The position numbers were made by a program, and so were the translations under genes. Below are positions 1 through 64,000 of a DNA stretch of 64,000 nt, one piece after another. The stretch is from NCBI RefSeq assembly GCF_037042905.1, contig NC_087245.1:17796001-17860000 (forward strand). The letters are read 5' to 3'. Below the pieces are notes generated by a model. It had not been told where the DNA came from. It did not search any database and saw only the letters and a program-made list of their open reading frames with translations. This DNA comes from Lytechinus pictus. Taxonomy: Eukaryota. Each line of letters opens with the position of its first letter. Within the stretch, counting starts at the first letter, position 1.

Positions 1-1539
1 AGTTTTAGCATTGGAAGTACCAACACCAAGTAAGGTTCTTACAATTTTCCTTCGCTATAATTATTTTTTTTTGCAGGAGTTTCTGCATTTATTGTAAAGT
101 CAAAATAAATTTACAATACATAAACATAATCGTAGTATGACATTAAAGTACATTGAAATGTGACAATTTTATAGCAGTGTGCGAACAAGATTTTGACATG
201 AATACAATTTAAGGATAAGACAAAGTAGTGAAAAACAAATGCAGTGGCAAACTATATAAGCAAAATAAATGCTTGAGTAATAGCAGCCAAAATATATAGA
301 GATAGAGCGTATGGGAAACGTTACATTTTGGAAAAGCTGCAGTTTCATTTTGTAATATATCTAAAATCTTCTCTATCAGATGACACCACAATATATTTTG
401 TGCATGCTTGAGCGCAAAACGACATGTTTTATCAGGGTGACGAGAAATGGCTTGCGCCATCATGAAGGAAATGGGCAGTGTGAAAGTAACCGACTGATAA
501 GGACTTCAAATCAACTAATTTACTTTTTATTTAAGAACTTTTCATATACTACTTATTTTCAATCATGCATTGACAATAGAAAATTTAAAAAATATACTTC
601 GTGTATTCACATGCGTAATTTTGACAGCTTTTTCAAAATGAAACGTTTATCATTCATCAAATTTTTATTTTTGTTTATATAGCTTATAAGTCTACATTAC
701 AATACCTTTCTTTAACATGTTAAGAATGTTAAGAATGTCTAATAATCCAGTTATTTTGATGATCAAAAGAGAGGTTGTGTGTCTTTTAACATTTCTACTA
801 ACTACCGAACCAACGGCAACGGTAATTATTAAACCTAATCGTCCCCGGGTAATTTGAGTCTTGTCACTCCCTGGTCATTATACCCCCCCCCCCCCGCTCG
901 TAATCGCGATATCTGCGCGATGGTGGAAAATGACGGTTGCATCTTAGCCAACTTTCACTATCTATATTATCAATTTAACTATGTTAATTTGTGCATGGAG
1001 TTAGAATTTGGGGGTAAATCTATCGATAAAGCCATTGAAAAAGTTTTTTTTTTTGGTTCAGAGACTCTTTGTATCTAGAATTGTTATAAATATGCCTACA
1101 CATAAAATGTTTTCCTAACTGGCCTTCTTATCGTTGTGTTTTTCCTATTTATTTATTTTTTAAACTATGTTTTTTTTAATGGAAATTGTCGTCGATACTT
1201 GAAAATGCTATTTTAATCGAATGTTACAAGGGCCGCGAAACCGAGAAGAGGGGGGGGGGAGGCGCTTCAGCTCTCCCAGTATTTTCAGTAACCATTTTCA
1301 CAAAGAGTGAAAATAACCAACGATTTCATGCATGCCTCCACCCCCCCCCCTCCCCCCCCCCCCCCCCTCCTCTCGCTTTCCATATCGTTCTGCAGCCCCC
1401 TGTAAAAAGATACAGTTACGGATTTTGGCTAGAAACAGAGTTTAAATTGGATTTGTGCATGAAATTACTTTTTTTAAAGCAAATTTGGGCCTGACAATAA
1501 CCATGAGCAGATGGCCGATAAACAAATTGGAATAATTAA

Positions 1540-2062
1540 AGGGGTACTCCAGGCTGAAAATGATATGATTTGAAAAAGATATTAAAAAAAATAGACAAAC
1601 AAAACACTGAAGAATTGTTTGAAAATATACAAGGAATAACAAAGTTATGACATTATATAGATTTGCATTATTTCGGTGAAACAGTTCTAAACATGTCTTC
1701 ATGAGTAGACCAATAATATCATATCCCCACTTCTTCTTTTGTATGTTATGACATAAAATTATGTTTATTCATTTTTTCTTTAAGAAAAAAATTAAAATGG
1801 ATAGACCATTGATATAATGCATGATATATTCATGGCTGCAACTTATTTTATCATGATAAGAATATATAATACACACATGTATGAAATTATGAAATAAATA
1901 CGATTTCATGTAATAACATAAAAAGGGAAAGTGGGAATGTGACATCATCAGCCCACCTACTGAATATTCATGCAACGTTCATATAACTGTTTCACAATAT
2001 TGCTGAATTTTACTATAGGCAAATATACTTAGATATAATCATTTTCAACCCGGAGTACCCCT
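1540..2062. mobile_element. Kolobok/T2-like MITE (TIR AGGGGTACTCC)
   Basis: TIRs flanked by TTAA / TCAA; related to the copy at 19316-19898. Confidence 0.7.
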
Positions 2063-2451
2063 TCAATCTGATGTTGATTACATTTTCAATGTAATGCTTG
2101 TTTAAATTTATTTTAAAGTAAGTGAATAAAGATATTAATGAATTAATTGAAAAAAAATAGATAAAATATAATGACGTGACAACAAATTAATGAATTACAA
2201 AATAATATTCATGCACGGAGCATTTTTCAACTTAGGGGCCCTACGAAAATAAGAAGTAAAAATGAAAGTGCTGATACTTAAAACCTCGGGTGCGATACGT
2301 CAGACATTTTTTCATTATATTTTCTCTTCAATCGCAATCTTGAATTTACATGACTGTTTTAAGGTTCTATATAGTCTTAGACTAAATTCAATTTAATGTA
2401 TGTATTTACTATCTTCAATAAAGCTACAGAATCGTGTTTTCATCATATACC

Positions 2452-2563
2452 GGTACTGCAGGAGAAGGGCTAGATGCAGCCAACGGACAGGCCTTCTCAA
2501 CCTATGACAATGACCATGATGACAACAGGGGTAATTGTGCTTCTCTGTACAAAGGGGGGTGTG
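2452..2563 (+). pseudogene. Fibrinogen C-terminal domain (FReD) exon fragment, truncated
   Basis: Translates GTAGEGLDAANGQAFSTYDNDHDDNRGNCASLYKGG, the typical FBG motif (NGxxFSTxDxDxD...NCA...GGWW). It breaks at the expected WW, where a transposon copy begins. Confidence 0.75.
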
Positions 2564-3860
2564 GTGAGTGCGCGAAGCGCGCTAAGTTGCCAGTTATACT
2601 GACCTAATAGAGACATTTTAAGGACAATGTCATTAAACGGATATGTATCTCACTGATCAAATAATGCGAGCGCGAAGCGCGAGCTGAAATTTTTTATATT
2701 CACACCTAAAAAGGGACAATATAATCAAATTTGTGTAATCATGATAGGTACCTGTCTCGCTAAACAATGCGCGCGCGAAGCGCGAGCTGAAAACTTAGAT
2801 AATTCAGACCTGAAGTGGGGCATTCTAAGGTTTCTTTGTAGGAATTAACTAGGACCATACGTATTTCATTAACCAAATGATGCGAGCGCGAAGCGCGAGC
2901 TGAAATTTTTTGATATTCAGATCAGAAGGGACATTTTAAGGACTGATTTTAGGAATTCATGAAGAGCAGACATATCTCACCAATCCACTAGTGCGAACGT
3001 AATCACGGATAGGAAATGTTTCATATATAAGAAGACCTTAACATGGGGCAATCACTTTTGAGTCATGAAAAAGAAGCATATGTCACTACATAAAACAATG
3101 ATAACTCAAGTGCTAGGAAATATATTTGGTTTATATTGACTTGAAAACGGGATGTTTTAGTACAACAGGATTATATATCTCGTTAAACAGACAATGCGAG
3201 CACCAGGAACAATACAAAAAGACGTAGGCCCTGGGCAAATTATGTTTCATAAAGTTGTTATGTAACATAACATAATTATAATATAATATAACATTATAAT
3301 GAATATTTTCTTCTTTCCCACTACGTTTCTATTCCTTTCTCCCTTTTTTCTCCTTTCCCCCTTTCCCCGTTTTTTTTGTCAGCCGATGGGGGGGGGGGAT
3401 GTGCCCCCCATGCCCCCCGTAGTTACGCCACTGTGTGTCCATATGGCAAATACCCCTCCAATATTATTATCTTTTTTTACCCCATGATGGTTTAATGGTT
3501 TTATTAAATATTACATTCAACATTTTTTGACATTCCATCTTAATCCCTTCCCAAAGACCCCAACATTAATAAATTGGAAGAAACAGGGGTTTCTCTTCAA
3601 TGTTATAATAAGGACATAAGTATTTCGTTTGGAAATGGTGAAATGGCTCTTTATTTGCATTTTATGATTCAATAATATTGTTTTATTTGTTAAGCGGTAT
3701 TTTAGGAAGAATTTTCACCAATAAAACAATTATCTCTTGTGATTTTTTTTTCATTTCTTTCGTAAAAAGTGGGGGAGGGGGGATGTTTGTACAGGCCATC
3801 CCCCCTCCTATAAAGTGGGGGATATATCCCCCCCCCATCCCCCCGGGATTTACGCCAGTG
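2564..3860. mobile_element. Truncated inverted copy of the nested hAT-like composite at 6488-7804
   Basis: Colinear reverse-complement match over about 1.3 kb, including the outer TIR (ends 3860) and the inner/outer junction (3433). Confidence 0.88.
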
Positions 3861-5019
3861 TATTATACATAGTCATTTTTAAGCACAATGTAGTCCAAGT
3901 GATTGTGTATATGAGAATCACTTGAAAAACCGGAAAGCAATTTAAATTATCTTTATCTATAATGTCAACATGGCAACACGAACATGGGCCTCATGTTTCT
4001 TGGGGGGGGGGGGGGGCGGCACTCACGTATAATGGTAGAACCGGTCACTCCTTGACCAACCCGTTCTCCCTCGCTCCTAAGCCCTTCTGCGTCAGTTCTC
4101 GATGACCACATTTCATTGTAAATTCCACCAACCCCCCCCCCCAAAAAAAAAAAAAAAAAAAAAATCGCAATTATCTATTTTCAACACAACTCACTTTTCA
4201 CTTTTCCCATGAAACTGGCGACATCCCAGGTCGCCAACAAAGGCTACATTGCACCTGTGTACTCTTTTGTACTTTAGAAATCGAAAGCTACATGAATGAA
4301 TTTGCATTTCGTTGACACTCCATCTTTTTTTCTTTTTTTTTTACCTCCATGGACCAATTTCTCTCCTCAATTTCGAAGATTCAAGAGAGAGCTGTAGTTG
4401 CGTAACTATGGGGGGGGGCAAAGAAAACGGAGGAAAAAGAAGAGAATTGAGGAAGAAAGATAGAGAGACATGGTAGGAAATGAAAGAAGGGGAATGAAAG
4501 TAATATTTTTTTGATAATCTGATGAAAAAAAAATAGCATAGGGCCTATGTGCTCATCACACCTGGCGCTCATATTGTCTGTTTAATGAGATACATAATCC
4601 CGTTCACGAGGATTAAATGGAGCCATGCATTTTCAAGTAATACACCAAATATTTTTCCTCGCTCTTCGATCATTTATTATTTTATCAAGTAACAGACGCA
4701 TCTTTTTTCATAATTACTAAAGGAATCGCTACCTTTCAAAATCTGAACATATAAAAAAAAAGTGTCAGTCCGCGCTTCACGTTCGCGTGATTGGTAAATT
4801 ACGTTTGCTCTGCATGAATGCCTAAAAATAGTCCTTATAATATCGATTTTTTTTTCAGTTCTGGATATAAAAGAAAATTGGCTTCGCGCTCGCACTAAGA
4901 TACATATAGAGCATATCATGTTCATTATTACCAAATGATCTTAAAACTGTGTGTGGGTCTAATCCTTAAAATTGAATAAAAACGGTCGGCATTATTGTGG
5001 TCAGCCACAATATGCTGAA

Positions 5020-5200
5020 ACTCCGCGTCAGTGGCTGTTCAGACAGCAGCATCAAAAATGCAGCACCATCAACCGGAAAAATTATGCAGTAAAAATGATT
5101 TCTACCATGTCTACAGGAGCACCTCAAGGCTCAGCTCTTGGGTCGCTGCTATTTGCCATCTTTATTAACGATCTACCAATACAAGTCGATACGTTTTCTC
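5020..5200 (+). mobile_element. Degenerate non-LTR retrotransposon (LINE) reverse transcriptase fragment
   Basis: GAPQGSALGSLLFAIFINDLP matches the RT motif GVPQGSxLGPxLFxxYINDLP. The YADD motif is not intact. Confidence 0.75.
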
Positions 5201-6487
5201 ATGCCATGTACTGTTGTATAATGTTTGGTCTAATCGATTTCTGAACAATAACGAAATACAAGCTTGACAAGCGTGCAGCGTACAGGGCTATCATATCCGG
5301 TTGCTCTTGAATGACCCCATCAAAACAGGTATTTTCTCAACTTAAAGGGTAAAACCACCACAACAAAATGTTGATCTGAATGAAACTGAATGAACTGTTG
5401 GACAATTTGATCGACCATGGAGGTAGAATCGATAGACGAAATGCTCATGTTAGGGGCACTATGGGCAATGGTGATGGACCTGAATGACGTTGGACAACAT
5501 GGAACCAATCAGCAACCCCCCCCCCCCCCAAAACAAAAAAAAATAAATAAAAAATAAAAATAAAAATAAATGAAGGGAAAAAAAAAAAATAAATAAATAA
5601 AAATAAGAACGAAAGAAAGAAAGAAAAAAAATTGCCTAAGGTAATCAATTTCAATGAGGTTTGATTGACCAAACTCCTATTTTCCCTGGAATATTTCCAT
5701 CTTTCCATCATCTGACAAAAGAAAAAAAAGACACATCTGTTTCAAGACTCGTGAAATTTACACACATTTTAGGTGTAATCATGAAAATGCATACATTCCC
5801 ATGCCCCCTTTTTTTATTACATTATTTTGGTTATTTATCTACATCTTCACTTCGTTATTGCGTTGTTTTAACTTACACTTGTCTTGTTATTGTAGTAGTA
5901 TATTATAAAAAGCCAAGTCTACCCCAACAATCAAGAAGTGGATTTGGATAAAATTGAGAAAAATCACGGAGAAAAATCAAACAAGTATAATTATAACGCT
6001 GCAAATTTCAACAAAATTGGATTTAAAATGCGAAGTTATTATATTTCAGAGTTTTGCTTGATTTTAATCGCAACTCTTTGTATAACGGGTCCCTGGACTT
6101 AATCTCCTTTACACAATAATGTTGTCCGAGTTGGGGCAAATCTCTCGTTCTTTCCTTTCAAAGCATCAGTGTAATATGGGCCTTTATTATGGTATGTCTT
6201 TAAATCCATTTACAAAATACAATTACAAGTTACAAACCATTCACCCAGCTGTTCTTTGTGATTGATTATTTGGTTTAAGTATTGTTGTCAAGTGATTATT
6301 TACATAACTCTCTTTCATATCAAGTATAATTTATTGTATTTTGATATAAATATAAAGGAAATTGATTTGAATAAATTATTTTTAAAAATCGTTGACGGTG
6401 TAACCGCTTTTATTATTCTGTGCTTCATTTGATTTGATCGTATCTGGTTGCAGATACATGATATACGAATTTAGGGAGTTGGGGGCC

Positions 6488-7979
6488 CACTGGCGTAAAT
6501 CCCGGGGGGGATGGGGGGGATATATCCCCCCACTTTTCGAGGAGGGGGGGATGGCCTGTACAAACATCCCCCCCACTTTTTACGAAAGAAATGAAGAAAA
6601 AAAATCATAAGAGACAATATTGTTTTATTGGTGAAAATTCTTCCTAAAATACCGCTTAACAAATAAAACAATATTATTGAATCATAAAATGCAAATAAAG
6701 AGCCATTTCACCATTTCCAAACGAAATACTTATGTGCTTATTATAACATTGAAGAGAAACCCCCTTTTTCTTCCAATTCATCAATGTTGGGGTCTTTGGG
6801 AAGGGATTAAGATGGAATGTCAAATTTTTTTTAATGTAATCTCTAATAAAACCATTAAACCATCATGGGGTAAAAAAAGATAATAATATTGGAGGGGTAT
6901 TTGCCATATGGACATACAGTGGCGTAACTATACGGGGGCATGGGGGGCACATCCCCCCCCCATCGGCTGACCAAAAAAAAACGGAGAAAGGGGGAAAAGG
7001 AGAAAAAAAGGGAGAAAGGAAGAGAAACGTACGTAGTGGGAAAGAAGAAAATATTATTCATTATAATGTTATATTATATTATATATATAATATATATGTT
7101 ACATTACAACTTTATGAAACATAATTTGCCCAGGGCTTACGTCTTTTTTTATTGTTCCTGGTGCTCGCATTGTCTGTTTAACGAGATATATATAATCCTG
7201 TTGTACTAAAACATCCCGTTTTCAAGTCAATATAAACTAAATTTATTTCCTAGCACTTGAGTTATCATTTGTTTTATGTAGTGACATATGCTTCTTTTTC
7301 ATGACTCAAAAGTGATTGCCCAATGTTAAGGTCTTCGCATATATGAAACATTTCCTGTCCGTGATTACGTTCGCATTAGTGGATTGGTGAGATATGTCTG
7401 CTCTTCATGAATTCCTAAAATCAGTCCTTAAAATTTCCCTTCTGATCTGAATATCAAAAATTTTCAGCTCGCGCTTCGCGCTCGCATCATTTGGTTAATG
7501 AAATACGTATTGTCCTAATTAATTCCTACAAAGAAACCTTAGAATGCCCCACTTCAGGTCTGAATTATCTAAGTTTTCAGCTCGCGCTTCGCGCTCGCAT
7601 TGTTTAGCGAGACAGGTACCTATCATGATTACACACATTTGATTATATTGTCCCTTTTTAGGTGTGAATATAAAAAAATTTCAGCTCGCGCTTCGCGCTC
7701 GCATTATTTGATCAGTGACATACACCGTTTAATGACATTGTCCTTAAAATGTCTCTATTAGGTCAGTATAACTGGCAACTTCGCGCGCTCACTAGCGCAC
7801 TCACTTATTGATTCAAAAATTTTGCTGGTGCCCCCCCCCCTCCCCAATGCCGTGACCCACGGTACGCCACTGTGGACATATCAATGACAATTCGTTGCAT
7901 ATCTAAAAACATGATTGCAAAAAAATGCCAAAATATTTCAGTCATCCCCCCCACCCATCAACACGGATTTACGCCAGTG
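6488..7979. mobile_element. Outer hAT-like non-autonomous element (TIR CACTGGCGTAAATCC) carrying a nested element
   Basis: 15-bp TIRs at both ends; flanks gttgggggcc / gttggggc resemble an imperfect 8-bp TSD. Confidence 0.75.
6917..7872. mobile_element. Inner hAT-like non-autonomous element (TIR CAGTGGCGTA)
   Basis: Perfect 8-bp TSD TGGACATA at 6909-6916 and 7873-7880; internal repeats of cagctcgcgcttcgcgctcgca. Confidence 0.85.
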
Positions 7980-8602
7980 GTTGGGGCTCATATATCGGTT
8001 TCTCTTGCAAGGAGCCTGAACCCAACCAACAATAACAAGAACCTCAAAAAATGTCATCACATATTCTTCAAAACATGTGGACGTGCATAACAATTTTAAA
8101 AAATGGGCGTTTGTGCGTATCTGTTCATTAGTTTCAGTTTTAATTTTTTTTTCTCATTTCCAACAGACATACAATTCATACATACTTCAATAAATCTAAC
8201 AATTAGAGTAAAACAATACATGCAATATAAAATTTCAATAGTGTTGGCCTAATTTGATGTTTTATACATTCAGATTATATATTTCTAATTTTTTTTTTTA
8301 GATATTGGTATGTCGCTATCCTGTATGATCTATTATACAACATAGCGATCTAGCAGATTTCAATTGAAATAGAAGTCCAAAATACAATACTCATAATTTG
8401 CTTTTTTAAATATTTGGTATACCTTAAAAAACAGGTCATTAGTTCCCTACTCACTTGACTTGAATTGACGCAGGCTATAACTACGACCTTATACATGAAT
8501 TCACATTTACAGTTGAAGTCATCCATGGAATATACTCCATGAACCACCCAAGCTTTAAAATATATTCTATTAATGAATTGTGTTTGAAAGAATAGGTTGC
8601 CG

Positions 8603-8832
8603 TGGTGATGATAATGATGGCGTTGGTGATGATGATGATGGTGATGATAGTGATGGTGGTGGTGGTGATGATGATGATGATGATGGTGGTTATGATGATG
8701 ATGATGATGATGATAGTGATGATGGTGGTGGTTATGATGATGATGATGATGATGGCAGGTGATGGTGGCGTTGGTGATGATGATGATGAAAGCGGTGGTG
8801 GTGATGACCAGAGGATGATGATATTGATGATA
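8603..8832. repeat. (GAT/GGT)n trinucleotide microsatellite
   Basis: Direct observation. Confidence 0.95.
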
Positions 8833-8889
8833 ATGGCATGTCTATGTGTAAGCTTATTCCATTGATGGTGCTACAGGGAGGGGCAGAAG

Positions 8890-9795
8890 CAGGGGGGCGG
8901 GGGCACATTGCCCCCCCCCCCCCCACTTTTCGAATTACTGAAAAAGTGTCCTTTTTACGCAAGAAAAATGCCCCCCTCACGAACGTGTACTGTGCCCCTT
9001 CTTTGGAAGAGGACCCATTTTAGGTGTTACCAAGTGCCCTTTCTCGTAAGTGCCATTTTTTCTCCAATAAATGCCTCCTCACGGACGTGTCCTGTGCCCT
9101 TTCATCTGAGAAGGACCCATTTTATGTGTCAGCAAGTGACATATCTCGTATCAGTGCCAAAGATTACCAAATAATTCCCCCTCACGAACGTGTTCTGTGC
9201 CCGTTTCACCTGAGAAAGATCCATTTTATGTTGGAGCAAGTGCTCCCTTGCCATCTTGTAAGTGCCCTTTCTCGAATCAGTGCCCCATTTTATTTTTTAC
9301 CCAAGAAAAGTGCCCCTTACGGACATGTCCTGAGCCACTTTCACCTGAGAAGGATTCGTTTTATGCCGTTAGCTAGTGCCCGTTTGCCATCTTATAGGTG
9401 CCCTTTCTCGTATCAGTGCCCCTTTTTACCTAAGAAAAGTGCCCCCCACGAACGTGTTCTGTGCCCCTTTCACCCAAGAATGACCTTTTTATGTGTTAAC
9501 GAGTGCCCTTTTGCCTTCTAATAGGTGTCTGTTCTTCATATCAGATAAGTTGCCCCCTCCCCCGAAATTTTGAAACTCACATTTTTTTTACTGCAGATTT
9601 TCACAAAATTCACCAAAAGTATACCAAAAATCCATCAATTTCACTTAACAACTAAATGCAAAAGCACATCGCTTTCGATTTTTTTCAAAAAGTTTACGCG
9701 TGCTGCCCCCTCCCCCTCCAACGAAAAATGTCTACATACGGCCATGTTTGAGATATTGCCCCCCCCCCCCTTTAAACTTTGCTCCGCCGCCCCTG
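8890..9795. mobile_element. hAT-like non-autonomous element with internal GTGCCC-rich tandem repeats
   Basis: CAGGGG...CCCCTG termini with a perfect 8-bp TSD GGCAGAAG (8882-8889, 9796-9803). Confidence 0.75.
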
Positions 9796-11293
9796 GGCAG
9801 AAGGTGCGTGATCGACTTTTTCCTATGATTTTTTTTTTCAAGAAAGGAAGAAGAATAAAGAGGTATATGAGGAATAAAATTAAAAGAAAAATAAAGCTCT
9901 GAGTCTTGCATCTACAGTGCGTATCAAAAAAAAGTTTACACTTTGAAAAAGCCCTGGGAATTAAAAAATATACAACATGTGGGTAATTTTTCACATATAA
10001 TCTTAGGTTAATAGGTTTGGGTCTCATCTATCCAATGCAAGTAAAAGTTTTGACAGAATATTACACTTGAGTGAGCACTGTCCATTTTTGTAAAGCTCGC
10101 AGAAATCTGTTTGCGCAGAAATACTCGTTTTCACGCAGTGTCAAGGAGAAAGGGCGAAATCAAATTTACCCTGCGAAACGTTTCTCATAACATTTCCCTT
10201 GCACTTTTAGTCAATAGAAATTAGACGGATACATTCAAGCATTTTGTAACAATTTTGCCACCCAAATTGAAATTTCAACACTTAGTAAGCACAACCTTTA
10301 CCCTTTTTGTGCCAGCTGGATCTGAGGACATAACTAAATCTGAACAAAAGTTTATATCAGACATCTCCAGCATTTTTTCACTGCGTTGTTATCATTTAAA
10401 GTGAATTTACATTTCTTTTTTTATTTAATACTTGTTTCTTCACACTTTTCCAAGCTTGACAATGATTAACAAAATGAAAATCAAGCCTAAGCCATTTCAT
10501 GTAAATCACAGCTCAGTGTAAACCAAATATCGTCACGATGCCCCTGGGCAGAAGGTGCGTGATCGACTTTTTCCTATGATTTTTTTTTTCAAGAAAGGAA
10601 GAAGAATAAAGAGGTATATGAGGAATAAAATTAAAAGAAAAATAAAGCTCTGAGTCTTGCATCTACAGTGCGTATCAAAAAAAAGTTTACACTTTGAAAA
10701 AGCCCTGGGAATTAAAAAATATACAACATGTGGGTAATTTTTCACATATAATCTTAGGTTAATAGGTTTGGGTCTCATCTATCCAATGCAAGTAAAAGTT
10801 TTGACAGAATATTACACTTGAGTGAGCACTGTCCATTTTTGTAAAGCTCGCAGAAATCTGTTTGCGCAGAAATACTCGTTTTCACGCAGTGTCAAGGAGA
10901 AAGGGCGAAATCAAATTTACCCTGCGAAACGTTTCTCATAACATTTCCCTTGCACTTTTAGTCAATAGAAATTAGACGGATACATTCAAGCATTTTGTAA
11001 CAATTTTGCCACCCAAATTGAAATTTCAACACTTAGTAAGCACAACCTTTACCCTTTTTGTGCCAGCTGGATCTGAGGACATAACTAAATCTGAACAAAA
11101 GTTTATATCAGACATCTCTAGCATTTTTTCACTAAGTTTTTATCATTTATAGTGGGTTTACATTTCATTTTTATTTAATTCTTGTTTCTCGATCCACACC
11201 TTTTCCAAGCTTTACAATGATTAACAAAATGAAAATCAAGCCTAAGCCATTTCATGTAAATCACAGCTCAGTGTAAAGCAAATATCGTCACGA
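9789..11293. repeat. Tandem duplication, 751-bp period
   Basis: 9789-10539 recurs from 10540; the ORF track shows identical peptides in both copies. Confidence 0.92.
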
Positions 11294-11662
11294 TTGCCTC
11301 AGTGTGTGGGGGAGTGGGATGGGGCGCAATGCACTCTTCGAAGTGTTTTGGGCAAGGAAAAAGTTTTAAAAGGTAAAAGATATCTTCAAATCAATTTTAA
11401 TAGATAAATTCAACTTGTTCTTCATGATTAAGGTCTACTTTTATTCGCATAGCTATTTCAAAGTTCTGCGCAAATCATTTTTCACTAACTTTTCAAAAGT
11501 AAGTGGTGTTCACTCAAGCGGAAATATTTTTCGACAGTTATATCGTCATTTGCTTAAATGGATCTGTACCAATGTTACAATGTGGAAAATCTTCAGGATA
11601 TTACAAATGTATAATTTTACAGGATTTTTTCTAAGTGTAAACTTTTTTTTTGATACGCACTG
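10666..11662. mobile_element. Tc1/mariner-like non-autonomous element (TIR CAGTGCGTATCAAAAAAAAGTTTACACTT); truncated second copy at 9915-10539
   Basis: About 29-bp TIRs, with TA on both flanks. Confidence 0.85.
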
Positions 11663-11699
11663 TATATCTTTTCCCATTAAAAAAAATAATGACAATTTG

Positions 11700-12658
11700 C
11701 TCACCGCCTATCAAACCATCCTGGGATATCATTTCGCAGTCGGTTTGCTTCATGGAGCTCCATAGATAGATCAGGGAGTACTCCCGATTCCCTGGATGAT
11801 GTAGCTCAATCACAGAAATTCAATAATCGGTAGTAGGTTCAGATTCCTTGAATAGCAGCCTGCGTTTTAAGACTATCCCAGGTTCACTCTGCGTTAACCG
11901 AGCGTAAGGCTTTTACGTAAGCTTACGTAATAGGGAATTGACCTCAACACAACCTTTCGGGCCATGATTATACCATCTCTCTATGGATTCTGACTATAAA
12001 CTGAATGGTCGTATTCATTCGGGCTCTGATAAAGGGGTGTCGGAGAATTGAGGGACCATGAGCGGAAAATAAATTGTTCGAAATATTATAATACACACAC
12101 AAAAATGATTTTTTTAAAAGGGCATATACGCACGAACTAGCAATCCAATCATATATTTAAATCGAATAACAATACAAGGATGTAATAATATAAACTAAAA
12201 AGTGTAAATTTCAAAGGCCATTTCCGTTGAAAATGGACTCGTCTTCATCGATATTCTCGTAATTAGTGGGTTGGAGTTTGACAGCGGTAAACGGATGGGG
12301 GTGGTGGGTGCTTACTCAAGCTCGGAGAGAGTACCATAAATTCTGCTGGAGCTAGCTTGACCTGAAAGTCGTCCAAGGAGAACCGAGAGACGTTCTGAGA
12401 TGGATGGATCGTCACCGTGGTGAAACTGAAAGTGTAAAATATTCAATTCTTTTCGACTCTTTTCTCCCTAGATGTACAGAATCAGACCAGAGAGAGATAA
12501 TTTGAACATTTTTCCGTTTGTAGAACTGCGTGATTTTGCTTGGTTTCTGAATTTAGGCGGTCACTCTCCCTAGCTCAGATCAGACAAGCTGTACCACAGC
12601 ACAAGTTTGAATTGACAGAAGGCATCCTCTCGGATTGGCGAATCAGTGGAAAGTCAAG
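11700..12658 (+). promoter_or_regulatory. Putative THR promoter / 5' UTR region
   Basis: Non-repetitive, CpG-richer block immediately upstream of the putative start exon, containing tandem TTACGTAA sites. The TSS cannot be determined from sequence. Confidence 0.45.
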
Positions 12659-12677
12659 ATGTCGAAGTTTAAGTTCG
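12659..12677 (+). CDS. THR: THR putative first coding exon (MSKFKF-G, phase 1)
   Basis: ATG has A at -3 and an in-frame TGA upstream at 12608-12610. A perfect donor G|gtgagt follows at 12678. It sits at the end of a CpG-richer non-repetitive block, and its phase matches the downstream exons. No homology support. Confidence 0.6.
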
Positions 12678-15600
12678 GTGAGTCTGGTAGCATAATAAGT
12701 CAATAGCTTTATAATTGCTGTGAATCTTACAATTTACTTCATATGTCATAATCGAGGCAGGCTACAGACTATAAATCGATCTTAGAACCGAGAAATGAAG
12801 TGCGCAAGAAATCATACTATACCGTACTCAGATACTATTACTAGGGTGTTGTCCTTATTCAAGGACGGTGATGTTGTGTCCTTGACATGATAAAGGAATA
12901 AGTTTTGCAATGTGCAAACGAGTCGAGTTGCTGTAAAGGTCTTGTTTGATTGTGGTTTGACAACATTGTAACGCCATTTAATAAAGAGAGAGAGAGAGAT
13001 AAAAGGAAGTTGTAAATGAAATGGAGATGCATAATAATTGTTGAGACAGTTGCGTATATTGCACATATTTTGATTTCTTGTTATGAATGTAGGATTGGGC
13101 ATTGGGATGCACTGTTGTAAAATGTAAACAATATCAACCTTCTGTTTTATCTGATTGCTGTGGAGTTCTGTGGCGATTGCCTGATAAAATATTTTTCTCT
13201 TCATCTATTCTTTTTCACATAATCTGTGACTGGCTTAATCATGTTAATTGCAGAGTATGGCTACAAATTATCTAATTGTGTGTAGGCCTATGCCTACATC
13301 ATTCAGATGGAAAATCCACCTTGTATGCTGTGAATGTGGTAGAAGATAGAGAGAGAAAGAAACAAGGAACTGGGGAGCATTTCATGAAGGACTTGTCTCA
13401 TATTTTATCTGACAATTACCATAGTAACAGTCTGACCAATCAAAACCAAGGAAAGTTGTCAGACCCGACAGCTTGTCGGATGAAAAATGTTCATGAAATT
13501 GTCCCAAATCAAGCAGTTTCTATAATAAAAAACTAAGTAGTCCTTAGACTAAAATAGCCATGAAGTTTGATTTTTAATACTTGTTAAGTTGGTTACTTTA
13601 ATAAATGGGGGGGGGGGGCTCAATCAGTAAATAAGGAGGGTCTAACGGTGGCTTCTCATTTGGACTTCCATACCAGTATAGGCCTGAATAAAATAAGCAG
13701 AACCTTGGACTTATGCTTTTCACACTGCACTTTTTTCCCTTAACCCCAGGAAATTGGTGGGGCTAAGGGGGGTCTTAGCCCCACCAATTTCCCGGGGTTA
13801 AGCTTAGCCCACTTCGTTTTCAAACTACGTTTTAGCAAAGTGGGCTAGCACGGTAAATAGTACAGTACTATCTGGCCCTGCAAAAAAGCAGGGTTAGCCG
13901 GCTTATTGTGAGGCTAGCACCACAATTGCTGTGCTAAGAGATGCAGTGTGAAACGAAACAGGGCTAAGCAAAAGTGGGGCTAAGCATTAGCCAATCACAG
14001 TAGTCGAAATTGCATGTTAATCGCGCTCTGTATGGTAAAATCATCAATATTTATGAGCTGTGTGATTGCCCGGGGTCAAGGCGTTTACCCCGGCTAAGCA
14101 AATAGTATGGGGTTAAGAAAGACAGTGTGAATCGAAAAAAAGATAGTATGGGGTTAAAGGATAGTCCGGGGTTAAGGATAGTATGGGGTTAAGGAAATGC
14201 AGTGTGAAAAGCATATTATTGTGGTGCTAGCACCACAATTGCGGTGCTAAGAGATGCAGTGTAAAACGAAACAGGGCTAAGCAAAAGTGGGGCTATAAGC
14301 ATTAGCCAATCACAGAAGTCGAAATTGCAAGTTAATAGCGCTCTGTATGGTAAAATCATCAATATTTATGAGCTGTGTGATTGCCCGGGGTTAAGGCGTT
14401 AACCCCGGCTAAGCAATAGTACGGGGTTAAGAAAGACAGTGTGAATCGAAAAAAAGATAGTATGGGGTTAAGGATAGTCCGGGGTTAAGGATAGTATGGG
14501 GTTAAGAAAGGTTAAGGAAATGCAGTATGAAAAGCATTTCAGTGACTTTAATCTTAACTTCAACACATTTCATTGTTTATTGCTTTACTTCAACATTTCA
14601 GAGGTCCTGTATCATTCTATTCATTGGAAGATACTCTAACTAATAATGCAAACAAATATTTAACAGTTTATGAGGAAAAAATTATTAAGAGTACACTGAG
14701 TACAGGAAATATATTATATTTCAAATTTGATTTGTAGTATTGGCTAAAAAGAAAAGATTTTAACAATGCACTGGTCTTGCTACACAATTCACAAAGGTAC
14801 TATTAGACCTATAGATATGATATCAGATATAAGAAATGCAAAGCAAGTTGTGATTTGATTCAGCCCATTATTAACAGTAGAAAATAATGATAAGTACATT
14901 TGTGGTACATCTAGTAATATAAGCCCTAATTTCATGATTCAAATCTCAATCCTAAGTAGTGAGTCTTAGTCTTTATAGGCCTAAATTGTAAAAAAAAAAA
15001 CTTTTACATTTATTTTACAAGGAAATAAAAAAAAAAAGTTTTTTTATTCAGATTTTTTTTTATATTTGACTTTTCATGACTTAAAATATAGATGTCTAGA
15101 TATTTTATCTGGAGATAACATTATTATTTTGAAACTGCAATATGTATGATGCCATTTTGGAATATCAGAAGGAACTTTTTATTTTTTGTTATTTAGAGGC
15201 CTATTTATTTTTTATTTCAATATTAACCACTTCAAACTTTTTCATGAGATTGTATGTAGTGGCTTGCCAAATTATGGAGTTAAGATCAATAGATGATGGC
15301 CATATATGAACATACCAAATGATATATAATACCACCAACATGGTCTGTTATGTGAGACTAAGTATAAGATCTCCCCAGATTCAAGGCCCCTTGTTTGCTG
15401 AGTATGGTGAGGGCCCCCTCCAAGCTATAGGGACAACCCAGGTCATGTGAAGTGTGGCTGGCAACTCAACAGCCAATTGTAATCTGCTTTGTGATGCAAT
15501 GTTATGCAATGAGGAAGGTGATGGACTCTGGAGCTTATTATTACAAGGTTGATGGGTACATTCAGTAGTCTGCTGCCCAGTCTCACTTGTTGACAAAACA

Positions 15601-18600
15601 AAGACAATACAGAGTTTTTTATATTTTTGTACAGATTTTAGACTAGAAAACAAGGTGAAATTAAATCAACTTGTAACCATTATTAAACCCCATTCACTTT
15701 TTGTCAGAGCAATTTACAACCACCTAGAATCACTATATTTTGTCAAGTTTCCAGAATTTCATCAAAGGTGTGAATATCAAGACTGTATAGGGCAGGTGGA
15801 TGCTTTGAGTCCGTCCATCCAGTAGGAAATTGAACAGAGAGTTTGTTTGTTTCATTATGTCTCAGGTTTGACCAGTGTGGTCTACCAAGGAGATACATTG
15901 AATTTGTTTCCAAGAATGCTAAATATGGTTTTGGTCATTTTTCCCCATTTCCATGTTATGGTCAGTCATCTGATTTTACGATTAAAATTCTGAGAGAATG
16001 AACTGTATGGGTTTTTTTTTACACAGAGCATAGAAGAATTATTTTCCCCTTCACTTGTTTGGATTTTTTATGTTGGTGAAAACATGGACCTATCACAAAA
16101 AGTGATTTTTACATTCATTTCAATTTTGAAAAAAAAAATGAAGTTAACATTACAGAAAGGGAATAACGGAAAAACACAATTTGCAATACTTCTCCATGTT
16201 GGGCTTAGTCATATGCATACATCAGTTTTAATTTTTTTTAAAGATAAAACCTATCATTCAACATAAACATCTTGAACAAACGATAGTTTTATGTTGCCAC
16301 TTATTTATTTGGGCCTATCCATGGCTCTACTTACATGTAGACTAGGTCTGAGTTATGGGCCAACTTACTTATATGTACCCCCATTCTGTTTGAAACAATT
16401 TTTTGTCTAGTTATTGGATATAGGCCTATAGGCTATATTATTTTATAGGGCCTATTCGAATACATGATTTGATCAATTAGGCCATCAAAACTTAGGGAAG
16501 AAGTAGCATATTAAATGAATATGTAGGCAAGTCAAAGACAGTACAGTTTATTTGTTGTTGTTGTCAAATTGAACTACATACAGGCCTTCTCTCTGATTAA
16601 AAGATGACATATACAATAAATAGAATGCTGTTTTACATATTGTGAAGTCAGCATTTCAAACATTTCCCGTGCTTTGATATTTGGATATGTACCATATCCA
16701 ATCAACAACATACAGGCCTAGTACTGGACTATCTCTGTTCCAGCCATGACCTGAACGTGACCTGGGCCAGGATAGGGACCCAATCATAATCCTTTGACCC
16801 CAAATGAGGGTAAGACAACAAAGGGCCAGACTGGACTTGATTAGACAATTAGTCCAAGATTAGTAGAGGATCTTCTTTATAGCCATCACTTTGACCACAA
16901 TCCCCTTTGTACACTGTGCAAAGCCTGATGACTGGCCATGGTCCCACAAGATGCTAAAGAAAGGTGGCTTTGGGGACTCTCTACTAGTCTCCCTCTTCAG
17001 ACCTTTGCCTTACATCAGTCAGTGGTCTTCACAGCATTTGATGTTCTGGTTCATATGAGATTTTCAAAGTCATTTCAAGTAATTATATTTGAACTGTGAA
17101 ATGGACAAATGTTTTATTGGAGTCGAAGGGGAGGAAACATTATTTTGTATACTTTCAATACTGTGCAAATGCCCAATATCTTCACAGTATGTAGTAGGAC
17201 TTGTTTGCAAAGTATTCTAGTTAGGTCTACATAGTATGCCTCTATTACCCTTTTTACACACGCTGAAATTTCCTTAACCCCGTACTATAGGTGGGGCTAA
17301 ATTGCCATTTAGCCCCACCTATAGTACGGGGTTAAGCTTAGCCCACTTTCTTTTTACACAGCATTTTTGCAAAGTGGGCTAACCCCACCTTTAGTACGGG
17401 ATTATTTGGCCCTGCAAAAAAGCAGGGTTATCCCAGCAACTGCGGTGCTAAGAGCGATAGTACGGGGTTAAGATCGCTAGTGTAAAACGAAAGTGGGCTA
17501 AGCTTAACCCCGTACTATAGGTGGGGCTAGCCCCACCTATAGTACGGGGTTAAGGAAATTCTAGCGTGTGTAAAAAGGGTACTAGTGAATGAGCTACCAC
17601 TAGTCCGGGGTTAGCGAGTTTCGTGTGTGAAAAGCAAGCATTCCTTATCCGGGGTTAGCAATAACAATTTGGCATGTGTGAAAAGGAAAAAAAATAGTAC
17701 GGGGTTAAGGATAGTACGGGGTTAGCGATAGTCCGGGGCTAAGAAAATCCTGTGTAAAAAGGGTATGAGAATGAAATGTAACCTATAGATTTGCTTATAT
17801 TGAGTTGACTTTGGAAGTAGAAATGAGCAAGAATGAGTGTCTTACTGTTGACATGTAAGATTTATCATTAACAAATAGGGCTTACATGTATATTATGCAG
17901 GCTGAACTATTTCATGAATTTGCCATATTAAAAATGTATGCATGTTGCATTGTAGGTCTTTTCTTGCAGTAAAGTGTATACCGGTAGCTTCCAGGGAGCT
18001 GCTGGGGGGTACCATAACAAGTAGGCTAATCATGTAGACTGTAGCTGACTAGCTGTTGTAGTTAAAGGTAAATGCTAGTTTTGGTAACGATATCAAAATG
18101 AGTTCGTACAGAATCCAATGAAATGACCACCAAAGTGTCTGTTTGTATAAATAAAACGCATGTGCCAAAGGATTCTGGAAGAAATTGTGTAATTGCTGAG
18201 AAATCAGCAAATAAGCACAGGATTCGGGTAGAGCGTCGGGCCCGACGCTCAAAGCAATAATTATACACTGTCCCACGTGCGCTTATCTGTGTTGGGGAAG
18301 TTCAGTCTGAACATTTTTCAGCGTAGATTTCAAGATTTCACAAAGTTCACTTTATGTACATGTAACTGTACCAGATCTAGATCCTCGATGATATACCGAC
18401 AATTAAGCCTGGTTTTACAGACTTTCTCATGAAATCAGTGTTTACTGCAACTACTGGAATTTCTCTTTAACTTGGTGTTCATCTGCAACTAATCTGAATC
18501 AGCCACAAGTTCAATGTCCTAAATATTTGGTGTGTAATATTAATTATCATTAAAAAACACAATACATGAGATGTATAACCAATTAAACAGGGATTAGAAA

Positions 18601-21600
18601 ACACTCCATTGAATGATGCCACACCCCCTAGTTGAGTAGAGAAGATCTGAGTGAGCAAGACTACCCTTCTCTTGTGATTATGTAATCTTATTAGCATGAA
18701 AGACCTCTCTGTTGATAGATATTAAGTTCAGCTTGCTTTTTTTGTTAGTCAGACAAGCATTATTGATCCAGTGAGGCCATGTCATATTCTGTATTTTAGG
18801 CTTGCAGAAAGGGTGCAATTCCCTGCTTTATACAACAATAATACGTGACATTTATAGCAGATAATAATTGTCATATTTAGCTCACTACTTTCAATATGAG
18901 ACTAATGAGGTAAACATTTGCCATGTTGCCCTCCTACGCTTTGCCCATAGGAATACCGTCCAAAACCGAGGGCAACATAAGCCATATTTCTGCTAGTGTG
19001 CTTGCGCAGTAGGAACCGATTTTAATCGCTATCATCGCTTATTTCTTATTTTTAGTATATGCGAATTGTGACCTTATGCGTTGTAAGTATGTGCGCACCA
19101 TGCATGATGCGCAAAGATAATGCGCGACTGTGCGGTAACGATTTACGTCACAATCGCTTATTAGCAAGGATATTACTTAGCCAAGTTCATGAATAACTTG
19201 ACATCAGAAGTAGTGATAGGCAAACAGGCATATTAAATGTTCCGAATGATAGCTTGAATTAAACATTATACAGCTGTAGGTAGTAATAATATTGATATTG
19301 ACTGGCGATTCTTTCAGGGAACACGGGCTGAAAATATTTATAATCTTAATAAATGAAGTAAAATTCACATAGCAAATTGCTGAAAATTAAATCATAATCT
19401 GATGACAAATAGCGAAGTTATGGTATTTCAAAGCTTTGCATTATTCCGGTAAAACAGATCTAGGCATGTCTTCATGAATATTCAATGAACAAATTGATGA
19501 TGTCATATCCTCACTTGTTCTTTTGTATTTTGTTATATGAAATTAGGTTAATTTTTTTTCCTTCCTGAACCAAAAATTTTGGACTTACAACTAATTAAGT
19601 GCATTGGATATTCATCGCTGCAACCTATTCCATTACAAGGGAGACATATCATTCACACATGAAAAGATGAAACAATTATGATAACATAAGAAGAAGGAAA
19701 GTGGAGATGTGACATCATCAGCCTATCTAATGAATATTTATGACAATGTGCATAACTTTTTTCATAATATATTGCTAAATTCTAAAATTCAATAACTTTG
19801 CTATTTGTCGTCAGATTTTGATAGAATTTTCAGCATTTTGCTCCATGAATTTTACTCTATTTATTTAGATATGAATATTTTCAGCCCAGAGCATCCCTTT
19901 AAAAGAACCACATTGCCCTCATCAAAAAACTCAGGCCAATATGATTCTGTTGCAGGCAACACATTTGATGTTCCCCTCAAGATCCATCAGCCCTGTGAGT
20001 AACTTCTAGTGTAAAAAAGATGCATTGCATTAGTGCAGAAGATACCTAATTTTTGTACCTTCTGATGATCTTATCTAATAAATTCAATAGTAGTCATTTT
20101 ACATGTAGGCCTCCATGTAGCCAAGTCTGCCAAGCCCCCCCCCCCCTCCATCAGAAGTTTGGTTGCATACTTCGATATTTGATATTCTATTTTTACAACT
20201 TTAAGGGTGCAGCAGCTAACACATTTTCAAATGTTGTTCCTGAATATAATTTTGCCTGAACTTAAAGGACAAGTCCACCCCAACAAAAGTTGATTGGAAT
20301 AAAAGGAGAAAATTAAAACAAGCATAACACTGAAAATCTCATCAATCAGATGTAAAATTAGAAAGTTATGATGTTTTTTAATTTTGCTTAATTCACAAAA
20401 CATATGCACATCTTGGTACGTATGCAAATTAGGCAACCGATGACGTAGGCCACTCACTATTTCTTTTATATTTTTTTTTATATGAAATATGGAGTGTTTC
20501 AATTTTTCCTCATTGTCATGAGAAACAAAGTTTTATTCCTTCCTGAACATGTGGAATTTAATACCATTGTTTCAACATTTTGTGGCTCAAACCAATACGC
20601 AATAGGGTCCTTATTGTAAAATCTGTGAAATTGAAATATTGTATAATTAAAATTAAAACAATAAAAAACAAAAGAAATAGTGAGTGACATCATCAACTCT
20701 ATATCCTGTAAGTTAATAAAGCCCATTTTACTTGAGAAACTGTTTTCTACCAAGGAGAAACAAACATCATTATGCCACAATTAATTTCATGTTAAATCAC
20801 AAAATGTTTTATTTTATCAAACATCATCCACAGTTACCATAACAGTCTTTATATGACATACCCATTTATGCAATGTAGCCTACTTTGAGGGGAATATTGA
20901 AAATACAACATGGTCACTCAACCAACCCCTTTAAAGATAGGCCTTGCACTTCTACTGTTTTATGTTGTATAATTTCAAGAAGGATGAAGTTCATTTCATA
21001 GATTACAAATCACAACAGAACTGGGGGGGGGGGGATCAAATATATTGCTGTACACACGTGTGACCAACAAACACCCCCTAAACGAGTTTCCATCAAGGGT
21101 CTTAATAAAGTCACACATTTGTACATCCCAATTTTCAGTAGTCCGAATGCATGTCCAGTACAATCTTAGCTTGGGGTATTACTTGTACATGTATCATATT
21201 GAGTTATGTTTGTTTGTTTATTTTAGAGGGTAATATTATTGGTTTATGAGTTTCTGGGACAGGCCTTGATTATATTCTCAGGGCACAGTAAATCAATCTT
21301 GGAAGTGATTATATAACATTGGAATGCTCTTTGTGCGGAGAGGAAATCATTCACCCTGTGGGGCCAGAGACCATGTACATGTATGTGACCTGAATGAACT
21401 GATTCAAGGACATTTCCTTCCTCTTTGTATGTACACATTACCATCAATGTGATAATAGGAGTGGGCTATAAATGGGTGATTTTTTGTTTTACTGTGACAA
21501 CAGTTTTTTTGTGTTCCTTTTACCTTATCTCAACATGAAATGACAATATTTTTTGTCTCGGGTCCGAGAAAAAAGTGTGCCGGGCCAAAATCCAAAATGG

Positions 21601-24600
21601 CCGCCAAAACCCCCCAAAATCACATTTTGGGCCACAACTCTTTTATTTGATGGTCTTTTTCTCTGGTTTTGGTGTCTATTCATATGTTTCTGGGGGCAGG
21701 TAATTTGTTTTTCCTAAACTTAGTACTTTTAAATCATTATTTGTAGAGTTATAAGGTGATTTTACTTAAATTTACCAATTTTTAAAGCCATTTTTCAGCC
21801 AAAAAGTAGGTTTCATCGTTATGTGGTTCTTGAATATTAGACGATACCAGTTGAACAGTAGCAGTCAGCTTTATAAAGCTATATTGCTTTTATTCCTCTA
21901 CTTAAGGTTTTACGGATATTTGCGAAATATATCTTATCAAATAAAAGAAAATGTCATTTATCCATAGGGGCTATATGGTATACAATGCACTGTACATACT
22001 ACACTGCATATATCCATGCATTGACCACCATGACAAATGAAAGGACTGTATATAAACTTTAGTGTCATAGAAATGAGCTCCTAATGTTTAGAATTAGATT
22101 GTGAATTTGATTGCTTGTCAGCTGATGTATAATACATGATGAAACCAGCAACGTAAATTGCACAAAAAAATCACATATACATGTATATCATATATGTACA
22201 TCACATTTTTAACCATATCTTCTCCATTTGGAGGCTTTTTTTACCTAGTTGTGGTGTCTAAACTGGCCTATATTTATGGGGTCAGTTAACTATCATGGTA
22301 ACGCTGATCAACAGCAAATCAGAATCAAGGATTCCATGCAAGTTACCATTAATTATCTTCTATTTCTAAACCAGAGAGCTCATTTCTATGACACTATAGT
22401 TTGTACAGGCGTTGTTAGCTGTCATGGTGGCCAATGCTTTTATGCACTGCAGTATGTACAGTACTGTACATTGTATACATGTACTGTATAAGCCCAATGG
22501 ACAATTGACATTTTTTATTTAATAAGATATATATTTCACAAATATCCGTAAAACCCAAAGTAGAGGAATAAAAGCAATATAGCTATATGAAGCTGCTTTC
22601 TATTGTTGACCTCATATCATCTAATATCCAAGAACCCCAGGACGATAAAACCTACTTTTTGGCTGAAAAAAGACTATAAAAATTTGATAATTTAGGTATA
22701 ATTACCTTTTAACTCTACAAATAATGGTTTAAAAGTACTAATCATAGAAAAAACAAATTGCCTGCCCCCAAAAACACATGAATAGACACCAAAACCAGAG
22801 AAAAAGACCACCAAATAAAGAAGTTGTGGCCAAAACTGTGATTTTGGGGGGTTTTGGCGGCCATTTTGGATTTTGGCCCGGCACACTTTTTTCTCGGACC
22901 CGAGACAAAAAATATTGTCATTTCATGTTGAGATACATTACAAGGAATAAAAAAAAACTGTTGTCATATTGAAATTACAAAAAAAGTATTTTTGACCCAT
23001 GTATAGCCCACTCCTAGTGATAATGATGTTATGTTTAGTCTAACAATTCAGACCCCTTACTTGAAATCTCCCCATATGGAGGGGATGATCAGCAGCTGGT
23101 CAGAGAGTATCCAGCTTTATTTGATTTAGCAAGAGTTAATTAGTTTGATTTGCTATTTATAACATTCAAATAGACCCTACATGCAGGCTTTATCTGAATC
23201 AGGGAACTATGATACGTAATTGATTTGAAATCCGTCTTTGACTGGTATATTTACTGTTCTGGATATGAACTAGGCTCTGTATTTTCTTTCATTATTTCCC
23301 TTCATGTTTTTTCACTAGCCAGAGGCCAGTGGCCTCCCAGCTAGTATGTCAGTTGAAACAACAGCAGCTATACACTTGTAACAATTATTTTTGTTTTCCA
23401 TAATGTAAGGTATTAAAGTGATTGGTTAACATTGGTTTGACTTTTTAAAAATATGAGCTAGAAGGTCACACTTGTCACCTGTGTCTGTGATATGTTACAA
23501 GAATGAAGCCCAGAAAAAATTGCATTCGAAAATAATTATTTAGTGCTTCAAAAATTGAAATATAAAGTGACCGAAAACACCATCTTAATTTCATCCCATA
23601 CACTTATGTGTACTATTTAGGCGTCTATAAGACACCTATTTACAAAATCGGGGTTTGCCTTGTAGTTTTAGCTTTTCATTCTCAATAGTGGTTGTTTTCA
23701 GGGTTTATTAGTTCTAATACATGCACTTGTACACATGTTTCATCTTGGTTTGAGAATTTTTTAAATCGGCTGCTCACAAAGTTAAACAATACCTTTAAAG
23801 GAAATAACAACAAATCATATCACCCATCCTTTATCAGCCCCCCAAATGTAGGCATTTAAAAATAAAAATGGGACCTTTGTTATAGTTGAATGATGGGAAT
23901 GTGCTTTGACCAAACATTTAAAGGTTAAGTCCAGCCCAGAAAAATGTTTATTTGAATAAATAGAGAAAAATCAATCTGGCAGAACACTGAAAATTTCATC
24001 AAAATCGGATGTAAAATAAGAAAGTAATGGCATTTTAAAGTTTCGCTTATTTTTTCACGAAACAGTGATACGCACAACTCAGTGGTCATGCAAATGATAG
24101 AGTCGATGATGTCACTCACTATTTCTTCTTTTTTTATTGTTTAAATTATACAATATTTCATTTTTTTACAGATTTGACAATGAGGATCGACCAACTTGAC
24201 TGAACCAAATAGTATTAAACAATCCTAATTCCACATGTTCAGGGAGTAATTAATCGTTGTTTCACTTGACAATGAGGAGAAATTTAGAATATTTCCCATT
24301 TCATATAATAAAATACAAAAGAAATAGTGAGTGGGTGATGCCATCAGTCTCCTCATTTTTCATACTGACCAGGATGTGCATATAACTGTTTTGTGAATAA
24401 CTTTCTTATTTTACATCTGATTTTGAAGAAATTTTCAGTGTTATGTTTGTTGGATTTTTCTCTTTTTATTCAAATAAATTTTTTGTTGGGGTGGACTTGT
24501 CTTTTAAGAAACTTCAAATTAGAATGGTGTCAGTCCTAAAAAGTAACCTTGTTTCATTCCATATTTTCACATTATTCAGAAAATTATCAGCAGTAGGAGT

Positions 24601-27600
24601 GATTAGGCCAACCTGAAGAATATTTGTCCTTAACATTTCCATCTTCTCTATTTTGACTTAAAAAAACATCCTGTGTTATCAAAAGATGTTATGATCTGGT
24701 CATCAATGTTCAAAACAAGACAAACACCAACCACATGAAGTAACACTTTTCTGTTCACAACCCTGCCTCATGTACTTTAGAAGACATGAATGAAAATACA
24801 AACACTATACCATGTAAAGTTTTGTTGCTTATTTTTTACAAAGCAAAATATGTACATCACAGGAAATACAATGGTTTCACATGCTCACTATAAACAAGTA
24901 GAATATTTAATTAATTTGTAGATTGTACAGCAAGGACATGTTTGACTGAATCACAATAGGTTACAATTATTCAAGGGGGAATAATACTGTTATATTTATC
25001 ATATAAAAGGAATGGTGAGTTGGTGATGTCATCAGTATTCTCGTACATGTATGCATAATATGCAATTTATTATTAAACTTTCTTTTTCACATCTGTTGTT
25101 TTATGCTCAGTATGTACAATGTTGTTTGGGTGTACTGTACATGTATTTAACTTTTAATCTTGAGGCCTAATAATTTTTTATATTTCATTTTTTTCCTTTG
25201 GCCCAGGAGAGAGCATACATACCGGTATGGGTGAAGGACAGACAGATGGTCAAGAAAAGGGTACTAGTAAGTAGTTGGTATTTTTTCATCAACTCCTTCC
25301 ATGCCAGTCAATTTATAGCACAATTTATTAAGGATTACATATTAATTATTAATATTACCATATTTTTATTACCAATAAGATAAAACATAGGACTACGTAT
25401 AGGCCTGCGTTACAATGCATTTATGGAACAATTTGTGATCTTGAAAATATAGAGTCAAAAAATTCTGAAACAAATCCATGATCTCTTATTTTGGATATGA
25501 TTACACAATGTAATTTTCTAAATTATTTATTATTGATGTACATGTAGTCCTATGATATTTCTGTCTCTGAACTTGCTATGCCACTTTGGTGGATTGGTAT
25601 TTTATTCAGATTAAACTTCATCTTGTAGCAGAAAAAACAGTAAAATAGGTTTGAATCACTGACTGTTGTTGATTACTGAGATTCGGAACACTGACCATAT
25701 GCAAGCTCATTAAGGACAAAGGAAATCACATTTCTTTGGTAGGAACATAAACCTCAAAATAGAGCTTGTTGGAAAAATGAGAATTGAATCACTAATTTTC
25801 TGAGAAATCTTGTAATCTTGTCCAGTCATCCTAGGTCACTGTAATTCCCTCTGTTCTCCTGGCCTTTGAGTGATTCTTGGAAATATGAAAAATCACTTGT
25901 TTTGGTCACTTTCATTTTAGTATGATCAGGTCATCATTAATCATCATCCCTCCCTTTCTCTTATCTCTTTTGGTGAAAGTACCTCCCTTGTAACAAAAGC
26001 AGGTGAATTTTCTTGCTAATGGCCAAGGAAATGTTACCAGTTGATGACCATTGAATGACCAATGAGTAGGCGTCACACTGACCAGTGGATGTAATGTTTT
26101 CCTGGTTGTATTAGGTTTAATTTCTTGGCAGGTTTCCAGAATCAAGAACCATGAGGGAATGAGGGTGTAGAGATTGTCATGAAATCAAGAGGGCTTGCTT
26201 CCTTTCAATTAATGCCATTTATATAACACTTAGTTGTTTAATAGTAATAGGCCTTCATGATTGCATTTGTCTAAAAAAATTCACCTCATCTGTATAGGAC
26301 AGAATAGGACACATAATATCACCTGGGCCCTGTCTATCAAAGAGTTACGATTGATCGATCCGATCAATTGTAACTCTATGGCAATCTATCAATGTCATAA
26401 TTTTTTCTACCAAAAATGTGCATAATGTCCTTTGTATGCAAAGAGAAGCACAGTGAATTTTTGAGAAAACAATGAATGCATGAATATACATCATAACTAG
26501 AAAATATTTTGAACAAACATGCATTATAGATGTTGACATTGCTGGCCGTCCATAGTTGCGATTGATCGGATCAATCGTAACTCTTTCGACGGGGCCCTGA
26601 ATTTCCATTCTGATAAAGTAAAAAAATAAGTAAGATTTTTAACAAAAAATCCACAATCCCGGAACATTGGTGAGATGAAGGTCAGATCATGTACATAGAA
26701 TGCTCTCTTAATGAGATAATGCATGAAAATATTAAATACATGTATCTTTTAGTGTTGACATATAGGCTAGTGCAACTTTGAGTCAGAGGGGGGGGGGGGG
26801 TGGCGGTAAGTGCAATATTTTGATTGTTCATTATGACTGAACTTCATGGTAATAGTATTAGCCTTCTAAGACTGTTGACTTTGGAACAATCAATGTTTTT
26901 TTATCAGATGAATGAATTACTGGTGTTTCTTTCTGTGGGATTTTAAAAAGTGTTATAATAGCAAGCTAAATCACAGGTGAAAACATCATGATCAAACCTG
27001 TTCTTTAAAAATATGTCTAAACAAAATATGTATCAATATACCATTTTCAACACTAATTTGTATCCATACTTTGGCAGCCATTTTGAAATAAAAAATGGCT
27101 GCCAGAGTCGGAAAAAAATTTTGTCTCAGAAACTTCAGGTCTTGTTTTATTAAAAAACATAAAGCATTTGACATGAATATCAACTTGATTTTTTTGCCTC
27201 TGTTGTCCATCTGTGGTGAAAATGCCCTTAGGACTGTTGACTTTGGAACAATTTCTCTCCTGAAGGTGATTGTTTGATTTTATACATCTATCTGTACATG
27301 CACACTAGGTTGTAATGGAAGTCGTGATGTAATATTGCATAATGTAAACACACACACCAGATGTGCAAATTACTGGCAGCCATTTTAAATTCTCTGTATG
27401 ACTATGAGCAAGCCTTCTTCATGCGCTGCTCTCTTGCTTTCTTTTTGTTATTACCATTTTAATTCCAATTCAGAAGAAGACAATGCATGAATGGGTGATA
27501 TAATTCTTTAGATGAGAAGATTTGAATTTTAAGTATTATCTTTTATTAAAAGGTGGCCAAAACTGGCCTTGGATTTCAGTGTTTTCTGGATTTTGTGATT

Positions 27601-30600
27601 TATAAACTTTAAGAGGCTCATTGATTTTACTATTTCAGGATGACTCATACTAATTTTTTTTATTATTATTTAACGAAAAATATAAACATTGAAATTTCAT
27701 GATTACAATATGAAAGAAAAAACAATTTGCATGTATCTATCCACCCTCTCATTCCATAGAAGACTATTTGATAGTAATAGGCCTTTATACGTTCCATAGT
27801 GTTATTCTGTTTTCCCCAAAAAACGTAAGTCTTGAAAATTTGTGATTTGCTAATTATAGATATGAATTCAACTATATTATAAATATAATTCATCAATGTG
27901 TTTGAACAACTTAGACTTGGGCTGCAGTTTGTTGTCTCGCCTGCATAGCAGAGCGAGTAAATCTACTGCCTGATTTTCAGGTCACATGACCAAGGTCAAA
28001 GGTCATTTAGGGTCAACAAACTTTTGCCATGTTGGGAGTATTAATGGAATTGTCATAACTTAAAACATTTTATGGATCTAGTTCATGAAACTTGGACAGT
28101 GCTTGGACATAAGAGCAATCAGGTATCCCTGAACATCCTGTGCGAGTTTCAGGTCGCATGACCAAGGTCAAACGTCATTTAGGGTCAACAAACTTTGGTA
28201 ATGTTGGGGGAATTTGTTGAATTGGCATCATTAACTAGATCTATAAACTTAGAAAGTTTATAGATCAAGTTCATGAAACATAGACATTTAAGGGTAATCA
28301 AGTATGAATGATTATTTTGCAAAAGTCTTGAGGCACATGATCAAGATCAAAGGTAATTTTGGGTCAATTGACATAGTATTCTATTATCATATGATTGTTT
28401 TCTACTGTGAATAATTTACTTGATTTCAAAGTCAGCACTGCTGCTATATAGTCAGACGGCAGGTCCCAAGAAAGTGGCTTCTTTCATCCAAGTGATATTC
28501 ATGACTTGAGATGTTTTGCATATTTAATGAGCTTGATGCGGACCAAAACACCTCTTTTCATTCGGTCATTGCTGCTCTAACTGTGCATCGAATTTCATGA
28601 ATTTGGTATCATTGTAAAGAAGAAGAATCATTCTTTCAGGTCATGTGTTTGAATTTATTCAAAGATTTTGTTATATAGGTTAAAATTTTGATCTAAAATA
28701 TGCTACAAAATAATTATTTTCACCTGACAAAAGCTGCTATTTTCACACGTTATTTTTGTTTGAGCCCAAATGATTTTTAGATCATGATAAAGCTGAATAT
28801 GTATGCTTTAAAATGATATAGGTTTCAAAATAAGAATTGGCTTAATCGGGTCAAGAATACTGCATTCTGATTGGTCAAAGGGACCATACACTGGCAAATT
28901 CCAACGGTTCCAGTGCCTGGGTTCGTGGGAAGGTCACACTTCCCATGTGGTAATCTCCTCAAATACCCCGCGCCTGTTGTTCTGTGAACCTTATCCAGCC
29001 AATCAGAACTCTGGTTTTCATGCAAGTACAAAATTTCAGAAATCTCGTCTTGTACCTTGGCGGGAAAAGTGTGATCTTGACCCGATTAAAAGGTGCCGCA
29101 TATCAAGAGTGGCATTGTGAGAAAGTACAGAAGTTCAGCTTTATGGTGATATAGATATCATTGAGGCTCAAAATAAAAAGTTTTGCACAATTTGCAAAAG
29201 AAAACAGAGGAAGAAAATTCAGTTTTGAGAGACATTTTCAGGCCAGAAATTTACTTATTTAACAAAATATTGTAAACAAAATAAATGACCAATATGAAAG
29301 AGTAACCTTTACTCTTTCTGATGGTGCAATAATACTTCATTTAACTTGAGGTTAAAACAGGTAAATTCTTAGAGAAAGAAAATCTCACGAATCACGAGAT
29401 TTTGCAAGGAGGAGGATTCAGCCACGAGATGATTTGGATGAATCTGGCCTTTTTGCTCATTAGCATAGGGACCTGCGGTCTGACTGTATATCAAATCGCG
29501 TAATGCAGGCGAGACTGCGAGAGGCATACCACTTGTTTTTTAAGTTATCCAAATAATACCACCATTACATTTACTTTCAAATCTTAGTCACCAACCAGTA
29601 CCTCTGAATAAATCCATTCCACTTCTCAGCTAAGGAGAATTAAAGAAACTATTCAAGCTTGCATGCCTGCAACTTAGGCTGCGTTTATCCGACCTCAAGC
29701 CAGAATCGTGATTTGAATCATGATTGGAATCATGATTCAAATCACAAACATGAATCACAATTACTACAGAATCAGGGTTTAGACGACCTTCGTTCCAACG
29801 CTGTTTCTCCTCGGATTCGGACCGATCCAGTGCGCATCACAGTGCGCAGTTTGACCCAGGAAGTATAGGTCAACGTTGGACACTTAATTGGAGGTCGGCG
29901 ACGTACATGTGATGTGACAACGTGGGGCGCGCGCCTTGGCAAGAACCGGAAATAGCTCGACACAATGACGTCATATAATCATGATTCAAATCACGATATC
30001 GTTTATCCGAACATTTTCGTACGTGATTCTGCAGAAACGTCTTTCCAAACGCCCTTTTTTTCGTAGTTCATGTTTGTGATTCTAATCATGATTATATTCA
30101 ATTTCGACTAAACGCAATCGTGATTCTGCAGAATCGTGATTTGAATCATGATTGGAATCATGATTATAGGGTAAAAAAGTGGCGGATAAACGCACCCTAA
30201 GTCCAAACAGTCATTTCCGATGTTATGTAACTCTCTCTTTCCTCTTCTCCAACTAAGGTAAAGGTCATTGATTTTTTTTTACATTTTTAAATTTTTCAAT
30301 GTTTTGTTGGGTGAATTGGGCAAATTTCTGGTCTTTAATGTGGTCAGTGATTTTATTGTAAATCGTTGTCTATCTGTCAAAGTGGTATCAAGAATTAAAA
30401 ACCAAATGAAATCAATGATTGTGATGATGATTATTATTGTATTATACAGTAATGATGATACTGACAGAATGCTGATGATAATATTAATTGAATTTCAATA
30501 GAAGAAATGATAGTCCATTACAATTCAAGCTATTCCCTTATTTCACATTTTGGAGTATCAGATTTGGGGGTTTGGTGTTTTTTACTTAAAATAATGTTTT

Positions 30601-33600
30601 TAAAAAATGTGCTGGTGAGAAGATGTTGGCCCTTTCTTGATGATTGAGAAAATAATGCCCTTTTTATTCCTCCACTCACTGTATGTGGTTGCCGGAAGTA
30701 TTATATTTTCAGGAATTGTACTTGCCATAACTAAAGAACTACCTGACAGATGAGATTCAAAGTTGGTCCAAGTATGCATACATGTATATGGGAAAGACAA
30801 TAAAATTTGGTAGTTTTGGCCTTTTGGGGTATCAAGGTCAATAGCCAAAGGTCAAAGGTCTTAGCATCCTTTTATACCCCTAAATATCTTGTTCTCATGA
30901 TAAGTATAGGAACTGCTCAAGGTTACAACTTTGAGAGAGACTTTAAAATGTCATTAACTTTCCCACCTTACATCCCATTTTGATAAAATCCCAAGTGCCG
31001 TGCTTGTTGGACCCCTCTCTCCCAAAAAAATGCACCCTAAATGGCGTAGTGACATTAAGTAAATTTGCAACCCTAAATGGCGTAACCCATGAGAAAAGCC
31101 ACCCTAAGTGGCATGAACAGGGAAATCCCCTAATTTGATACCCTAAGTGGCGTAAACATCGTAATCGATGTTATACCTGTGGGCATTTGGGTAACGCGTG
31201 CTGCCTAGTAAAGAACCCAGTGTAAGAGACTAATAGGACTGTACGGGGGTAAATCAAGTGCTGCACTGGGCGCGCCGGCGTGTGCGAGGATTATTTTGTA
31301 TCCCTTAAAATCGCCCTTCAGGTATGTTCATGGCTTAGGTCTGCTCCCGGGTCTCCTCAAATTTGCCCAAATTTGCACCCCTAAATGGCGTAATATTCAT
31401 AACCAAATTAGCAACCCTAAATGGCGTGAAGAGAGAAAGAAAAGGCTCCCCTTAAAGGTCCTATGAAATACAGCAAAGATGCTGATTTATTTGTTAGCTT
31501 ACATGTAGTGGTTACTAATTACGATTCCATCAAAATTTTACCCGAAAAACATCCCACATCAGGTTCAAAGGCAGTTTTATATTGAAAATTGAGCCAAATT
31601 CGCCACGCCCACAAAAAAAATCAGCCCGATTTGGTTTCGTATATCACGTGACAATTATGACGTCAGGGGAAGAATCTGCTGAGTGTTGCTGACGTTTGGA
31701 GCGTGAAGTGCCTATTGTGGTTGCACGTGTGGATTCAAAGTAAATAAATTGAATTGCTGGAATAATATTCAGAACCTGAATCTTCAAAGTCTGAAGAATC
31801 AGACGCAGCTGATGACGATGCTGCAGCCATGATCAAAACCTCATTAAAATCTTTAAAATCTGTTAAGGATGGGCTCGGTCAAAACAGCAACTACATGAGA
31901 AACATGTGCAATAACTAGGGGTCCGGCTGCACAGCTGAGAAAGCTTTCTTTCGATGACGTCACGATGATTGACAGGTCGATCGGCCGACTTTTTCGAAAA
32001 TTTTAGTGGGCATTCCCGTTGAAGTTCATTTCCATGGAATAACTCAACACCGGTTCATCGTACACAGAAACTGATGGCAAATTCATATTTTTCAAGTAAA
32101 ACTACTATACCCAAGAATAGATATATATCCAAAATAAGATGGTTTTTGTGTCATAGGACCTTTAAAGGCGATTTACCAGCGAATGGTGCTCAAATGCAAC
32201 CCTTTTTGCCAAAGACGTCGACACCACCCGAGTGCCTGAAATGGGACCCTTTTCACCGCTTTTTCTGGACGCGGGTGCGTAACAGGCCATGTGGAGAGTG
32301 ACCCCCCCCCCCCCCCGGGAAATATCTCGTTAGTTAGCTAGCTGTAACCATGGACCTACTACTCTGACTGAAGAGCTGTGTCAGGATCAGCTTCAAACTA
32401 GGTTTATGCATTATAAGTCCATGGTTTATGCATTGGCTGATGAGATTTTGGGGGTCACAAGGTCAAAGGTCGCAGACATGGGTAAAAAACGCAACAAAAA
32501 AAGAAAAGAGCCCCCCCCCAAATCACGTTTATGTAAAACGCGAAAAGGGTAGGCTCCAATGGAATTTGCACCAACTGCATGACCTATTCATTGTAACAGG
32601 GCCAATTACCTTAAAGAGAAATGCCAGTAGTTGCAGTAAACACCGATTTCATGAGAAAGTCTGTAAAACCAGGCTTAATTGTCAGTATATCATCGAGGAT
32701 CTAGATCTGGTGCAGTTACATAAACTGAACTTTGTGAAATCTTGAAATCTACGCTGAAAAATGTTCACACTGAGGATCACCAACACAGATAGGCACACGT
32801 GGGACAGTGTATTATTATTACTGGAATAAAGACCCGACGGAAGTGACCGAATCCACGCTTATTTTGCTTATTTCTCAGCAATTACACAATTTCTTCCAGA
32901 ATCCTTTGGCACATATTTTTTATTCATACAAACAGACACTTGGGTGGTCATTATATTAGATTCTGTAAAAAGTCATTTTGAGATCGTTACCAAAACTGGA
33001 ATTTATCTTTAAGCTTACAAAGAACAGAAATTGTACGCCACTTCGATAAAAAGCCCAATAAAAAAAATCACGTTTAGAAGTGGAATCCCTAACCCTGCAT
33101 CTCATACCCAACTCAAATGCCCAATACTATTTTATTTATTCACAGCACATCCATTCACAGGAACAACCTGGTCTAGGGTATGTAGGCCTACAAATAATTA
33201 ATGAAATCCCTGTTAAAGCTGTTCAAATATGGGACATCTGCTTAAAATTTGGGATGTCCTTACTAACAGCCTGCGCAGGAATCCTTGTTTAGGGTGCTTT
33301 TTTCAAGACGCTTCTCGTGGAGCGTTGTGGCCCAGTGGATTAGTCTCCGGACTTTGAAACAGAGGGTCGTGGGTTCAAATCCCAGCCATGGCGTAGTTTC
33401 CTTCAGCAAGAAATTTATCCACATTGTGCTGCACTCAAGCCAGGTGAGGTGATTGGGTACCTGGCAGGAATTTATTCCTTGAAATGCCACAGCGCTGTAA
33501 AAGGCTGCGGGGCTAAAGCCAGGGTAATAATATCCAAGTCCTTTGGAAGCGCATAGAGACCCGGGGGGGGGGGGGCACTTACGTTGACGAGTGGATACCA

Positions 33601-36600
33601 TGCGCGACCAAAAAAACACGTAAAAAGGATGTCTTTTTCAAGATAGGGCACGTTACGTATGTAACGTGATAAGGGTGTCTAAAACACAAAAATAATGAAA
33701 AAAGGGTATCTATTTCGCTAGGAAAGCTACGTGTTAAGGGTCAAATTTGCGGAGATGATAAAACAAAATTAAAATGTTTTAAAAAGGATGTCCTTTTTGC
33801 CCCAACACTACGTGTTTAGGGTTCGATTTGCGCGAGGTGTGGAAGGTGGGGCCGTACTCAACCAAATGGTGTGTAAAGGTAAAACCGACGACCGACGGAC
33901 CCGTGACATAACAATAAAAAATCGCTGTACTTGTTTAGGGGTTCATTTCAGGGAATATACTTGCTAAGAGTATCGTTTTGTTTCCAATACTTGTTAAGGG
34001 TAGGGTTTCAGACGCCAATACTTGTTAAGGGGTGCATTTTCAGAATATGGAAAATACGTGTTTAGGGTGCTTTTCGAGACCCCATGGTCGCGCATGGTAT
34101 CCACTCGTTAATGGAAGTGGCCCCCCCGGGATAGAGAAGTTATTTATAATGTGTACTGTTATGCGCTATACAAGAACTGACTATTATTATTATTATGGAT
34201 GCTGTCCACACTTCTCTGAAAATGCTATGAAAGTGCTTCAAGCTTATATACATGCATTAATTCCATCCTCCATCTTTTATTCTTGTCTTCCAAATATACG
34301 TATTTCATTGGTAAAATGGTACTGATATCTATAGGCTGGATACTAGTCAAACAAAAGGTCTGGAATTGGCCTGAACTGTGTTCTCATCATATCCTGATAG
34401 ATTCTTTCCTTTGATATGGAATTGGGTCAGTTGTTATGTAATTATTTTTTCATGATAGCCTGGTACTTGCAGTGAATATTGTTCCAGTTCTGGAATAAGA
34501 GAATGTTTTAATTTGAAATCAGAGGGCATAATGGTTCCTCCATGGATTGACACATGTTCAGTATCTGCCAACTTCCACCTTGAACTTCCTCATTCGTTTA
34601 AAGGGGAAGCATTTGATTCCAATTTAGTAATCCTGTGAAAGCAGGAAAAATCAGAAATACAATGGTTATTAAAGTTTACAAGAAATCATACAAGAATTTC
34701 TTTTTCACAGATTTGATTTAAACAAAAAGACCCCTGCTCGATGAGAAAAAATCCAAACACCCCTTGTCTAACATCATGCAATCAAGTTCTTCATAGGCAT
34801 ATATAATTTTTTTTTAGGATGTAGGTGCATAAGATTTGGTAACAAATTTTTTAAAACATATATTAAACTAATAAGAAAATAGTCCCTGAATCAAACTCTA
34901 ATCAAACCTTAGAAATGCTCCTTTTCAGAGAACAGTTTGGAATTCCTACGTACTTGGAATTTACAAAATTTACAAAATTTACAAAATGCATTCTGCTGCC
35001 GTGCTGCATGTAATTACCTGGTACCATCTTGGACCCTACTACAAATGGTATCATATCATTACCCCAGCTGGAGCTGAGCCACCATTATACTGTTGGAGCT
35101 AAATCCTAGCGGGTACTCATTCAACTCACCTGGGTCGAGTGCAGCCAGTTTGGATAAATTTCTTGCTGAAGGTGGTTTCAAGCACCTGAAGTAGGATTCA
35201 AACCCACAACCATCTGATCAACACACTATGACACTTCCACATCCCTAAACCCCAGATTTTGACTGTTGTTATTTTGAATAGGCAAACTAGTCAGTTTTGA
35301 CTATTGTTGCCTTGTTAATTTGCTTTCCTTTTTTTCCAAAAACATAATAATTTCTTTGTTGAATCTATATCAGTTAGAAAAGTAAAGGAAAGAGAGGAAA
35401 GAGAAGATCTTACGAAATCGTGCAAGACCACCACTCCTGCCCTGTTCTGCACGTTATCCTGACAAGCCCGCTCGAGGTGCATTTCGAGGGCGTCTGAAAT
35501 GCAACTTCATTTGTATTATATTGACTGGCCTTGAGGGGAACATCAAATATGTCACCCGCAACAGAATCATATTTGCCCGAATCTTTAGACGAGGGCAATA
35601 TGGTTCTTTTAAGGGCGACATATTTGATGTTTCCCGAAAGAAGAGCAATATTATTATTATTACCTACATGTAAGGCTGTACAATGTGTAATTCAAGCTAC
35701 TATTTGGAACAATTTATATGCCTGTATGCTTATCACTACTTCTGATTTCATGTTACTTACGACCTTAGCGAAGTAATCCTTAATAAGCAATTGTGCCGTA
35801 ATTGTTACCTTGCAGTCGCGCATCATGCATGACGCGCACATACACTCCATGCGTAGAAATCTTACGCTTGGTTACGTTTGTGTATGCACTGGCCGCGCCG
35901 CGCATGCGTTGGTTCATAAACTGGTTCCAGCCAGATTTCTGAAATGCTGAAATTAGCGATCGAAATCGGCTCCTACTGCACAAGTGCACTAGCAGAAATA
36001 TGGCCAATATTGCCCTCTATTTTGTACAGGATTTCTATGGGCTAAGCCCGGGGAGGGCAACATGGCAAATGTTTACCTCGTTGGTCTCGGATTTAAAGTA
36101 GCGAGCGAAATATGACTTATTTATCTTCTAAAATGCCTTGTATAGGTAATAATGATGAATATCCACACTCTATCCATGTATTTTTATTGAATAAAGTTAA
36201 TGAGTAGTTTTCCTGTTTTGTATTGTCTTTTATCATAGAGTCACCATACATACCAAGCTACATGGATCTTAGCAATGGCCCAGAGCCATGTGTCGTATGT
36301 GGAGATGCTGCTACAGGATATCATTACAGGTGTATGACCTGTGAAGGATGTAAGGTGGGTTCTTTATACAGCTAGTTCAATTCAATATACATTTATTACA
36401 TTCTTGGTTTTAATAGATATGGAAGATGAAACATACTAAGTTATCTACCAGTGTCACTCTGCAAAGGTAAAAATGAAATTGGGAACTGCATATAATAAGG
36501 CCCAGAGGGCATATAGTAGGGCAGATCCCACAACATTCATAGCATAAAAGATTACAAACAAACAAAACAACTTATTGTGACCCGGGGGGGGGGGGGGGGG

Positions 36601-39600
36601 CACTTACATTGACGAGTGGATACCATGTGCGACCAAAAAACACGTAAAAAGGATGTCTTTTTTCAAGATATGGCACGTTATATGTACATAACGTAATAAG
36701 GGTGTCAAAAACACTAAAATATTGAAAAAAGGGTATCTATTTCGCTAGAAAAGCTACGTGTTTAGGGTCAAATTTGCGAGGGTCTAAAAAATTAAGACTA
36801 AAATGTTTTATAAAGGATGTATATACTTTTTGCCCCAAGAGTCAACACTACGTGTTTAGAGTACGATTTGCGCGAGGTGTGGGAGGTGGGGTTGTATTTA
36901 ATCCAATGATGTAGGTAAAGGTAAAACCGACGACCAACGTCCGTGACAATAAAAATATCGCTTTACTTGTTTAGGGTTTTAATTCAGGGAGTACTTGCCA
37001 AGAGTATCGTTTTGTTTCCAATACTTGTTTAATAAGGGTAGGGTTTCACACGCCAATACTTGTTAAGGGGTGCATTTTCAGAATATGGAAAACATGTGTT
37101 TAGGGTGCTTTTCGAGACCCCATGGTCGCACATGGTATCCACTCGTCAATGGAAGTGGCCCCCCCCCTCCCCCTATTATTAAAGATGACTTTAATAATAG
37201 AGAAACTGCTCCAGCTTAATTTTTGTTTAAACAAAATTATCCGACTTGCTATCAGTTACATCTTTACAGCTAGATGAAATAAGAGTCTGAACTCTGTCAT
37301 ATCCCCTCAGACAACAAACACACAGACAAAAAATAGTACCATTAAATAGAAAGAAATAAGTGAAATGAGGTGAAATGAAGAAAAAGAAAGAAATTAAATT
37401 AAAATTCCACTAACTAGAGTGTCATTCCCAGGACCCTTTTTTCTTTAATTCAATGCATGAATTACTTTTATATGAATATATAACTTCAATTAAGTTTATA
37501 TTCATGTTAAAGAAGATAAAAACCTTCATATTATTATAATAACTATTAAAAGAGTTAAATAGGTCTTAATATTGTCTAGTTTATATTATAATTTCTTTAT
37601 CCAGAACAATTTTAGGGAAGAAATCACCTCTTTGTATTTTTACCTAGAGCTGCTACCATTACACAAAGTTGTTAGGTTATTATATCCAGTGTTGTGTTTT
37701 TGTGAAAATAGGGTATGTTATTGGAGACTACACATGAACAGCGAAGATCTAATGAAGATCTTGATGTATTAGGTCTTAACAGAATAATCATTTCTTTCTG
37801 AATGTTGTACTAGGTTTTTGGTTCTGATCTTTGTACTATATTGGCCTAGGTGTTGAGAATAATGGACCATTAAAATGAGATGAAAATTATCAATGTGTCT
37901 AATTATTAGAGTAGAAACTTAGATTCATATTTAAAAAGGGGACAAACAGGAACAGTTATGTGAACTTTCAACTCTCAGAATAAGCCACATACTAGTACAT
38001 GCAAGCTAAATTCCATGAACACGGATTAATTGAAATCTATCAATTACAAACATGTATTTGAACATATAGTTGTGTATAAATTCTTCATGAAGTGATTATT
38101 TTTGTTACAATAAAGATTGCAAAGGTAAAGACTTGAGTTTTTCTACTTGCATGGATGGTATGCATACAAGCATATTTCCTTATTTAATTAATTAGCATTT
38201 GACTTGCGAAGTGTTTCATTTTCTTACATTACTCATTTTCAATCAAGATGAAGAAAATTTTTCTTTTACCCCTTCTTGATGCAGGGATTCTTTCGAAGGA
38301 CGATTCAGAAGAAGTTGAGTTATTACTGTAAATGGAATGAAGAATGTATCATAGACAAAACAACAAGAAATCAATGTCAGCAATGTCGTTATAAGAAGTG
38401 TCTCACTGTTGGCATGGCACCAGATTGTAAGTTTTCATCACTTTATTTTTTTATTGATTTTTCAACACTTACATTGACGTGCTTTCTATTAATCTGCCAT
38501 TTTGGCGGGCTTCAGTTTAACCTTTGAGCTTTTCTGAAGTGCATGTTATCCTGCAATAATTAGTGACTTAGATTTTTTCTCTGTTCTGTCTCAACACAGT
38601 ACAGTGTATAAAATCAATGCATACCAACTCTCAAGGGCATTCCTTGCTTTGAGACAAGTCTGAGAGAATTCATACAAGGAGTGGATATATGAGGTCTGGA
38701 TAATATAACTGTGTTTTCATGTCTTAACGCTTTTACAAAATCAGTTTGTTTTCATCTGAAATTTTCCATAAGATACCGGTATCATATACCAATCCATGGC
38801 ATCTGAATATTTTGTGATCGTATCATTATACTGTACAGTTAATAATACGTTGTATGACATGTGCATCCAAAAGCAGGAAAAGATTTTACTCCTATAGAAT
38901 TTCATGGACCTCATGAGGTTGAAATGAATTAATTTGATAATTAAGGACATTGATGTGTAATCCCTCTTTTCAGTTCTCTTGGCCACAAGGTTTGAAAGGA
39001 ATTTTCTTGCGGAGTTTCTGCTTTTCATTCATTGAAAAAGTATGGAATATTTATTGCGCATGCTGGCTCAACACTGAGTCTTTGATATTTTACTTGCGTG
39101 TCTTGGTTAATAGAGGCTTCTGCTAATTTGAAGGTAAAATGTCTCATCCCCATGTTTATAAGAAATAAAATCAGAATTGTTTCCCTCTGTGATTTTATTT
39201 TAGTCTGTCCTGTTACCTTGTCATTCTCCCCACAATGTTTGATGCACCTATAATTCTGACCTTCAGGCCAGGCAAAGATCTTTTCTCTGGCTTCAGTGGT
39301 CAACATATCAGCCAAATTCATCCTTTTTTAAGGAAGTGTTTCTTTATCTGTCTGGGTGACATAAAGGTCTTTTATTTCTATTGAGACAATTATAGACCCT
39401 TAAGTGAGGTCAAGAAAACAGCAAATAGACTTGATTACAAAGGGAAGGGGCAAGGAGGGTCGTTGGGGATGTTTGGAAGTGTTTATGCTCATGTGTTGTG
39501 CAGAATTGCTTTCAATGATGGGATTATTAGACCATTCAAATATATTGATTCATGAGGTCACATTACTCAAAGCGCCTGGCATTAGCCTTTGTTGAATTTG

Positions 39601-42600
39601 TTCAAAGGATGGAAAGTCCTTTCTGTCAGAGGGGACCAGTCTCTTGACAGTTCTCATGTCATGGATCTACAATCGAACTAAAAAAAAAAAAAGTTTGGAC
39701 AATATCGAAAAAAAGTTTTGGTTCTGAGGACAAGATAGCGCGTGACCTCTCTTGGTAAGGTCATATGCTTCTGAAAAGGAATACACTTTCATACAATTAC
39801 AATAAGACTAAGAATTCTAGTCAGTGCATGCAATGCTGCATGTATTATTATGGTTTGGATTTTATGATGATATACAGGGGATAAGGAGGACAATGATACT
39901 TACTATTATAGCAATTGTGCAATCCATTGGTAATTTCCATGATAAATCATTCACAAACACCAATGGCATGAAGGAGTTGATGAAAGTTTGTAATAACTTA
40001 TATGCAGCCGTGCCCAAATGTATGGTTTTACATCAGGCTTATCTCCAATCATGTAGTAAAATAATTATTAAATTCAATTCTCCTTTTCAAAATTTTCTTG
40101 TTTATAATCGAAATAGACATGAAAAAGGGATTTATTATGCGAACATGGAGTAGTTAGTGTGACCTTAATTCGCGCATTACCTAATATATCTCTGCATCTA
40201 ATTTTTAATGTCTTGAAAAACTGATATCACCAACAGAAAAAGCGGCCCAAAACTCGAAGGTAAGGTCTCAATTTGTGAAAATATTGGCAGAACATCGGCA
40301 AATTTTGATACCTTTTGCGTCTGCTCTGAGAAAATCTGAACTTCTCAATGAGCATCAAGAAATTGCCAGTTTGCAAGCATAGGTCTCCAAAGTGGAACAT
40401 TGTAAGTAAAATATGTTACCAACCGAATTTATGGCATTTTAACCCCCATCTGATACCATTATCTTACCTTTATCTGCTTGATTTTGTTTCTAAAGCTTCG
40501 CTAAATGATCGTGCGCAAATTGAGGTCACACTTTTTTATGACACTTTTCAGCCGAGTGGGCACTAGTCGATCGCCATGGAATTTTGAAATCGCAATACCA
40601 GCGAAACCCTTGACCTAATTTAAAATACCGTCAAGCGAATATGACTTTGGGATCTTGCCTTCCGTCTGATATTTATGATTTTGATTAATTTTGTGTGAAC
40701 TGTGAGAAATTTTTGATTGCAAATCAACCTCATGGTAATTGTTAAAATGCGCGCAAATTATGGTCACCCCATCATATGTAAGGATGATCTTTTCTGAAAC
40801 CTGTAGTTGCATGTGATTACAGTAATGTAGTTCAGGGGGACTTTCGAATTTTGTACTTGTAGCGGTACATGTAGGCTCTATAATATGTAGTCCTCGTTTT
40901 TGTTACATTTAGGCTGGTTCAGGGGAAAATTCTCAAAGCGTTATGAAAAAAACCCTGAAAAGTTACAATATCAGTAGTTAATGTGAAAATGTTCATGAGA
41001 AGTATGCCCCTTTCAAATGGTAACTGTATTTTTATCTCCAATTATGCTAAAAACTAATGAAGTCATGCAATAGAACTAGAAGGGAAAGGGGTTACTTTTG
41101 TCCTGCTTATTTTTAGCAAATACCTGCTTATAACTTTATAAATACACTGTTAGCTCGGCCTATTTTGGAGTTGTTGTAATAATTTGTGTCATGTTTTGCA
41201 GCCTTGTTGAGGTAATAGATGTCTCATAGGACGAGATGCAGACTTTCCAATGTTGTGGAATAATTATGGTGATAAGCCAATACCATTGAGAGGCAAGCCG
41301 CATAAAATGTTTCTCTTCTTTGTTGATGGATTATGAATGCTTGGTTGAAGGTAGTACTACTTTTACTCTTCTTGTTTGTCAAATCAATGGATTAGTTGGT
41401 CATTTTTCCTGGATTTTGTATCTTTTCTTTTGAAAGAATGTCTCCAAAGTGGAACATTGTAAGTAAAATATGTTACCAACCGAATTTATGGCATTTTAAC
41501 CCCCATCTGATACCATTATCTTACCTTTATCTGCTTGATTTTGTTTCTAAAGCTTCGCTAAATGATCGTGCGCAAATTGAGGTCACACTTTTTTATGACA
41601 CTTTTCAGCCGAGTGGGCACTAGTCGATCGCCATGGAATTTTGAAATCGCAATACCAGCGAAACCCTTGACCTAATTTAAAATACCGTCAAGCGAATATG
41701 ACTTTGGGATCTTGCCTTCCGTCTGATATTTATGATTTTGATTAATTTTGTGTGAACTGTGAGAAATTTTTGATTGCAAATCAACCTCATGGTAATTGTT
41801 AAAATGCGCGCAAATTATGGTCACCCCATCATATGTAAGGATGATCTTTTCTGAAACCTGTAGTTGCATGTGATTACAGTAATGTAGTTCAGGGGGACTT
41901 TCGAATTTTGTACTTGTAGCGGTACATGTAGGCTCTATAATATGTAGTCCTCGTTTTTGTTACATTTAGGCTGGTTCAGGGGAAAATTCTCAAAGCGTTA
42001 TGAAAAAAACCCTGAAAAGTTACAATATCAGTAGTTAATGTGAAAATGTTCATGAGAAGTATGCCCCTTTCAAATGGTAACTGTATTTTTATCTCCAATT
42101 ATGCTAAAAACTAATGAAGTCATGCAATAGAACTAGAAGGGAAAGGGGTTACTTTTGTCCTGCTTATTTTTAGCAAATACCTGCTTATAACTTTATAAAT
42201 ACACTGTTAGCTCGGCCTATTTTGGAGTTGTTGTAATAATTTGTGTCATGTTTTGCAGCCTTGTTGAGGTAATAGATGTCTCATAGGACGAGATGCAGAC
42301 TTTCCAATGTTGTGGAATAATTATGGTGATAAGCCAATACCATTGAGAGGCAAGCCGCATAAAATGTTTCTCTTCTTTGTTGATGGATTATGAATGCTTG
42401 GTTGAAGGTAGTACTACTTTTACTCTGCTTGTTTGTCAAATCAATGGATTAGTTGGTCATTTTTCCTGGATTTTGTATCTTTTCTTTTGAAAGAATGTCC
42501 TTATTGCTGCCTTGCTTTGGATAGGTGACAATGATGAATGAATGTCTCAGGGTTTTTTATTTGCTTTATGTCCTGATACAAAAATAGGGTGGTTTAGAAC

Positions 42601-45600
42601 TATGAGTGGAAACTAGACCCTTGTACCAAGATTTTCCTTAAAGGGAAAGTTCATCCTGAAGAAATGTGTGTTGCAAAGATACTGGTCAAAAGAAATAATG
42701 AAAAATATTGGTGAAAGAATGAGGAAAATCCATCAAAGATTACAAAAGTTATTAGAATTTTGACATTTTGATTTGTGACCTCCAACAAGCAGCTACCTCA
42801 TATATATTTCTATTTTTCAATGGTTCATGATGACTTTTTTCTTTCAGGAGCAGGTTTGAGATTATTTGTCCATTGAAAAACTGAAGGTACAATAAAAACA
42901 GTTTTCAATTTTTTGACAAAAAATAGCATATTTTATATTTTTTATGGAAAACTGCTTGCCTATGACGTCTCAATGAAAAAAAATCTGATAACTTTAATCT
43001 TTGGATTTACCTCAAAGTAATATTATTCTATTATTTTTCTGCTGTTTTTACAATATACTTTTGTCAGGGTGAACTTCCCCTTTAACATTATAAAGTTTAG
43101 TGTCATCGGATTAGATTGTGGAAATTTTTTTTTAAAGAAACCTTCTCCAAGTGGTAGGGAAATGTTGCACATAAAGTAGGCCTAATGATATATACATTTT
43201 TATTTTTGTAATCACCAAAATTATATTTACTGCACACATAAGCATGACAAGGAAATGTAAAGAACGACAGTGTAGGCCTATTCTATTTCAACTGCTTTTA
43301 TTTTGTTTTTTGTCATATTTTGAATTGACAGCATCTAAGGAACAATCATTGGCTTTAGGCCATGTTATGTGAAATCTTGAGCACAATATTTTTTCGAAAT
43401 AATTTTTAAAAATGATGAAATCGCAATTTTTCTTATCGCTCGTTCCACTACATGACTTTCGCGTAAGGATGATTATATATTTGTCACTTATTGTTGCTAC
43501 AAAAATTATTTGACTTGTTGATGATTGAGAGTTGTTCATTTGTGAGGTCTTTAAGTTTTTAATACACAACAATGGGTAACCTTTATCTTAAGAACCTCCC
43601 TGCCTAGCAATCCTTGGGAACATAGCAACGCCAAGACAGCCATCAGAAACATTACAAGGGAAATATATAAACATGAAGAAATTGTCACGTCTTGAGCCCT
43701 TGCATGTGCAGAGCGCATGTGCAAAGTAACCTCATCCCATCTTTCCTGCTGTGTGCATTGAGCTTAAGAAACGATGTGAATGTTATTTTCTAATCAATAA
43801 TTTTGAAAGGATGTTTGAGGTGATGTGAGGTTACGTGATCTATTTGTCATCGGTATTCCTTTTGAAGATCCCAGAGCAAGGTGTCTTCTTGGGTCTCTTT
43901 TGTGTGAATCGAGGTCATGAAGTGTCCTAAAGAAGGCCACATAAGGACAAGAGCTTTAGATTAAAAGGAAAGAGAAGGAATAAATGGACAAACAGAAAGT
44001 TAAAAGGACAAAAAAAGATGAGGGACAGCTTGTTTTGCAATTTCTAAAGATGAGAATACATCCCTTCAATTTCAATGACATTTCCTTCCAACTGTTAAAT
44101 GCCTGGTGACAATTATTATGTAAGTTCTACTTTCCTCTTATAATGACCATCTATCTCTATCAGGGGTATATTGATCAGAAAGAGAACTAGAGGAAGAAGA
44201 AGTAGAAAAAGAAGGAGGAGGAGGGAGAAGGAGAAGAAAAAGAAAAAGGAAGAGTAGGGGAAGAGAATAAGAAGAAGAGGAAGAAGAAGAAAAAAAAGAT
44301 GAGGTGGAGGAGAAAGAAGAAGGATAAGAAGATTGTCATTGTTTTCTAGAATATGACATTTCATTGATTTATAAACAATATTTGGGGAAGCTGCGCTGCT
44401 CACATATGAAGTCACAAATCAGACAAATACAATTCTAATAATTTTTTATCTTTGATGTTTTTTTTTCCTCAAATTTTCACCAATATTTTGTATTTTTTTA
44501 ATCCTTTAAAAATCAGTGAGTGCCTAGTGCCTACTTGTATTGCCAAATCCATTTTCTTCCTGTATTTTCATTTTTTCTTCAACTTTATTCTACCAGCTCC
44601 TATCCACCATCTTTGAATGATCTAGAACTTTGCCACAACTTTTCCATCTTTTCTTCTCTTAGTTTTATATTCATTTTCATATAATCTTTCATTGTATAAT
44701 TTCTTTCTAATTCGTTCTCTTCTTACTCTTACTCCTCTTCCAAATCATCCCCTCTTGCTTTCTTCTTTCTTGTCATCTTCATTCATGTTTAACATTTAAT
44801 CCATAAACTGAAAACAGTCAATGAGATGTCCTTAAAGGAGAATGAAACTCTTGGAGCAAGTTAGCTTTTGTGAAAGCAGAAAAATCAAAGAATAAGATCA
44901 ACAAAAGTTTAAGTAAAATAGGACTAGCAATAGAAGAGTTATGAGCATTTGAATGTCGAGATCACTAATGCTATGGAGATCTTCCCATTGGCAATGCGAC
45001 CTAGATCTTTGATGTCACAGATGAACAACTCTCCCCTTTTGGACACTGAAGATATACCCCAAAACATCTCTTTTTGCTCATTCTAATCATATGACAAACA
45101 ATTTATCAATGATATAATGTTGTGAAACCTCTGTACTTGTCCTCTCATAAAGAGAACACCTCACCTTGTGATAGACTCTATAAAAGTGGGAATATAAGTG
45201 AAATAAGTACTAAAGTAATGAGGGAGTTGTACATGTGTGACATCACAGATCTTGGTCGCATTGCCAATGGGAAGGATCTACATGGCATTAGTGATCTCGA
45301 CATTAAAATGATCATAACTTTCTTATTATTCATTCAATCTTCCTCAAACTTTCAACAATATGTTTCTTTGATTTTTCTCTTTGATATGGATTCAGCTGGT
45401 TTCAAGGGTTTCATTCTCCTTTAAGGGATTAGACATAAGGTCAACTAGCAGATTATTTACCAAACCTTTTATGAAGGATAAATATCGTCCAGCCCCCTTC
45501 CAATTTCTTTAATATATTCTCTCCATATTTATTTCAATGTGTTGGGAAGTTTTATTGCTCCAGTTATTTCTATCCAGGTTATCATCTTATTATTATATTC

Positions 45601-48600
45601 GTCATTGTTGTTAATGTTGTTATTGTCACTATCACAATAGTATGGCACTAGAGCAAGGATTCACTGTAATATGTATTCATTCAAACTATGATATTTGGCC
45701 TGTGCTAGTGAATGTGGTGATTATTTGATAAAGATTTTTAAGACTTTGTCAGAACATATCTCGGTACTTTTGCTCCAATAATGGTCTGGCTTAGTGCTAA
45801 ATAAGGGCATATTAAATGGGTTCTAGAGATTGAGTATACAAATTTGACATGTGTAAGAATACAAGAAGATATTCATATTTGACAAATTGACATTGACAAA
45901 TAAAGAAGAAATATATTTCACTAATGTTTTTAAACACCTGCGGCAGTAGATACGATTTAAGTGTAACCCTTTTCTGGTCTTAATCTTGGTCTTTTTAGTG
46001 GTACTGAACGAGAGTCAGCGTAAGGCAAAGAGGGCGCTGATACAGGAGAATCGTGAGAAGCGTAGCAGAGAAGAGATGCTGAGACAGACCGGTCTAATCT
46101 CTACTAACCAGCTGACAAATCATGAAGAGTCGTTGATTAGAGCTATTCTGGTAGCTCATAAACAAACCAGTCATATGTACAGGAGGGAATCAAGTTCCGG
46201 GGATGAGGTTTGTATTAATACATCCATTACTTTACAAAGTTCATAGAGGAGATATAAACCCTCTCATGGTTTAGACTCCCCTCTGGCTTTTTCAAGTACG
46301 CACACATAATGAATCTGATTTAATCCTCTTTTCTTTAATTGTTTACCTTGGTAATTTGTGCTTTCAATGTTACACTTTTTCAAGATTTTTTAAAAGGATG
46401 GGGAGGGGGTTTAAACCTCAAATATAAAGTATCAATTGTATAAACTTTTCCTTGTAAATCCAGCCTTCATATTGTTAGGCACCTTATCAAAAGTCAGAGC
46501 CTTGTCGAAAAATTCTTTCATACAGGAATCCAGCAAGCATCTTTTCATCTATAATTCTCATATTCATTGAGACATAACAGTAATGGATGTGAAAAATCGG
46601 CTGTGAACTATGCACATACTACATAGTGTCTTTGACTCAACAAAATATGTTTGCATTATTTCCTGCATAAGGGTTGAAACTTCTCTTATCAACCTTTTTA
46701 TTTGGATTTTGAACAACATCTTACAGTGAACTCTACAGTAGCATACACAGGATTTTTAAAGGGGGGGGGGTTTCAAGCTGAATGAAATGTTGAAAACCCT
46801 CTCCCCCCCCCCAAAAAAAAAAAAAAAAAAAAAAAAAATCACCACAAACTTTACGTTGTTTCGTACCTCAAGAAAAATCGACAAGCAAAAAAAAAAGGTC
46901 TTTGAAAAAATTTTAGGGGGGGGGGGTTTGTTATAAACAAAAATTTAAGGGGGGTTTGAACCCCTGTAACCACCCCCTGCGTACACTACTGGTACTCCAA
47001 AATTATTCTTTCCCATAGGCCCAGATTAGAGATGGAAATTAAGTTTCTACCAGTTGTCTTGCATAATTTCCATGTCAAAATATTCCTTGTTTTAAGTAGA
47101 TTTTCACATAATCTTTTGTCACCATGAATCATAGAATATGTTTTAATTTCTATATTTGTCAGCATATCAGACCCATTTTCATACATTTCAGCAAGTGCAT
47201 TTTTTAATGAATTATATACTGTGAGACAGAGAGAAAAGGGGTGATTTTCCTTCTAATGTTCATTAAAAATATGTTTTAATGGACCTAAATGCAATTTACA
47301 TGCATTTTGGTTATATTTGACACTTAATGGATAAAAAAAAATCCTGAACATCCTAAATGCTATCATACAGTATATCAGGAGAACTTAAATTATGTTGATT
47401 ACAATATTCTTCCTTTTCAATTCAAATCTATCAATCTTCCCCTGCAATCCCACAGCTGTTGCCATGGTAAATGAGTGTTTTCATCAGTTCACAGAATAAC
47501 ATTACCCTAAAGACTGATTGTAGTGGTATACTTGTCATCTTGGGCCACATTTTAGTTCATAAGTGACCCAAGAGACTGTCTGTATTGTCAGTTCAGGCCA
47601 AGGTTAAACCACACATGCTCATTTGATGTTGAGAATATTTATGTCATCTTAAAGCATGCTATTTAAACATTGTATTTAGCTATGTGGGGGTTATGCAGTA
47701 AAGCGACCTGACCATGGCATTTCAAAGGTACTGCAAGTGTAACAGTTGAATTTATTTTGTTGACGTCCCACCCCACGTTGAAATTAACTTTCTTGAAAGT
47801 TTAAGGTATTTAGTGACCTCTCCTGAATATTTGTCAAAATCAGCATTTGCTATACACCCACAGAGTTGTGGGAAACTATTCACTTTTCAGGAGTGGGGTA
47901 AAGATAAGAAATAAACGTCTTTCACATAAATTAACAATAAATGATGAAAAAACCTTGAAGTATATCTAAAAATAATTTCAGAAAAGCTCAATCCTGGAAA
48001 AGAGAATTTTTGAGTTTTTGTAACTTATTTTTATCCTATTTTTGAAATATGCTTTTTTCAAAAGTTTTCATTTGACATAGATGGATTTCCACTGCACTCA
48101 GCTTTTCTGGACATACCTGGGGCCCTGTTCATAAAGAGTTCGAACTATGTGGAATACTTTTGTAATCATAATAAATGTTTCAATGGTAGTTACAATATAT
48201 TTTAATATGGCAAAGGTACCATAGTTGTAAGACTTATTTTGTCATCATTAATATCTATTGTATTTTTAGAGTGAACCTGATAGCAAGAAACTGAAGATGG
48301 AGGATGAAAAACCCTTAGCTGAGATCATGACGCCTTCTATAGTCAAAGTAGTGGAATTTGCCAAGAGAATACCAGGATTTACAAATGTGAGTAGCCTCTA
48401 CATGATGAAAAATGGTACATTGTTGTTAACCCCTGGTTTACTTGGAATGAGAAGATAAGTATTCAATAATTAAGACATAAATTATTGTCTCAAGCCATGA
48501 ATTACATGTTTTGGGAAGTGATTATCCTTTCAACATTTTATGTGACTATTATTTTAGTGTAAAAATAGCTATTTGAAAAATATCAACCATGAATGGCATT

Positions 48601-50605
48601 TTGTATTTTAGTTTTCAGTAGATCACCTTTATTCAAAGTACATGTATGATGTTGTTATTTAGACAGCAAAACTTCTTTTGAAAAAATCTATTGAGAAAAT
48701 GTGTTTTAAAGACTATTATATGATCTGATAGCTATGCTCTCGATTTTACAGGAAAGTGTTAACACAATTGGCTACACATTGGCTACACATTGCTTCATGT
48801 AAAATAGAGATTTCAGTTACAGCCTACTTTAATACTAAAGTCATCAAAATAAAACAAAAGGGGAAATTCGGCTTACATAATGCGTATTCTTGAATTATGA
48901 TTTTTTTTAACAGTCACTATTATTTGTTTTAAATTCATCTTTCGTAGCTTCATCATGATGATCAAATTTTACTTCTGAAGACCTGCTGCATGGAGATCAT
49001 GTGCTTGAGAATAGCTCAGAAGTTTGACCCGGACAGTCAGAAGTTGGTCCTCTCCAACGGTCTTCGGGTCGGCAAATCCGACATGGATCACGGTGTCCTC
49101 AGTGAGCTAATTGAACCCATCTTTGACTTTGCTGTCAGTATGTCCAGATTACAACTCACAGAAACAGAGAATGCTCTCTTAGCTGCAGTGTTGCTGATAG
49201 CAGGAGGTGAGTTATCTCAGTCTTCATTTCGATCCCACCGCTGCCACCATATCTCAGCTATGCATGGTTGCTATCTGGAGTGATAGAGTGCAGAATAATA
49301 ACACATCAACAATGATTTCAAGTACTAAACTTTCTCAGGGTGTTCGGTTTATTTAGCCATATTGGAAGGGTAGTAAGAGAACCCTCTTGGACTATAAAGG
49401 CCCTTGATCATCAGGAAGGAAAGTTGATGGACTAAAATTAGACATAATTGTCATTTTGCCCTTGTTTCATTTTACCATATTCACAATTTTTCAATCGAAT
49501 GCATCCATTTTATTGCATAAATTAATTGCACATAAAAAATGTATGCACCTTCATTAATTATTTGGAAGACAACATTGTGTATAACAAGAACTTGTGTCAT
49601 ACATTCATGTTAGCCATGGTCATATTCTAAGGATGTATTTTTTTTTCTTTTCAGTTGAAATTTATGAATAAGGTTTATTCTTGTGAATTTTTGATCTTGA
49701 TTTCTTTTTACAGACCGACCAGGTTTGAAGGAGGCTAAGCTTGTTGAGACGTTACAAGACAGTCTGTTAACAGCCTTCCAGCATTTTATCAATGAATCCA
49801 GGCCAAAGACCCCTGTGCACTGGGCCAAGATACTCATGAAGGTAATTTTAGAAGTATATTTTAAATTTCTGTATGCTGGACAAAATAATTTAAAGATATA
49901 GCATTGTTTTTGTCTTGCCTGTACGAAGTTGGCAGAGACCTCGTGATCACTTTCCCTGTTAATAGTCTGTTACAAAAATGTTTAAAGTTTTTGTTCAATT
50001 TGCTCTTTATTTCTTTATTTCTGCATCAATTAAATGGATCCAGGCTTGGGTAATACCACATGTGTGTTCATGAGGATGATGGGGTCAAAGGTCATCTAGG
50101 GGTTGATATGAGGTCATGTCCATCCTGTTTTGGAGTTTTTGTTCAACTTGCTGTCATTTCTTTATTTCAAGTTGTTTGCTTTTGGTACAAATCATTATAT
50201 AATAGTACACTTGGGTTCATGAGGATCATTAGGTCAAAGGTCATGTAGGGGTCCAAAGATCATTTACATATTTTATTGATTGCAAAATCAGGCAAGACTC
50301 GTGTTTAATGAACCACCTTGTTATGGCTATTCTTGGAAGTTTCAACTCCTGTTAGGATGTTCTTTTATTATCTTTTTCAGACTAGAAGATACTAGTATTC
50401 GCTTTTACAAATTATTTGATGGTTGTTGAAAGAAAGTTATACGTGATATGAATTAAAAGATAAAAACTGTTTCATGTTTCAGATCACCGACTTGAGGACC
50501 ATCAGTGCCAGGCATGCTGAACGCATCATGTGCATCAAGTTGGACCGACCTAATGAAATACCTCAGATATTCTTGGAGATGTTTGATGATAACGGTCTGG
50601 TCTGA
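12659..50605 (+). CDS. THR: Thyroid hormone receptor (NR1A), spliced CDS join(12659-12677,25207-25266,36239-36354,38285-38426,45999-46207,48270-48386,48948-49206,49714-49841,50483-50605), 390 aa
   Basis: Manual translation gives [39 protein letters not shown] (TR-type DBD, P-box EGCKG), hinge [22 protein letters not shown], and LBD motifs [46 protein letters not shown] and FLEMFDD. All align with vertebrate TR sequences as I recall them. All introns are GT-AG, phases are compatible, and exon lengths sum to 1173 nt. Confidence 0.93.
13714..14536. mobile_element. MITE (TIR TGCTTTTCACACTGCA) with GGGGTTA/GGGCTA repeats and a duplicated 3' half
   Basis: TIR at 13714 and 14213; about 13902-14213 is repeated at about 14216-14536. 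Confidence 0.8.
17246..17765. mobile_element. Related MITE (TIR TACCCTTTTTACACA) with two right ends
   Basis: The inverse TIR ends at both 17582 and 17765; it has the same GGGGTTA repeats as 13714-14536. Confidence 0.75.
18066..18466. mobile_element. Kolobok/T2-like MITE; inverted copy at 32615-33008
   Basis: TTAA on both flanks, AG...CT termini, reverse-complement match to 32615-33008. Confidence 0.75.
18860..19985. repeat. Unclassified interspersed repeat (inverted copy at about 35530-36130) with a Kolobok-like MITE at 19316-19898
   Basis: Shared segments gaggtaaacatttgccatgttgccctc and atatgattctgttgc...tttgatgttcccctcaag occur in opposite orientation. Confidence 0.65.
21456..23016. mobile_element. 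Fold-back element with about 650-bp inverted arms
   Basis: TAGGAGTGGGCTATA...TATAGCCCACTCCTA termini. Arms are about 21456-22110 and 22350-23016. GTGATAA is duplicated on both flanks. Confidence 0.85.
23417..23794. mobile_element. Kolobok/T2-like MITE
   Basis: TTAA-AG...CT-TTAA ends with imperfect TIRs. Confidence 0.55.
23922..24503. mobile_element. Kolobok/T2-like MITE (AGGACAAGTCCACCCC family; partial copy at 20266-20700, degenerate copy at about 54362-54883)
   Basis: TTAA flanks, imperfect TIRs, shared internal sequence. Confidence 0.7.
25207..25266 (+). CDS. THR: THR putative exon 2 (60 nt, [19 protein letters not shown], phase 1-1)
   Basis: Polypyrimidine tract plus cccag acceptor, gtaagt donor at 25267, and an open purine-rich frame that joins 12677 to 36239 in frame. 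Confidence 0.6.
26323..26599. mobile_element. Palindromic GGGCCC-ended MITE (possibly PIF/Harbinger-like); relatives at about 56350-56587 and 58957-59423
   Basis: Inverted ends aaagagttacgattgatc / gatcaatcgtaactcttt, with CTG on both flanks. Confidence 0.7.
27928..29537. mobile_element. Helentron/HINE-like element with AGGTCA-rich internal tandem repeats, interrupted by a TIR element
   Basis: Subterminal inverted repeat GTCTCGCCTGCA (27934) / TGCAGGCGAGAC (29504), T-rich ends, and three roughly 170-bp internal units. The class assignment is an inference. Confidence 0.55.
28449..29486. mobile_element. TA-flanked TIR element (AGTCAGACxGCAGGTCCC) nested in the HINE-like element
   Basis: About 19-bp TIRs with TA flanks. 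Confidence 0.7.
29677..30197. mobile_element. PIF/Harbinger (Tourist)-like MITE
   Basis: TIR GGCTGCGTTTATCCG / CGGATAAACGCACCC, TTA/TAA flanks, internal AATCATGATT repeats. Confidence 0.75.
30990..32319. mobile_element. CCCGGG-ended repeat with ACCCTAAATGGCG units, interrupted by a Kolobok-like MITE at 31456-32161
   Basis: Repeated accctaaatggcgt units. The inner element has TIR AGGTCCTATGA and TTAA on both flanks. The left end of the host is approximate. Confidence 0.6.
33318..34195 (+). mobile_element. tRNA-derived SINE split by a DNA-transposon insertion; degenerate inverted copy at about 35105-35235
   Basis: Pol III A box TGGCCCAGTGG, B box GGTTCAAATCC, central ccttcagcaagaaatttatccaca...gggtacc segment, and a (TAT)n tail after the insertion. 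Confidence 0.8.
33560..34130. mobile_element. CCCGGG-ended TIR element; second copy at 36581-37172
   Basis: About 45-bp TIRs (gacgagtggataccatgcgcgacc); ATAGAGA duplicated at 33553-33559 and 34131-34137. Confidence 0.8.
36239..36354 (+). CDS. THR: THR exon 3: first zinc finger ([38 protein letters not shown])
   Basis: tcatag acceptor and AAG|gtgggt donor; TR-diagnostic YIPSY and GYHYRC motifs. Confidence 0.96.
38285..38426 (+). CDS. THR: THR exon 4: second zinc finger ([47 protein letters not shown])
   Basis: gcag acceptor, gtaagt donor, C4 nuclear receptor finger. Confidence 0.97.
40383..42496. repeat. Near-perfect tandem duplication, 1057-bp period
   Basis: 40383-41439 recurs at 41440-42496. 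I saw one difference (T41370/G42427). GTC microhomology at the junction. Confidence 0.95.
42642..43081. mobile_element. Kolobok/T2-like MITE
   Basis: TIR AGGGAAAGTTCATCCTGA / TCAGGGTGAACTTCCCCT, TTAA flanks. Confidence 0.75.
43808..43949 (+). promoter_or_regulatory. Candidate thyroid hormone response element (DR4) cluster
   Basis: AGGATG-tttg-AGGTGA-tgtg-AGGTTA (43808-43833), AGGTCA (43912-43917), AGGCCA-cata-AGGACA (43934-43949). Confidence 0.45.
44836..45420. mobile_element. Kolobok/T2-like palindromic MITE
   Basis: TIR AGGAGAATGAAAC / GTTTCATTCTCCT, TTAA flanks, internal inverted arms. Confidence 0.8.
45999..46207 (+). CDS. THR: THR exon 5: T/A-box hinge and LBD helix 1
   Basis: ttttag acceptor and GAG|gtttgt donor; [26 protein letters not shown] matches the TR hinge. 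Confidence 0.93.
46736..46991. mobile_element. Short hAT-like element
   Basis: CAGTAG...CTACTG ends; flanks gaactcta / gtactcca are a degenerate 8-bp TSD. Confidence 0.5.
48270..48386 (+). CDS. THR: THR exon 6: LBD helix 3 ([39 protein letters not shown])
   Basis: ttttag acceptor, gtgagt donor, 117 nt phase 0-0; start of the LBD signature (FAKRIPGF). Confidence 0.93.
48948..49206 (+). CDS. THR: THR exon 7: LBD helices 4-8
   Basis: cgtag acceptor and G|gtgagt donor; [21 protein letters not shown]...[13 protein letters not shown]. Confidence 0.96.
49714..49841 (+). CDS. THR: THR exon 8: LBD helices 9-10
   Basis: tacag acceptor and AAG|gtaatt donor; [43 protein letters not shown]. Confidence 0.96.
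49906..50322. mobile_element. Second HINE-like element with GGTCAAAGGTCA units
   Basis: GTCTTGCCTG (49912) / CAGGCAAGAC (50289) inverted repeat; same architecture as 27928-29537. Confidence 0.5.
50483..50605 (+). CDS. THR: THR last coding exon: helices 11-12/AF-2 ([40 protein letters not shown])
   Basis: ttcag acceptor, AF-2 core FLEMF, TGA at 50603-50605. Confidence 0.96.
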   Translation: MTDLRTISARHAERIMCIKLDRPNEIPQIFLEMFDDNGLV

Positions 50606-53600
50606 GTCCCCAGCCTACCTCACATTCAATGCTTGAAATAGTTCACCAAACCCATCACAAGTATGAAGAAACCTGCCATCCTTGCAATGAACATCTACGG
50701 TTATATTGTTCCTGCACATTCTCCAAACTTGTGGTGATAATCAACAGAGATAACCTAGCTTGAAGCATTCAGCCTCGATGGATTGATTGAGTAAAAAACC
50801 AACATGGCTTTAATAGATGGCATCCAAATTGAAGAGTCGACTAGTCACATTCAGTTGTTTATCCTACAGGGGTTATTCTTACAGGTTAAATTGCAGTATT
50901 GAAACATCACGGTAGTCTTCAAAAGTTGAAGATGTCTCTTCCTACTATTGACTGCCCTCCCATGTTACTGTTGCTCTCCAATCTAGGTTTACTACCTATG
51001 ATTTAAATTTTAAACTGGATTCTGAAATTCCCATAGGAAAAGTAGAGTTTCCACCAGTTCCCATAGAGAGAAAAAAAATCCTGATTATTAATGTTTTCCC
51101 TATAGGAGGGCAGGTTAATTAGCTCTGTAACCATCTTACTCTCAGGAATGTTAAGTATTACAATGTGTTTTAAGTAGAATACTCATATCAAAACGTGAAA
51201 TACCTCATATCGTTCATTTCGTTTTTTACAAAAGACATGTGTGAAAACTATATGACAGTTCCTTGTTATCTTCATATCTTTTTTGACACGAATGACTTAC
51301 ATGTATGTCAGCAATCCAGTCCATGCCAGATACACTTAATGCTCAATTCACAGACATTTCCAAATTCACTGATGGTAAGAATAGTCCATGCAGAAAACGT
51401 ATTTAATAACATTTTCTTTCCTTTTCATTGCAAAACGTCAAGTTTAGAAGATTGAGTTTGAATCACTCTCTGGCATGGTTAGGATTTGCTGAAAGAAGTT
51501 TCTCAGGAAATATTTTGATTTGTATCAGGTTAGTAGATTGTTTGTTTCCATAGTAACCAGTACCTCTCAGGGAATAGCGAATCGATTTCTGATAATGCTC
51601 TGTGTTTAGAAGCAGAAGAGCATTAATTCAGGGGCCCGTAACACAAAACTTAGCAATGATCGTAGAACAATTTTCTAAAATTAATTCCATTGACTACAAT
51701 GTACAATCAATCGTGAAAATCAAGCATACGAGCAATCGCTAACCTTTGTGTTGCGGGACCCAGGTCCTTTTAGTTAATTGCTTTCAGACTCTTTGCTGGG
51801 GGAGTGTGTATGCTAGGAAGATCGTATGTATAGAATTAATATAACATTCTCATGGTTTATCTAGTTACAGTAATTTGTTGATGTACATTTTCTCAAAATA
51901 TAACCATGAATATATGTCTACAGTATGGGTAACATTTATTGTCAATTTGGAACTACTGTGTAAACAATCTTGCCATGTAAACCCAAATGCATCATTTTGA
52001 GTTTCAATCGGCAAGTTTTAATGTTACCAAAGATTAAGTTGAAGGGTCAACTGACATTAGCTTCCAGTGTGATTGTTCCTGTCTTAATCTGTCAGGAATT
52101 ATAGGTTTGTGTTAGGGTGGTGGTAGGGTTTTTAGGTCAGAATAATTTGAGGACAAGGAATGGGGTAGGCGTAGGCCTAGAATTAGAGTTTATATTTGGT
52201 TAAAACGAGAGACATCTTTAATGGATCAAATGCCATGGGATCCATTGAAGAGTTTACATCATATAGGGATTTTCTTTTTTGAGTGTGTGTCTTATTTATT
52301 AATTGTTCATTTCTTATTTTTTATTCTGTTATTTATTTATTTTTAATTAATTTAAGTTACTTATTTTTTTCATTTTATTATATTTCTTTTATAATTTATT
52401 TATTTTATTTCATTTAGTTTATTTTCTTATTGATTTATTTATTTCATTTATTTTTTTGGGGGGTGGTATTATTTGTAAAAAAGATTGTCCCACATCTAGA
52501 TTTCATGTGAAATGCCGGGTTTATTTAGGCTCAACAATTGTTCTCACTCAACCACTCTCTGACCGATCACATAACAAGGTTCCAGTGATGAAGGGTAGAG
52601 AATAATGCTTTCAAAATCTGGAATCTGCTTTAATAGGTGATAGTTAAGAATGGAGGTGACATGAAATTATTTTCTTGCCATTTACAGGCAAACAATTTAT
52701 TCATCAGTAACATGAAGCATGTTCTTAATTGGGAAAGTGTCAAACATTTGTGTAAATATTTAGAGTGTTTTAATAATTATATATTATTATATGTATCTTC
52801 GTGGGTGTTTTCGCTCGTACAAATGAAGAATAAACTTCCAGTGTGTTGTGTGTGCATAGTTTGTTGAATATATATTATAGAATCTTGGTGTTTTTTACAC
52901 AAGAGATATGAAAACCATTCATTAAAGAATTATCAGGGAATGATATCATTAAGTTCTGTTGTATTATTGTATAGAAGCATTATGTCCTTTTTATGTGAAG
53001 ATATTCTTCTCAGAAAAAAAAACTCATTTGAACTAAAACAATTCTTTGAACATGTACCGGTATATCAAATTTCTTTATATTATCTTTGGCATTGAACTAT
53101 TAAAAACCTTATTAAATAGTTTCTATTGGGCAACATAAGCATTTTTTCTAAATAAATAATTAATTTTAAAGATAACAACTTCAAGAGAATTTAGGTGGCT
53201 TATAGATCATTTGCCCCTTCCCCATTTTATAAGAAATTCTTATTTGGCTTTCAATGGAATTACTCATATTTTCTACCTGATCTGTATTTCCAATGATTTT
53301 CTATGTTTAAAGTAGGTTTACTTTTATTTCTGGTCAATTTTGTCCTTTTTCAGATATTTGAATGATATGAAATTGGAACACAGAGATAAATTCTGTCATA
53401 AAATAAATCAGAAATATATTCTAGGATGAACAAAAGAAAAAAATAATCAAAGGATATGTGATGTGAGTCAGCTAATGATTAATTGTATATTAATTAACCT
53501 AATCTATAGCAAAAAAAATATTTATGAATATCATAAGATTGTATGTTTCATTGTAGTAATAGTTATTCTAATCTTATCAGAAAGGGTTTTTTTTTTGTTA

Positions 53601-56600
53601 AAAACGTTCCATGATCTACCTCATAAGTTCTGTAAGTTCTTATTCTGCTATACCTCATGTTGGCTGTGCCTCATTCTTTGTAGAAATGGGGTTCGTTTAT
53701 TCTCTACATCATTGGGGGAGTTTTATACCCTACATTCTTGCTTTGATAGTACGTGTATTTTGTTATATCTTTTAAAAACTACAAGTTATAAGTCTGTGTA
53801 CAATCACAGTGGATAGATCAGTAAAAAGGAAATAGTGATCACATTCATAATTATTACATTCAGTGGTAATTAATTCAGATATGTGCAGAGAAAGTAGTCA
53901 TCTACAGTTCCATGCATTTCTTGATAATGTGGTTTTTAAGGGACATCAATTTTCCTTGTTATAATTATGTGGTTTAATTAATGACTAAGCCTATTAATAC
54001 TTGGTAGAGAGGCCTGTTTAATGATTCATAATCTGCCAGGGGTTTGGTACCTTTACATGCACTTTAATTAGCTCTTGCATTAGAGTGTTATGCAGATATC
54101 GGGGGTAGTTGGGCCTTTACAAATTCTATGTTGGATACATTCACTAGTGCATGTTCATTTTACAGTCTAAGATTGTAATTGTTCAGATAGGATGTTTGCA
54201 TAATTGTTTTGGGCCAAGTTAACATATACAGTATAATATATTGAATATTGGTAGTTTGTGTGTATATACATGTTAAAAAGCAATCATATTGTAAAGATTA
54301 TCACTGTAAAAGTTTTTTTGCCATTGAAGAATGTAAATTGACCAAATGTGTATATTATTGTAGGTCAAGTCCTACCATCCTACCAATAATTGATTTGAGT
54401 ATATAAAGAAAAATATCAAACAAAGCTCTGACATTTAAAGTTATATACACAAAATGGATGATATGCAAATGAGTCTATGACCTAACACACTATCATTTGG
54501 ATATTACTCTATTAAATATTGAATATAAAGTTATTCTATTTTTAGTAAGAATCTCTCTAATTGTATCATAACTTACATTGAAAATGATTTATTGTTATAG
54601 TTTTACTGTGCAGTCAAACTATGTCTTGCATTAAATGAGAAAAAACGAAATAACTCATTATCTTGTATAATGAGATAAGCAGCGAGTGCACAACATCATT
54701 GATTCCCTCATATTCATCCTGTCAGTGATGTACCTATAACTTAGTGTGAGTAAAATAAAGCCAAAAAATCAAATGCCATATCCTCATTTTATGTTCAATT
54801 ATGATGACACTTTTAGTATTATGCTTGCTTGATTTTTCTCTTATATTTTCAAATAAATTTGTGGTTAGAGGGACTTGGTCTTTATGTACATTGAGCTATT
54901 ATTTCACTGTGAATGACAGGGTATACCAAAGCCTTAGTGCTTGTGTGTGAACATCATCATCATGTATTCAGTATTCTCAAATCATTTTTATACTCTAGTG
55001 TCTTGGCATGCATTTGTGGGTATACATTGCTTTTAAGGGATCTCTATATATTTTCTACTGAATGAGTTGCAGCAACAGTAGCATCTAAATATAGCATGAA
55101 TATATATTATGCAATAGATATTAGCAAACTAAAACAAAATGTTATATTAAAAGTATTTGAAGACTGACATGGATATATTCTGGTTACTACATGTAGGTTA
55201 AATATTTTTTTAAAATCTATTTTACTCTTAATATGCCCCCCATTCGGCTTAAATACAAAATGTTAAAGGCATGTAGTTGATTGAAGATTCCACAGGGTTT
55301 TCATGTAGTTAATGCCTTGTATGAACATTAGTGTTTTATGAGTCTTAAGTATAAGATGTGTGATCCCAAAGAACCGTTTAGCAGCTGAAAATAATGTTTC
55401 ATGGGGAAAATGGTGGATTTTCAAAAGTGTGTGCTAAACATGTTTGTCTTGAAATTAAAATAGTTTAATAGTGAAGCGATTTTATTGTAAAGTAATTATA
55501 TTGAGCTTTGCTGATATAAAATCCATCTGTTTCTCTCCCCCAACCATCCCTTTCCTTCCGTCTTCCCATCCCACCCCCTTGTCTCCCTTTCCCTTCCATT
55601 CCACTTCCTCCCCTTTCTCTGCCCACACTGTCCCCTTTCTCCTTCTTTCTTTCTTTCTTTCTTGTTCTCTATCAAAGGAAATGTTGTTTTTTTTCTTGTA
55701 AAACAATTCAAACCCATATTATGCTTAAGAATGTAAACAAAATAATAGTTCTGTAAATTATTTTGAGATTTATCATACCAATAATTGGAAGAAATCCTTG
55801 ATTTCTTGTTCTGCAAGTTTTTCACATAAGAAAGCCTACAGTTTTGTAACATTTGATTTAATATGGTATCAAAATTTGTCAATAGCATTTTCATAATTAA
55901 TTACAAGATATGTATATCTATTATCCTAATGTGTTTTCATCTAATCTTGCTCACTATTATGAAAATGTATGTTTGTTATTTGAGTATGAATTTTTTGTGT
56001 ATTTAAACACATGCAGCTGCAAAGATAAAATATTAAGAGTGTGTTATGATTCTGACCGAATGCAATGCTTTGTGCATTTGCACACCAAAGAAAGAAATTT
56101 AGTATGTGTGCTATGTAAAGATACGGTATACAGTGTATGTCTGGTGTAAGAGTTTACTAGACATGTGATAGCGAGGACTGTATAGACACTGTCATGCTTT
56201 TTGTCTGTTATATGTTCATCATTGCTTCTTCATACTTGTTTTCAAAATATTATTTGAAGCTTATTATGCATCTATTTCTGTCCAGGTCGGTGCATGCTGT
56301 ATATGATTTATTCATTTCCCCCCTTAAATTACATCTTTATTTGGGAGAAACCGGCAACTATGGAAAGCCAGCAAAGTCAACATATAAAATGCATGTTTGT
56401 TTAAAAAAAATTCTAGTTATGAATGTGTATCCATAAATTCATTAATTTCTTGACAATTTGGTGTGTTCTCCATTGTTTACAAAGGACATTTTGCAAATTT
56501 CCTGTAGAAAAAATTATGACACTGATGGATTTTGATAGAGTTATGATTGATTGGATCAATCGTAACTCTGTGTAAGAGGGGGCCCAGACCAACCAAATAT

Positions 56601-56996
56601 ATTACGTTATCTGTCAGTTTGGAGTCAGTTCATTTGGTGCGACAGTACCATTAATGATGAAAACATGATTTTTTTTTTTTAAGAATTGTTTGAGGAAAGG
56701 ATTTATTGTAACCTCCATGTTGATGCTTATGGTCATTATACAAGGCCCCGATTTTGCCTCTTGAGAGAAAAACGGGATAGTTTAGCATTTTAGGGTTTTG
56801 TTATTTATCTTTTATCTATCCAGATGAAACAATGCCAATGCCAATTTTGATTAATGAAGGTACATAGTGAATTCAGAATCATGAACAATTTTAGACATCT
56901 AGACTTCTTTGATAGTTGAGAAAGATTCTTGTTCGTTCCTTGATGCTTCTTCACCTTGTACAAGTTGGTGGCAGAAGATCTTGGTCATTGAGAGTC

Positions 56997-57151
56997 CTGG
57001 GGCCCGTTTCATAAGGGAACTTGCAACTTTTGTAACTTTGCCATTATGGCAACTACCATGGTAACCTTGATTCTGATTGGCTGCTGAGCCCTGTTACCAT
57101 GGTAGTTGCCATTATGGCAAAGTTGTAATTCCTTTATGAAACGGGCCCCAG
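56997..57151. mobile_element. 155-bp hairpin MITE (GGGGCCCGTTTCATAA ends); related short elements near 48118, 51629 and 63206
   Basis: Nearly the whole element is an inverted repeat around a loop of about 27 nt containing CTGATTGG. Confidence 0.8.
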
Positions 57152-57597
57152 ATGATTAATACAAAAATATTTTACTCTTGATATCCTGGATATTCTTTTT
57201 GTTGCTTTCTATACCCAATACTGGTGTGTAATATATTGTTTAAAAGAAAGATATACCTCATTTTGTATATAATATATAAAATAAAATTATTGGTCATTGA
57301 TGTTACAATGTGAAGAAAAGGGTATCTATGTCGGCCAAAGTCTTTGTAAGAACCGTTGGATATAAGATTATGTATATAGCCTGTATTTTGTGGTTGTCAA
57401 CAATGTGAATGTCATGTATACAATGTTTTGTCTTTTGTGGTCAGCTATGTCACTGGTCCCCCTATGGTGATGTAGATGTCATATTGGGTGGAGGCAGTGA
57501 ACTAAGACGATACGGGTAAAATGTTATAAACCTGCTGCCTGATTGAATGTTTATTTGACTTCTTTTTTGTCTAGTAAAATGCTTGTTGGAACTATAT

Positions 57598-57603
57598 AAT
57601 AAA
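57598..57603 (+). terminator. Candidate distal polyadenylation signal of THR
   Basis: AATAAA followed about 35 nt later by GT/T-rich sequence. Many other AATAAA hexamers exist in this AT-rich region. Confidence 0.25.
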
Positions 57604-57693
57604 CTATATGTGGTGAAAATTGCTCAATTGTCTCCTAGGTGTGTATTGTTTTTCACATGTTTGTTCTAGCTCTAGTGTAACATTAGCCTTTAA

Positions 57694-58395
57694 CCCTAAA
57701 TAGACTGGGCTTTTTCAACGCCTAAGAAGACTGGGGGGGCTGATTCAGCCCCCCCTTATGATCTCGGCCGTCGATCGTGCGGTCGCGACGAAAATTGGCA
57801 CGCGCGTTACCCATGGCATTATCTACAAAACTTTTATATCAAATTCTGCAAAAAATCTCATTGCTCATTAATTATGCTAATTTATACGTAAAATCATAAG
57901 TTTGCTCTAATTAATAAAATAATGCCCCTAAAATGCTTATTTTTGTTTCACAAACTCTAGATAGGCATCTGATCACATTTATTTTCTTATGTATTTTATT
58001 GTTTTCTAAATTTCTTATGTATTTCTTTGTTTTTCGACTTTTTTTTTAAATTGTTTTTTTCAATGGAAATTGTCGGGTACTTTAGTTTAACCATAAAAAA
58101 GATAAAATTAATTGATTTAAAGTAGTAAAAGGAAAAATAATGATACATTTATGAATTGCATTAGATTTGTACACAAATTCACGTTTTTGAGTAATTTTGG
58201 GTCTGCATGCACTTACGAAATATTGCGTAATTTCGGAACCGCGTATCGGGGGTCACAATTTTGGTCTCAAAAGTTGCACGAGACTTGAAAGTAAGAAGTC
58301 AGTGAGCGACGCGGTCAAAAAATTTCAAACGACGGATTTATTGCGAAAAATGTTGAGGGGGGGCTGAATCAGCCCCCCCCCCAGTCTTCTTAGGG
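57694..58395. mobile_element. piggyBac-like non-autonomous element
   Basis: TTAA|CCCTAA...TTAGGG|TTAA termini, plus an internal inverted repeat ctaagaagactgggggggctgattcagccccccc. Confidence 0.85.
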
Positions 58396-61300
58396 TTAAA
58401 TTAAATACAGAAGTTCATAGTGCACACCTTCATGTATTAATGAAGAAACACTCCAGTCACTAAATAATTACATACTGATATATATTTTATTAATGGGTTA
58501 TGTTATGATAAAATTACAATCCAAAACTTGATATGTTTGTGATCCTTGTTTCATACAACTGGTGAAATAAACATTCCCTACAATGTGATCAGGTGGATCA
58601 CTTGAGCATATATCGACTTAAAAGACGTAACTCATCCATTATGAAAATTTGCTTCGAGTCAGGCAAAAATTTGACTCTCTGGAAGGTAAACTTGTTCAGA
58701 TTCAACTCTTTATCACCATCACAAACATTTGGATAGTATTGCAAAATATAATCGTACTCAACTCGGTTATTAAGGCTCAACATAAATCTGTACATGCAGG
58801 TTTGTTATGGTAGTAATTCACTGGACTTCTGAGATTTGTAACACAAAGCTCATATGTACAATATCTGGGGCATTGCCAATGGCTTTGCCTTTGGTCTACA
58901 TTTATGTTCAAGTTATCTGCATCATATGAGATCTTGCATGGACCCAAGGAAAACAAGGGCCCGTCTTACAAAGAGTTGCGATTGATCCGATCAATCGCAA
59001 CTATGGAAAGCCAGCAAAGTCAACATATTAAATGCACGTTTGTTCAAAAAAAATTCTAGATATGAATGTATATCCATAAATTCATTGGTTTCTTGACAAT
59101 TTGGTGTGTTCTCCTTTTTTTACAAAGGACATTTTGCAAATTTCCTGTAAATGACACTGATGGTTTTCCATAGAGTTACGATTGATCTGATCAACCACAA
59201 CTATGGACGGCCAGCAACGTCAACATCTATTATACATGTTTGTTCAAAATATTTTTAACTATGATGTATATTCATGCATTCTTTGTTTTATTGAAAATTC
59301 ACTGCTTCTCTTTGTTTACAAAGGACATCGTACAAATTTTCTGTAGAAAAAATTATGACACTGATGGATTTCCATAGAATTACGATTGATTGGATCAATC
59401 GTAACTCTTTGTAAGACGGGGCCTGGTCATACAGAGGCTGTGCTAAGATTGTATAAAAGAGATTGTGCAGCAACCCTGGGTTCTCCTTAGCCTCTGCACA
59501 CAAATAATACAGAGAATGTATATTCCATGCAGAAGCTGCATAGAAATCCAAGAGGCCTTAAAATAGAACTCGATACAGACCTGTAAATTTTGATAATACT
59601 TAATTACATGTACTGCAAAATTACATGATATTACATTGAGCCAATTTACCACTTGAATAACTTAAAGTCCTCTGCATATATGTTAAACAATAACATAAAA
59701 CACACAGAGCTGTATTCTGAAGTTAGGTTTAACTTCGACTGTGGTCTAACTTGGTGCTTAAATTATGGGGAGCCAAAAACTCAAAAGTTCTGCTTAATTT
59801 GTATATTTCTGAAATTTACTATTTTGTTTAATTTTGCTTTCATAATGAAGAAAATATTTCAGTTATCATTCTGAGACAGTTATAAATGATTTGAGGGTCA
59901 TAAGAGTTAATAAATCGAACATGTAATAGAGATTTGTGCCGCATTTGGCTCTCCATAGTTAAACTAAAACTTCAAACCAGGTTTTAATTTATACCAGAGT
60001 TCAGAATAAGGGCCAGAAAATCTATGTTGTAATGATTAAAATGATTACAGCATCTCCCAACCTAGGCAGCACTGAGAAAATGTGTGTGACTCATCACTTG
60101 GCTCAAGAAAATTTTGAAGAGTGGAAGAAAGCCTGCTCTTAAAATTAATTCTAGGTTGTGAATAGCTTTACAATCACACAAGAATATAAAGCGCATGAAT
60201 AGCAAGGGGGAAAAGTCATCCACAAGAGAAGAAGTGGATGCTTATCACTAGACAGGAATTTTCATATTTGTTATTTACATCATTCATACCTGTTCATATC
60301 TGAATGGTAGTAGACAATTAGTTACAAAGGCAGATTTGAGTAATAAGTAGTACTGCTCAAAGTTTATAACTAGCCATTCCACATACATGTACTTGTTAAA
60401 CATTCGAAAATAAAACTAGCCATATCGTTGGCCACGTTTATATCTTACTTGAAACACAAAATAAAATAAGAGAATTCTAAAATCATGACTGGGTGCATAT
60501 ATACATACAAGAGCATCTTAAATAAGAACAAATATTGATGTTGATTTTATTAGCATGACTGCACTTACATGTATTTTTCACATATTCAATTTGGTCAATA
60601 CTATGTATACCTTGTTTCTGATAGAGACAAACACTATGGAAAGACTCAAATACACTAACTATTTGCAAATGATAGAAAAGTGGGTTATTTCAATTTGGGT
60701 TGCAGTTTTCCTCTTATTCTGTTATATGTGTTGGAAGGGTAGTGTGAACATGATGTCTTGTAACACTTGCCAATGTCATGATTGAATACATGATATCAAA
60801 AAGGAGCATCTCTTGACAAAATATTATAATGATAACAAGTTATAAAATATATATCCCAGGTTTTGAGACATTCCTAAAGAAAGACTACATATTTTCAGTT
60901 CATGAGGTAGAAAAAAAAACATTTTTTTTAATATAAAGGTATAAGTCCCTCCTTGCACTTTGATACTATTCATTTTCTTTACATACGTACATTACTTTGT
61001 TTCGTAAGGTAGGTGTACTTTGCTTTCAATCTAGCCACTGGCAAAACACCTGACATGTTCTGATTGTATAGGACTCCTCATCATAAATGTATCTTCCTGA
61101 TTGAGTGGCTGTGAATATATGTAAAAGTATACATTTCTCTGTTCAATCAGGAAAGACTGACTGTGATTGCTCCCAACCTTTCTACTTTTCCTATATTCTT
61201 GCCTCCTCCTCTTATTTTGTCATAATCTTAATCTAAAACATGATAAATTCATCAAATTCTAACAACCATCAGTGTGGAATAAATATATTGCATAGATATA

Positions 61301-62395
61301 GTCAATGGAATGAATTACCTTGGAGTGCTATCCAAAATCCATTACATATTATACTTAAAAACAAACTTAAAAGTACAAAGCTCTTTTTATAATAAACATA
61401 TATGTTACAAATAGTTTAATTCAAATATATCAAAAATAAATACACTTTCTAACAAAATCATCAGATTATGATTGATTTCTATAATAAATTGAAATGGCAG
61501 ATGGCAATATAATTCTTAATTTAAGAGCAGTGTAGGATTATCTCTTCATTCACACTTAAATGCTTGAAAATGAAGTTTGTTTAGTGACAGGGTTTAGGGT
61601 TATAGTGTACCATAATTTTCAAAAGCTGACACAAAATTCTTGAAATAAATAAAAAACACCTTAAAATATGTTGATTGAATATAGAGCCCTTTATCAACAA
61701 CATTATGTTGTATAGGAGGGTATATACTGAACATTAAAAATCTGAGTCTAAAATCTCTGCAATTTGGAGCTTAATATTGCAAACCAAATATATAATTTTG
61801 AGGATATAACATTGCACTTTAATAACGATATAACTAGAACTCCCCCCCCCCCTCCCACATTTCTTTTCATCCCATTCAATATTAACCACATTTTGTGGTT
61901 TGTTCAATTATGTTTACTCCCCACTAATCACTAGAGGCCCATTGCAATTCATCAATATATTTCATTTAATAACAGTGTAACTTTGAATGAAAATAAGCAC
62001 TTAAATCAATAATTTGGCAACAGGATTTCAACTAAGAAATTGTTGTTTTCACATGCAAAATTTGAGCAAAAACATTAACTTGTTATATACAATTAATATT
62101 AATCTCTTTATTATTTAGAATATATAGAATTCCAAAATAAAGAAAAACATAAATATTGCTGATTTGATTAATAAAAAGTGATCACAGAATGCTAAATATG
62201 ATTCATTGTCATTAACAGGTTGGTATATGTAATACATATACACATTCTTGGGATGAGTAATAATATGGAATGCAGAAACAATAAGTTTGTTGTTTACCAC
62301 TTTCGATTGTGCAAACACTACAGTGCAACACATTAAAAAAGATAAGAAAATTGCATACTTCTTAATATTATATGACAAAACACCATTTGTAAGTC

Positions 62396-62595
62396 TTAAA
62401 GAACTCCCTTCTCTGACTTAGGTCTTTTTTCCATCCTCTTCTTCTGTTTCCTGAACAGTATACCAGGCACTAGAGCGACAACAGCCATTGCTGCCAATTT
62501 GAGCATTGTTGTAGTGGTTAAGACATCTCGAACAGATGTGATTTCAGACAGCAGAGAACCTGTCTGCACACATATGAAGTTATAAGGCATCAGAC
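62396..62595 (-). CDS. TMEM41A: TMEM41A last coding exon
   Basis: GLMPYNFICVQTGSLLS...LKLAAMAVVALVPG...GVL*; atcag acceptor, phase 1 matching the upstream exon, TAA at 62398-62396. Confidence 0.93.
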
Positions 62596-63779
62596 CTGAT
62601 ATAAACAAGGATTTTTGTTCAAAAGTTTAAGGAATCATACATGTACATGAATTGAAAATGCAAATTATATTCTCTTACTTTAGTGAATTCCGTAGCAACT
62701 TAGGAAAGATTTCATCAACATCAAGAGTCTATAAACTGTACTCTTGCACATTTGTATGTGTTCCCTGACCTACTGCTTACTGATCATGAGTTATATCGTA
62801 AAAACGCTGGTTTACATTTTATTTCAAGATGATCAAATGCAATGCAATGAATGCATGACAGGCAGGCCTCAGTGTGAATTTGCTAACCTCGCAAATATCT
62901 ATATTAAATGTGTCTCCTTGATATTCCTATAGGAATTTACAAATTTCCTGACACTTGAAGTTTTTGCTTCAAGAAAACATGTATGACATTTCCATAAAAT
63001 CCGGATTTTTTTTAATCATTTTCAAGACATAACTCTTCAAGTCCATATGATGAGATAAGTCCTTTTGATGTTTTAGATTGAGCAAGCAATTGAAAGCTGG
63101 AGCTCAAAAGAAAGGACTTTTTGGAGCCAAGAATGTCTGTTATACAGTGGGGCCCTCGAGAAATGTTGCATTATGGGTAAGGATCCAGGAAGTATTTCAG
63201 CTGTTCTGGGGCCTCATAACATAAAGCTTTGCAACTGATCATGGAGCTGATTTTTATGATTGATTACATTGATTATTGTGCATGATCAATACACCAGTTC
63301 AGAGTTATCTCATGGGCATTTTTTGTCAAGTGACCTTTCATTTCTTTCATTATGATAGGCAGATTTCAAACCAAAACATAATGTAAGCATGCCTTACATA
63401 GCAGGATGCAGAAATTGCATAGACCAGGTAATTAAAATAGCACACAATGAACACTCTAAGAAGGTATTTGTTGCATTTGTACTATGAATGCATTAGCATG
63501 TTGTTGTATCAATGTACTTGGCCTACTGTGAAATACCAGTCCCTAATGGACGCATTTTTGTTTTTTTGTGGATCCAATGAAAAACCCAATGCAAAAGAAT
63601 ATATGAATAATCAAGATACCAAAGTTGGCGCTTTTCTCATTAAATATTGAACCGCCATGTCACTTTAGTACAGATGACCTCCTTCTGATCATGCGCAGAA
63701 TGGAACTACGAACTGGCTTATTGTATAAATCAGCCTCACGATCAATTGCTTAGCTTTATGTCACAGGGCCGATGACTCA

Positions 63780-63998
<219 letters not shown>

Positions 63999-64000
63999 GA

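What the first reader, a model, noticed from the sequence alone, without database searches (positions are those of the whole stretch)
43808..43949. Cluster of DR4 thyroid-response-like elements inside the thyroid receptor's own intron 4: candidate autoregulatory enhancer
Seen: within 142 bp of unique sequence there are three half-sites chained at 4-bp spacing (AGGATG-tttg-AGGTGA-tgtg-AGGTTA), a perfect AGGTCA facing TGTCCT, and a second DR4 (AGGCCA-cata-AGGACA). Known: DR4 is the canonical RXR/TR element; AGGTGA, AGGTTA and AGGACA are usual natural TRE half-sites; TR-beta autoinduction through DR4s drives amphibian metamorphosis; thyroid hormones accelerate echinoid metamorphosis. Inference: TR autoregulation may exist in this invertebrate. 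The half-sites are degenerate, so chance cannot be excluded by eye.
Basis: partly seen in the sequence, partly recalled or inferred. Interest (0 to 1): 0.72.

Follow-up and report, generated by a model that had tools for sequence, protein, structure and literature searches.

The report
Candidate self-binding sites in thyroid-receptor gene
An intron of a sea urchin's thyroid hormone receptor gene holds a short single-copy stretch with more receptor-type binding sites than chance controls give, so the receptor may help control its own gene, but binding has not been shown.

Summary
The motifs are all there, in single-copy DNA of intron 4 of an intact sea-urchin thyroid hormone receptor (TR) gene. 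Scored with a DR4 matrix built from vertebrate TR ChIP data, 43808-43949 is the best DR4 cluster in the 64 kb. It is reached by 1 of 200 4-mer shuffles and 1 of 297 permuted motifs on the real DNA, and is DR4-specific among 13 spacings. Two sites carry it (43818, 43934); both score like functional Xenopus TREs. The surrounding ~440 bp is about half as diverged as its flanks in one related-species run (3.5% vs 7.0%, p=0.014), but base-level conservation of the motifs was not seen. Best reading: a TR/RXR-type response element in the receptor's own gene. Published T4 induction of S. purpuratus thrb fits this. Reviews say the urchin receptor does not bind T4, T3 or TRIAC, so hormone-free repression is likelier than frog-style autoinduction. 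Self-regulating TREs are known in frog and oyster; I found none described for echinoderms. Binding is untested.

The parts
43808..43949 (+). DR4 cluster (candidate TR/RXR response region)
43934..43949 (+). Best DR4: AGGCCA-cata-AGGACA, 16.2 bits, rank 3 in the window; TR-side octamer TAAGGACA
43818..43833 (+). Second DR4: AGGTGA-tgtg-AGGTTA, 13.9 bits, rank 5
43808..43823 (+). Weak first link of the chain: AGGATG-tttg-AGGTGA, 5.4 bits, rank 251 (background level)
43902..43917 (+). Perfect half-site AGGTCA (43912-43917) with a poor upstream partner (10.8 bits as DR4); top-scoring TR-side octamer CGAGGTCA
43912..43939 (.). AGGTCA / TGTCCT / AGGCCA: overlapping IR5 and ER5 arrangements that link the perfect half-site to the best DR4
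43726..43746 (-). Imperfect inverted copy of the chain, with a second TGAGGTTA octamer on the minus strand (6.2 bits as DR4)
43730..44170 (.). Single-copy block with lower divergence than its flanks (contig ends, not functional ends, set these limits)
38427..45998 (+). Intron 4 of the TR gene, between the second zinc-finger exon and the hinge exon
12659..50605 (+). TR (NR1A) coding region, nine exons: 12659-12677, 25207-25266, 36239-36354, 38285-38426, 45999-46207, 48270-48386, 48948-49206, 49714-49841, 50483-50605
   Evidence: 390 aa, 383/390 identical to the L. variegatus TR record P0001, 364/390 to S. purpuratus P0002

Best explanation
The stretch is an intronic nuclear-receptor response element built for RXR-TR heterodimers, inside the TR gene itself. 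[quoted passage not shown] The perfect AGGTCA, the inverted AGGACA and the minus-strand TGAGGTTA would give extra docking for TR monomers or homodimers. Bound TR would feed back on its own promoter, at least 31 kb upstream, by looping. Most likely this is a corepressor-holding brake that works without classical hormone and is released or switched when T4 signalling arrives indirectly (integrin-MAPK route, RXR ligand or an unidentified metabolite). That would give the late-larval rise in TR mRNA. Shown here: the motifs, their excess over chance, DR4 specificity, single copy, a conserved DNA-binding domain. Inferred: binding, target promoter, sign of regulation, link to T4.
For: Cluster statistics. 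Non-overlapping DR4 score 40.9 is reached by 0 of 200 dinucleotide and 1 of 200 4-mer shuffles of the whole window, and by 0 of 297 (repeats masked) or 1 of 297 (unmasked) permuted motifs on the real DNA. It is the best window in 11 of 12 settings. Spacing: of DR0-DR12 only DR4 scores at this place (0 of 100 shuffles with spacer bases, 2 of 100 without; DR5 14 or 99 of 100; the other 11 spacings 98-100 of 100). The two main sites (13.9, 16.2 bits) fall in the range of five Xenopus TREs tested in oocytes and a reporter DR4 (12.1-21.3 bits; motifs from PMC5527017 and PMC12775020). All three named DR4s have T at spacer position 3 and a purine at position 4, as enriched in TR-occupied sites (PMC9249314 Table 2). 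DNA-binding domain and C-terminal extension match TR best (2NLL/3M9E, E about 1e-46, next family 3e-29). Constraint: run X4 shows 14 substitutions in 402 bases over 43730-44170 against 61 in 876 in three flanking pieces (Fisher p=0.014). Run X10 shows 1 in 518 against 18 in 1205 (p=0.020). In X3 the 39 gap letters are fully explained by three deletions outside the motifs. S. purpuratus thrb rises with T4 in 27-day larvae (log fold change 1.28, p=2.9e-7; PMC10250714 supplement). Thr and Rxr are co-expressed in coelomic pouch cells (PMC9856734).
Against: No binding, accessibility or reporter data. None of the three DR4s fits the strict vertebrate pattern NGGTCA-n4-RGGNNA. No single site is significant. 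Half-site density alone is not unusual. The background is only this 64 kb, since no genome was held. Real urchin DNA is rich in AGGTCA-bearing repeats: the top single DR4 at 28000 lies in one, and a DR5 window at 16732-16761 scores as high for its own spacing (41.3 vs 42.4 and 62.1 vs 59.1). With overlapping sites summed and no masking, 8 of 297 permuted motifs reach the score. Constraint is modest: p=0.079 against the two upstream pieces alone; not significant for the longer X2 and X3 contigs (p=0.57, 0.27). X10 depth is only 2.4. The per-base list was cut at 43553, so motif bases were not seen. Oyster TR alone preferred DR3 and DR2 over DR4 (PMC4692385), so vertebrate preferences may not carry over. 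Vertebrate genomes hold over 50,000 DR4 matches, of which a few per cent are occupied (PMC9249314).
Confidence: 0.5

Rival explanations
1. A real response element, but read mainly by another RXR partner or AGGTCA-binding receptor (NR7, LXR, RAR, COUP-TF, NR5A), so it is cross-regulation of the TR gene rather than self-regulation.
For: Amphioxus NR7, a family also present in sea urchins, binds DR4 with RXR and activates a DR4 reporter (PMC9535869). LXR's main motif is DR4 (PMC3295715). T4 also raises RAR and an LRH-1 orthologue in late larvae (PMC10250714). COUP-TF promiscuity on direct repeats is recalled, not tested.
Against: The three named spacers (tttg, tgtg, cata) have T at position 3 and a purine at 4, the TR-side preference; 0 of 3 start with the LXR-type CT. 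DR1, DR2, DR3 and DR5 do not score here once spacer bases are counted.
Confidence: 0.15
2. Chance arrangement in neutral intron DNA: a G-rich patch with a short 10-base tandem (which automatically makes a DR4 chain) plus one lucky site.
For: The stretch is G-richer than its flanks (G 0.28 vs 0.16-0.19). The chain reads as three degenerate 10-mers. One site of 16.2 bits is expected in about every second 64 kb. One of 12 other spacings gives an equally strong window elsewhere. Conservation is not significant in the X2 and X3 comparisons.
Against: 0-5 of 100 shuffles and 0-4 of 149 permuted motifs reach the score in 12 settings; two separate sites of 13.8 bits or more within 150 bp occur in 1 of 200 shuffles. 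The spacing that scores is the one expected in advance for the host gene's own protein. Lower divergence in X4 and X10.
Confidence: 0.25
3. A constrained enhancer or other functional block whose real drivers are other factors, the DR4 look being incidental; or a decayed mobile-element or RNA hairpin remnant.
For: The low-divergence block extends beyond the motifs on both sides. An imperfect inverted repeat joins 43726-43746 to 43805-43834.
Against: RNA fold is not better than shuffles (z=-1.23, 18 of 200). No Rfam match near threshold (one hit, 22.8 bits vs 74, outside the cluster). Single-copy depth argues against a mobile element.
Confidence: 0.1

Closest known systems
Xenopus TR-beta autoinduction through a TRE in its own gene (Machuca et al. 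1995; seen only as cited in PMC4692385, PMC10250714 and PMC5527017)
   Same: DR4-type element in the TR gene itself; TR mRNA rises with hormone near metamorphosis.
   Different: The frog element is described as in the promoter and works through T3-bound TR. This one is at least 31 kb downstream of the ATG exon in intron 4, is a cluster of degenerate sites, and the urchin receptor is reported not to bind T3 or T4.
Pacific oyster CgTR promoter element CgDR5 (PMC4692385, passages read)
   Same: Invertebrate TR gene with a response element for its own product. T4 induces the mRNA in vivo although the receptor is not activated by T4, T3 or TRIAC; unliganded TR represses the promoter.
   Different: A single atypical DR5 about 1 kb upstream, shown by gel shift. 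Here two DR4s plus extra half-sites in an intron, with no binding shown, in a deuterostome.
Vertebrate RXR/TR DR4 elements (PMC9249314, methods and results sections read; PMC12775020, passages)
   Same: 4-base spacing, RGGNNA on the TR side, T then purine at the end of the spacer; scores within the range of functional TREs.
   Different: The RXR-side half-sites each carry one mismatch (AGGTGA, AGGCCA), so neither fits the strict screen pattern.
Genome-wide TRE motif counts in S. purpuratus (PMC10250714, passages and one supplement row)
   Same: The 43934 site fits that paper's DR4 pattern exactly; the paper infers THR autoinduction from RNA-seq.
   Different: It counted motifs within 500 bp upstream of starts only; the word 'intron' does not occur in its main text, and no element in the THR gene is named in the passages seen.

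Membership tests
Host gene: thyroid hormone receptor (NR1A) | C4 zinc-finger DNA-binding domain and ligand-binding domain closest to TRs | tested here: met
   Pfam zf-C4 and Hormone_recep; the 30 best PDB hits of exon 7 are TRs; DNA-binding domain of P0001 best matches TR-beta; 98.2% identical to the L. variegatus TR record
Host gene: thyroid hormone receptor (NR1A) | Binds and is activated by T3, T4 or TRIAC | not testable with these tools
   Reviews say it does not (PMC7827873; PMC10083991); docking found little support (PMC12408288). The pocket differs from human TR-beta at several positions (residue numbering recalled).
DR4 thyroid hormone response element | Two RGGTCA-like half-sites in direct repeat with 4-base spacing | tested here: met
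   43934 and 43818; 43934 fits RGGNCA-n4-RGGNCA exactly; DR4 is the only spacing that scores
DR4 thyroid hormone response element | Strict vertebrate screen pattern NGGTCA-n4-RGGNNA | tested here: not met
   0 of 3 named DR4s match; the only match in the window is at 28000, in a repeat. Two of the five functional Xenopus TREs used as controls match it either, on inspection of PMC5527017 Table 1 (MBD3 does; PPM1B, PGPEP1, JUNB, BEND7 do not), so the pattern is not a hard requirement.
DR4 thyroid hormone response element | TR-side spacer preference (T or C at position 9, purine at 10) | tested here: met
   3 of 3 named spacers (tttg, tgtg, cata) against PMC9249314 Tables 1-2
DR4 thyroid hormone response element | Score within the range of functional TREs | tested here: met
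   13.9 and 16.2 bits vs 12.1-21.3 for six published elements; 43808 (5.4) fails
DR4 thyroid hormone response element | Conserved across species at the motif bases | tested here: inconclusive
   Block-level divergence lower in X4 and X10, not significant in X2 and X3; per-base rows for the motifs not shown; no distant orthologue found
DR4 thyroid hormone response element | Bound by RXR/TR in vitro and in chromatin | not testable with these tools
   Needs gel shift and CUT&RUN or ChIP
Autoregulatory enhancer | Confers TR- or hormone-dependent change on its own gene's transcription | not testable with these tools
   Only indirect: thrb up with T4 in 27-day S. purpuratus larvae, not with T3, not at gastrula or 23 days
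LXR response element (DR4) | CT at the first two spacer positions | tested here: not met
   0 of 3 named spacers; feature from PMC3295715, where it is a tendency, not a rule

The most novel reading that the evidence does not exclude
This intronic DR4 cluster is the element through which sea-urchin TR directly drives its own T4-induced rise before metamorphosis. A frog-like positive feedback loop would then run in an echinoderm whose receptor is thought not to bind classical thyroid hormones, by way of an unknown T4 metabolite or a ligand on the RXR partner. Together with a perfect DR5 in intron 1 (16747-16763), the TR gene would join thyroid and retinoic-acid inputs into metamorphic timing.
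Probability: 0.2. Interest if true: 0.75.

Novelty: new member of a known kind. Interest (0 to 1): 0.48.

Why it matters
Whether thyroid hormones act on echinoderm larvae through the nuclear receptor is open. T4 speeds metamorphosis and raises TR mRNA in late larvae, yet the receptor is reported not to bind T4, T3 or TRIAC. A defined 142-bp native element in the TR gene gives a direct reagent for gel shifts, reporters and deletion in an animal that can be injected. It could separate liganded activation, hormone-free repression and indirect signalling, and show whether TR self-regulation is shared across deuterostomes. If it fails, it is one more unbound DR4 look-alike.

Tried and rejected
Whole-genome background: no genome is held for this window, so all backgrounds are this 64 kb, its shuffles and permuted motifs.

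Locus-wide DR4 excess (4 strict RGGNCA DR4s vs 0.25-0.45 expected) was rejected as evidence: DR1 (4), DR3 (3) and DR11 (3) are similarly high, 6 of 300 spacings reach 4 or more, and the perfect site at 28000 lies in an AGGTCA-rich repeat. Half-site density alone was not significant in 5 of 6 settings.

Search for distant orthologues: the motif pattern gave 0 matches in metagenome contigs; the hinge exon gave 1 weak locus (L001, 39% over 39 residues, not examined further). RNA structure and Rfam gave nothing. Earlier findings of the scan: none for relatives, the protein or the words; the 8 shown of 323 genome notes are unrelated.

The 0.13 word share of organism A runs cannot tell a conserved core from evenly spread changes. 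The uncovered or thin stretch 43120-43380 in organism A is not used as evidence, and contig depth says nothing about open chromatin.

Rows left out of the divergence counts: repeat-derived pieces at 41500-41830 (all runs) and X10 piece 42734-42942 (16 substitutions, 9 gaps, inside a repeat). PMC11618098 (passages) and bioRxiv 10.1101/2023.01.06.522990 (passages) held no TR-gene element. One search had two exon ends off by one base; corrected. No structure or complex prediction was run; it would not bear on DNA binding.

Full report
Host gene. The window holds a complete nuclear receptor gene on the plus strand. Nine exons from 12659 to 50605, with 8 of 8 GT-AG introns, give an open frame of 390 residues, 383/390 identical to the Lytechinus variegatus TR record P0001 and 364/390 to S. 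purpuratus P0002. The animal is therefore a Lytechinus-like sea urchin (inference). The DNA-binding domain and its C-terminal extension match vertebrate TR-beta best (E about 1e-46; next family 3e-29, run on P0001). The finding lies in intron 4 (38427-45998), 5.4 kb after the second zinc-finger exon, 2.05 kb before the hinge exon and 31 kb from the ATG exon.

Observation. All seven hexamers are at the stated positions. The stretch has no copy elsewhere in the window and shows single-copy depth in 3 of 3 organism-A runs laid, while repeats at 41500-41860 and 42580-43120 show depths in the thousands.

Is it more than chance? I built a DR4 matrix from the TR-alpha ChIP enrichment tables of PMC9249314 (neuron and cardiomyocyte sets; probabilities at the fixed positions are my assumption, varied 0.70-0.95). 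Six published elements (five Xenopus TREs tested in oocytes, PMC5527017; one reporter DR4, PMC12775020) score 12.1-21.3. With overlapping sites summed, the cluster was the top window in 8 of 12 settings and second in 4, and 0-1 of 100 whole-window shuffles reached it. With non-overlapping sites only, 0 of 200 dinucleotide and 1 of 200 4-mer shuffles, and 0 of 297 (masked) or 1 of 297 (unmasked) permuted motifs on the real DNA reached it; the overlapping score unmasked was reached by 8 of 297. Over 12 further settings the counts were 0-5 of 100 and 0-4 of 149, and the cluster was best in 11 of 12. Of 13 spacings only DR4 scores at this place. Against: no single site is significant (0.49 expected per 64 kb); half-site density alone is not unusual; none of the three DR4s fits the strict pattern NGGTCA-n4-RGGNNA; a DR5 window at 16732-16761 scores as high for its own spacing; and urchin repeats are rich in AGGTCA, as the perfect DR4 at 28000 shows. 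No genome-wide background could be run. I put the chance of such a cluster in a TR locus at about 1-3%, with the caveat that the background is small.

Conservation. One run search found nine runs of organism A with small word shares and one of organism B with 0.59. I laid 4 of the 10 on 41500-44170. Organism A has a single-copy orthologue across 43382-44170. In X4, 43730-44170 has 14 substitutions in 402 aligned bases (3.5%) against 61 in 876 (7.0%) for three flanking pieces, Fisher p=0.014; against the two upstream pieces alone p=0.079. The longer X2 and X3 contigs, which include the more diverged 43382-43637, do not differ from upstream (p=0.57, 0.27). X10, nearly identical to the window, has 1 change in 518 bases against 18 in 1205 elsewhere (p=0.020), at depth 2.4. 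In X3 all 39 gap letters are three deletions (43882, 44086, 44154), none in a motif; one shortens the gap between the two DR4 groups by 7 bases. The per-base table was cut at 43553 (171 rows not shown), so I did not see whether motif bases differ. The signal is modest and at block level.

Mechanism. [quoted passage not shown] All three named spacers have T then a purine there, which favours TR over LXR, whose spacer tends to start with CT (PMC3295715). NR7, present in sea urchins, also binds DR4 with RXR (PMC9535869) and is a fair rival. In S. purpuratus, thrb rises with T4 only in 27-day larvae (log fold change 1.28, p=2.9e-7; T3 0.06), which the authors call autoinduction (PMC10250714). Two reviews state that the urchin receptor does not bind or respond to T4, T3 or TRIAC (PMC7827873, PMC10083991; primary papers not seen), and docking gave little support (PMC12408288). 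The alignments show pocket changes against human TR-beta; by recalled numbering these include A317 to I, G345 to V, R282 and R320 to K and N331 to S, with H435 kept. The oyster gives the model: T4 induces TR mRNA, the receptor is not activated by hormone, and unliganded TR binds and represses its own promoter (PMC4692385). I therefore favour a TR-bound feedback element (0.5), more likely a hormone-free brake released indirectly than a liganded activator. The rivals are another receptor (0.15), chance (0.25) and an unrelated constrained block (0.1).

What is known. Self-regulating elements in TR genes are described for Xenopus and oyster, and TR induction by hormone for amphioxus (as stated in PMC4692385). 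Eight literature searches showed no described element in an echinoderm TR gene; the library lacks most subscription papers, so this is weak. Papers seen: PMC9249314, parts 1-2 of 3; PMC10250714, passages plus one supplement row; PMC12775020, PMC4692385, PMC9856734, PMC7827873, PMC10083991, PMC12408288, PMC5527017, PMC9535869, PMC3295715, PMC11618098 and bioRxiv 10.1101/2023.01.06.522990, passages only. Machuca et al. 1995 and Paris et al. 2008 were seen only as citations.

Verdict. It works like a DR4 TRE cluster on sequence grounds; membership awaits binding. New member of a known kind; interest 0.48, mainly because it makes the open question of nuclear thyroid signalling in echinoderms testable with a native element.

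Noticed in passing
window 16747-16763, minus strand (intron 1 of the TR gene): Perfect DR5, AGGTCA-cgttc-AGGTCA, outside the self-repeat mask, with more half-sites nearby; 0.015 expected per 64 kb in 4-mer shuffles. It looks like a retinoic acid response element and hints at RAR/RXR input to the TR gene. Copy number and conservation not checked.
   Followed up: partly
window 27960-28370: Dispersed repeat with three AGGTCA-rich units, giving a perfect DR1, DR4 and DR8 at 27979-28015; similar units near 30835, 32452, 50082 and 50231. Such repeats inflate genome-wide TRE counts in sea urchins and could also seed real sites.
   Followed up: partly
window 15430-15445 and 26296-26311, plus strand: Two isolated strict DR4s (16.7 and 12.7 bits) in introns 1 and 2.
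   Followed up: no
window 40370-41442 and 41429-42499: Tandem duplicate of about 1.07 kb at 99.5% identity inside intron 4; a recent duplication or an assembly artefact.
   Followed up: no
window 9789-10088 and 10540-10839: Another near-exact tandem duplicate, spacing 751.
   Followed up: no
window 43700-43725: Short near-palindrome with two GCATGTGCA copies just upstream of the cluster, inside or beside the low-divergence block; possible site for another factor.
   Followed up: no
protein P0003: One S. purpuratus TR model repeats the hinge exon, probably a haplotype assembly artefact.
   Followed up: no
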